From: Paragordius varius
Taxonomy: Eukaryota > Animalia > Nematomorpha
DNA: 64,000 bases
Assembly: GCA_964247055.1 (NCBI GenBank)
Contig: OZ176053.1
Location: 4,092,001-4,156,000, forward strand
Reading direction: 5' to 3'
Part shown: piece by piece, positions 1 through 64,000 of the stretch
How the letters are laid out: the number at the start of each line of letters is the position of its first letter
How positions within the stretch are numbered: the stretch's first letter is position 1
Notes under the pieces: model-generated
What the model saw: the letters and a program-made list of their open reading frames with translations, nothing else
Database searches by the model: none
What the model was told of the DNA's origin: nothing
Program-made: the position numbers and the translations under genes

Positions 1-2
1 AA

Positions 3-134
3 AATAGGATTTAAAAGTAGTGGAATATCAACCAACAATTCTTACAACCTGTAACAAGTCTGTTTTATGACAAATTTTTGTATTGGGAATTGTACAGATT
101 GTAGGCTGATATTCCACTAATTTTCAATCCTATT
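3..134. repeat. Small imperfect inverted repeat (MITE-like hairpin)
   Basis: 3-32 AATAGGATTTAAAAGTAGTGGAATATCAAC is the reverse complement of 105-134 with about 3 mismatches; may be cut by the window edge. Confidence 0.65.
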
Positions 135-559
135 GTGCATAAATTATATACTTAATAATTCCCACTCATGTAAGAAGCCAAAATAAAACAGTATAAATTT
201 ACACTCATAAACCAGGTGACAAAAAAATGCAAAAATAAAAAACAATATTTTTGGTTTTATTTTGATATAGAAGTTTATTTTCCTGAATAAAATATGAATG
301 TTAATATTTTAATAGCGAGTTTAGGTAGTAAATAATTAAAAAAAATTATTTTAATATAGTTTCATTAAATTTTTTTTATCTTTTTGTGATAAAAGAAAAA
401 CGCCATCTTTTGACCTGAAATATTATAGAAACCCTAACTATATGATTTTAGACTATTTATATATTAAAAATATCTCCTAAAATGATAATAAACCATAATA
501 TCTCAATTTTTATCATTATTTTTTGAATTATCCTTAATTATCCTTAATTTTCATTTTTT

Positions 560-704
560 GCCCTATTTTGATTTTCTTTTAATATAAAAACTAGGACGTC
601 AACAAATAAAATTTTTGCGACAAATGTATTCGATGCTCATAAGCTATCTCATTAAAAAGTATTTTTTTGTTAAAAATAATTAACCCTCTTTTTTGCACAC
701 AGTG
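560..704 (-). mobile_element. Terminal fragment of a Transib-like TIR family (same family as the termini of the 52124-57231 palindrome)
   Basis: Ends ...TTTTTTGCACACAGTG (reverse complement CACTGTGTGCAAAAAA). Shares TAAGCTATCT, the T-run plus GC block and TTTTGATTTT with 57090-57231. Confidence 0.5.
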
Positions 705-2292
705 TATATATGCTTATGTTTGAAAATCCTTTTAGTTCTAATATTGTTAAAGAACATGAGTGTGTTTTGGAGTAATTGATTTGCAATCTAAAAATGATTA
801 TAAAAATAATTTTAAGGAAAGATTTAATTGCATTTTATTTAAATTTATCAGTAATTATATTTTTCATTTAACAAATTTTCCCAAATCAATGATTTGTATA
901 TTTTCTTGTGCTTAATGTGAAAACATTTTCAAAAACTAATTACGCAAAATGTAGCATAGAACGAGATTGACGTATGAAAATTCGCATAATTTGTTGAGGA
1001 TCTTAGTATCGCAAACACAAACGGAATTTGATACAATCCTTTTTATTGGCTTTTAAATTGTTTAATAACACTAGTCGACAAATTTGGACATTTTTGAGCA
1101 CCACCACTCATACTTTTAAATTATGACTAATTTCAGTGTTTTAAAACCGAATGTGAAAAATTTTTGATCCCGCCAATCAGAATTTTGAAATATTTTAGGT
1201 TTTACAATTTTTCAAAAACAAGAGAAAATCGAGAGAAAATTACATATAACTTTATAATAAAATGTTATTATATTATAAACTTAATATCATTTAATAAAGC
1301 GTTTTAAACTCTATCTTTTAAATATAAATATGTCATTTAAATATCAGAGAGAAAAAAATAGTACGGACTTAAACGTCAAAATTTAGTCTTTTCCTTTCAA
1401 GTGAATTTTTAATACGTATAAAAAAATTTTAAAAAAATACTAAAAAAGGCATTCTATGGTTTAAACCTTCGGCTTTTAGATAGGCTATATTTTTTTGTTA
1501 GTTTTCGTTCTTTCGAGTACTTATTAGGCTTTTTTTCTTGAGTTGGTTCTTACAAAAAATCCTTTATTTATACCTAGTGGATATACTTAATTTTTTAAAA
1601 TTATTGGTTGTTTTGTATTTTTAATTTCAGATGGATGTTGTGCAGCCACTTTTAGTAGAATTTACTATTATAAGATTGGACCATTTGTATTTACCTAATC
1701 TTTTTATTCAATTTAATTGTAGAATTTATCTAACTTTATTCTGTGAATTGGTTAATATGACATGTCAATTTGCCTGGATTTTGCTTGCAAGTCTCTCTTA
1801 TCGGGCTTTACGATTACTTATTGTTAGCTTTGCCATATCTGGCATAAATGGATCGCTTGGGGGATATGCAGAGCTTGTGCAGCCGCCCGAATCTATCACA
1901 CTATACATAAGCCCCTTTTAGATTTTTAATACTTTGGCTCTTAGCTTGCTTAGTATCTTATTTAATGCCTAGAATTTTGTTATTCATGCATGGAATATTA
2001 CTTGTATCGACTTGTGCGTTTGAATATTTAAACATATATACACGAGGAATGATTGTTATTTTTAAATTAAATACAAATTTAAAAATTAAATTTCGGAAAA
2101 ATCCTATTGGTGGCCTCAATTTTCTTTTTTGTTTTGGCCTTTCCATGCCATTAGGTATCAGAAAATGCAAAAATAATGGGGTGGTGAAAAACCTTGTTGA
2201 TCAGTGTAATTTAGTTAAGTTAAATGTGGCAGAGGTTCTGTATTTTATTAGTGGGCCTGGTTTTATGGTTTGCTCTAGCAATTATAAATTAA

Positions 2293-4356
2293 CACTTCGA
2301 TTCAAATTGGGGTATCTAAATACCCCAGACTAAATTAAAATTATTTAAGTGAAGGAAACGGTCCCAATTTAAATTCATGATTCTATCCTAATAAAAATTC
2401 TATAAATATGCCAAAATTAAAATTTTGTTTTGAAAAAAAAGTTCCATGTGAACTACTTCGACGCCATTTTTATTTTACAAAATTTTGCAAATATCGTGTT
2501 CATTTAATTTTAAGGTTAAAATTAAATTTTTTATTAAATTACATCTAAGATAATGTGACCAGATATTTTGAACTTTGACGCAGTATAAAATCAAAACATA
2601 TTTCGCCTGTTTTTACACCATTGGTGTGGTATATTACACAGTTTCTACGAAAAAATAGCCTGATGAAGTATACATATACTGATAGGAAAATATCAGGAAT
2701 CTCATGGTACTTTTGGTTTAACCTTTACGAGTTATTAAAGAAAGTTATTTACACTTTTGTGGTAAGTGTTCCGTATAAAATTGCAAAGGTGCGCAATTTT
2801 TCAAATATATTATTTTACGTAAGCTAAATGCTTTATTCAAAAAATATCACTAAAATATAACATAAATTACCTATAAAAATAACAATATTTTTAAATTTTT
2901 AGATGTGGGCTCTTTTGAAATGGACTATTCTCTTAAAATAAACGCAAAAATTCCGACATTGTGAAATAATTTTAAATATATGCTAAATTTTGATATCAAC
3001 TACATATATTTTTTAAAAAATGCCTACTTTCAAAAATTTAATTTTTAGCAAAATTTTGTTGAAGCCTACTTCACACTATCTTGAGCAAGATGGAAAAGAT
3101 AAACGGTTGAGATGTTATAACACTTTATATGTATCATTCGATAATGCTAATCATTTTTCTCACTTTGATTTCGTTCGTTTTCAAATTTATGTTAAATAAA
3201 AATTGTTTTTTTTTTGCAAAAATTCACCAAAGCAAAGCAACCAAATTAAAATTCCCATAGTAATGGTCAACATCATCGAATTATTTAGAAAAAGGGTTTT
3301 ATATCTTAAAGCATTATGCAATCATGCTTCGAAATAGTTTAAAGTACGCTTCAACAAAATCAAAATTGTTTATGCAAAAACATGAAAACTAATAAAAAAT
3401 AGATCATATCTCCCACCTAATGAGTATAGAGAATAAAAACTCATAATTACTTTATACCCAAAAAGGTTATTTCAAAATCCTATGTCATATATAATAAATA
3501 AATAATATATAAAGGGATTAACAATTTTCTATACAATTTTCCGTTTGATAATTATAACAAAAAATGAACTTTTTAAGCTTGATCCAACGTTTATTAAAAT
3601 ATCATAAATTAATTTTGTTAATTTTAAATTTTGAGGCACCGCTTTTTGCGGAAGTCCTGAGCGAAAGAGCCATGCCTGAATCTACCGTGGAATCCGAGAT
3701 ATATAGTTTCCCACTGCGCGAAAGGCTGAATCATAAGTAATTTGACCGATCAGAAATCCAATTTTATATATAATTCGAGCAGAAAATAAAATAATAACCA
3801 TTTAAAAAAAGGCCCAATCTTAGTTATTTACCGCAAAATAACCATTTCTTTACAAATTAGGGGGTTATTTTTACAGAGGGTACCATATCAAATTCTAAAA
3901 TAACTTTTTTGAATAAAAAAAGGTATTTAATATATATTTTAAAATTATATTTTTTATATCTTCAAAAAGCAGTACAAAAGTGGGCGCAGTACAGTCGCAG
4001 TTTTTTATGAAAATCCAGTACTGTATTGCGAAAAACAGCCTATCTGGTCACATTAATTTAAGATTAATAGAAATAAAAATCACGGGTTATTTTGTATTAT
4101 TTTTTAATTTTAATATTTCATACATGTCACGTTGACGAAATTTATTACTTCGGTTTAAGCTTGAAATAAGTAATATCAAGTATTTTTGAATAAAATTTTT
4201 ATATATTTCGATTTATTAATGTTATATAAGACCAAAATTTTGCCATGGTATCGATTCGTTGGATATTTTTTAAAGAATTTAATTTTAACAGGCCTGGGGT
4301 ATGTAACTACCCCAATTTGAATCGAAGGACTAAAATGAATGTGTTGTATCCAAGTG
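2293..4356. mobile_element. Non-autonomous piggyBac-like DNA transposon (TTAA target), composite
   Basis: TTAA|CACTT at 2289-2297 and AAGTG|TTAA at 4352-4360. Subterminal inverted motif TTCGATTCAAATTGGGGTA..TACCCCAG (about 2296-2330 vs 4290-4328). Nested 15-bp inverted pair TAATGTGACCAGATA at 2551-2565/4041-4055. No transposase ORF seen. Confidence 0.6.
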
Positions 4357-4980
4357 TTAATTTTGGATATTCTTTGTCGTTATAAACGAGAAAGTAGAAA
4401 AACACCAATGATTATTCATTTGATAAATAAACAAGATTTGAAAATAACTCGCTATTTAATTTTTCGTTCAATCGTGGACAGAAGAAATGTTAACGCACTT
4501 AACCATTTAATTTTATAATTTTTATAAAAAACTTCCCTTTTTTACGCTGAAAATTTTATTTAAATCCCACCTACTGAGCCATTAATTATTAAATTATATG
4601 CTCTACCAATTTCATTAAATCCCTTATCTCTATTATACCGGTTATTTATGGTTTTACAATAATATATTTTTAGATAGATATGTTATTCATATAATGAAAT
4701 GTGTTTTTTTATTTTACAAAGTTTATTTATTTTAACAGTTTTGATATAAAATAAATTGCATATTTATTAGAATATTTATACCAGAGAATGATATAAATGC
4801 GGTTCAGTTGAAATTTTTTTTCCAGAGTCCGCCTTCTAAAAAGCTTGTGGACTCCCTGTGTGATTTTTACTAAATATATTTATTTAACGGCATTACTGGA
4901 TAAAATTATTTACATAAAAACAATTTAAGAAACAAAAATAAACTATATTAAATCAATGAGGGCGAAATATATGAGATTTA

Positions 4981-6269
4981 CTAGGGTAAATCTCGAGCTG
5001 CTACGCAGCTCGAGGAAGTCCTTCGGACTTCTGGGAGGGACTTTTTGAAAAAAGGGACAATAAAATGATCTAGATATGTGAATTATTTCGAAACATTATT
5101 TGATAGTGATCTCATAGGAATTTCAAAACGGTGCATTCATACTAATATATTGTTTACTTGGGCGAAAAGGTTTTATTATCCATATATTCATTAACATCCT
5201 ATACATATGATAGATAAATAATTAGTAAAACAATAAACTAATACGATTTTATGTTTTAAATCAATAAAGTCTGATTGATCATTTAATTGTCTCGTTTAAA
5301 TATTGTGATAGACAATTTTATTTGAAAAGAGCATAATATATTTTTTATTTTATAAGCAATTTTGTTATGCGGCACGAAGTTTTAAAATGATTCACATAGT
5401 CTCATAAGTTATCTGAAATTTGGCTCCAAAGGCATGCTGTATCGACATGATGGCGCAGTTGTAGACGGGTAGCCCCCTACCCAGGGCCAATATAAAAATG
5501 TAGTTAGATAAAAAAATTTGCCTTTACACCTGGAATCATCGTTCCTTCCTAATAGTTTATGGAAGAATGGTATGATAGCGCATTTTTTAGGGCGTAAAGG
5601 GCCTATTTAACAAATTTAAAAAATCCGCTCGACTAAAATTTTTTGATTTTTTACGGGTAATACTTTAAGCAGCTATTAACCTCATATGGCCTGATAGGTT
5701 TTTTGAAATTTAGCCCCAAGAGCACGCGATTTCGATATGACGGGTCAGTTTTTCGCAGGTAGCTCCTTACTCAGCAGCTATCTTTAAAGAAACGCTTGAC
5801 TATAATTTTTGCCTTTTAACAGGGAATACGTAGAATCCTTATTGAATTTTTACGGTCTCATACCTTTGGCGAAAAATAGATTCAAAAAATTATTTTTGTG
5901 GACTTTGCTTTTTGAAAAAAATGGCATTTTACAGGGGGAGCGGGCAAAAAGAAGGCCTAAATTAAAAAAGCGAGTCGACTATGTTCGGCGCAATCGAAAA
6001 TAACTAAACAAAAATCATATTAAAATTGAATGGTCCAATACGTTCTCCGGAGAATTGTCTCAAAGACACGATTTTTGTGGACTTCTCTTTTAAAAATAAA
6101 CCGTTTTTACACGGGGTGGGCCTGAACTGGGGGCCTATTTAAAAAAAAGAGCGAAGCTATTGTCGGGGCATTCATTAATGATTATTTTTTTCGATATTTG
6201 GATTTGTTCTACCGGTTTTCCGGTATTAGATCACAAAACCAGCATTTTCCATTTTTATAAATATATAGA
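4981..6269 (-). mobile_element. Non-autonomous Helitron (long copy)
   Basis: On the minus strand it starts A|TCTATATAT (6269) and ends CTAG|T (4981). Two GC hairpins lie near the 3' end: CTCGAGCTGC-tac-GCAGCTCGAG (4992-5014) and GAAGTCC-ttc-GGACTTC (5015-5031). No TSD; second copy at 38113-38698. Confidence 0.85.
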
Positions 6270-6439
6270 TTACACATGTCAAAAAATTACTGAGATTAAA
6301 AAAATGTATCAGGACTAGTTTTGTCCATTACGAGAGATTTAAAAAGGTTATTAACAATTTTGTGGCTCCATTCAGAAATTGCGCATATTTTGTTAAATAA
6401 TTCATTTTAATGAAAGTTAATTATTCCAAAAAATATCAA

Positions 6440-6760
6440 TAAATATATGAGCAACTATATATAAAAAGCGTTGTATTTGTAAATTTTTTGGGCTCCGAAG
6501 GTCCCAAATTTTTTCGCTCTAAATGGGATAGTATTCTTAAAATAAACGTAAAAATGGAATACATGATAGAAATATCAAATATATGCCAAATTATGATATC
6601 AACTAAAAATATTTTTCAAAAAGGCACATTTCTCAAAATTTAATTTTTAACAAAATTTTGTTCGCATACTTTATTCCAGTCTGAGGTGTGATGAACGGGA
6701 TAAATATGTTCAAAATATCACAAGATTATTTTTTATAATTCGATGATGTTAAATATTTCT
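6440..6760 (+). repeat. Dispersed repeat, copy of the internal part of the 2293-4356 element
   Basis: Aligns by eye to about 2830-3170 (e.g. TCTTAAAATAAACG, GATATCAACTA, AAAATTTAATTTTTA.CAAAATTTTGTT). Boundaries approximate. Confidence 0.6.
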
Positions 6761-6979
6761 AATACCTCAGAAAACATGCTCACCAATTGAGAGGGAAAGG
6801 TATGGTACACCTACTCTATTCAATATATATTTTTACCTAAAATATTGTAATTCTAACTCCTCTTCATATATTAATATATTTTTAAATCTAATCTTACAAT
6901 CATCTCATCCCAATCTTCCATCATATATCCTCGTTATATTAATATATCAAATCTAAGATATCAATTTTTGTCTCTTTCA

Positions 6980-9730
6980 ATGGTTCAAACATTAAAATCA
7001 AGGAATTTAAATATAAAAGTTGCCACCTGGGATCTTAGAGGTGCTAACAATAATAGCAAAATTGACTTAGTAATAAACGAAATGATAAAATACAACATCG
7101 ACATACTCGGTGTATCTGAAACACATATCCCTTCTAATGGCATCTTAGAATTCGAAAACGTACTATTTTATTCCGATACAATACTCTCAATACAATGGTA
7201 CAGGTATCATAATGAACAAGAATTTAGCAAATTTATCCGACATCTGCAATCCTATTAACAAACGTATGATATCGATATGGATCCAAACTACATCCCAGCC
7301 CATATCTAAATATACGCTCCAACCGTTCATACAGCGACGACAAATGTGAAACGTTTTACAATGAGCTAGAAACAGCAATAAAGCAAGTAAGAAAAAAACC
7401 TAGTGATTTTAATAGCATTATTGATGAGGATAACACATAACCTGTTACAAGAGGCAAAGAACTAGGAACAAAAAACTACAGATGCGGTCTCATCGAATTT
7501 TGTCAAATTCATAAATTTTTTATAGCAAACACCTTCTTTAATCAACCCAAAATGGCGTTCACCTTGCCAAAAATACCGTAATCAAATTGATTTTATAATT
7601 GGTATGAGTAAATATAAAAGTTCATTCCAAAACGTTAAATGTTATCCTGGCTCTGACTGCTGCAGTGATCACAACCTTTTAGTTGCCAAACTGTGCATCA
7701 AGCTCCACCTACCCAAGAAGCCAAAATCATTTCGTAAAAAACTTTAAATACTATCGAAAATAATTTTAGCATTACATTACATAATAGCTTTAATAGTCAT
7801 GACGACCCAAAAAATTGTCAAAACATTGAAAGTATGTGGAATTCAATACACACAATCCAAAAAACCGATGAATTTATATCGCCTTACAAATCATCCAAAC
7901 ATAAAAATAAACTATCAGAATATAGTCTTGTCATTTAAGAACGCAGATTAGCAAAAATCAAAGGTAATCGGTGTGAATACAAAATTTTAAACAGCAATCA
8001 TAACAGCATAACAATCACTATAATAAACTGTGTGAAAAGCTAGAAACCGAAGCCAAAAACAAAAATTTTTTTGCCCAAACAAAACAGATTAAACAAAACA
8101 AAAATTATAATTACCGCGGCCCCGGCTGATATTTATATATGTCACGGATAAGGCCAAAATCTTTTGGCACGATCACATATCCAACCTCTATGAAACATAA
8201 ACTACTAGAATTTTAATCAAAGCGCCCAAGAAAAAGATGTTCCTTTCTCTAAAGAAGAAGTGGAATGGGCTGTAAAACATCTGGCCGCTGGTAAAGCAGA
8301 AGCTCGAAAGGATGTGCCCGCTGAAATCATAAAATATATCCCGCTGGATATCCTTCACGATTTTTTTAAAAAATCTTTTATTCGGGAAAAATTTCTGAGG
8401 ATTGGGGAAAATCTATTATGATACCTATTCTGAAAAAAGGAAATCCCGAAATATGTAACAATTATAGAACAATATCTCTAACAAATCAAATGTCTAAAAT
8501 TTTCTGAAAATCATTCATAAACGCCTTCAATCTATTTTACAACCAGAAATATCAATTACTGGGCTGGTTTTCGAAAAGGGCGAGGATGTAGAGATATGAT
8601 AGCCAATATAAGATGGATAATGGATAAACTAGAATTTAATAAAGAAATCCATATGCGATTTGTGGATTTTTCCAAGGCTTTTGATTTTATCCAACATAAT
8701 TATTTAATTACATTCTTGAAAGAGCTAGGGGTTTCAACTCATTTCATCAACATAATATTCTCAATTTATTCAAATTCGACTGCTAGGTTTCCAAAAATTA
8801 TGAGGTAACTGATCCTTGCATGGTGAATGTAAGGTTACGTCAGGGCTGCGTCTTATCACGTATTTTGTTTAATGCATATCTCGAATTCATAATGAGAAAC
8901 ATACCCGACATTCGGGGTTCAGGTTGGAGGCTCTGATCTAACTTCTATTAACTATGCAGATGATACGGTTATCTCGTAGACAACCCAAAATCATTGACTC
9001 TCATACTGCAACATTGTAGATGAATGTCAAATGTATGGGCTACAGGTTATTCTTTCAAAAACAAAGATAATACAAAATAACCCAAAAGTTGCAAATGCTA
9101 CAAAAATCGTTAACGGGAACTCTATTAAAACAGTCAAAAGTTACACATATTACGGGAGCTAAATAGGTGATGATAATAATTGTACTCTCGAGATAAAACG
9201 ATGGATAGCCATAGCCAAAACGGTGGCAAATTATAACAAAATTTGGGTATCCCATGATGTCAGCTTATCAACGAAAATCCGACTTACAAATGCAATCGTT
9301 TTTCCAACTTTCTTCTACGGGTGTGAAGGTTGGACTTAAAAAAATCCGACACCCGGATAATTAACTTATTTGATATGTGGATATGGAGAAAACTTTCACA
9401 AACAAAATGGACGGATAAAATAACTAACAGTGCAATTTCGAATAAAATCAATCTCGACATGTCATTGCTTGGAGTGTAAATCCGCACCTAACTATCCTAC
9501 TTTGGCCACATTATGAGAGCTAATTCACTGGAAAAATCCTTGATGTTGGGTAAAGTTAGTGGTAGAAGTAAAAGGGGCTCAAGAAGCATAAGGTGGATGG
9601 ACAATATTACACAAAAAACCCACGCAACCTTGGCAGAACTCAACAATAAAACTAAGAACCGCAATTTATGGAAAGGTTTTATATACATATTGCAAAAAGT
9701 CGACCTCGACTGTAGAAAAACACACACAGA
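6980..9730 (+). mobile_element. Degenerate non-LTR retrotransposon (RTE-clade LINE; APE endonuclease plus reverse transcriptase), frameshifted
   Basis: APE motifs KVATWDLRG, ILGVSETH and SDH (about 7664). RT motifs YRTISL (8443), GFRKGRG, DFSKAFD, RQGCVLS and YADD (8953). RTE-type C-terminus GHIMR...LEKSLMLGKVSG...IRWMDNI. Short CA-repeat tail near 9720; many stops and frameshifts. Confidence 0.9.
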
Positions 9731-9869
9731 AATATAAAATTATTTATTTTAGATTTTTGATAAATATAAAATCTGTTTACAGCATAATTTTAAGGTAAAC
9801 GAACTAAATTAAATTTTTGAAGTCAATTAAAATATTCGGGATAGAAAAGCCATTTTTATAATATTTAAA

Positions 9870-10090
9870 AGCGTTTTTATACCATTTCCATCATGGTTCC
9901 GAATAGTATGATGTATGCTTCAACGAGGCATTTAGCTTCCACCAAATAAAATTTATTCAAAAAAATGTGCGCAAATTTTGCCATTTTACCACAAAAGTTT
10001 AAATAACCTTTTTTCACTCGTAAGGTTGAAAACCAAAAGCATTATGATAATCCCTCTACATTTTACTATCAGAACATGTATACCTACTCA
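9870..10090 (-). repeat. Dispersed repeat, reverse copy of about 2640-2830
   Basis: Shared blocks (reverse complement): TGATAG.AAAAT, CTTTTGGTT, CTTACGAGT, CTTTTGTGGTAA, AAGCTAAATGC. Boundaries approximate. Confidence 0.55.
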
Positions 10091-11069
10091 GCTTATTTTT
10101 TTCTGCCCCGATTTCGGATGCAGTGTACATGAGAACAATGTTTTATAATTAACTTTTGACTCTAAAAACAGTAGTTTTTGCAAAAGAAAGGTGTGGGATA
10201 TAAATTTACCCCAATATGTCATCGTGGACAAAAAGGAACCATGTTTTTTTTACATTTTTGTATTTTAAAAAAGATTGTGTCATGCGTCAAAGGCTAAAGA
10301 GAATGTTTAAATTTATATCAATGCTAAAAATGTTTTAAGAGAATATCCGAAAGGCTTTGGGCTACAAAATTACTGAATTTGATATAGATTTTTTAAGTCT
10401 AAATTTTTTATTTATTTTGAATAATTTAAGTTAAAAAATTAAATAATTGAATCAACCGGCTTTATAGAATATTTAAAATTAGCCAAGCCAGTAACCTCAA
10501 TGTATTCAAAAATTAAAAAAATCCTTAATATAATCGATTTTAAAATTTTTCTACCGATGTATAAATCCATCATTTGTGAAGTTTGTTGTGGGTTTAGCAC
10601 GGATTTAAAAATGTTAATGAACCGTTTCAAATTCTTTTAAATTTAAAAAGCTTAGAATGCTAGTGATAACTTTTTACTATTCCTATTTGGTTTTTTGCAT
10701 AAATAGTAGAATTAAATTTTTTACGCTAATATGAGTTTTAGCTTAGAAAATCCGTATTGAAGTGCATGAATTTATTTAAAGTAAAGTGCATTTCTGTTAA
10801 TCTGGTGTCCATTTTTTAATTGTCTTGTGGGAATATCTTTTTACCTTTACATTGTATGGGTGTAATTAATCCTGTTTGTCACCCAATAATCCCATAAATT
10901 TTTAGATTTGCATTTTTTTAATTAATCCTGTCTGTCAACTAGCCCTATAATCCTAGAAAGTGTATAATTTTAGAAAGCGTAATTAACATTTTTTGCTGAG
11001 GATTTTATCATATTGAATTGTTAACATCCGATTACCGTATGATTTTGTTGGCGACGCCGTTACTTGCCA

Positions 11070-13536
11070 ATGAAATCGTTGAATGTTTTCAATAAATTTG
11101 GATTATTCATTGACATCGATGGTGTTATCATACGAGGGAGAGAAACTATACCTTCTGCAAAAGTAGCATTTGAAAAATATTTGAATCCATTTCATATCAA
11201 TCATATATTTTTGACTAATTCGGGGACAAGTTCTTTAAATCATAAGGCGGAGTATCTATCACAATGTTTGCGCCAGAAAGTATTTTTTATTTAATATGAG
11301 ATTAATTCTTCTCATATAGTAATGAGTTATTCACCACTCTTACTATTTAGAAATTTCGTCCAACGACATGCGTTAATATCAGGTCAGGGATCCTTAACTC
11401 AAATAGCTCGAGAGTAATAGATATTTAAGATTTAGTTTAGGGTTTAAGAATGTCGTAACTGTTGATCAAATCTGCGAAAAATATCCCTTGCTTGACATGA
11501 TTGCTAATAAAAATCGTGAACATAAAGTTGATTTTAATTTAATTAATTTTTGATAGGTGACGCTCATTCAATAATCCCGAAAATTGAAAGTAATTTTTTG
11601 TAATAATATCAATATAAGCCATAATTTTATTTGGTGAACCAACAAATTGGGAAACCAGCTTTCAAATTATGCTTGATGTTTTGTTAACCGATGGATATAT
11701 TGATAAAAAATTTGACTTATTTCCTTACCCTCATATACCGATTATTTCTTGCAATGCAGATTTTTTATGGATGGCTCAGTGGAAAAATCCTAGGTGAGGG
11801 CATAAATAGCATTTAATAAGGACATTTTTTATTGGAGTTTATTCTAAAACATTTATTTTTATGCTTCCATATTTTAAAAATTAATAGAATATTCGGACTC
11901 TTTTAATTTTTTTATACTTGTGTTAATTTTTTAAAATATTATTTTAAGATTTCATCTTTTATCCTAAACCCATTTTATCCTAGTTAATATACGAAATAAT
12001 GATTAACTGAGCTTTTAGATTCCAACAGTATGTGAATTTCGAAACATAATGTTATTACAGTAGTAATTGACTGTACATCTAATTGTCGATAAATTAAAGA
12101 CACAATTCCTTATCAAAATTTTTGTTTTTAGGGAATGTATAATAAAACTAACCATTAAACTTTTTGGAATTTTTTATAAACCCTAAATTTTCCATAACGC
12201 AGATTAAATTATTAGAACCATTATAATTTGATAAAAAGTACCATGAAGACTTACAATAATATATTTTGCCGCATGATACTCATTTACTTTATTTAAATAT
12301 TTTTTTGAAATTTTTTATTTATTTTAGGGTGGGACAAGGAGCCTTTATTCATTGTCTGGAAGCGTTATATAAGGTAATTATATAATATAATATTTAAATA
12401 ATATATTTTCTATATGCCAACAATGTTCAATAAAAAACTTTCAAAATAAGATTTAATCGGGGAATTCATTAATAAAAAATATTTTAACATAATTGATAAA
12501 TTTCAATATTTAAGACAATAAAAATTTTTATTAATTTTAGAAATTAACTGGGCAGGATCTTGTATATGCTACATTATTAGGCAAACCGAATGAATTAAAT
12601 TATTTGGTTGCTGAAAAACTTTTACTTAATAATGCAAATTATGTGGATGCTCTTCATGACATTCAAACCATATATGCTATTGGGTAATTATTTCTATAAT
12701 TTGTTGTAAAATTGTTCAAATATAATTTTTTTTATTATGTCACCAATAATTGCATTTGATTTATATATTTTTTTAGGAATTCGTTGGTTTAATACAAATT
12801 GAAGCACAAATTTTAATGAATATTTTAACTAAAAGAAGTTAATGCGTTTATATATATCAAGGATTATGAATTGAAAAATTAGTTGACTTTTAAATAGAAA
12901 TTTATAAGAAATTTCTGCAAAAGAATAATAGCAGTGGAACTTTTAAATGTATTTTCTAATCATAATAAAAATTTATCTTTAAGTTTTTTTTGCATACAAA
13001 AAAACTAACAAAATTTGCGGCTATTGAGTTAATTATTTACAATTTTTTAATGTATTTTCTTTTCGTAAAGGAAAATATTTTTCAAAATTCAGACTTATAT
13101 CATCGGCATTTTTCTCGATTAAAAGAATGAAATTAAATTAACTATTCATTAACCGTAGTAATATAGAATTAACTCTCAAATAAAATTTTGATTGGACACA
13201 TGTCCTTGATTTTCTTTCACCATTTATATAAAGTTAAGCCTTTTTATAAAAAAAATAGGTTTACTTGAAATAGTTACATTCATTTTATTTATTTAAGTAC
13301 AGTAGTTACAATAATTCCAACATTACATGAATAAAAAATATATTATTTATAATTTTCGTTTAATATTTTATAATTATGTCTAAATACTTCCTTTATAAGC
13401 ACGTGAAACTTATAAGGTTATCTTTATTCAATTACATTTATATAGTATTTTAAATAGTAAAGTAGCGAATTCGGAGTTTTTGATAAAACAATTATTACAT
13501 TTAATTTTTCAAAAACTGCTATTAGTTTACCTTAAC

Positions 13537-13584
<48 letters not shown>

Positions 13585-14396
13585 TAATATTGAATCCGAT
13601 ATCATGGGTGGTAATGTATATAATGATTTGCTAAGCAAGAAAGCTCAAACAATCAGAGAATTAAAACAAAGTAACAACAATGCGGAAAATGCATATTCAT
13701 ACCAACATGTTTTAAATAAAAAATCTTATGCACCATACGTGGATTGGGATACTTTGCAAGTAAGTCTGATTGCGTTTTTTTAACAAAATCTTTTTACCTC
13801 TAAATATGGGGAAAATTTTTTTATAAAAGACCTTAAACGATTAACATATCTTGTTACGTATATATTAATATATGTGTGCTTTTTTACATTATAAGCCTAT
13901 TTTTGGTTTTTCAAATTTACCTTTTGAAACAATTTATAAAGCTTTTTACGGATTAAAATATTTTTTACGAATAGGTTAGTTAATATTAGAATAATCTTTT
14001 ACAATGATGACGAAGCATATTACATTTATAATTACACTGGCCTTAAAATTTTTACATAATTTATATGATTTTGTGTTATTTTAACGTTTGATATTACATT
14101 TATTACGCAAAGTGTTAAAATACTACATAATTTTAATAATCTATACAATTGTTTAAAAAAATTTTCTTTCGTCTTAGGAAGTTAATAAAAGTTCTGTTGT
14201 CAAATGCGAAACAATCTTGGTTCAAACAGGAGTCTACCATTCCGAATTAGATGAAGAACGGGAGAAGGCAGATCGTGTTTCTTATACTCACAAAGATTTT
14301 AGTCATTTACCCAAAACTTTCAAAAAACCTAAACATATAGTTAAGGATTTTAAAGAAGCCGTTGAATTAATACTCGAACTTGAAAAAAATGCATAA
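11070..14396 (+). CDS. HDHD5: HAD-superfamily hydrolase subfamily IIA, HDHD5/CECR5-like (multi-exon)
   Basis: Motif I FIDIDGV; LTNSG; SGQG; IILFGEPTNWE; LLGKP; motif IV IG|DNIESDIMGGN; C-terminal ILVQTGVY...HKDF...P. ATG at 11070, TAA ends 14396. Introns include 11280-11300 (21 nt), 11414-11435 (22 nt) and 11590-11618 (29 nt). Confidence 0.9.
13541..13580. repeat. (TA)20 microsatellite abutting an HDHD5 splice acceptor
   Basis: Pure TA run 13541-13580; the acceptor AG is 13580-13581. Confidence 0.9.
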
Positions 14397-15049
14397 AATC
14401 TATTTATTTTTGTTTTGTAAATTTTTTTACTGTTGATTGATTTTGACTGTTCTATATGTTAATAGCAAATAGTGTGGGATTGAAAGTTTGACTGTATAAT
14501 TTGTTCTTAAACTTAAAACTATGCCTTCTATATTAATTTTTATATGGTGTGTCGCTAACGATATCAGCTTACAACATTTTTTAATATTTTATAATGTATT
14601 TATATCACAAGAGCGCAATATAAATTATAGGTTTTAATATATTTATTTATTGTAAATACGAATGGTATATAGGGATAGAATGTATTCAATAAATTAATAT
14701 ATATGCTAATTTGTGGTGACTATTTATTTATCATTGACCAACAATGGAAAATCAAAATGGGACATGGCATCACTGGTAGACATCTATAATTTAATTTTAG
14801 TAGAATATCATATATTTGATAAAAAATATTTATCATACCTAAAGCGCCCTGTTTAGATCTTTCTTATACCATTTTATTTATTCTCTTTATTTTCTATTTT
14901 AAGGTGATTCAACTTAATTTTATTTTAAAAAATAAATATTCAATTTTGTTGTTAACTTATGATTGATAACCGTTAATGTGTATTTAGATGCTAGACTATA
15001 GAAGGTCAAACCAATTATTAACGGGTCTAAAACTTAAACATAACTCTGA

Positions 15050-16639
15050 TTATAACAATATTCTTACAACAAAAAAGGTGAATTGTAAAAAATATATAAA
15101 ACTTACTTTATTTTGAGAATTTATTTTTGGATTTTGACTCATGTCCGGTTTCATAATTTTTGAATTTTGGTAATGTGATTGCGCAGATTCATTTGCCTTT
15201 TTTTGATGCGGTTTCGTTGGTTCTTTGTTGTTTTCTATGGGTTTACCATCAAGACCAACTATTAATTTTGTCGGGTCAAACGCTTTTTTAAACCGTTTTC
15301 GATGGTGATGATGACCATTTTCTATATTTTGATTAGTTGGATCCTTAGGTATGGGATTTATTTTAACAGTGCTAGCACTTGTTTTTAACCATCCATCACT
15401 TTCTGTAAAATATTGCAATTGTTTGATGGGTTCTACCTGGACATATGCATTTGTTTGATTTTCGTTTTCAAAAGTACTTGTTGGAATTGTTTTTATTGTT
15501 ACAGCATTTTGGTGTGGAGATAAAAAGGGTTTATTTTGTTTTTTCCCTACGGTAGTTGTATTTAACCATTCGTCATTATTGTCGTCCTGTCCCATATCGA
15601 TTGTAACACTTTCGTTTATTATATTTGGTTTTAGCTGTATTTTATTTTTTAAACTCTCAATCATGACCAATAAATCATTACTAGTAAGACTTGAATCTTG
15701 AGGACAATATTGCGTTAAATTTATGGAAAGAATTGCACAACTAATATTTGATTCAGATATTGATACGGAACGATTATTCCATTCTTTAGCAAACCTTTTT
15801 TGAAACTCTGATAATTCTTTAGAATCATAATCTATGAGGTAATGCAAGGAGGAAGGTGTTTGGCCAGTTTGTGTCAAACTTACAACATTATCCAAATTTT
15901 CTACTAAACATACATTACCCTTGGCTGATGATATGATTTGCTGATATTTGGAATACTGTTCGTTTGAAATAAAGGCAAAGCACACGCCTTTAAAAAGCTT
16001 AGTTCTTTGTGAATGGGGATTCAGATTAAAATTTAGTAAAGATGTATCTACTATGGAGGGTAAATATGGATCAGCAAAAAATAATGGCTTTGTAAGAGGG
16101 TTTTTATTAACCTTGAAGTCAAGAAATATTTGTAACAAATCTTTGAAAAATATAGAAGTAACGATTGGTTTTGCTGTGACTAAAGCAGACAGCACCTTGG
16201 GTGTTATTTTTAAATGTGGCATTACCAAAAAGTCACAAAACTTACCCTCAAAAAACCAATTATCATGGATAGTGATACCCAATTTGTTGCAATTAGATTT
16301 TAATTCGTTGATTTCCTTACTACAAGTTAAAAGTGATGTTGTAACATGGAAACAAAATTGAGTAAATTTAAATGTTGCATTTTGAATACCGAATGTAATA
16401 AGATCATTTGATTTTAATTGATACTGAGATATTTTCTCTCCCCTGATATAGGTGCCATATTTGGATGAATCCTTAATAAAATATTTGCCGTTTTCCAAGA
16501 AAATTTTTGCATGTACTCTCGATATTGACGCATCTTTTTCGATTACAATATCGTTATCTTTTCGTCCAATTTCATATTCATACACCTGAGGAATCAAGGG
16601 ATATTTAGTTTTTAAACTTATATTTTCCGCCAACCACAT
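15050..16639 (-). CDS. NBN: Nibrin / NBS1 (FHA, tandem BRCT, MRE11-binding motif)
   Basis: First ATG at 16639 gives MWLAE...EYEIGRK (the ORF-track start at 16651 is TTG). FHA ISRVHA; BRCT1 LVMPHLKITPKVLSALVTAKPIV; BRCT2 RTKLFKGVCFAF; RKRFKK resembles NFKKFKK. A strong donor GTAAGT at 15106 means the true 3' end is probably a further exon (candidate 14724-14783). Confidence 0.9.
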   Translation of the reverse strand: MWLAENISLKTKYPLIPQVYEYEIGRKDNDIVIEKDASISRVHAKIFLENGKYFIKDSSKYGTYIRGEKISQYQLKSNDLITFGIQNATFKFTQFCFHVTTSLLTCSKEINELKSNCNKLGITIHDNWFFEGKFCDFLVMPHLKITPKVLSALVTAKPIVTSIFFKDLLQIFLDFKVNKNPLTKPLFFADPYLPSIVDTSLLNFNLNPHSQRTKLFKGVCFAFISNEQYSKYQQIISSAKGNVCLVENLDNVVSLTQTGQTPSSLHYLIDYDSKELSEFQKRFAKEWNNRSVSISESNISCAILSINLTQYCPQDSSLTSNDLLVMIESLKNKIQLKPNIINESVTIDMGQDDNNDEWLNTTTVGKKQNKPFLSPHQNAVTIKTIPTSTFENENQTNAYVQVEPIKQLQYFTESDGWLKTSASTVKINPIPKDPTNQNIENGHHHHRKRFKKAFDPTKLIVGLDGKPIENNKEPTKPHQKKANESAQSHYQNSKIMKPDMSQNPKINSQNKVSFIYFLQFTFFVVRILL

Positions 16640-16689
16640 GGAAAAAGTCAATATTCACACAACCATATGTCAAAAGCGCTTCTTTCAAA
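16640..16689. promoter_or_regulatory. 50-bp interval between divergent start codons (putative bidirectional promoter region)
   Basis: NBS1 ATG (minus, 16639) and NuMA-like ATG (plus, 16690). Confidence 0.6.
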
Positions 16690-19600
16690 ATGAAAAATTT
16701 AAACTGCCTATTGGAATGGGTTAATACATTAAATGATAAAAATTATGAATCGCTTAAGAGTTTTTTCCATGATTTTGATTCAATGTCAGATATAATGAAT
16801 ATTGACATTAAAAGCTTTTCCGATATATTGAATGATTTGGAAAGTATTTTCAAAATTATTTTTAGATTTGTTACAAAATAAAATTTTCGATATAGATCCC
16901 ATTGAACTAAATGAAACCCATTATGCAAAGGTATTTTTTGTTAACATTTTAGCTGTTAATGATACTGACATATAGTTTGTTGAATGGTTCAAATAAAAAA
17001 TTCTACATGGAATCCACTTATAAATTAAACCGAATAAATCAAAGTATAATGGCTCATATGTTGCAAGATACATTTAAATATATAAGAAGTTGTCAATTAC
17101 AAAGTATGAAATATTTGAAATTCATTAGATATTGATAAAATTTTAGAATTTGATTATAAAGTCAAAACACCTCCACGTAAATCTCGTAAAAGTGGTCACA
17201 GATACTCTAAAAACAAAAATAATTTAAAATTTTATGGTAAACCACCATCAATAAAAATCACAACAACTTTTGATGATCAATCGGGAGCATTGATTGAAAT
17301 GAAAGTAATTTTATATTGTTTTATATATATAATTTATAATATATTAAAAATTTTCCCTAAATATTGAATTAATTTTAAACGGTGTTTTTGGATTATTTAA
17401 ATAAAATTTGATATTCTACTTTTTAGGCACAAATAAAAAACTTATTGGCCAAATTAAAGTCATTGCAACAACAATACGACAATGTGGACGCAGAAAAAAT
17501 GGATTTGGCCTATAAGATCGAAGATTTGACCAATATTATTTGCAATCTGAGTATATATTGTATTTCGGTTAATTTATAAGTATAATTTATAAAATATCAA
17601 AAAATATTTTAGTTTTTATTACAATATTGGTTTCATTTTGATGTTCATTTTATATAGTAAAATAAAATGATAAATCATAAACGTGAAGACTAATATTTTA
17701 AAATATGTGATTTGCTATTGTAAAAGGTTTAATTCGCTCACCCGAATCTCATATCCTTATTTTGCCCAAAACGATAATAAGTTAGATAAAAAAATTAATA
17801 TTTAACGTAAAAATATGGATAATTATATTAAAAAAATATTATTTACATTCCTTTTAATTTCAATTTTTTTGGATATAATAAAAACATTTTAGGGGAAGAA
17901 ATCAAAGTCAAGACAAAAGATTTGGCCACGGTCCACGAATTTTATATGGAAAATGTTGAAAATCTACAATCTAACTTAGCCGATCAAAACACTGTAAAAG
18001 AAAAATTAGAGCAACGAATATCCATATTGGAAATGACGGAATCAAATTTAAAGGATAAAATAAAAGACATAAACGCTGAATATCAGAACTCTATCGCAGA
18101 CTACACGAAACAAATCAACGACATTGAACAAAAATATCAAACAGGTATACCATTATTATCAAATCTAAATAATTTGGCTATAATGCGATATTTATTAAGA
18201 AATAAATATAATTTTATATCAAAAGCGAAAATTATTATTTTTGATTTTATCTCTTTATAAGTGTATCATATTGTTATAGTCAAATTAATTATAATCATGC
18301 GAAACGTGGTTGTTATTAATTATGATTATTATATAATAATGAAGTGTTATTATTAGCTATTTCCTTATTTATATAAATATTTTTTAGAAAAATCGGAATA
18401 TAAGATGACTTTAACCAATCTAATCGGCGAATCTGAAAACATGAGATTACAAAACGTAAATTTGACACATGATTTAAACGAACTTGGTGCTATTAAAATA
18501 GATCTTGAATCCCAAATTAATATAATGCGTGCTAATAAGGTAATAATTTTTCTCTTCTTCTATCAATAACAATTTATATAAAAAATGCTAAATATTTAAT
18601 TAATAGGCTCTAAATGAAGACAAACTTCTAGTAAAAGAAAGAGAAAATTGCCAGCTAAATGAACAAATTCAATTGATAACTGATACCAATTTGGTGTTGG
18701 AAAAAGAGCTTCAACATATCCGGCTAAATTGTGATAAAATTAGCCAAACTCTTCATTTGAGAGAGAATGTAATAAAAAACTTGGAAATCGAAATTTCACA
18801 AAGTATTTACGCTTTAAACTTCCTATAATTATATAATTTATAAAGTTTAGAGTTGGGATTAAATATTATTTTTGTGGAATCGAAACCATATGCTTCTGTT
18901 ATCAAAACTTGATAAACCACAAAAAATTGAAACACGGTTCCGATATGTATAAAAGTTTAAGTTTATAACTTTAATTTATTTTTAACCTTAGCTTTATGGA
19001 TTAAAATGTATAAATTTGGTAAAATCACCCCGCCCCTGCCCAAAAAATGTTATATCATATAGTCTTATTGGGTGCTTAAATTACTCGTTTAATATTATTA
19101 TATATGATAAAATATAGATAATCATCTGTTTGGCGCATTCGTTTTTGGCATTTATTTTTCTTGTAGGCCGTTAACTCCCGATTTTTTGTCTTTAAAATTC
19201 ATTTCTTATTCCATCATTTTAAAAAATTTAGGTAACTCAATACATACTAATAGTTCTTTAAATTTGACACTCTATACAGTGGACATCCCTCTTTTAATGA
19301 GCTTTTCTAAAAACAATTAACAACGTCTTATTTTTTAAGTTATAATTGTTCAAACTGGGTATTATGTTAAGCCAAAAATAATCAAATAAATAATTTACCA
19401 TTATTATATATATATATATATATATATATTATCTCAATTGGGTCTATAATACTATTTATTCTAATAAATATTTATGAAATTAGTATTATTTATTTTAAAA
19501 AAAAGGTCGTGATGTATGTTTTATGAAGCAAAATTTATGTAGAATGCCTATTTTATTAATTTTTTAACATATATTTATATAGAGAATGAACAGTTAAATA

Positions 19601-22600
19601 GTAAAACTACAGAATTCATTTCATTGCAAAAAGTGTCTGAAGAAAAGGCAAATCTTTTGCAATCATCTTTGGATGAACAATACTTAATGAAAGAAAAATG
19701 TGTACAGAAAATAAAAATGCTGGAAGTTTCGGAAATAAATTTACAAAATACCGTCGAGAAATTAAAAACTAATCTTTGTGATACCACAACAAATTTAAAC
19801 CAAAAAATTAAAACCCTACAAGATAAACATGATGAAGGTATATTATCCCATTATTATATACTCATTTAATTCTTATAAAAACTGGGGGCGTCCTGCATGA
19901 TATATCTTGATATTTTTTGTTCATATAAAACCATTTATTATAATTATTAAAAAAAATTAATTCTTTGGTTTTTTCTTAGAAAAGTGTCAACGAATAAATT
20001 TATATATACCAACTTTATTAATATAACGATGGATCAAATATCCTTAGTTTATATTACATTAATCTATTTATAATCGAAGTTTTAGAATAAAAATATTTAA
20101 ATTATTTATGTTTATATAACAGAAATAGCAAATTACAATGCCAATATTGTTGACCTAACCCATAAATCTGAAAGTCTTACGTTACAAAATGCAAAATTAA
20201 CGGAGGAAATCTCGGATCTTAAAAACGATAAAGTCAAAAATGAACGTCAGAGAGAGATATTAAAATCTGATAAGGTATGTATAAAACCTAAATAGTTTGT
20301 TTTATCGGGTAATAAGCGAATGATTTTTTTACATTATTTTCCAATAAAAGCGGAAAAAACGAAAAGGTATATTTTAATTATATTTATAATCTAATTTTTA
20401 TATACAATAAGTTAATTAACGTAAGATAATCTAATTTTTTTATAGGATTTAGCGGAAAATAAATTGTTGCAAAAAGAGAAAGAAAATTTAGAAGCCATTG
20501 AAAACATTGTGTCTTTAACGAATGCCAAATCACTGTTAACAAAAAGATTGGATGAATTAACATTTAAGTATGAGGGGATAGAGAAGTCTTTATTTACAAA
20601 GGAGGCAATACTGCAAAAGTTGGAAAATCAACTTCAACAAAGTTATACCTTTATTTTGTTAATCACAAATTTTACACATATTATTTCCATATTAATTATT
20701 TTATTTTCTTAAATCTTTTTGCAAAGGTTTGTAAATAATATGGTTTTGATTTAAACAATATTTTACTATAAAACACGAAAAATCCATTCTTTCAATCTAT
20801 TTTCTTTAAAAGGCTAGTACCATCACTATATAATATATATATATATATATATAACATAAACCCAATACATATATTAATATTATCGGGTTATTATTTCTGT
20901 ATTAATTTACAAAATATTTTTAGTATATTAATATTAATATATTTCAAAGATAGTCATTCTTTAACCAATGATATTATTAATAATACAGTTTATAGTCTTT
21001 TTTCCTTTTTTTATCAAATGTTAAGATCTTAAACCTATCACCCTTTGAAAAACCCTCAAGACTCGCCTGCCCAGGGTTGGCAATGGTGATAAAAAAACTG
21101 CGTAGTTTTTAATATGTAGTTATAAAAGAAACGTAGTTTATTATTTTAAACAAGGCCAATATTTTATGCAAATATTGATTCAAAATTTAACGAAAAAAAA
21201 TTTATTTAATTCTCGCGATACATTTAGATGAGGAACAATTACAAGAAAAAATGGAAGAACTGTCTAACCTCACTGACCTTTATGGACAAAAAGTTAAAGC
21301 ATTAGAAGAGGCCTATGATTTACAAGACACACTTAAAGAGCAATTTGAACAAAAAATTAGTGGGTTGGAAACGTCTAAAATGCATTTGGACCAAAAATTA
21401 AAGGAAATGACTGATCAGTATGTTCAATCTAGAGCTCAATATTCGGAAAAATTGGAATCAATTCAAGATCAACTTAGAATAGGTAAAAAATATATTATAT
21501 ATTGCCATTATTTTAAACATGTTTTCCCTATAAAATTTTATGTAATTAGTAATAATTATATAAATTTATGATATATAGTTAAAAAATAAATGATTAACTA
21601 ATAATTTATGCGAAAATTCAGTGATAGATTTAGCGGTTTAACTCAACCAAATTATATTATTGGTTGGTGATTAACTTGTTATAGTTATTTGTTAATTGAT
21701 GAAAATTAGAATGGCAGAACTCACATTAAAACTAAACAACTTTTAAAAGTATTTTCTACAATATTACAAAAAGTACATAAATAGCAGAAATAATGATATA
21801 ATATTATTATATAGGCAATAATTCAGCAAAAATTATATAAATTTATTATGATATTTCGATTACTACAAGTAATCTTTGTCAAACGTAAAAATAAAATTAT
21901 ATAAACTATTATATAATTTTTGCTGAATTATTGCTATAATAATACAATCACACTTCAGCGTAAACAATATCCAATGATATAATAATTAAAACATATTTTT
22001 TCAAGATAATTATTCACAAATAATCCGTTTATTTCTAAATTATGTGACTTTATATCAAAAGATAAATGTAATTAAAAAAAACATTATATTTATTTTTAAT
22101 CACAGCGTCCTAATTTGTACAAATAATTATATTTATATATCAAAAATTAATATATTTTTTATCAATGCATTTAGACGAGGAACAATTACAACAAAAAACA
22201 AATGAACTGTGTAAACTTAATGATCTTTATGAAGAAAAGATAAAAGCGTTAGAAAAATCCAATCTTTTTCAAGCGACTACTCTAAAAGAGCAATATGAAC
22301 AAAATATTTGTGCGTTGGAAAGGTCCATAACGCATTTAGAAGAAAAACTGAGAGAAATGACCGCTGAATATGATACATCTACAACGCATTATATTGAAAA
22401 AATTAAGTTGATGCAAGATCAACACCAAATAGGTAATGGGAATATAATTATATTGTGTTGTACTTAGGGTTGTGCTGACCAAGTCATGACCTGGTCAATT
22501 GACCGGGTCATGACCAGGTCAGTGACTATTTATTTTTTGACCATGGTCATTTTAGCTGTTTTTTGAAAAATTGCTGGTAATTTTTTTGGAAAAATAGCAA

Positions 22601-25600
22601 GTTATTTTATATTATAAAAAAATATATAAATATTTAAATTTGCTTATTTAAAAATTTAAAATGTTAAACATGCATCCTTAAAACATTAGCATTTTAAGCA
22701 TATCCAGTTATTTCGAAAAAGAAAATAATCCAACTTTTTATTAAATATTCAATTATCCCATGTATGTGAACTAAAATGAAAAAATTTTATAATTGGATAT
22801 TTCAATGATCAAAGAAAGTGTAAAAGAAACAGGAAAAATTTTATTTGAAATATCCAGTATTAAAAGCGAGGTATTTGAAAATTTAGAAGTAATTTCATAA
22901 TCCAATATCGCATGGTATTTACTTAGATAAAGTGGTCATGACCATCATCTGACCGGACTTTTTTGAAAAAGCAGTCAAATGCACAACCCTAGTTGTACTA
23001 CTATTTTAACATTTTTTTGTTTTGAATGATAGGTATTTATAATGGGCTTTGGTTGATTTAAGTGTTTTTTATAATATATCTGGTAATAATAGTTTAATAA
23101 CCAATATTTTACATAATTTAACAGTTCGAATTGAGAAGTGATTGCCTAAATTAATTAATAACTTATGTGAAATTTGTGTAATTAAACGTTTGTTGTGATT
23201 AAAATACCTGATTCTCGAAATATATTGTTCTGTTGGTATGATTAATGTAGTTTAAAATATTTATATAATAATAATATGATAAAAATTATTTTTAGAAGAT
23301 ATAATATTTTGATTTTTAAATTGAATATTATTTAAATTATAAAAAATATTAAAGGATTAATTATTTTCTATAACCCGTATATTTTTAATTCGGTGTTTCT
23401 ATGTAATTTGATAAATGTTAAAAAACGTATTATTCTATCAAAAACAAAAGCCGTACCATATTAGTGCGATTATCCTTCCGAAATTTAAATTGTTAGATAT
23501 AGGTCACTATTAAAAATAATTTTTTTCCTTCCCAATATATTTAGATGAGGAACAATTACAACGAAAAACAACTGAATTGTCTAACCTTACTGAACTTTAT
23601 GAAGAAAAAGTTAGAGCATTAGAAGAAGCTAATCTTTTACAAGCGACGCTCAAGGGGCAATTTGAACAAAAAATCAGTTCTCTGGAAACGTCTAAAACGA
23701 ATTTAGATGAAAACATTAAAGAGATGACCACTAAGCATAAAATATCCACAGTGCAATATACGGAAAAACTTACATTAATTCAAGATCAACATAAAAAAGG
23801 TAAGGGGATACTAATTTGAATACCTTTTCAAAGTATTCTTTTTTAATTGATTTGAAATGTCTTATAAATGGGCTTGGGTTAATTTGTCCTATTTATTTTT
23901 AGTTAATTAGCAGTGAAGATTGAATCCATATCTATATCCTACAAAAAATGTGGAATGAAAACTAAGGCTGTGATAACTACGATTTAATGATGCACAATGA
24001 TTTGTTATTTCTAACAAAAATGAAAAAAATGATAAAAAACCATTTTTATTGGCTATAAATTGATTATAATAAAAATTATTATCGATACCCCTATTAATAA
24101 CAGAGTAGAACCTGTTTAGAAAGGGATTTGGTTTAAAACATAGTTTTTGGTCGCTGAGTACTTTTAGTATGTTTTAAAACATATCATAAATTTGAGGATA
24201 TTTATTTCTACAAATTTCAAATTATTTCCAAACTTCAATAAGAGTTTAGTGGATATATAAATCGTTATTTGATTTATTTTAATATATTTTTTGACAAATA
24301 AATCATTTTAACTTTAAAGGCAATTTCTTTAAACTAATATTAATCCTTTTAATAATGTCTATATCTAATAAATTTGATATTTCTTAATTGTATGTCATAT
24401 TATAACTGTGTAATTGAATAAAAAATGCCTCCTATTACCACAAACAAGAGTCTATCCATCATATTTTACCCAAAACAGTTTTAACTTTATATATATTTTG
24501 ATAAATTAAAATTGTGATTCTTTAATTTAGATGAGGAACAATTACAACAAAAATCTAATGAATTGTCTAGCCTTACTGAACTTTATAAAGAAAAAGTTAT
24601 AGCATTAGAAAAAGCTAATGATTTACAAGCGACGCTTCAAGAACAATATGAACAAAAAATCAGTGCGTTGGAAAAGTCCAAATTGAATTTGGATGATAAA
24701 ATAAAAGAAATTTCCGCGCAGTATAATACATCTATAGCGCAATATTCGGAAAAACTTAAATTGATGCAAGATCAACATGAAATAGGTAAAAAGATATGCA
24801 ATTCAATATACCTCACACCTTTTTTATCTTTATGATAAATAAATAATAAATGGGACCGGGTTATTTGAGTCATTTTTCTACAATCTATATGGTAGATAAA
24901 TGGAAAGGTGATAGCTAATATGTTAATTTATTTATTAATACATTTGAATATTTTTTTTACAAAAAAGTAAAATAAATTAACTTTTAGAACATTGATATAA
25001 TACAAACAAAACGTAGAAAACTAAGTACAATTTTTTTTAAAGAGACAACCATAAAACGTTTATTTTATATATAAACTATTATGCTATTTTATATATATGA
25101 TTGACTGTGTTATCAATTTGAGTCTCTATTTTATAATTTGCAATTTGAAATAATTATTTTCTTTAAACAAATCAAGTTTAAAAAAGACAGCGGTCCTTTG
25201 AAAATATTTGTCTTTATTTACTATTGTTTTCAATTTTTACTGTAAATCTATAATAGGCTATTGCTGCCTAAGCTGAAAATTATGGTAACTTAATTATCAT
25301 AAAAGGAATATAAATTTATTCTGTTATAAAAAAGGGTCTAATTTTGTCGAAATACCCTTCCAAAATTTTAATTTAATGCAATCAATTTTAGATGAGGCCC
25401 GATTACAACAAGAGACAAATAAATTGTCAAAACTTACCGAACTTTATGAGGAAAAGGCTAAAGCATTAGAAAACTCCAATGATTTACAAGCAACTCTTAA
25501 GGAACAATTTGAGCAAAAAATTAGTGCGTTGGAAACGTCTAAAACGAATATTGAAGAAAAATTAAAGGAAATGGCCGCTCAATTAGAAATATCTACAGCG

Positions 25601-28600
25601 CATTATAACGAAAAAATTAAATCGATACAAGATCTATACGAAATAGGTTAGGGGGATTTTTATGTATTCTATTATTATTATTACTTATGGCTTAGCAATA
25701 TTATTTTTAGTTTAAATTCCTACGAAGTTTGGTGCAATTAATTTATTATTCCAATTTATTTTTTCGAAAAGATTTGAAAATGAGTAAATTTCATTTTCAC
25801 CTCTAATTGTATAATTTAACTTACCCCATAAAAGCAATGATTTACACCTTTAAAAAATTATTTTAGAAGATCATTGAGATTTGAATACTTTATTATATAA
25901 AGTACACATTTTAATCGTAAAATATACAGAGCTTACAAAGTATGACAAGACTGTAATCAATCTAACAGCGGAATCGGAAAGTTATAAGGTTCAAAATATG
26001 GATTTGATTAGCCAAATTGATCAATTGAAAACAGAAACGTCTGAAAATTATACACAAATAAATGCGCTAAACGCAAATAAAGTTAATATTTATATTTTAA
26101 CTAATCTTGATTTGTTAAATTATAAGTATTAGACATACTTATTTTGTCCGATAATGCAATCAATTAATTAAATCGCCAATGATTATATATCTAAAGCAGG
26201 GGCGTCCAACACAAATGGCTTCACGGGCCGGATTCTAAAAATATATATGTAGTTTTAATTTGATTTTATCCCCAAGATTGTAAAAAATAGGAACATAATA
26301 AAACTATTTATTTTAACAATTTTTGCTATTGCATTGCCAAAATTTGGAAAAATATATTCAAATATGTATACAAAAATATCAATCTAACTTATATTTTGGA
26401 ATGTGTTGGTATTATTAAAAATTTTTACGGGCACAAAAATAGAGGGCCGACCCCTAATTTAAAGGTTTTCATTAAATATAAGTTGTTATGATTGTGGACC
26501 GGTTGAAATTCTAACCTCAAAACTTACTTTTGCCGTATGATATATTTTAACTACGTTAATAATCTAAACTCTTTTTCTCAGGTTATGGTTGAAGAGAAAC
26601 TTAAAGTAATACAACAAGAAAATGCTCTACTTATTACACAAATTGAATCTTTAACCCATTCCAAACATGGTTTAGAAAAATATTTAGAGGAAAAAACATC
26701 AACAATTGATAAGCTTACGGAAACAATTAAAGTAAAAGACCTGGTTATATCAAAAATGGCAGTGGAACCAGTGCAAGGTTTATGTAATATAAATTATATA
26801 GATTTACGATCCCACAAAAAATATCCCGGTCTTTTAAACTAAATATTGTTTAAATTTCATTTGTTAAAAACCTATTTAATTACTTATGGTATGTTAGAAT
26901 ATAAATAAAACAAAAATAGTCTCTAAAATGGGAAGACAAAAGCGTCTGATTGCCAAAGAGAATTAGCTGTAATAAAATGCTCAAAAATGTTATAAAAAAC
27001 AATAAAGAAAAATTTTTATAAGTTTATACTGATAGTTACTTATGGATCTTTGGAGAGATAACAGTTTTATTTCATAATATGACCATTACATTAACAAAAA
27101 AAACGATTATGCTTTACCGCAAAATATTTGACGTCAGGCATAATTATATATTTTATATTGTAAAAAGTGTTAAACATGTCACCCAAAAAACTTGAACGAT
27201 AAAATATAAGTTCCAAGTTAAAAACTAGTGGAATTGGTCAAGTTTGTGTTTGAGATTTTTACCAATGCAATATTTATAATTTGTAGTTGTCTAAAGCCGA
27301 GGCTAGAAACAAAGGACAAATAAATTTTCTCTAAAAAGTATTTATTATATCAATAACAAGGATTTAATGATAATATCAAAAGCGAGCCCTATAAGAATTA
27401 TTTATACTTTAATTGGATATTTAACAGCATGGAAGTAAAAATTGGTAATTAAAACCATTTATTGGTAATTTTCGAAAACTGACTAACTTTAAACCGTTAA
27501 AAATGTTAACACAATCATCCTGTAAGCTCTCTGATGTTTCTCACTTTAAAAAATAGCCTATTGTAATGCGACCTTAAAAAAATCTATTTTATTAAAATCT
27601 TTCAATCAATTATTTCGATAGTTTAACAATACAATATTTTATGACATTTGATTAATTCGATCTTTACATAAGATTACGTAGAAATATCTATTATTTATAA
27701 ATAGGCAACAATGAAAAACTTATTAAACCAATTTTAACCGATAATCTTATAGCCAATGAAATTCATAAAGCTCAGAACAACTTACCGAAATCTCAAACAC
27801 GAATAAAAACACCAAGTATGGAAAAGATGGTTTCCCCTACCGATATGTTGGCCTACAAAAATTTTATAAACGTTAGTTATCCCACGCTTCAATATGGAAT
27901 AACTAAAACAACACAAAACTCTGATGACTTAATCGCATCAAACATTAATTCAATAATCATTAATGATAAGCCAAATACTCAATCTACGTTAGAAAGACCT
28001 AGTAGAAAAACGGCACTTAATTTTTTCATAGAAAATACGCCTGATCGCTTTCATAAACCAAAAAATAGGGCTGTTACAAAAGAAGCTGGTAAAAACAACC
28101 ATATTACATCTTCGCAAACCATGTCACAGCCTAACAATTTAAATGTGTACCAAAATGGGTAAGACCGTAAAATTTAATTAAAAATTGCTCTATCTTTTTT
28201 AATAGTTCGATATGGCTTAAACTGCGTAGCCATTTTAGGTGATCTAATTAAGAGTTGCTTTTACAAATTTAAAATATACCTAAAGCAAATGCATTGCAAC
28301 AACCTTAATTTAATTTTTATATATAATTTAGTCATGCTTCATTGATGTCTGACGATCATAGCTATGAGAATGTATCCAAATATAAAACATTTAGTAAGGA
28401 TTAATTTGACAATTTTGCCTCATTTATTACGAATATTAATTTATTTTATATATTTCTCTCTGTTCGCAGACCTACCATTCAATCCAAACGGTGTACAGTG
28501 GAAGCCTATGTCGGATGTTTTGGATTTTCCAGAGATTTCGTGTAATTAATATATACTTAAAATAATGTTACGTTACGATCAAAAATTAATCGACCCTACC

Positions 28601-29507
28601 ACCTTTGAATGCAGTCATTTGTGGTCAAATTATCTAATTTGATACATTTAATATAAGTTCAGTCATTAAATTATATTAATTGTAATACTTGATATATATG
28701 TTTTAAAGGTTTTGACTGTTTATTTTTATAAGCAGTTAAAGTCGGAATCAATTCGGGTAGACAGAACCCTACTTTAAAAATTTATGAATATCACATGCTT
28801 TACGAAAAAAAATAGTTTATAGCGCCAAATCAACCCTAAATCAATCTGAAACGACGACAGGAAATGTATTTTCTCGAAAAGAATCCAACAAACCCAGCGA
28901 TATGCTTGCCGAAATCAATGGAAAAGATCGGATAGCTGAATTGAACAGAAGAAATACCTTATTAGCTCCACATCTAAAATCTACCTATCCATTAGAAATA
29001 CAATGTATTGAGGATTCTTCAATTTTTGAGGTGCCGTTCTTATTTTATTTGATATTTGAAAAATTTGTTTATATAAAAATAAAAGGGTTAAGTGTTGTTT
29101 TGAGTTTTACCCCTTTAAAAAAATTTTTAATGTCATCATTACATATTATTCTTTCTTTAGGTATAAAAACAATTTATAATGATTATATTATGATGTGCCA
29201 TATATAATATTTTTTAATTATTATAATCAATAAATTAATACCTACTATGTTTAATTATTTTAAGGATGAACAAAAAGCAAACCAAATGGAATCGTTGAAT
29301 GGAAACTTGGCAACTCCTCAAAACGCTAGAAAAATGGATAAAAGGTATATAATTATTATGTTACATAATTTTTATCCTATTTATTCTAATAGGCAGCATC
29401 CCAATTTACGGTATTTGACCCCTTCCAAATTCTTACCCTCTATCCGAAAAACATTTCACAAAAACTTTAAGGGTTTCAACATGAGAACCCCATCTAAAAA
29501 ATTATAA
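16690..29507 (+). CDS. NUMA1: NuMA/Mud-like spindle protein: N-terminal HOOK/CH-like domain, long coiled coil, NuMA C-terminal motif (24 exons, about 1495 aa)
   Basis: N-terminus LLEWVNTL...AKLLMILTY resembles NuMA LLSWVNSL...LAKMTMLLLY. C-terminal RIAELNRRNTLLAPHLKSTYPLE resembles NuMA RIAELQQRNRVCPPHLKTCYPLE. CDK-type TP motifs in the tail. My GT-AG exon chain sums to 4488 nt with all phases compatible. Confidence 0.75.
21815..21934. repeat. Short MITE-like inverted repeat in a NuMA intron
   Basis: 26-bp perfect arms GCAATAATTCAGCAAAAATTATATAA (21815-21840) and its reverse complement (21909-21934). Confidence 0.75.
22465..22991. mobile_element. hAT-type MITE, 527 bp
   Basis: Perfect 11-bp TIR TAGGGTTGTGC/GCACAACCCTA. 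Perfect 8-bp TSD GTTGTACT (22457-22464, 22992-22999). Subterminal GGTCATGACC repeats. Confidence 0.92.
26197..26456. mobile_element. hAT (Buster/Charlie-like) MITE, 260 bp
   Basis: Starts CAGGGGCGTCCAAC and ends GGCCGACCCCTA. The 8-bp flanks ATCTAAAG / ATTTAAAG match at 7 of 8 positions and have a central TA. Confidence 0.75.
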
Positions 29508-29631
29508 TTTATTAATTTTTATGTATAACAATTTAATTATATTTTTTAACATTAGAAAATGTTTTGTATTTATGTGACAATAAATAGACATTATTAATCA
29601 TAGTTGGATGTTTTTTGATATTTTTCAATAA

Positions 29632-32171
29632 TCAATCATACTCTGATCCGATGACTACGCTCATTTCATTTCCAATTACAAGAGTTTTGTGGTACCATTT
29701 ATTTGTGTCTAAAACAACTAAAAAACATAATATTTGGTTAATTTTTAAGGCCTATTCAATATAAAATAGAGTTAAAGTTAGACATTATTTATTAAATATT
29801 ATTAACTTGTCTCTCCAGGATTCACAGTTACCTCCAAACTCTTACATGTTAAATAACATTCAGGAGCTGGTTGTAAATACCAAGTTTTGGATCCTTTTAT
29901 CTGAGCTTGCCATGACGGCTTCCCTACATGATCAATCTATAAAATTAAATTCAAAAATATATTTTACTTAAAAACTGATCTATTTGAGATATAAAATGAA
30001 AAAAGAAACATGCATATGTGCTCCATATCCTGGACTTCCCATAAAAATCCAATCCGTTTTACTCGATTCTGACGTATTGGGTAAAAAGTATGGTCTGCCA
30101 TAATACGATCTCAGAATATTTGCTGCTTCCGGATCACAATTACTCCTGATTGAAAAATGAATGATAAATTTGAAAAAATATCTAAATATTATGAAGCAGA
30201 CTGTTAAAAACAAACGGGTTATATTTTATTAGGGAGGTTTATTTAGTAAAGCAATTTGAATAATAAGATTTCTTTATGAACTTTAGCTTCTAATTATGAG
30301 ATATGAACGTTTATTTAGTTTTAATTTAATATTTAACCATGTCAATTTATAAATAATTTTTAAAACCTTAAAATATATATAAAAGGTATTTTAATTATTA
30401 GGGAGTTAAAAAATAATTTAATCAATATTTCTTACCAACCAATGTACCATGGTTTGGAACCATCTTTTAACAGGGCCCTTTCGGGCGACATATCAAAAAC
30501 TTGGGATAGGCTTTTAAACTCCGTTTTGTACGGAAAGAATTGACAATTTTTACTGGATTTACTCAAAACGGGACTTCCTTCTCGATAAATATTTCGGAAA
30601 AAGTTCAAATCAAAATTATCGCCAGCCGTCCAATCTTTATGTTTTGTTAAAAATAATGATTAATATTTATCGCTTAATGTTTATAAGAAAATTGAGAAGG
30701 TGATGTATAGTATAAGAAAAAATGGATATGAAAAATCAAAATATATATATTTAATTAATGTAAGGAAATGTTTATTTTTTAATATTATAAAAAGATAAAT
30801 TTTATGTAACATAAGGTAACAATCTTTAACCCTAAAGACTATAAAAAAAATTATTTGTTAAACATATAATTGTTAGGTGATATAAAATTAAAAAGAAAAA
30901 AACTTATTTATAAAAGTATTACGGAATCTTTTTAAATTAGATAAATAAATTAACATTTTCAAGTATACTAATAATAATAGAGTTGATCATTGTGCCCATA
31001 TTAAATTGGTGGCGATTGATAATAAATTGTCACCAATAACGGTTATTTCAATATTTTATTTAAAAATATTTCAAATCATAAACGGCCACAAGGGTTACAT
31101 TTAGAGATATATAACCTCTTTGTCAATTCGTTCACCTGCCGGATTTTATGATATAAAAAGAATAGCAGTAATCCTTACACCAGGGGTGTCCAACACATGG
31201 ACCGCGGGCCGCATTCAGCCATCTGAGACATTATTTGCGGCCAACGAAAATTATGGATTTTATAATGACATGCTTACAAATCTTGGTAAAATTTAATTGG
31301 GAAGAACTAAAAACAATTGTTATAATGTGTTTTCATTTATACAACATTGATATTCGAAACGCGGTCCACGGGCCGCATGACTAAAAGCGCTTTTTATGAC
31401 TCTGAATTATTAATTAAATTTTTGATGAACTTATTTGAAGTATAAGTTTATGCAAATGTGTCAAACAATAAAATTTTTATCGGTATTATGGTATTTGGTA
31501 CAAGAAAAATATTTTTTTGGCCTTTTAATTTTTTTGGCGAGTCCACTATTATCTTTTACTTTCAAATTTTGGTGAATTTCATAAAAAAACACAATTTATA
31601 TTTGACATAAATTAGGATGAACCAATATTATAATCAAAATTCTGAGGTGATAGAAATTTTCGGCATCGTTAATCATATAGATAAAGTTTTTTTATAATTT
31701 ATAAAAGCGTACCGTTTCCTTCATTCCTAATAATAGGATGAAGTTCGCTTCAACAAAATTTTTCTAAAAATTAAATTTTTGAAAAAGTATGTTTTTTTAA
31801 ATTTTTTAAATGTTAAAATTTAGCATATATTTAAAAATTTTATCGCGCGATCCCGGCATATTAATGTTTATTTAAAAAACTAACCCATTTTAGAAAAGCA
31901 AAAAATTTTGGACTTTCGGTGCCTACATCCAAAAATTAAAATATTTTAAAAATATTATTTTGCTTTTAGGTATATATTATATATTTTAGTAATATTTTTT
32001 GGAATGAAGCATTTAGCTTTCAACAAAAAAATTTTATTACAAAAAATGAGTTCAAATTTAGCCATTTTCTGATATGGAGAACTTATCACAAAAAGGTAAA
32101 TAACTTTCTTATCACTCGTAAGGGCCAAAACCAAAAGCACCATGATAATCCTGATACATTTTCCTATCAGA

Positions 32172-32207
<36 letters not shown>

Positions 32208-33245
32208 TTCAACAGGTTATTTTTGGAAACAGTGTGCGGGTCAACTATATCATTTTAGTGACGCCAGAAACGTATCCGTTATATTTTTGGTAAAAAAGTC
32301 TTAATTTTTCTAAACTATCACATACCATCCAATGATTTCTTACATGGATATTAAATAAAAATAAATTACGTTTAGTGAAACCCGTTTTAATGCATTCAAA
32401 AAGCTATAATCTATAAAATTGCAAAAAATCGAGCGAGAAAAACATCCCTTAAATCAATTAATTTATTTAAAACTTTATTATGGAACTTTTTTGGACAAAA
32501 AATTTAATTTTATGACATTATGAATTTCTAAATAACAATAAGTTGACAGAAGTTGTGTTTGTACATTCACCGGGTGGTATATGTTAATAATGTAACAAAT
32601 CTATGAGTTTTTTTGAAAAATGGTTGAAAGTAAATTATGGCACTGTGCTAAATCATCAATGTTTTTTAGTTACTATTATTTAGAAAATAAACAAATAATA
32701 TTTTTGTACCGATATAATATTAAATAAATATTGTTAAAATTTCCTATCAAAAAGAAAAAAAATTTCTTTCACCATAGTGAAACGGTTTGTATGCAAATAT
32801 TTTCATAAGCGCAAAAATTGTTCTACAATTATTGCAATCGAATTATATATCAAACTATCAATTTATATGCGCATCGCGTATATAGTCCATCAATTCATAA
32901 AATAAACAAACATTTACTTTTCTGTGCATCTATTATAATTATCGGTTGCAATGAATAGGCATATTTTGTTTCAAATTCTTCCGGGCTTAAGTTTCGTAAT
33001 TTGGGAACGTTTGTAATGTATTTACATTTATTACAATCGACCGGGGGTCTAAACCAGTCTGCAAAATAACTAGGGGCCTCCACGCTACAATATTCTTCTT
33101 CGAGAATATATCCTTTCCAATACTCCACGTATATGCGTGCTAATAATTCCAAAGTCAATAATTTTAAGCTTTTATTTGAGTTTAAGATAAAAAGACCCGA
33201 TTGATATGCTAAAAAGCTGAACAATATTATAAGCGTATTTGACAT
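29632..33245 (-). CDS. Uncharacterised JmjC/cupin-superfamily Fe(II)/2OG oxygenase with N-terminal hydrophobic segment (5 exons, 292 aa)
   Basis: Exons 33245-32918, 30634-30436, 30145-30010, 29936-29807 and 29717-29632 sum to 879 nt in frame. Motifs RPPVDCNKC, CQFFPYKTEF, PWYIGWSNCD, DWIFMG, HMHIDH (HxD), SWQAQIKGSKTW and WYHKT (distal His). Confidence 0.8.
31181..31385 (+). mobile_element. hAT (Buster/Charlie-like) terminal fragment
   Basis: CAGGGGTGTCCAACACATGGACCGCGGGCCGCAT start, with the subterminal motif GCGGTCCACGGGCCGCAT repeated near 31360; right end not found. Confidence 0.55.
31660..32180 (-). repeat. Dispersed repeat, reverse copy of about 2650-3170, inside the JmjC gene's first intron
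   Basis: Reverse-complement matches such as CTTCAACAAAATTTT, AAATTTAGCATATATTTAAAA, ACTCGTAAGG..AAAACCAAAAGCAC.ATGA and TTTTCCTATCAG. Boundaries approximate. Confidence 0.65.
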
Positions 33246-34186
33246 TAATAAAGAAAACTTAGAAGCAAAATTATTAAATATTGGTAAATCACAATCCCAA
33301 AATCCTTGATTAAACGCTGTGCCTGGATTTAAGAATTAAAAAGATCTTATCTCTAATTAGATAGAGATTAAATTGTTATAATAATGATAGATTACTAATA
33401 TTGACTGTAAATATGAAATTGTTATTTGTTAATAATACTGTAAAATTGCAAATTTGTCAAAATTTATAGCTAGTTAATAGGAGAATAATTGCACACTACC
33501 AGAGTTTATTTTATACAAAAGTGGATCTATGATCTCACTTACTAAGCTAGTTGAGAAGGATCGAAAAATCATTTAATGGGATATTTTATTTTGTCATCAG
33601 CCCCTTCTTAGTAAATCTATAAAATCATCCAAGGTTAATTAGCAAAAATTGGTGCATGTTAAACGCTTAAATTATGAGGAACATCTCCTCATTCGAACAG
33701 TAATTATCCGTTAGATCTCGCTGCCTTGTGCCGACCTTTTTTGGCAGTGTATTGACCTAAAAAGCTGTACAAATTAAAATTTTCATTTATCAAATTAAAA
33801 AATTAATTTAGTGTTTTGTATATGACCGCATACGTCATTTGTTTAGCTGTCAGAAAAATTTGTTGCCTCATAAATATTGTGTGGATACTAATGGTATATT
33901 TTTTTTATTTAGTAGACGTATTTAAAAATATTAGGTTTTTAATCAAAGTAAAATAAGAATAGGGCCAGTATATATAACGTTTATTAAAATATTCGGAAAT
34001 AAGCCCTCTTTCTGTCAGAATATCAAAATAGTTTAAAATAATTATTAAACCTTAAACCTGGTTGATGTAAAGCGAATGTATTTTTTTGTCAAAAAAAGAT
34101 ATTTTCCTTTTTTTATAAAATTATTGAAGATATACCAAATTTCTGTCTGATAAAGTCATATGTTTATTATAAAAAGATCTGTTTAA

Positions 34187-34400
34187 CACTTTGATTGGAA
34201 TTGGAGTAGTGACCCCAGACTATACTTAAATTAATATTATTAAAAACTATTGAAAGCGACCGTTCCATTTTATACTTATGCTTCATCCCAATAAAAATTA
34301 TATAAATAAGCCAAATTATCCAAATATAGTATTGAAAATTAAAGCTCCATATCATACTACTTGAGGGCCATTTTTATTTTAGAATATTTTTGCAAAATAT
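34187..34400 (+). mobile_element. Left-end fragment of the piggyBac-like TTAA family
   Basis: TTAA|CACTTTGATT...GACCCCAGACTA, aligning to 2293-2500 and 40657-40870. Confidence 0.55.
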
Positions 34401-34593
34401 CGTGCCTTAGTGTTTCTAGCTAAAATTAATACTTCATGAATTTTTCACTTTATCCATGATAATATATTGGGGTAGTTTTTATCCCAGGGCTCAATCTTGC
34501 AAATAAACTATTACTAAGTTAAAACTAACTGATTAAACATTGCCCCGTATTGGATAAAAAAGCTTATATTTTTACAGATTGGAACTTCTAGAC

Positions 34594-34879
34594 CAGGAAT
34601 GCCCAACACAAATGGCTTACCGGGCCGCATTTTTGGTTCAAAAAAACAGCGGGCCACATTTGGAAAATATATGGACATAAACAAATATTTTATTAGATTT
34701 TAAATGTAAGAAGACTGTAAAAAAATATTTATTTTATTTTTGCTAGAGTTCATTGCCACTCGGGAAGATTTATCAGAAAATTGGTTTAAGATATTTTTCC
34801 TATATTTTGTAAAATGTTGCATTTGAAATTTTGCTAGGAGCGCATAAATTTTTTGGAGGCCCACGTGTTGGACACTATG
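34594..34879. mobile_element. Older hAT (Buster-like) MITE
   Basis: Left CAGGAATGCCCAACACAAATGGC, right GTGTTGGACACTATG. Left flank TTCTAGAC fits an nTCTAGAn target; the right flank matches 5 of 8 positions. Confidence 0.55.
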
Positions 34880-35752
34880 TTGCAGAGTTCGGAAGAGCCC
34901 CAACGATTGAAATAAACAACTGATTTTAAAATCAATGTATAACATTTTGCTGGTAAAATGCAACCTAAAAGTTCTTAAGTAAATTATTTATGTTGTCTAA
35001 CTATATATATATATACATTTATTTGTCTGTAATATTAGCAACGGCCAAAAAGTTTGTGATGGGGTTTTTTTTAATTTTATATATTTAAAAAAAATTATGT
35101 ATAATGCCCGTAAAAGGCCAAAGAAAGCATATTTAAAATTCGGCTCAATATAAATACTTTTTAGATATTCGAATTTCGATATAAAACTACCCAAACGGTC
35201 ATGGAATGTTAAAGTTGAAAAAAAATTATTTATATTTTAGCAAAAGTATTAATATACTTATTCGCTTATTAAAATGGGCCGTTTAAAAATTTAATCATTA
35301 AATTGCTTGACCACACCAGTAAAATATTAATCTGCTCAAATTGTATGATATATATTGATAAAATAATATAGCTATTACATATTTTGCAATTTAAAAACGT
35401 ACCAATAAAATTTATACTTAAAATATACCCTTCATATCTTCAAGTTGGTACCTTAATAGACGAGCTTGAATGAAAATATATATCTTGTAAAGTAGTTAGG
35501 TAAAAGAATTCACAACATTTTAATAAATTTTAATTAAGGAGAAAGCGAGCGTTAATTAGGACGAGGAAAATATTAAGAAGGGGTTTAAAATCATGAAGGG
35601 TGATTATGAATAAGTTAAGTGAATGGATGTTGACATCGAACTAACGTTTTTGCATTTCAAATGATTATGCATAAAATTTATGTATTTTTCAGTTTTTAGT
35701 ATATAGAACCTTTTATCTAGATCTAGGCCTATTTTATTGTATTTTATTTAAT

Positions 35753-37717
35753 TTAACATAATACAAAAGAGGATAATATGAGAAGCCATAACAAAAATAT
35801 ATTATTTATTGTAACAATGGGCGCTGTATCATTACTACGCATTTCTTGGTACAAAAATTTATGCAATTGTTGTTGCAAGTCAGATTTTCGTGTTAAAGCA
35901 TTACAGGTCATCGATCCATTGTCGGCCATTATTTTCCCCATTTTTTCACAACTATCTGTGCAACAAACATCATTGACTGGTGTACATTGATATCCCTTTT
36001 TCAATTTACAGCCCTGCACACTTAAATTCAGGAGACTATTTATAATATAATTTGTTGATTTGTTCACGTATTTAAAATCGATTTTTGATGGTTCACAACA
36101 ATGATCCCAATACTCACAATAAGGCTCTGGGCCACAATCACATTCTTCCCCGGCGTCAATTACTCCGTTTCCACACATTGGACCGATCAGACAATCTCCC
36201 TTATTACGCAACACTTCTGTTATCTGTTTTTTGCTACATGGTGAAAACAACCAATTATTTCTTTTACCACCGGTTGAGGCTTCGCTAAACATAAGAAAAG
36301 TACCATGTCCTGCATAAGGATCACCACTCAGCTCCATATCTCCAAGGCAATCTGTCACATTATCATGGAAGCTCCCAAGGGCATGACCTAACTCATGCGT
36401 CACCGTTAACAGAGAAATGTGTTGAGGTACGCGTTTTCCCTTATGCACTATAGTAAAGATTCCAGTATTGAAACTATAGGCTTTGCCATCTTCTTCGAGG
36501 AAACCTCTTGCTTGGCATATGCCGCCCGCTCTCCCATTCATATCCGGGTCCGCAATCCATGTTAAACCTAAAATTCCTTCATTAAGTGTACGGCATGAAA
36601 AGGCCAAGGCTAAACAGTAATCAGACCAATCATATTCGGAAAAAGCGTTGAGATAAACGCTTGCATTCGTTATGTTATTGTTAAGTTTATAATTAACTGC
36701 TTTTGCGTCTTCAAACAGCGTTACGTTCGCCACCATAAATCCAACATTATCTGCAATGCCATCCCCGTCAAAATCGACGGTCCGAAATATACTGTTAGCT
36801 GCAAGGATGTGAAATATCATTTCATCGATTGGATCTTTTCCTTGCATTTTCATACACTTAACATACTTATGATCGGCAACCAAATGGACGTGACAACTTT
36901 TACTATAAAAACTATTTTTTAGGGCTTGGTTAATTAACTTAAGTGTATGCAACATTTCGGTACGATTAAAATTTTTGGTGTACGATTGCATCCGATCCAT
37001 GTGCTGATGTAACGTTTTGTGATAATGGATAGAATTTTGAGCTATTTCGTCATTCGGTGTTTTCATGATTAAAGCGGATTGCCGACCTTTCAATGTCACT
37101 GACATTTTTTCTCTCAAATTCCACATTCCTTTCATCGAATCCCCGAAATCACTATCTCGGTATATAATCACACTTATATTACAATCGCCTCTCTTTGGGC
37201 CAGGATTAAATGGTTCCATATGGTAAACAGTGTTATTCACGAAAAACAACCCACTAAATACCGCACCTTGCATATTTAAGATGATTGTGGAATCGGAATT
37301 ATTTATCAATCGACCTGATAAAATATGACCATTTTCTTGGTTGGATTTTAGTCTATTTAGCGAGCCATTTTTATACACATTTACGAAGGCATTTGAACTT
37401 ATAATATGGCTTGCTGTATCATTTAAGTAAAATGCGAATGTTTGGTTGAATGCGTTAATGTTACCATAATACATATACGATTTCGGTAGTTTCGTTTTTA
37501 CCTTATTATCATTAATATATGATGAGGTGCTATTCTTTGGGCAAGATGTAATTATAATGTTTTTCATCCCATCACTCACTTTGACATTTGATTCGGCCAG
37601 TTCATAATATTTTAGAAAATTAGTTATATCTTTGCCATCTTCTGTAGTATCTTGTAAACATAAATTATTAAACGGTATAATTATGAATATTATATGATTG
37701 AGAAAAAGGTTAAGCAT
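35753..37717 (-). CDS. ADAM10: ADAM10/kuzbanian-like zinc metalloprotease, single ORF, truncated disintegrin domain, C-terminal hydrophobic tail (654 aa)
   Basis: Signal-like N-terminus and prodomain. CHVHLVADHKY; DFDGDG; DYCLALAF...GILGLTWIA; zinc motif HELGHALGSFHD; Met-turn FLMF; CGNGVIDAGEECDCG. One-to-one orthology to ADAM10 not established. Confidence 0.85.
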   Translation of the reverse strand: MLNLFLNHIIFIIIPFNNLCLQDTTEDGKDITNFLKYYELAESNVKVSDGMKNIIITSCPKNSTSSYINDNKVKTKLPKSYMYYGNINAFNQTFAFYLNDTASHIISSNAFVNVYKNGSLNRLKSNQENGHILSGRLINNSDSTIILNMQGAVFSGLFFVNNTVYHMEPFNPGPKRGDCNISVIIYRDSDFGDSMKGMWNLREKMSVTLKGRQSALIMKTPNDEIAQNSIHYHKTLHQHMDRMQSYTKNFNRTEMLHTLKLINQALKNSFYSKSCHVHLVADHKYVKCMKMQGKDPIDEMIFHILAANSIFRTVDFDGDGIADNVGFMVANVTLFEDAKAVNYKLNNNITNASVYLNAFSEYDWSDYCLALAFSCRTLNEGILGLTWIADPDMNGRAGGICQARGFLEEDGKAYSFNTGIFTIVHKGKRVPQHISLLTVTHELGHALGSFHDNVTDCLGDMELSGDPYAGHGTFLMFSEASTGGKRNNWLFSPCSKKQITEVLRNKGDCLIGPMCGNGVIDAGEECDCGPEPYCEYWDHCCEPSKIDFKYVNKSTNYIINSLLNLSVQGCKLKKGYQCTPVNDVCCTDSCEKMGKIMADNGSMTCNALTRKSDLQQQLHKFLYQEMRSNDTAPIVTINNIFLLWLLILSSFVLC

Positions 37718-38112
37718 CCATGTTTTTCACTTGGTTTGATAATGTGGTTATTTTAACAATTAAAATAACTCATTAAATAAATATAATTATTTCATATTAA
37801 CAATCATATTAAAAAAGTTTTTTATTTAGAGCTCAACTAATCGTGCTTTATTTACATAATTTGGCTATATTTGAATACCATGAATATTGATAAACTGGTC
37901 TTTGAAATCAAGAACTCCTTATTTCTTTTTGTTATTTAAATTGAAAAATTATTTAATTCTATAATCCAGGACTTCGATCAGCGGCAATTAAGTGGAAGGT
38001 TTTTAGAATTTTGGAATCAAAACCGGGTTGGTTAAAACGGTTCCGAAACCGGTTTCATTTTGGTTCTTGACATTTCATTAAATGATTTTTGTACAGCATT
38101 TTTATTATGCCA

Positions 38113-38698
38113 CTAGCGTAAATCTCGTACTGCTACGCAGCCTAAGGAAGTCCTTCGGACTTCTGGGGAACTATTTGAAAAAAGGGACACTAAAATGATC
38201 TACATATGTGAATTATTTCGAAACATTATTTAATAGCTATGATCTCATAGGAATTTTAAAACGGTGCATTCATACTAATATATTATTTACTTGGGCGAAA
38301 AATAGTTTCAAAAAATTATTTTTGTGGACTTTGTTTTTTGAAAAAATGGCATTTTACGGGGGGAGCGGGTAAAGAGAGGGCCTTAATTAAAAAAGCGAGA
38401 TGACTATTCGGCGCAATCGAAAATAACTAAACAAAAATCATATTTGAAATTGAATGCTCCAACACGTCCTCTGGAAAATTGTCTCAAAGACACGATTTTT
38501 GTGGACTTCTGTTTTCAATAAAAACCCATTTTTCACACGGGGTGGGCCCGAACTGGGGCCTACTTTAAAAAAGGGCGAAGCTATTGTCGGGGCATTTATT
38601 AATGATTATATTTTTTGATATTTGGATTTGAATACGTTTACCGGTTTTCCGGAAACAGATCATAAAGCCGGCATTTTCCATTTTTATAAATATATAGA
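38113..38698 (-). mobile_element. Non-autonomous Helitron (short copy, 586 bp)
   Basis: Same A|TCTATATAT start and CTAG|T end with hairpins as 4981-6269. Collinear with 4981-5168 plus 5876-6269. Confidence 0.85.
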
Positions 38699-40656
38699 TT
38701 ACAAATTAAAAATTCATAAAATCAAAACAATTTTTAATATTTTTGCGAAATCGTTTTGAGGGCATCATGCAGCCCGTGGACCGTAGTTTGAGTACCAATG
38801 ATACATAGTGTGCATTTTTTCATGGACGTAATAGTTAATGGTTTTGTTAAATTTAGGGATTGTAATATAATTCAAAGAATTTTTTAAAATTTTTAGATGT
38901 AAAAATATAATTACACCTAGATAATATCAATTTCCCTTTTTCTAAGCTAAGAGACTCCATAATATATATTGTTTTTACCAAAGTTTATTACATTAATTAA
39001 TAAGAGGAATGTCATACTTTATAAAATCTTCTGAAAATAACCATGTCTGTGGTTCTTTTCATGTGTTAAAGGTAGATATTCAGTAAAATTGTCAATATAT
39101 TAATTTTATTTAAATATTATACGGGAAAAAATGTTATCGTATGATCACTCAAAAAATAATATTTAACAACAAATTTCAGAATATGAAATTTATTTCATAT
39201 TAATGGGAAACCAGAAAATATGTTATATTACATTACAATTAATGAAAAACCAGTGAAACAATGAATCTAACATGTGAGAACCGCCTGTTTTGATGGTGGA
39301 ACCATGCTGGATGGGTTGATTTTAACTCAACCGAATTGGTTCCCGCTAAAATCTCAGCAAGCTGTTTCCAGTTTGAATCCACATAATATATTTTTGCGAT
39401 ATTTTTATTTTAATGTTATAGATTTTAATGTTGTGTGTTTGTTGTCTCTCGAGTACTTAAGCGAGTCTATTAAACTGTATTACTTTTTTGGGGGTATTTT
39501 TAACAGAGTGCATATATAATTCTCTAAAAACCGTATTTATGATATTGAGTCAAATATTTAAATATTAATCTATGTCCTGGCTCATAAACACATTTTTTGA
39601 AGTTTTTGAAATTGGCTAAAAACTGGCAAATATATATTGATAAAAAATATTGATTCCTTTTATAATGATTTTCATCACAATTTAACAGCGAATATTCGGT
39701 TATTTATTTTTAAAATCAGACGTTTACGTTGGATTTAGTTACTATATTATTTATAATCTGTAAAATATTTTTTTTATATATATCATTGAATAATCATATT
39801 TTATCAAAAATTTTCATAACAAATAGTTTTTTAACAAGTTTAAACGTGCAAACTATAAAAAAAGAAAAATTAATGAAGTGTAAATTAAATTCAACTATTT
39901 CTTGATGGTAACCAATTTAAATATTTAAAACAGTCGAAATACTACTATGTACAAAAAATTATTTTTTAATGTAATGAAACATCTATTTTGTCCGTAAAAG
40001 TAGTATTAATTAACCTTTTTATGCTACGTAAACCAAACAAATTGAATATTCAAAACTGGTAGAATCAAAAAAATAAAAAATTGTTGTCTATTTTGGTAAG
40101 GACAAGTTATCCACAAACCAAAATGAACAAAACCTTTTGGATATCACAATAACATCCAAAGTTTGACAAATTCTTGGCTAAACTATTTCTAAAATATACA
40201 CGTACTCTAATAACATGTTTAATATACTAACAAACAGATAATTCAGACGAATTTACTATGAGTACAGTAATGATAGGGCATATGTAAAAAATGAAATAAC
40301 TACAAGCTGGCTAAAATTGTATACTAGAGACTTTACATTGCTATATTCAAGAGATGATTATAAAAAACCACCCAAAAATATATCGATAAACAAGACCAAG
40401 AGAATGAAGTTAGAGTAAAAATATTTTAATTTACAATATAAATAAATATACTACCAAAATATACAAACAAAATATTATCCTATTGCGATTATCTGTTAAT
40501 GCCACCTCAACCGTACTATACAGACATAAGTAACAAACTCTAATGACACACTCAGCACTAATTTAAGCATTGCATATTTTTTTAATCTTTATATTCTTGC
40601 TTCTCGGGTCCCTTTAATGAATTATGGACAAATTTAGTTTATGATAATGCCTTTAA

Positions 40657-41172
40657 CACTTTGATTCAAAATGGGGTATCTAGTGACCCCAGATTATATT
40701 AAGGCTTATAATTTTAAAAACTATTGAAAGAAAAGGTTCCAATTAAAAATGCTTCTATCCTAACAAATATATAAATAGGCCAAAATATAATTTGGTTTAA
40801 ACATGTACCATTTCAATCTACTTCGACGCGATATTTATTACACATAAAAATATCGTGTTTCATTCTAACTTTTATTTAAATCACTTCTAACATTAATATA
40901 CAGTTTGTTTTGCATTCTTTTTATATTTAGCTAATGCACGCATGTCATGTAGACAATATTTTATCTTGAGATGGGTCCATAAAATAAGCTATATCAAGTT
41001 TTTTAAAATGTTGTTTTATATTTCGGTGTATCAATATATATAAGTGCAAACTTTTGCAATAACTTCAATTTGTTCCATATTTTTAGAAAACGTTTGATTT
41101 AAAACGGGCCTGGGGTCCCCAAAGATTACAATTTGAATCGGAGGACTGAAACGAATGTCTTATATCCAAGTG
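40657..41172. mobile_element. Short piggyBac-like TTAA-family element (516 bp)
   Basis: TTAA|CACTTTGATTCAAAATGGGGTATC at the left. Right end GGCCTGGGG...AATTTGAATCG.AGGACT...ATCCAAGTG matches 4290-4356; right TSD degenerate (TTTG). Confidence 0.6.
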
Positions 41173-41319
41173 TTTGCGAGATTTAGTAATTGGCATTTAG
41201 GTTTTGAATTTTTAGGGCGGTATGTATTTTAAAAACAATTGTGCATACTAATAAAAAATTAAGATAATCGAAAAAAAAATATGTAAAATATGAAAAATAC
41301 AAATTTATTATGTATAATT

Positions 41320-42113
41320 TTAGGATGAAAGAGGCATATCGTATATTTTGTGTCCAACCTTACAATATATAGCATTGATTTCCAGCGTGTCCTCGTAAAA
41401 TTTAACCAATTTGGACTAAGAATATAAAAGTTAAATTATTACCCGGATAGTTTCTAATTCTGAATTATCTAAAGACATGTTTGTCTCTAAATTCCACCCT
41501 AAACTTATGTGATAAGTGAATGTCTATTTAATATAATTAAAACCATAATGTTATACTGCAAGTAAAGGGAGGGTTATATCATATTTTTTTAGACAATCTT
41601 GTGTTTTGTTAGATAATTCTTTAAGTTCGGGTTGGCCACACTTTATATTAATTGCAATAAATAATCGCGTATTATTTTCATTTTTATAAACAACAATGTC
41701 TCCTAAAGTACAATAAAATCTCAATAAGAGTTTAATTTACTTTGCAGTTTTAGAAGCTGAATGTCGTAACTCCTGTAAAAAATTATCGATCCAATGATGT
41801 TTTAACACAAAGGTCGGGGTTAAACTCAAATGAAATGGTTGCTCAATAAGGTAAAACTTTTGCCTTTTTGGAAGATGATTGTTAATGCAATTAACGACTT
41901 TTGGGTCGAAATTTTCTATCACACCTGAAATAAATTTTACTAATCATACAATAAACGTAAGATGCCCAATTTCCATCTTCATGAGCAAATATCCTCTTTT
42001 TAAGAGGGATTACCGTATTTTTATCTAAACTGTCGTCTTCATCACTATTATTAATAATTAAATTGCCTGCTTGATGCCACGAAAAAATTTAAAGATTCAT
42101 TTTTGCGTTTCAT
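41320..42113 (-). CDS. USB1: U6 snRNA phosphodiesterase USB1 (6 exons, 221 aa)
   Basis: Exons 42113-42067, 42044-41950, 41924-41741, 41719-41557, 41523-41443 and 41415-41320 sum to 666 nt. Motifs RIFAHEDGNWASYVY; 2H motifs FHLSL and YHISLGW; NENNTRLF; CKVGHKIYDMPL. Introns are 22 (GC-AG), 25, 21, 33 and 27 nt. Confidence 0.9.
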
Positions 42114-42137
42114 CTACCCATTCATACATAAATATAA
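42114..42137. promoter_or_regulatory. 24-bp interval between divergent USB1 and PAXBP1 start codons
   Basis: Sequence CTACCCATTCATACATAAATATAA between ATG (minus, 42113) and ATG (plus, 42138). Confidence 0.6.
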
Positions 42138-45100
42138 ATGTTTGGCGTTCAAAAAAAGAAAAAACAAATTAGAAAAATAATATTAGATGAATCAGATCAT
42201 GAGGAAAGCAATTTTACCCAAGAAATTTCTAATTTACCTTCTCAAATTACCGTTAAAGCTCCCTTAAGTTTTGGAGACGAAGAGAGTAATAATATTTTTT
42301 TATTTAATTAATAGATGAAGATGTTTTCAAAATTAAAAAATCTATTCCTCATAAGAAGAAATCAAAAACACTAAAAAAGAATGAACGCGAGGAAGTTATT
42401 TTACATGAGGAAAAAGTGGAGTCTAATATCCAGCAAACTTTACAAAGTAAATAAATAGATTTTATTATTGTGTAGCCGGTGATATTCCAGATGCTCAAAT
42501 GATATTTGCCGCTCGTAAACAAAGACAAAATTTTAGAGAGTTTTCCGGCAACAACACTTTGTATCATCCTTTCGAAGTTGTTAAAAACAAAGTTTTATCA
42601 AAATCCGTTACCGACACAAAAAGCACGTCTCGAATCGTTAGGTAATTTAATATGCCGCAATATCGAAATTTGTTACCTATTAATTTTGATGAGACTAGCT
42701 ATTTAATGTTAAATTTAGAGGGCAAATGATTTAGTTTTATAATTTCTTAATGGTATATTTAGACATTCTAATTGATTTTACCATTTTATCGCTCAATCTT
42801 CTCTAAAACCAATCGTTAGGGAATGAACCTTTTTTAACGGATTATAGATTTTCCTTTGGATTTTGTCATTAATTAATTAATTTTTATCTAATTTACCATT
42901 TTGGTAAATAGATAAAGTTCAATAATTTGTAACGAAACTCAAAATAATACATTATTCATTTAGAGCAGGTTTTTTATTAACTTATACGCTACCCTGTCAA
43001 ATTTTGTTGGTATATTTTATTTTTAAATAAAACATTTTGTACGCAAATTTTTACAGAGAGGAAGACGATGATTTAAGTGACACAGAGGAGTATGGACAAA
43101 ACATTTCTACCACAACAGAAATTGATGACATTGAAAATCGTTATATTAACATGTCTCAAATTTTGGAGAATGAAAGCAAAGAAAAATATTCTAGCAAAAA
43201 GGTTTGCAGCATATTTTAAAATATTTATTAACTATACTGTTTTTTAAACATATTATAGTAATAACACTCATAGTATTTATTAAAAAAAATTTAATTTAGT
43301 ATTTTAAAAAATTAAAGTCTTTTCACAACTGTTTTTTTTCTGTTCTAATAAATGGTGGTATATTTAAATGAAAAAATTTAAAATATTGTTTAATTTGTAA
43401 TATAATTTATATCTTTTTGGGATATTTATTCATTTTCTTTTTAATCCTGGCACATATTAATCACCTGCTGGTCAATTACATTTACATTTAATTTTGATCT
43501 TTTATTTATTTTATGGGTTGGTTAATATTGTAATGTAGTGTTCTTTGTTTATTGCCAACATTATTCATTGACTTTTGGCAGTCGTGAAATAAACCATCAT
43601 ATATTATTTATTTTCATTTTTTAATTAGCTCGCCCTACCGATTTTTAATATTTATACTTGGCATAATGCAATTCGGTCTTATTTTTAGCATGTTAGGATA
43701 TATCTTTTCAGTAATGTACATCATAGTATGTATGACCGAAGTAGAAAAAATAAGTTTTTATTTGAACAAGGTTAAATAACAAGTCGCATTTTGATTAGTT
43801 TTTGTCGTTTTATTAATTAAAAATTAATTATTTTGAAAGATAATAGAAAAAAACCCTAAGTAGAAATCGAAATATAATTAAAAATTAAAATTTGTTTTTT
43901 TTAAAAAACGATGTATGATGCGGATTATGCGTTATGTAAATACCCATTATAATGGGGCGGTCTATGTATATTAGTATATATTGATCAAACAGCTGTTTTA
44001 CTAAATTCAATATATATATATATATATAAATTCACATAGGAATTGTTAAAATATTTGGATAAGAAAGAAAAGCAAGATATGGAAAAGATTGGGAAAAGTA
44101 CAGAAAATCATGATAATAATTTTCGTACACATCAAATTAGTGAGACATCACCAAAAAACCAACCAGGTTACGATGATAGTCGAAACATTGGTATATTTGA
44201 TTAATTATCTATCTAGATTTGCTTTAACATAAATTTAATTATTGATTGTAAATTATATGACATTGTAATTTGTCTTTAACTTTTTCATACTAAAAACCAT
44301 TTTTTTATTTTATTTTTTTATATATTTAGATTCAGAGGAGGAGGAATTTGAACGTTGGGAACAGGAACAAATCAAAAAGGGTTACAATATGCCCCAAGTA
44401 TAATTTTTATTATTTTTTGAATTTTGCTTTTTTCAATCAAATTTAGCTTTTTATTTCATAAATGCATCTGTGTGCTCTAAGGGTAGAGTTGTTTTAAAAA
44501 ATGTAAAATTTTACAATATGCATTTTATTGGTTGCTTATTTCACACTATAGTAGGGCAATTTGCCACAGGAGTGTATGTAAAAAAGAATGGAAATAATTT
44601 ATTTATTTTGTTGTTATTTTTCATATACTACTGTGTTGCAAATTGACCTAATATAGTGTGAAATAGGCAACCATTAAAATTCATACTGTATTACAGATAA
44701 AAATGGAATTGTTAATTTTTTTGAAATAAAATTTTCTTAATGCATATATGTTGTTTTGAATGGGAAATGTTGTTTTAATTTTCAATGAAAGGAGGTGAAA
44801 CGCATCATTTGAAAAATTTAATATAAATCATTTTAATAATTAGTTGTTGGATTTGCCATCTCAACCAGGTAAAAATTTTTACAAGGCAAAAGATAATAAT
44901 GTCAAATCCACCACCGCAACCCTAATTAATGGGAAAACTTTGGAAGGGTAAATTTTTAGAAAGCATTATTTTATTGAAATCATTTAAACATTTTACCGGT
45001 TTTGTTTATAGAATCTAAACAAATCTAATTTTATGTTAACACATTAAAAAATTATATAAACATTAAAAGTTAAACCAATATTTTTTAAACAACATATTGG

Positions 45101-48100
45101 ATTCATTATTATTTCCATATATTCTATATAAAGAAATGTTAAATATATAAAATTGAGCGATGGGTTAAAATGAAAAATTGTAGGTTTTATTTAATTTTCT
45201 TTAATAAACAAATATTATCCTCTTTTTATTAGTTTTTATATTAAATACTTTATATAGAGATTCCAGTACATTAACCACATTTAAAACATTAAAAGCAAAG
45301 GCTACCGCCCTGGAAACCAAAATTCCTCGTTTTATTTTATCGGAAATCGATCAACCAATTCAACGAAAAACTTCCCTAAACTCGCTTCTAAGTCCAGGCA
45401 GTATAATAAGGAAAGATATTGATAAAAGGTATATTAAAATTTTTAATAAACTTTCATTGATAACTATTTGTGAAATAAAATCTGTTTTTTTTTCTTATTT
45501 TGATTCAAATTAAAGAATCAAAAAGTAAATTAGTTGGATTGAAATGTGAATTTAACCAATAAACAATTGTTAATAGATTATTTATATTCCCAAAATCGGT
45601 TATTTTTTTTTATTTAAGGATTGAAGATTTAAAGAGTAAACTGGTTGGATTGAAAGGTGATTTAGCCAATACAATGGAACACATTTCAAGCAATGACGAG
45701 ATAAGCGAAAAGTTACAAGGAGAAAAAACTACACTGCAAGAGGAAAATACTTTTTATCAAGAATTTAAGGAATATGTTGAGGCTCTCATTGATTGCCATA
45801 ATGAAAAAGTAAGTTTTAACCCATTTTATTTTAAAAATTCTAAACCATAATCTTTGGCGAGCTTTGTCAAGATATACGCTTTATTGAACTAAATATGATT
45901 ATTATGTCAAAATTTTACCATATTTAAATCGAAATTTGTAATTTTTGAACGAACCATTTGCCATGTTGGAAAAATTTAGCATTGGTTGTTTTAACCTTAT
46001 TACATGCTTAATAATATAAATTCAAGCTTAGCACTTTATTTTTTTGCAAAAAATGAAAAACTAATAATTGGTTCTTTGATGCATTTCGCTTTTTGGCATT
46101 TATATTTCTTGTATGCGTTTGATTTGACCTACAAATTTTTTATGGATTTCGAAAGCATGCACCATTCATTTTATCTTGGACATTATTGAACTTACAAAAA
46201 AGACTTTGTGATTTACCATTTACAGTTAAAATTCACCCTTGAACAATTCGAATTCACATTGAACAATTTAAATTCACCCAATTCAAATTCACCCTTAAAT
46301 AAATTATATAGTTTTTTTTATATTTTTAAAATACGAAATTCTTTTTAAATTGATATAATGTTGAAAAATAATAATATGTCGTAAAAAATTTTTTATATAA
46401 ATGATGAGTAATATAAGCTCGAAAACACAATTTATTTTTAGGGTGAACTTGAATTGTTCGAGGGTGAATTTGAATTGTAAATGGTGTATATATATATATC
46501 CAAAACTAAATAGATTGTGGTAATAAATTCATTGGAGAATCGAATTCACAATCTGGGAAAACAGAGGGCCACGCGACAACACTCTCGTAAATTACAGGAC
46601 GTTCAGGATGAAATAACTCAATATTCTTTGAATCAAAGTCGGTAATTATTTATGTGTTTTATGTGTAATTTTTTATGAATGCATATTAGTTTGATTATCT
46701 AATAAAAGTTACTAAAAATTTTTAACCATTCATCATTATTGATCAATACTTAATAATGAGTATCTGATATATTTTTTCTTCCATATACGATCGAGAGCAT
46801 CTTTAAAATTAGTTGTTCATATTCATAGTTTTATGATTTACAGATATAAAAATTGCTTTTTTATTTTAAGCAAAAAAAAGAATCGGTAAACATACCAAGT
46901 TAAAGTGCTTTTATAATCTATATATAACAATATGAACCAAATAATATAATTTTTATCTCAATACTATTTCATATAATTTAGTTAATGGCCAAGAAGTTTT
47001 GGATATTAGTCTCAACACCTCGAAATTAAATGATGAGTCGAAACAACGCATCATTCAAAGGGAAAATCGAAGGTTTTACTTTAAGAATTTTGAATTAAAA
47101 TTTTGCATGCATTATCTATTTATAATTCCTAAAAATTATGAGAATTCCATAATTATTTTATTTGTATTTTAGAAAGATGCGTAAAACCAAGAAAAATGAT
47201 CAAAACATTACGCATTCTACAGACGAAGAATTAGATCTTGACACAAATGAAAACTACATTGCTTATAACAAACAAATTGGTTTTTCAAATCATCATATTA
47301 TCAAATTTTTTATTTTAATATTGGACTCTTTGAATTTAACAATAAATCTTGTTTATAGCAGTTATTAGATATTTTTTTTATAGTTTTTGGTTAATTTTTC
47401 CCCAAATAAAATTCTAAATATATTAATTTTTATTTATATAGCGGAATTACTTAAACAAAGGGATGGATTGTTTGATGATGTATTAGAGGATTATTGCGAC
47501 ATTTTATTTTTTATGGATCGTTTTGGTCAATGGAAATGCAAATACCCAAAATCTTATAAAGAGGCATACATTGACCTTTATTTAGCCACAGTCATAACCA
47601 ACATTGTACGATATCATACGTTGGATTGGAACCTTTTTTCAGTAAGTTGATCGTATTATATTTTTATATTTATTTTTCACATTGATACGAATTTTAATCA
47701 TCGGTAATTTTATAATTTGATATGGGTTTATTTTAATTGAAATTTTCAAAAATTTGACATCTACTTTGCAGAGCCAATTTCGGGAATAAATAATAGCAAC
47801 ACTTTTTAATATATAATGTTATCGGTTTAAAATATATGATTTAGAAACAGGTTTAATTAATCCGGCATTATACTAAAATACATATGTTTTATACTTATTT
47901 TATAGACAGATGCTAGCATTAACCAATGTAAGTTTATTGATATGCCATGGTTTTCCAAAATAATGACTCAAATATGTAATCATAAGAACTCTGAAATTCA
48001 GAATTCTGATGAAGGAGCGCCTATGAATTCTAACGCATCCGATGCAATGCTTATCATATCAAACGTTATTCAAAATGTCTTTTTACCAAAAATAACTTGT

Positions 48101-50125
48101 AATTTTTTATATCTATAAATTTAATTTTTATAAATTTAATATTTAGAGTTAAAAATATAATTAATAATAATGATACCCACAAAAAATACATATTCAATAA
48201 GCTTCGAAAATAATCACCTTAAATAAATTGATATTTTTTATCATAATAAATGCAACGCTATTTTTTAGAATAATTTGCTCTTAAGTTTATTCAAATTTTT
48301 TTCTTACATTATTTAGTTTTGATTCAACACGTTTATGATGCTACCTCCTTAAATCAAACCCAAAAGTTAATTCTTTTTATGCAAGATTTAAGTCAATTTC
48401 CCTTTTATTATGCTGACAATACAAAAATACAGGTATATCTAACCATTTTTTCAGCTTTATTTGAATTATTTATAACGGGATTATTATTGTATTTTTATAC
48501 TAGAATAGTTATAAATGATAAAAAAGATAATAAAGTCTTATTTTTCGTTTTAAAAATCATTTTAGTCCTTTCATTGTTTCTTGTTATAATTCTCGAATAT
48601 TTTGGCTTAAATTATTAATTATTTTTGAAAAGCTTTATGCTATGAAGAATACACGATTAATGATAAGAACATGTTTTTTATTATTATGGAAAACAGTCAT
48701 AAGTAAAAAAACGATTGGTATTTTATTTTATGTTGCATAATTATTCATAATATTTGATATGTTTTTTAGGAACTGTACAATGTTATCAAAAACAAGCTTA
48801 TTAAAACTATGGAACAATTTCTACATTTACCACTTTATCCAGCCCAGTAAACATACACCTTATATCTTCTCAAAAATTGAATTATATTATTTTATATTAA
48901 TAATTAAATTTTTTAATTTAAAACAATATAATGAGGGATATCAGGGGTTTGCGATCAAATAAAAATTACATTTACCTGTTTATCAGCTAACACATAAAAT
49001 ATTTATTGAATGAAAGATTTTTCATACATTAATAATTAAGTAACCTTTTTATACGATATATTTTGTATTGTGTTTCAATAACATTTTAATTTGAACTAAC
49101 ATTATATTTGTTGAGTATAAGGTTATTTGTTACTTTTTTAAACTTATTTATATATGTATTAAAAATAGAATATTGTTTTAATTTATGTTCTCATTTTTAT
49201 AGCATTCTCGCTGTCAACGTTGAAGTCCAAAATTATCGGAACCGTCAGTTTTGGTTCTGTATTAAAGTAATTTAACCATATTTAGCTTTAACTCTTAAAG
49301 AGTAAGTCTTGTAATATTGATATTTTTATTTGGTAGATCTTTGAAAATTTTATGATGTGGTCCTCTTTGTTTTCCCAAGAATCAATGATAGAATTTTTGG
49401 ATGGAATCCTTAACCGTTACCTTATAATAGGATTTCAACACTCCATAATATCTGCCAGTTTGTTTGACAAGTGTCAAAAGGTTATTATGACACTGAATTC
49501 AATTTTTAATTGTATAAATATTTGTCAGTACGCAATTTAAAATGGCTATTGTTTTGTCTAATGTTGTAATTTTTTCTTAATCAATAAATCTTACATGTTT
49601 GCTTATAATTAAATTTAAATAATTATATACCATTGATCGACGTATAACTGTTTAACAGTCAAAAAAAATTAAAAACGAGATTATATAACTTAACAATTTA
49701 TTGAAAAATGGTATTACTTAAATATAAATTTATTTATCATAATATGTAAAATTAAAATATAAAAAAGAGATAGTTTTTATATATAATTTTTAATTCAAGG
49801 TTTGGACCATTATAAACTCATATTTTACCCATGAGCTTAAAGCAGGTGATCAATCAAAATATTCCAATTTTGAATATATGCCACAATTTTTGCCGTTTTA
49901 CCGATATATGGTGTACTTGAAACAAAGCATAAACAATATGGACATAGCAATGTTCAGCGCACACTTTGGAAACTATGAAAAAACGTACGAAATTAAATTG
50001 TTAATTTATTCTACTTTTCAAAAGTTATTGTAATGTTTTTATTATGTTAATTAATCAATTCTCTATTTTTTATTTTATTTAGATATTTAATCACTGAATT
50101 GGACAAAATGATATCTCAATACTAA
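42138..50125 (+). CDS. PAXBP1: PAXBP1/GCFC2-family (Ntr2-like) GC-rich sequence DNA-binding factor, multi-exon
   Basis: LSFGDEE, DVFKIKKS, GDIPDAQMIFAARKQR and FERWEQEQIKKG. GCFC domain LFDDVLEDYC...FGQWKCKYPKSYKEAYI; LPLYP; RQFWFCIK; LDGILNRYLIIGFQ. Last exon 50083-50125. Invertebrates usually have one gene for both human paralogues. Confidence 0.88.
44514..44688. mobile_element. Tc1/mariner-type MITE (175 bp, TA target)
   Basis: TA|CAATATG...CATACTG|TA, with arms of about 60 bp (TGGTTGC.TATTTCACACTATA.TAGG.CAATTTGC) inverted. Confidence 0.75.
46214..46488. mobile_element. MITE with AATTCACCC subrepeats
   Basis: Inverted arms ACCATTTACA.TT.AAATTCACCCT.GAACAATTC at about 46215-46250 and 46445-46486, in a PAXBP1 intron. 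Confidence 0.7.
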
Positions 50126-50157
50126 ATAATTCACAGATATATTATTGGTATTATTAT

Positions 50158-50385
50158 GTAATAAATATAAAACATATTTGATTGTTATAAAGGTTTTTCA
50201 ATATAATGGATTATCAAAACCCGTTGTTAAATGTTAATCCAAATATTGCAAAACTGTGAAAATCTTTAACTGTAATAAATATAAACCCTATTTGATTGTT
50301 GTGAAAGTTTTTTATTTTTAATGGAATCTAAAAAGAACTCGCCAAACGTTAATCCAAATATAGCGAAACTTCAAAAATCTTTAAC
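50158..50385 (+). repeat. Diverged tandem duplication of about 114 bp covering the KCTD upstream region and start; first copy encodes a 17-aa uORF
   Basis: 50158-50271 vs 50272-50385. uORF 50206-50259 MDYQNPLLNVNPNIAKL* parallels the gene start MESKKNSPNVNPNIAKLQ. Confidence 0.8.
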
Positions 50386-51622
50386 TAATTTGTATTCTGA
50401 CACAAAATTAAATACATCGTCTAGTGAGCCTAAAAATTTATCCGCAAATGACAGAGATTTAAATAACGGAAAAAATTTAAAATTGACTAATGATGAACAT
50501 TCATCAGATAAAAAAGTTATGGAAACGGCCAAATTATCAGGTAATCTTGGTAAAGCTATAAATCCAAATTTAAAGGAGATATGGAAAAATCAAGGAGAAA
50601 GTATTGGCTTACCCCAAGATAAAAGTAAAAAAATCAATGAAAAATCACCAGGAACCTCGGATTTTATTAAGAAAATGGCTGAAAAACTTAAACAACAAAC
50701 AGCGCCGCCACAAGAAAGGTCGAATGAAGTAGTAACTAAATATCCTAAGACAGAATATAGCATGAAAGAAAAAATAACGCAAAATACTGATAGTTCATCT
50801 AATAATATCCCTATTCATCAGTCCCACAAAACATTGGAAAAAAGAATATCTCGAAAAAGTTTTATCGAAAAAGGTAATGATACCATAATTTCGCTAAATG
50901 TTGGAGGTGAAACGTTTCAAACATTACAGAGTACATTGGCCAAATTTTCATCATCCAAATTAAGTGCTTGGTTTGCCAACACCAATGATAATACTTTGTT
51001 TAAAGATAAAAATGGTAATTGTTTTATAGATAGGAATCCGATTACATTCGCCATAATTTTAAATTATTTGAGATATGGAACAATAGATTTAGAAACCTGC
51101 TCATTAACCTTTATTCGCAATCTTTTACAAGATGCCATTTACTTTAATATTGAGCCATTGATAAAATTAGTTGAAACCTTTATGTCCAATCGAGAGGGTC
51201 CCATAAAAACTCTAAATTTGCAAGTTTTTGTTTATGAACTGATTGGCGGACAAAGTAAATATCATGATTTTAAAGACGCTCTTATGAAGTATATCGAAAC
51301 ATCAACAGAAATACCACCAAGTTATATGTACGAAGATAAAAATGTATTTTATGATCATACTATTGTTTGGCTTAATTTCTCCCCAATAATCCCAATCAAC
51401 AATATTAATGTACTTAATTATCAAATTTCGTCTTTGGATATTACATCTGACAGAGAAAAAAATGGACAAAACCAAAAAATATTTTTGCTTTTTATCTGTC
51501 GTAATTTGATTCAAGATGGTTATGACCTAAATATTATCCATTCATATAATTATAACACAGTCATTGATACAAATTATATTTTATATGGTTTGGGATTTAG
51601 TTGGGAAAAACTTTCTCTTTAG
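50321..51622 (+). CDS. KCTD-family BTB/POZ (T1-type) domain protein, intronless (433 aa)
   Basis: IISLNVGGETFQTLQSTLAKF...LSAWF...DKNGNCFIDRNPITFAIILNYLRYG; long low-complexity N-terminus. Confidence 0.85.
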   Translation: MESKKNSPNVNPNIAKLQKSLTNLYSDTKLNTSSSEPKNLSANDRDLNNGKNLKLTNDEHSSDKKVMETAKLSGNLGKAINPNLKEIWKNQGESIGLPQDKSKKINEKSPGTSDFIKKMAEKLKQQTAPPQERSNEVVTKYPKTEYSMKEKITQNTDSSSNNIPIHQSHKTLEKRISRKSFIEKGNDTIISLNVGGETFQTLQSTLAKFSSSKLSAWFANTNDNTLFKDKNGNCFIDRNPITFAIILNYLRYGTIDLETCSLTFIRNLLQDAIYFNIEPLIKLVETFMSNREGPIKTLNLQVFVYELIGGQSKYHDFKDALMKYIETSTEIPPSYMYEDKNVFYDHTIVWLNFSPIIPINNINVLNYQISSLDITSDREKNGQNQKIFLLFICRNLIQDGYDLNIIHSYNYNTVIDTNYILYGLGFSWEKLSL

Positions 51623-52123
51623 AAAGAATAAATACTTAAAATATACATAAATTTAAGGACGTTTATGTTTTAAAGTGGGAAACCGATGTCTTCATTGAGT
51701 GGACATATTTTTACCAAAATTTAAATAAATTTTCCATGGTTTCACAAGCAAAGTTTTGTGCCGAGATCACCTCTTAATTGAGTCTGTATTAATGCTTATA
51801 ATCATCCACAACATAGGTTTTTAAACGAAAAAAAAATAATTATATTGCAAATGAGAAAACAAAAATAAATTTTGATAATATTAATGCTTTAAGTGCCATT
51901 TTTTTTATTTACATTCTATAAATATCTTTAAATTAATAAAATCACACCTAATCATTTTTATTCCATAATAAATGTAGCAATTTTTTTTGGAATCGGAACT
52001 TTCTCGTTCTGGATTGATGAAAAAATCAGCGGTAATTACTAAAAACCGGTTCCGATTACCTCGTTTTACCTCTTATCTTAAATTATGCTGTATTAAATAT
52101 TCATACTTTCTAAAAAAGCATAA

Positions 52124-55100
52124 CACAGTGCGGCAAAAATGTGGATCAAGAAATAAAGGTTAATGATTGTATCATTCGATAGCTATTTAGGTTAATTAAT
52201 ATCAAAATGATGCATAAGTTTTACATTATAGAAAAAAGTTGTTATTTTAGCCAAAATCAAAAAAATTGTATTTTTATAAGTCAAATAAAATTGTGTCAGC
52301 TAAATTTTGTTTTAATATAGCATAAGGATAATTCTTAACGCAAAATATTATCAACAGATTTTACATTTTTTCGGAGGGTCCCAGAAAGATTTGATAAGCT
52401 AAAAAATTCGCATTTAGGCGTTAAATTTGAATTATAATAACTTATTTATATGCTGTAAAAGATTTAAATTTATATTAAAACAATCATATATTAACTTCAT
52501 ATATAGAGTTACCCAATATATCGCCTTCTAAAAAATTTAAGCCATATATAAAAAAGAATTTTTTTCAATAATTTGCACCAAAGCGGGAAGTTGCGTATAT
52601 TTTTATAAAGCATCCAATAGATATACAGTATGCATTTTAATGTATGTTCAGTAATTTTATTGCCAGTCCAATAACATAAATGGTTTATCAAATGCGTAAA
52701 ATACTGACCCACGAAATTATTTCGTAGGACACATATGAAAGAGGATTGACGTGAGAATTAACATAAGCTTTAATTTGATGGATATTTTGTAATGTTAAAT
52801 TTTGAGAATATTATAGCAATTTATGTTAACATTTGTAATATTGTTGTTACGTATTTAGATGCGGAATTTTGTGGATTTTTATCTTTGATAAATTAATAAA
52901 TAGTAAAATACGCATTTTAAGATTTTTAATGTTAATTATTCCTAAATTTAATAATAAATATTTTTCAACATGCTAAATACCTGTATTAATCAAGATTTTA
53001 TAATTTTATATAGTTGTTATTACTAATTAAAAGAACACAAGTAAATATATATTTGTGAAAATTTAAGTAGATTTTTGTCTTTTATGTTTTGCATTGTTAA
53101 TTATTAGTAATTTTTAAGTATTTCAGACATTTTAATCAGGTAAAAATTCAGTTTTTAAATTTAGTCAAATTTAATTATTTTTGTTTTTTTATGTAACATT
53201 GTTAATTGTAATTAATTACTACATATTTTGGACTTTATAATAAATACAGGTAAAAATTGTGGTTTTTAATAAATTTAGTTAAATTTTAATTTTTTTGTTT
53301 TTTTATTTAACATTGTTATTTGTAATTAATTACTACATATTTTGGACATTTAATAATTACAGATAAAAATTGCGGTTTTTAATAAATTTAGTAAAAATTT
53401 AACATTTTTGTATTTCGTAACATTGTTCGCGAATCATAGTAATTTTTACCTGTATATTTCAATGTATCAAAAATATATAGTAATTAATAAATTAGCAACG
53501 TTGGACAAAAATATAAAAATTTTACTCATTTATTAAAAACCGCCATTTTCACCCGTATTTATTAAAATTTCCAAAATATTTATTAATTAATAACAAATAA
53601 CAATAATACAAAATACAAAAACGTTAATTTACTAAATTTATTAAAAACCGCAATTTTTACCTGTAATTATTAAATGCCCAAAATATGTAGTAATTAATTA
53701 CAATTAACAATGCAAAACCTATAAAAACAAAAAAAACTAAATTTTTACTAAATTTATTAAAAACCGCAATTTTTACCTGTATTTATTATAAAGTCCAAAA
53801 TATGTAGTAGTTAATTACAATTAACAATGCAAAACCTAAAAAAACAAAAAAAACCAAATTTTTACTAAATTGTTAAAAACCGCAATTCTTACCTGTATTT
53901 GTAATAATGTCCAAAATATGTAGTAATTAATTACAATTAGCAATGCAAAACCTAAAAAACAAAACTAAATTTTTACTAAATTTATTAAAAACCGACCTGT
54001 ATTTATTATAAAGTCCAAAATATGTAGTAATTAACAATTAACAATGCAAAACCTAAAAAAACAAAAAAAACCAAATTTTTACTAAATTGTTAAAAACCGC
54101 AATTCTTACCTGTATTTGTAATAATGTCCAAAATATGTAGTAATTAATTACAATTAGCAATGCAAAACCTAAAAAACAAAACTAAATTTTTACTAAATTT
54201 ATTAAAAACCGACCTGTATTTATTATAAAGTCCAAAATATGTAGTAATTAACAATTAACAATGCAAAACCTAAAAAAACAAAAAAAAAACAAATTTTTAC
54301 TAAATTGTTAAAAACCGCAATTTTTACCTGTATTTGTAATGTCCAAAATATGTAATTAATTACAATTAGCAATGCAAAACCTAAAAAAACAAAAAAAACT
54401 AAATTTTTACTAAATTTCTTAAAAACCGCAAGTTTTACCTGTATATAATGTCCAAAATATGTAGTAATTAATTACAATTAGCAATGCAAAACCTAAAAAA
54501 CAAAACTAAATTTTTACTAAATTTATTAAAAACCGACCTGTATTTATTATAAAGTCCAAAATATGTAGTAATTAACAATTAACAATGCAAAACCTAAAAA
54601 AACAAAAAAAAAACAAATTTTTACTAAATTGTTAAAAACCGCAATTTTTACCTGTATTTGTAATGTCCAAAATATGTAATTAATTACAATTAGCAATGCA
54701 AAACCTAAAAAAACAAAAAAAACTAAATTTTTACTAAATTTCTTAAAAACCGCAAGTTTTACCTGTATATAATGTCCAAAATATGTAGTAATTAATTACA
54801 ATTAGCAATGCAAAACCTAAAAAACAAAACTAAATTTTTACTAAATTTATTAAAAACCGACCTGTATTTATTATAAAGTCCAAAATATGTAGTAATTAAC
54901 AATTAACAATGCAAAACCTAAAAAAACAAAAAAAAAACAAATTTTTACTAAATTGTTAAAAACCGCAATTTTTACCTGTATTTGTAATGTCCAAAATATG
55001 TAATTAATTACAATTAGCAATGCAAAACCTAAAAAAACAAAAAAAACTAAATTTTTACTAAATTTCTTAAAAACCGCAAGTTTTACCTGTATATAATGTC

Positions 55101-57231
55101 CAAAATATGTAGTAATTAATTACAATTGACAATGCAAAACCTAAAAAAAGACTAAATTTTTACTGAATTTGTTAAAAACCGCAATTTTTACCTGTAATTA
55201 TTAAAATGTCTAAAATATGTAGTAGTTAATTACAATTGACAATGCAAAACCTAAAAAAACACAAAAAGACTAAATTTTTACTGAATTTGTTAAAAACCGC
55301 AATTTTTACCTGTATTTGTAATAATGTCCAAAATATATAGTAATTAATTACAATTAGCAATGCAAAACCTAAAAAACAAAACTAAATTTTTACTAAATTT
55401 ATTAAAAACCGACCTGTATTTATTATAAAGTCCAAAATATGTAGTAATTAACAATTAACAATGCAAAACCTAAAAAAACAAAAAAAACCAAATTTTTACT
55501 AAATTGTTAAAAACCGCAATTCTTACCTGTATTTGTAATAATGTCCAAAATATGTAGTAATTAATTACAATTAGCAATGCAAAACTAAAAAACAAAACTA
55601 AATTTTTACTTATTAAAAACCGACCTGTATTTATTATAAAGTCCAAAATATGTAGTAATTAATTACAATTAACAATGCAAAACCTAAAAAAACAAAAAAA
55701 AACAAATTTTTACTAAATTGTTAAAAACCGCAATTTTTACCTGTATTTGTAATGTCCAAAATATGTAATTAATTACAATTAGCAATGCAAAACCTAAAAA
55801 AACAAAAAAAACTAAATTTTTACTAAATTTCTTAAAAACCGCAATTTTTACCTGTACATAATGTCCAAAATATGTAGTAATTAATTACAATTAACAAAGC
55901 AAAACCTAGAAAACAAAAAAAAACTAAATTTTTTATTATTTGTTAAAAACCGCAATTTTTACCTGTATTTATTATAATGTCCAAAATATGTAGTAATCAA
56001 TTACAATTAAAAATGCAAAACCTAAAAAAGAAAAAAAAACTAAATTTTTACTAAACTTAAACCGCAATTTTTACCTGTATTTATTGTAATGTCCAAAATA
56101 TGTATTAATTAATTACAATTAACAATGTTACATTAAAAAAACAAAAAAAATTAAATTTGACTAAATATAAAAACCGAATTTTTACCTGATTAAAATGTCT
56201 GAAATAGTTAAAAATTATTAATAATTAACAATGCAAAACATAAAAGACAAAAATCTAAAATCTACTTAAATTTTTACAAATATATATTTACCTGTGTTTT
56301 TTTAATTATTAATAACAACTATATAAAATTATAACCAATCTTGATTAATACAGGTATTTAGCATGTTGAAAAATATTTATTATTAAATTTAGGAATAATT
56401 AACATTAAAAATCTTAAAATGCGTATTTTACTATTTATTAATTTATCAAAGATAAAAATCCACAAAATTCCGCAACTAAATACGTAAAAACATTACAAAT
56501 GTTAACATAAATTGCTATAATATTCTCAAAATTTAACATTACAAAATATCCATCAAATTAAAGCTTATGTTAATTCTCACGTCAATCCTCTTTCATATGT
56601 GTCCTACGAAATAATTTCGTGGGTCAGTATTTTACGCATTTGATAAACCATTTATGTTATTGGACTGGCAATAAAATTACTGAACATACATTAAAATGCA
56701 TACGGTATAAATATGAATGTTTTGTAAAAATTATTCGCAGCTTCCGCTTTGGTGCAAATTATCGAATAATTTTCTTTTTTATATAAGACTCAAATTTATT
56801 GATGGCGATATATTGTAGATCTCTATATGTAAAGTTAATATATGATTGATTTTATATAAATCTTTTACCGCATATTAACAATTTTTTTTCATTTATAACC
56901 GACGCCAAAGTGCGATTTATTACCTTATATTCTTGAAAATCTTTCTGGCCCTTCCAAAAAATGTAAAATCTTTGTTAATAATATTTTGAGTTTAAAATTA
57001 ACCTTATGCTATATCAATACAAATAAAATTTAGCTGACACGTTTTTCTCTATTGAATTGAATATTTTGACCTAATGTGCAATAAAAATGTGATGTTTTGA
57101 TTTTGGCTAATAACAGAAAAATTAAAAAAACTTTTTTTTCGACTATTGTATATATCATTTCGAAATTCATTGTTCTGAAGACTTAAGCTATCTATATATG
57201 GTTTAATAACATTTTTTTGCCGCGCACCGTG
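52124..57231. mobile_element. 5.1-kb fold-back (long-TIR) element / palindrome with Transib-like termini and internal minisatellite
   Basis: 52124-about 53420 is the reverse complement of about 55900-57231. Termini CACAGTGCGGCAAAAAT and (reverse complement) CACGGTGCGCGGCAAAAAAAT. No ORF of note; no clean TSD. Confidence 0.85.
53100..56230. repeat. Minisatellite of about 103-118-bp AT-rich units (3 reverse units, then 25 forward units)
   Basis: Unit AAAAACCGCAATTTTTACCTGTA...GTCCAAAATATGTAGTAATTAATTACAATTA.CAATGCAAAACCTAAAAAA..ACTAAATTTTTACTAAATT; 25 forward AAA(A)CCG anchors counted between about 53536 and 56169. Confidence 0.95.
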
Positions 57232-57983
57232 TTGCAGCATATAGCAGATAGTCACCAATATTAAATTGACTTTGACATAAAAAAATCCGAAAAATGTTTC
57301 GTTCCCTATACATATTAGATTAAATAGAATAAAAAAAAAATTATTGTATAAGCTTTAATGCAAGTTATGGCGTTATTTATTTGGGGTTCTACTTAAAAAA
57401 ATTGAGTTGAAAAATTCAAAAGAATCTCAAATTCCATGCACATTAGGTTAAATAGTTTTTTTTTGAAGAAGATAAGTGTATCAAATTGGTTTTTACACAT
57501 GATGAAAACCAGATATTTTATGGCCTCCTAAAAACTAAACCGCAAGATTTATATTGTCCTCGTGTGCAATACTTTTTAAACATCACAGTAATGATATGGC
57601 CTATGTTTGCATAATATTATTTTCTTAATCTGTTAATAATTGTACCGAATAAATTTACTTTTGTTTTTGAATCTTGATTAAACATTTAATTTAAAAATAT
57701 TAAGGTGTCTATGCAAAAAAAATTTGTGTTAAATCGCTAAGAATATAATATGTCCCATATTCTAGATTTAAATTGGTGGTTCCCCCAATCAAATAATATA
57801 AAATTGTAACTTGATTTGACCCGATTTCAAAAAAGTGGCCTGCCTAGAGCTAAGTGTTTTGATGAAAAATTTTAAAATAAAATATCATCTAATAATTTAT
57901 TAATGAGATTCTTAGATATTGAATAAATAAATGTTATGTGTAGTAAATGCAATAACTGATTTTCTACACTAGTCTTTGCCGAA

Positions 57984-60350
57984 TCATACAAAATTTTGTG
58001 TAATTTTATTATTAATAATACTAAACACTTCAGCCTGTAAATCTTTATAATTGCGTTCAATTTGTTCTTGGTAATCACGTTGGTCTTCATGGCACAAATG
58101 TTTATTTAGTGTCAAAGCTTCTTGACATTTGTTTAGAAACAGTTTAAATGAAATGCGTAACTTATTGTGATGCATGGTGGGAATAGTTTTCCCCTCAATC
58201 ACAGGTAAAAGAAATGTATGAGCCACATATAAAGGACCCATATTAACTGTAGGCCCCAGTGATCCTTGAAGTACCATAGCCAAAATTTTTGCATCTTGTT
58301 TGCACGTAGCATCGGTTAATTCCGCACATTTGTTCTCCATATCCTCTATGGCCACTTCTATGGGCGTAAGGACAATCTGTTCTTTATCAATCACAAGGAT
58401 ACGAGTCTTAATATATGGAAATGAATGTTGAGTAGTCAAGATGGTTTTCCTTTTATACTGTTCATCCAACGAACCATGTGATCGACCGCTTTTAGTAAAT
58501 GGTGTAGCAAAAATAAACCGACGAATATTATAATTTCGATAAAAGGATGATGGACATTTGGTTTCTTCGGAAATGTCCAAATATGGTTCTACAAAAGTTA
58601 TCTGTATATAACATTTGGCATCTTCCAAGTATTCTCGTTTGACCAAATTAGAATCCTTGATACATTCGATTGGACAGTCAAGTATTTTGCTATATTGAGT
58701 GGTTAAACGATGCGTTATTTCAGATAATTTGGTAACAGCGGGTTCCTTATATATGTATTCTTTGCCATCTAATGCGGCAAATAATTTACCATAAAAACCT
58801 ACCCTAAAATACGTGGCGCCATATTGTAGAGCCATGCGTTTTTCATCTCGTTGAACAATCTTGGAGAATATTTCATGTAATTTCCCATGAATACTTGCTA
58901 ACTTTTTGGCATCTGTATAATGTTCATGTATGGGTATTAAAAGTTTGTAAACTTCATTAACGATTTCAAATTCGGATGCCATATTGAGCGAACTCGCCGA
59001 TTGCTCAAGCAATCCAATCAATCCCGATTCAGAAAAGTATTTGGAATTAAAGGTTGTTTCATCGTCCCGTAAAGCGGCATATGTTAACATATCATCGCTT
59101 GTGGTAGCTAATAATGATGTCAAAGGCGTGTTTGTTGCCATTGATATATTTGATGTTCGGGTCGTGGAACTTGGGGATTTTATTACAATCGTTTCTTCTT
59201 TCGGTATATTATGTGATAAGGGAAGGTAGGAAACAGCTCCTTTTGGCAAATATCGTCTGCGTTAAAAATATACGATTACATATGAAAAAAATTAGATATT
59301 TTGAAAATAATGAGTTTCATTAGTAAGAATGATTTATACACACCTCAAACATTATGTTTTAAAAACGGGTAATTATATGCTACTAAAAATAAATGGTATC
59401 TTAGACATAAAAATCGTTATCTTCACAGTGATAATGTCAATATAATGTAGTGTTGGTATCGAACCATTAAATAGTGAAATACATACATTTTGTACGAGTG
59501 AGTGATGTATCTACCCACAACGCATTCAATATATAACCTCTGTTTAAATAATAATGTTATGTTTCAATTTCAACACTAACAATATACACTGTAACAAGGT
59601 TTTTAAATTTTAAACACACTTAACGCATGACCGAAATTTTAACTACTAAAAATTTGACATTTTTTAAAACCTGTGTTCGATAATTTGCAAGAATTCATTG
59701 ACCAAAGCAGAAGCATGCAAAAGACATTGGGCAGCTTCAGAATGACAGGATCTTCCACTATGAAATGCGGCAAGGTTTTGAAGCCATGCAAGCTTAAGGT
59801 TTGGGCAATGTACATAACTCCGAACTAATTCGTACATGACATCCACACAATTTTCCGGATCCGATTTTAGTATGCTGGCCGCATTTTCGGCACACAACGA
59901 TGTGGAAGTAATCACTAACAATTTGGATGAGCCCAGGGCGGCGTAATTATATCCTGTCGTTTGAAGGTTAGGACATATCGTGGCGTAATGATTGATAATT
60001 TTGCCCAATACCTCAAGGATTGAATGAACTTGGGCAGGAAAAGATGTCCCACGCATATGAGTATCCCGATTGGTATAAACTTCAACGGTTTTCAATGCAA
60101 TCCTCAAGCTTGCGGAACAAAGTTCAACCGAATAGTAAGCTAATAGCTCACTCATGGCTGTTGTAAGGTATATTTTGGTGATGGTAAAACTGTTTCCTTC
60201 CTCATAATTCTTGAACATCAAATGATAGATAGAAGCTATGGCTTGGCATCGTATAGTACTGTTATCAGAGCACACGTTTAGCAATATAAGACGGCATAAT
60301 TCATAACATATTTCACGTTCCTCTTCGAAAATGATATCGGGGTACTACAA

Positions 60351-60397
<47 letters not shown>

Positions 60398-63300
60398 TTT
60401 TTAAATTTGATTCTTATATAATGATTAGATATTTTTATTTGATAAACATCTACTTTATTAATCAAAGCTCTTTGTATTTCAAACAAACGTTCCAATAAGT
60501 TTGGGACATGAATTGTGGAAAATATGACAAGAATTATCCGTATAATCCCAAGGACCAAAACTCTATCATGTTCATGTTGAGCGGTAAACTAAATATGTTG
60601 TAAAGATATTTTCGAATAATATCGTAACTATTGTTGAATGTGATTTTTAAATTTTTTGATTAAAATCATACCTCTATAAATAAATCCAATGTATTGAGAA
60701 CAATATGCAATATATTTTCACCAAATTCCGTATTTTCATCGCAAAATTTGAGGATATTTGATGTATAACTTGTGGAATCATTAACTGTGTCCGATTTTTT
60801 GCTATAGTCAAAAAAATATACAATTAATATTCCTCGCCAGTATGGTGAAAATCAAATTTTACAGCTAATTTCAACTATTTATTTAATGTAATAAAATAAA
60901 AAAAATTACGGAGCGCTTTTTGCCTGAACTATCGGATTGAGATGTGAAACCATTTTCCACGACTCTTTTTTCCATCTTAAAGGGGTAGTAGGTCCACCGG
61001 TTTTTCTTTTATTATCTAAACCACTATCTTTGTTTTCTTCATTATCCTTACTCCGTGCAATCATACATGATCTGGCATTTTTGGTACCTAAAATGGATTC
61101 TTTCAATTGGGCTTTTATCCGTTCCGTACTGACTTTTTGTAGCAGTGTGTGTTTTTGTCCCTCAATGTATGCATTACATAGGCACACAATTGATATGTAT
61201 ATAAGTTCCAAAAATTCACCCAATTTCCACAAACTCAACTGCGACCAAAACTGGAGGAGTGATTCACGTGTCAAATTTTCTAGGAGCCAAATAAACCCAA
61301 GTAAAACTGTTTTGAGAAATTCTTCCGATAACTGATAACTAGAAGCGACTGAAAGTTTTTGTATGATATCATCCGTTAAACTTAGTCTGTTTGGTTCATT
61401 GAAAAAGATTGCATATAATGGACTACCGAAAGAACTCGACTCACCTAACATAATGGTATTGGTTTTAAGGTTTGTTAAAATAAGCGCGCAAAAAATGAAA
61501 TATCTAATTACAAATTTTATTTTTAACAAATCTTTCATCAAAATGTGAATACATCATTGATAATTAACATAAATAGGCGATATATCTCGCAACAGTTTAC
61601 AAAAATATAACATTAGGAATGTTAGCATTTTAAAGTTATTAAAAGGTTAATTTAGCGAAAACACGTTTTTAAAATTAATTCAACCTTTATCATCAGTTAT
61701 AGATCCATCAAGTGATATATCTTTCATCAATTGTCTCACTGTTTTACTCATTTGAGGTACGGCATCAATACAAATATCTATAATAAATATTTTAACAAAC
61801 AAATCATACTTAAGAACGGTAAAAATATAGTTATTAGATTTCCTTTGTTTGCACCATGTAAATTGACGTATGAGAGGGTAGCTTGATTCGTAACAAGTGT
61901 TTGATAATTAAAATTACTGTTTTTAACCGATTTCTGTAATGTTGATTCTTTAATTATCTCATAAACGCTAAATATTAATAGCACATTTTCCATAGCATCT
62001 TTTTGACAAACAGTTACATGCATATTTAAACTTTCCAACAAATTTTTGATAATATAGGTAACCAAATACTTTGTGTATACTTCTTTTTTGCTATCATTTA
62101 CATCTCGATTCATGACACTGAGAATGAGAGAGTTTATAAATTGATTTTGACAAATACATACATCAGTTGGATTAGTGTCAACTATAGAAAACTGCTCAAA
62201 GCTCTTAACATAAGTTGCGATGAGACTAACAACTATTTCACAATCAAGCAACTCCATAAGTTGACCAATAAAATGTCCAATGTTGTAATTCAAATCATAT
62301 ATCAAGTTCCTCGCTACTGTATTTTTTGATTTCCCATTTTTATCATTTAGCGTGGTTGGTAAATTGGGTGTATTTGTCAATCGTTGATGCAATTCCGCGG
62401 AAACCATGCCAATAAGGGAAGATAAATCATCCAAGAATGGTTGCGAATACGTACATTTGTTCGGACAGTTAGAAGTGTTTATGGTCATTAAAGTGCTGCT
62501 AGTTTGCGACGAATTCGTATGTTGTGATTGTGATTTGTAATGTATCATACTCTGTATGATAAGGTTAAAAAAGATGTATGAATTGTTAAGCGAATTCTCT
62601 TTAACATCTCCGCTTGAAACTACCCACTGCAAAGCAATTTCTTCATGCAAAATTCGTTGTTTTACGATAACAGCCGTTCCAAACGAAGGGTGAGATTGCT
62701 TATTTATTAACTGATTAAAATCATGTTTGCTTAAATCATTTTTATCGAAATCTAATTTATATCCAATGTTTGTGGTAAATTCATTTTTGTTATTGGATAA
62801 ATTATTGGTACTTGATAAAGTACGTTGATTATAAATATCTTCATAATCTAGCGAAATGTTTCCCGAAAATCCTTTCTTCATTTTTCGACCCAGTGTACCA
62901 TAAGTCTTGGGTATTTCATTTACAGCAGGTTGGTCAAACATTTCGGCAGCTATCAAAGGATTGCTGTGTGAAACCATTTTTGAAAAAGTTTTTTCTGGCA
63001 CCCAACTGTTAATGTAGGCATTAAGACAAGCCTCATAAAAATGTTTATTGCTAGTAAAATCACAATTTATGGGTAAGTTTTTGCTGTTGTTAGCGTTCAT
63101 TTCGGTTGTAACACTGTGAATGGTTTTACCTCTACTACCATGATTATTCCGAAGAAACTCTACCATATAAGCTAAGGATTCAAAAGCAAGAGGGGCCCAA
63201 CTTATGAGATGGTCATCGTGACTCGGCTCACATACAACATATTGACACGCAATAAAATGAACGAATTCATCCAACAATGTAAATAATACGGGATATATAT

Positions 63301-63796
63301 GTTCAGCGGTATCCGTTGTTAAATTTTTTAATGCCATAAGTGATTCACGAACACATAAATCAATTTTAGAGGCTAAATCACGTCTTTGATCATGACCTAG
63401 GGGTGGACTCGTGAGATAGGGGTGATGATTACCCAAAATATATTTTTGCATGAAAGCTTGAAAACATGGATGTAAAGCATTAGCATTATTGTATTGGGTT
63501 GTAAGCATATGCCTCAAATATAACATTATATTGGTGCGAGATTCGGTAGTAAATAAGGTTGAATTAACCAAAAGTTCACAATCAAAAGCGGGTTTATGGG
63601 CATCTAACCATCGAATCGATGGTAAAGCTGTATGCGGATCAATGTTAGAATAATGGTTGGGTAGTTTATCCAGGGATATGGGGAGAGAATGTGGCCCAGT
63701 TCGGAACACAAATTGTTGGTAACTTAAAAGTGGTAACCAAGTGTACCCCAGGGATGTCAATGAATGGTTATCGGGCATGAGATATTGAAACTTTCC
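57984..63796 (-). CDS. DOCK7: DOCK-C subfamily (DOCK6/7/8-like) Rac/Cdc42 GEF, 5'-incomplete (continues beyond the window)
   Basis: DHR-1/C2 end LGYTWLPLL...LPISLDKLP...WLDAHKPAF; YPDIIFEEE. DHR-2 YFRVGFYG...EYIYKEP, RRFIFATPFT, YKRKTILTT, LTPIEVAIEDM and QGSLGPTVNMGP (nucleotide-sensor Val). A further exon fragment lies at about 63966-64000. Confidence 0.92.
60355..60393. repeat. (TA)n microsatellite next to a DOCK splice acceptor
   Basis: TA run lies about 9 nt upstream (minus strand) of the AG at 60345-60346. Confidence 0.85.
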
Positions 63797-64000
63797 CTGT
63801 AACATATTCAGTTTAAAAGATAATAATATGAATTATATGTGTTACAAAAAAATTATAGATATTTGGGAAATATACCAATCATAAAACTATGTAAGACAGT
63901 AAATTTGATTTTGTTTAACAAAAATTATTATATTCATATAACATTAAAATGCGCATATTATTAACCTTCCGGTATAATGTTTCGTCATTAAGTTTACCAG

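Follow-up and report, generated by a model that had tools for sequence, protein, structure and literature searches.

A nematomorph gene of likely NuMA/Mud identity with a coiled-coil rod encoded by exons duplicated in tandem at two levels

The DNA analysed (hereafter the window) is a 64-kb stretch of contig OZ176053.1 of the nematomorph Paragordius varius (assembly GCA_964247055.1, positions 4,092,001 to 4,156,000 of the forward strand). A gene model of 22 exons was obtained at positions 16690-29507 of its + strand, specifying a protein of 1451 residues composed of a head of ∼180 residues, a helical rod of 984 residues and a basic tail (Table 1). The rod exons were located independently, by means of their open frames and AG/GT sites. 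This rendered 13 exons, all with GT-AG splice sites, spanning 17893-26777 and arranged in the series ABC, ABC, AAAAA-BC; the three classes differ in size (A, 252–258 nt; B, 152 nt; C, 196 nt) and in phase (A, 1-1; B, 1-0; C, 0-1). The hierarchical cassette proposed in an initial annotation of this DNA was thus exactly reproduced, sizes and phases included. When spliced in silico, the rod exons formed a sequence of 2829 nt with no stop codons in the correct frame, and with 82 and 117 in the other two. The joined protein was used only locally, for frame checks, periodicity analysis and the simulation of neutral drift, while database and fold queries were made with unjoined exon sequences. Between consecutive A exons the junction codon is G|AT, which specifies Asp. 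Donors of the AG|GTAA type were found in A3-A6 and TTTAG acceptors in all five A exons of the third module; the donors of A7, B3, C2 and C3 are of an unusual GTT type. In the region encoding the head, the segment 16844-16865 was taken as an intron because the frame is open only when it is removed. Among the neighbouring genes, one is ADAM10-like, with its best match in Gordionus (45% identity, E 1.5e-173), and no NuMA-like exon was found within 10 kb of the Gordionus ADAM10-like locus; another is nibrin-like, for which the search gave no homologue.

Table 1. Exons of the gene model (positions in the window) and the observations on which each assignment rests
Exon	Position	Strand	Description	Basis or remark
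N1	16690..16843	+	Head residues 1-51	ATG at 16690, open to GT donor
N2	16866..16930	+	65 nt	22-nt GT-AG intron upstream
N3	16953..17103	+	151 nt	22-nt intron upstream
N4	17129..17304	+	176 nt, basic linker	25-nt intron upstream
N5	17427..17550	+	124 nt, coiled coil begins, ends in phase 1	Heptad register unbroken into A1
A1	17893..18144	+	252 nt, phase 1-1, module 1	z 10-15 against other A exons
B1	18388..18539	+	152 nt, phase 1-0	Open frame, splice sites, paralogy z
C1	18607..18802	+	196 nt, phase 0-1	Open frame, splice sites, paralogy z
A2	19583..19837	+	255 nt, module 2	Open frame, splice sites, paralogy z
B2	20123..20274	+	152 nt	Open frame, splice sites, paralogy z
C2	20446..20641	+	196 nt	Open frame, splice sites, paralogy z
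A3	21228..21482	+	255 nt, opens the fivefold A series of module 3	Identity, dN/dS, tree, drift simulation
A4	22175..22432	+	258 nt, one codon extra	Identity, dN/dS, drift simulation
A5	23545..23799	+	255 nt	Identity, dN/dS, drift simulation
A6	24531..24785	+	255 nt, copy nearest to the array consensus	dN/dS, drift simulation, AlphaFold2 helix
A7	25392..25646	+	255 nt, donor GTTAGG	Identity, dN/dS, drift simulation
B3	25930..26081	+	152 nt	Open frame, splice sites, paralogy z
C3	26582..26777	+	196 nt, end of rod	Open frame, splice sites, paralogy z
T1	27705..28158	+	454 nt, tail portion of low complexity that contains S/T-P sites	No Pfam match
T2	28823..29030	+	208 nt, NLM-like core RIAEL..RN..PHLK..YPLE	Gene model
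T3	29265..29344	+	80 nt	Gene model
T4	29393..29507	+	115 nt including stop, basic end, TP-x-KKL	Gene model

The A-B-C duplication architecture has two levels: the whole module occurs three times, and within its third occurrence exon A occurs five times. Judged by sequence similarity, exons of the same class are true paralogues. The same-class pairs tested gave Smith-Waterman z values of 8.4–15.5 against shuffled sequences, and the cross-class pairs (n = 51) a mean z of 0.53, with a maximum of 3.9. Alignments within a class showed no gaps save for the one additional codon of A4. The B and C exons have undergone no indels since the triplication, even though their protein identity is now ∼30%, and the A exons vary in length by just one codon, up or down; this constancy at such a low identity indicates that module length has been under selection, beyond the maintenance of helical character. 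The five A exons of the third module (A3-A7) are 73–82% identical in DNA and 54–64% in protein, formed a younger clade in the exon tree (support 95/95), and showed dS values of 0.34–0.75 (about 0.56). Intron sequence could be aligned between copies for only ∼40–100 nt past the exon edges. Just seven A-like matches were found in the 110.5-Mb genome, all of them at the rod locus, and no hidden, decayed copies of A, B or C were detected in the window, long introns included. An assembly artefact was excluded, since the copies are 18–27% different and each has its own introns.

The 984-residue rod is the product of two rounds of tandem genomic duplication. In the first, an ancient event, the three-exon A-B-C module (200–201 residues, corresponding to ∼30 nm of coiled coil each) was triplicated; in the second, which was later, exon A alone was amplified to five copies within the third module, each copy contributing 85 further residues, or ∼12.6 nm. 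The rod exons are adjacent, equal in length and phase within a class, and significantly similar, as are the exons produced by local duplication in the genes for myosin heavy chain and SNAP25 (PMC2257972, PMC2581893, PMC9741552). The locus is a tidy but ordinary case of tandem exon duplication, a clean textbook example that involves no new mechanism.

All five exons of the A array appear to be in use. The dN/dS values of A3-A7 ranged from 0.29 to 0.53, and the probability that all five would be free of stop codons under neutral drift was estimated by simulation to be ∼1.4e-7. Since they have been kept open and show purifying selection, all five are concluded to be coding and translated. The initial annotation had suggested dN/dS and an exon phylogeny as checks; these showed the purifying selection on A3-A7 and the clade they form. 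It had also named as a possible objection that some A exons might never be transcribed; at the evolutionary level this objection is removed, as every A exon is kept open by selection.

Several observations indicate that the rod is a coiled coil. Over its 984 residues it contains one Pro and seven Gly, and its hydrophobic period was 3.54 (85/24), with 47 times the median power. A heptad path could be traced across all exons, with approximately one register skip per A exon, and the same starting register is shared by A3, A4, A6 and A7, four members of the five-exon array. These values bear out the earlier calculation that the 85 residues of an A exon equal 12 heptads plus one. When exon A6 alone was submitted to AlphaFold2, one helix was predicted (residues 2–83, pLDDT 96.7). 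As modelled, the rod is a continuous helix. Each A unit corresponds to 12 heptads and one skip residue, so that the predicted register is the same at the start of each A exon and extra units leave the coil unbroken. All A copies are most likely included together, which would generate a single rod of ∼146 nm, and this rod would space a dynein-binding head from a microtubule- and cortex-binding tail.

By its composition, period, heptads and A6 fold, the predicted rod resembles the long central coiled coil through which NuMA, Mud and LIN-5 dimerise. The predicted layout of the present protein also matches theirs, namely a globular head, a very long coiled coil, parallel in their case, and a basic tail with many phosphorylation sites, which has a short conserved motif near its end and a terminal TP-x-KK site. 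The order of the parts (head, rod, basic S/T-P tail and near-terminal motif) agrees with the published maps of NuMA and Mud. The LLEWVNTL segment in exon N1 (of the LLxWVNxL type) may correspond to the start of a Hook/NuMA-like head, which in the NuMA family is CH-like and binds dynein; the motif is common to the whole Hook-domain superfamily. The tail, of 285 residues, has a net charge of +16 and six S/T-P sites, the last of which is the TP-x-KKL at its very end; judged by composition and motif, this may correspond to the conserved CDK site in the basic, microtubule-binding tail of the NuMA/Mud/LIN-5 family. The core RIAEL..RN..PHLK..YPLE of exon T2 may represent the NLM (NuMA-LIN-5-Mud motif), which has about 30 residues and lies in the C-terminal region, as compared with the motif of human NuMA. 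In the human tail sequence used for this comparison, S1969 and T2055 are placed as published, and the core that matches lies within the published NLM span (1922–1957); a text search found no paper that prints the letters of the human motif. The NLM-like core is followed by an acidic stretch at the T2/T3 junction. The LGN/Pins-binding stretch of the family, which is acidic (E-x-E type) and next to the NLM, is reported to show no sequence conservation beyond vertebrates or arthropods (PMC12505299). Considering the architecture together with these short motifs, a NuMA/Mud identity is likely.

The description of the gene as NuMA-like in the initial annotation is plausible as regards the order of head, long coil and basic tail and the motifs, while every exon-wise search for a family, a structure or a homologue was blank. 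A first Pfam scan of exon translations rendered only sub-threshold coiled-coil noise, and a second scan, T1 and T2 included, no match; PDB sequence searches with the head and tail exons taken singly matched no NuMA chain. Three introns (22, 22 and 25 nt) divide the head among four exons, and its exon-wise Pfam and PDB scans gave no match. Exon T2 had no usable match in the ESM atlas, and nothing was returned when the open stretch surrounding T2 was used in a word search in which only the exon part counted for the score. When a profile of the seven A exons was compared with 1.84 billion representatives, nine weak matches were produced; six of the nine were inspected and corresponded to clusters of a single member each, either bacterial or from unnamed metagenomes, of which two carried names (phage tail protein and hypothetical protein). 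The weak matches were dismissed as compositional.

These blank searches, and the sharing of the head motif across the Hook-domain superfamily, would fit another adaptor in which a long coiled coil follows a head of the Hook type (Hook or Girdin/Daple-like), or a lineage-specific coiled-coil protein. If this were so, the duplication history would be unchanged, but the spindle reading would be lost. Such an identity is considered rather unlikely, however, given that the tail bears both a putative NuMA-LIN-5-Mud motif core and a terminal site like that of the family, that the register of the human sequence used for comparison agreed with published coordinates, and that the domain order is that of NuMA and Mud. 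Human NuMA differs in its size (2115 residues versus 1451) and, to our knowledge, its coil has not been described as modular, whereas here 13 exons, strictly patterned as ABC, make up the coil. Coil length varies widely among the known members of the family, which fits growth by duplication. The preferred reading, held with moderate confidence, is that this nematomorph gene is a NuMA/Mud/LIN-5 orthologue in which the rod was built by two duplication rounds, contains all A exons constitutively and serves as a spacer.

From the features of the sequence, constitutive inclusion of all five A exons is the most likely situation. The initial annotation had noted that A exons and ABC blocks could be skipped or added without a frameshift, and indeed a stop codon never arises when any phase-1 donor is joined to any phase-1 acceptor downstream of it; BC pairs (348 nt) are likewise frame-neutral. 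It had proposed that the number of A exons or ABC blocks included, as cassettes, is variable, and that the rods of different cells or individuals would thus differ by steps of 85 or 201 residues and provide a tunable ruler for spindle-pole focusing or cortical pulling. The heptad register would accommodate this, since it is restored by each A unit and any number of units would therefore give a continuous coil. Length also matters in NuMA, where the spacing of the nuclear lattice is altered by additions to or deletions from the coil, and where cortical pulling does not reach its full force unless the coil is present (PMC8047419); nebulin shows that rulers of this kind can exist. However, frame-neutrality results from the manner in which the exons were duplicated; as a by-product, it is no evidence of use. 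In addition, the splice sites of A3-A6 are of strong consensus, as in constitutive exons. Unequal crossing-over between the A copies is disfavoured by their age and marked divergence, and their number is thus probably stable; they do not form a young, unstable array. A rod with a length tunable by copy number or cassette splicing was left unsupported, and is regarded as improbable.

It is highly improbable that A3-A7 constitute a mutually exclusive cluster, in which one of the five would be used per transcript to render a perfectly regular (ABC)x3 rod of ∼95 nm with five versions of the third A exon. The five are arranged in tandem, have 255–258 nt, phase 1-1 and the protein identity given above, which are the standard criteria for predicting such clusters, and purifying selection on all of them would also be expected. 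Nevertheless, nothing was found that would enforce exclusivity. In known clusters the use of one exon per transcript is often enforced by frame, by steric limits or by RNA pairing, whereas at A3-A7 no frame shift, very short intron or docking/selector pairing that would forbid joint inclusion was found. Because the A exons are multiples of three, their joint inclusion stays in frame; the introns between A3 and A7 (606–1112 nt) are not sterically limiting; the 96 AT-rich inverted pairs listed included no shared docking/selector complement, and no element or block conserved in the introns was detected. Substitutions are scattered along the A exons, with no clustering in a binding patch. It should be mentioned that predictors of cassette or mutually exclusive splicing search for precisely such symmetric exons, matched in length, phase and sequence, and that these properties, like the GTT donors of A7, B3, C2 and C3, count against the constitutive reading.

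The gene illustrates a specific way in which a rod can be lengthened, namely the addition of whole helical modules by exon duplication with preservation of the heptad register. This is of relevance because coils of the NuMA family vary greatly in length from one animal to another, and lattice spacing and cortical pulling force both depend on that length (PMC8047419). It is quite improbable that the A array is regulated, either by variable inclusion or by selection of one in five, to produce rods of ∼95 to 146 nm in 12.6-nm steps, with which the reach of the dynein anchor might be fitted to the size of the cell or spindle, for instance in large early blastomeres versus small somatic cells. If it were, the protein would be the first dynein adaptor of the coiled-coil type to have a length scale that is built in and selectable by splicing; alternative splicing of the array would also offer a natural experiment on the effects of dynein-anchor length.

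A length ruler made from duplicated exon cassettes is an already known concept, the precedent being nebulin, the length of which scales with a cellular structure, the copy number of which varies, and which contains one super-repeat cassette that is alternatively spliced (PMC7863720, PMC9109913). The nebulin super-repeats and the NEB triplicate region are similarly hierarchical, with small repeats set in larger, frame-neutral exon cassettes that were duplicated again. Nebulin is, however, an actin-binding repeat protein rather than a coiled coil; its triplicated exons are near-identical and unstable, whereas the A3-A7 copies are diverged and old, and its ruler function was measured, while here such a function is only guessed. 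A repeated central region (13 repeats of 64 residues) is also found in a cortical dynein anchor of yeast, Num1 (PMC6297085). Num1 has no homology to NuMA, and its repeats lie within one exon and are not coiled-coil modules; they link the dynein-binding and membrane-binding ends of the protein, with only a subtle effect on spindle movement (PMC6297085).

Rod exons were called from open frames and AG/GT sites only. The window is strongly AT-rich (G+C ∼25%), and its plus strand shows, at ∼17–27 kb, short open stretches with introns between them, from which 13 rod exons were recovered over a span identical to that in the initial annotation. Three exon classes were distinguished: A (252, 255 or 258 nt, phase 1-1), B (152 nt in every copy, phase 1-0) and C (196 nt in every copy, phase 0-1), in the order ABC, ABC, AAAAA-BC; the five A copies of the third module, A3–A7, are referred to as the array. 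When joined, these exons make 2829 nt with no in-frame stop, the other two frames containing 82 and 117. The sizes, phases and order reported in the initial annotation were therefore matched by independent exon calling, and its architectural observation is correct and clean. All five array acceptors read TTTAG, while the donors read AG/GTAA in A3–A6 and GTTAGG in A7. Donors with T at position +3 are rare in most animals; this gene has four among 21 (GTT..., in C2, A7, B3 and C3, at 20642, 25647, 26082 and 26778). The complete gene model consists of 22 GT-AG exons encoding 1451 residues, the rod occupying residues 183–1166, followed by a tail of 285 residues with a net charge of +16 and six S/T-P sites. 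The head contains three GT-AG micro-introns (pattern A/GTAT...TTAG or ...ATAG); its frame is open only when all three are spliced out, and closes if they are retained.

Coordinates of the NuMA-like gene and of other elements in the window
Feature	Position (nt)	Strand	Remarks
NuMA-like gene	16690-29507	+	
Rod exons	17893-26777	+	
Head micro-intron	16844-16865	+	22 nt
Head micro-intron	16931-16952	+	22 nt
Head micro-intron	17104-17128	+	25 nt
Nibrin/NBS1-like gene	15053-16651	-	FHA 1.8e-18; NIBRIN_BRCT_II 6.5e-10
Palindromic ∼81-nt element, miniature-transposon-like	22465-22545		A4-A5 intron; 24-nt arms at 22475-22522
ADAM10-like metalloprotease ORF	35753-37717	-	Best match Gordionus sp. (Nematomorpha), 45% identity, E 1.5e-173
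BTB_2 (KCTD-like) gene	50321-51622	+	Adjoins ADAM10-like gene

Protein alignments within each class had no gaps, save for one additional codon in A4. All same-class pairs tested gave Smith-Waterman z scores of 8.4–15.5 against shuffles, whereas cross-class pairs (n = 51) gave a mean of 0.53 and a maximum of 3.9; this control matters because all rod exons share a coiled-coil composition. The pattern of exon classes exceeds chance. Pairwise identity among A3–A7 was 73–82% for DNA and 54–64% for protein, but only 25–36% between A1 and A2 or between either of these and the array. A maximum-likelihood tree of the A exons grouped A3–A7 (support 95/95), with the order inside the group unresolved. These seven were the only A-family copies in the whole 110.5-Mb assembly, and a search of the window's introns for decayed copies of A, B or C was negative. 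Since the array forms a clade and A1 and A2 show low identity, the history is well supported: ABC was triplicated long ago, and exon A was amplified later inside the third module. Tandem exon duplication of this kind is a known route of protein growth rather than a new mechanism, being a common source of both longer proteins and alternative exons (PMC9741552, PMC2257972, PMC2581893).

The 984 residues of the rod include one proline and seven glycines, and their strongest hydrophobic period is 3.54 residues (47 times the median power). This period equals 85/24, so that each A unit corresponds to 12 heptads and one additional residue, the register anticipated in the initial annotation. With a crude scoring scheme of our own, the heptad Viterbi path placed about one register skip or stutter in each A exon and an identical start register in A3, A4, A6 and A7. 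Given the seven-copy alignment as input, AlphaFold2 predicted one unbroken helix for exon A6, over residues 2–83 (mean pLDDT 96.7). At 0.1485 nm per residue, the computed lengths are ∼146 nm for the rod, 12.6 nm for an A unit and ∼30 nm for an ABC module. Despite ∼30% identity, the lengths of B and C are exactly unchanged, and A varies by one codon either way; module length or register thus appears to be constrained.

Pairwise dN/dS within the array was 0.29–0.53 (dS 0.34–0.75). Between array units, DNA similarity stops ∼40–100 nt beyond the exons, and the remaining introns can no longer be aligned. Neutral drift was simulated from the array majority consensus, with the number of changes set to that observed in each copy and base composition to that of the local introns; a single A copy stayed stop-free in only 3–7% of trials, and all five did so with P ∼1.4 × 10–7. 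The dN/dS values, the simulation and the splice sites therefore indicate that selection maintains all five A copies, which answers at the evolutionary level the concern that some A exons might never be transcribed.

How the array is used is a separate matter. Every A exon and every ABC or BC block is frame-neutral, and skipping creates no stop at any junction, so the proposal that A exons and ABC blocks can be skipped without a frameshift held; a continuous coil would be expected for any number of A units. Joint inclusion of the array exons is, in our judgement, the probable mode, favoured because no feature forcing a one-of-five choice was found: the array introns yielded no conserved block, and AT-rich inverted pairs no common docking or selector complement. 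Regulated cassette use, the tunable ruler of the initial annotation, would be compatible with the frame-neutral units and with a coil that stays continuous at any A number, but frame-neutrality is a by-product of duplicating a symmetric exon and hence not evidence of use; we regard such regulation as unlikely, and the ruler as speculation. Mutually exclusive use of one of A3–A7 per transcript is more doubtful still, given that the A exons are multiples of three and that the introns between them measure 606–1112 nt. A ruler made from duplicated exon cassettes is already known in nebulin, a well-described hierarchical case in which copy number varies, one super-repeat undergoes alternative splicing and the ruler scales with filament length (PMC7863720, PMC9109913). 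In yeast Num1, a functional analogue of NuMA, 13 central tandem 64-residue repeats play only a subtle role (PMC6297085). Altered coil length in NuMA shifts nuclear lattice spacing, and the coil is required for full cortical pulling force but dispensable for building a bipolar spindle (PMC8047419); variation among the known isoforms of Mud lies in the tail rather than the rod (PMC12505299).

Assignment to the NuMA/Mud family is based on an architecture that agrees with published maps and on short motifs. The protein carries what we take to be NuMA-like motifs: LLxWVNxL at its start, the core RIAEL..RN..PHLK..YPLE in its tail and TP-x-KKL at its end. The human NuMA tail was checked for register against published coordinates (PMC8047419): its RRxS serine fell at 1969 and its TPKK threonine at 2055, the published Aurora-A and CDK sites, and the core matching the worm motif fell inside the published NuMA-LIN-5-Mud motif (NLM) span, 1922–1957. 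A literature text search found no paper giving the NLM letters themselves. Exon-by-exon Pfam searches were blank or returned sub-threshold coiled-coil noise, PDB sequence searches with single head and tail exons matched nothing relevant, the ESM atlas gave no usable match, and a word search around the tail motif gave none. When the A exons were used as queries in a large profile search, nine weak matches were returned, the six looked up being bacterial or unnamed metagenome proteins. The family label given to the termini thus stands as likely from architecture and short motifs, while exon-wise searches left it without a match; we consider orthology to NuMA/Mud likely but unproven.

The nibrin-like gene, for which a word search detected no homologue, and the NuMA-like gene are arranged head-to-head: the nibrin-like open frame starts 39 bp from the NuMA-like ATG, a spacing that makes a common promoter region probable. 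The ∼81-nt palindromic element has at least 40 copies of 92–100% identity on seven assembly contigs (from 326 first-look candidates) and is a young insertion, which partly explains why the A4-A5 intron exceeds all other array introns in length. For the ADAM10-like ORF, the runner-up after Gordionus sp. was only 28% identical, and its pairing with the BTB_2 gene is conserved on Gordionus sp. chromosome OX940784.2, a small block of synteny in favour of a nematomorph rather than human source for the contig. In a synteny walk, no exon resembling those of NuMA turned up within 10 kb of the Gordionus ADAM gene. The spacer between the NuMA-like and ADAM genes (30000–35000) contains repeated open stretches encoding similar peptides (∼31172–31381 and ∼34533–34700), and these may be pieces of a transposon or other dispersed repeat.
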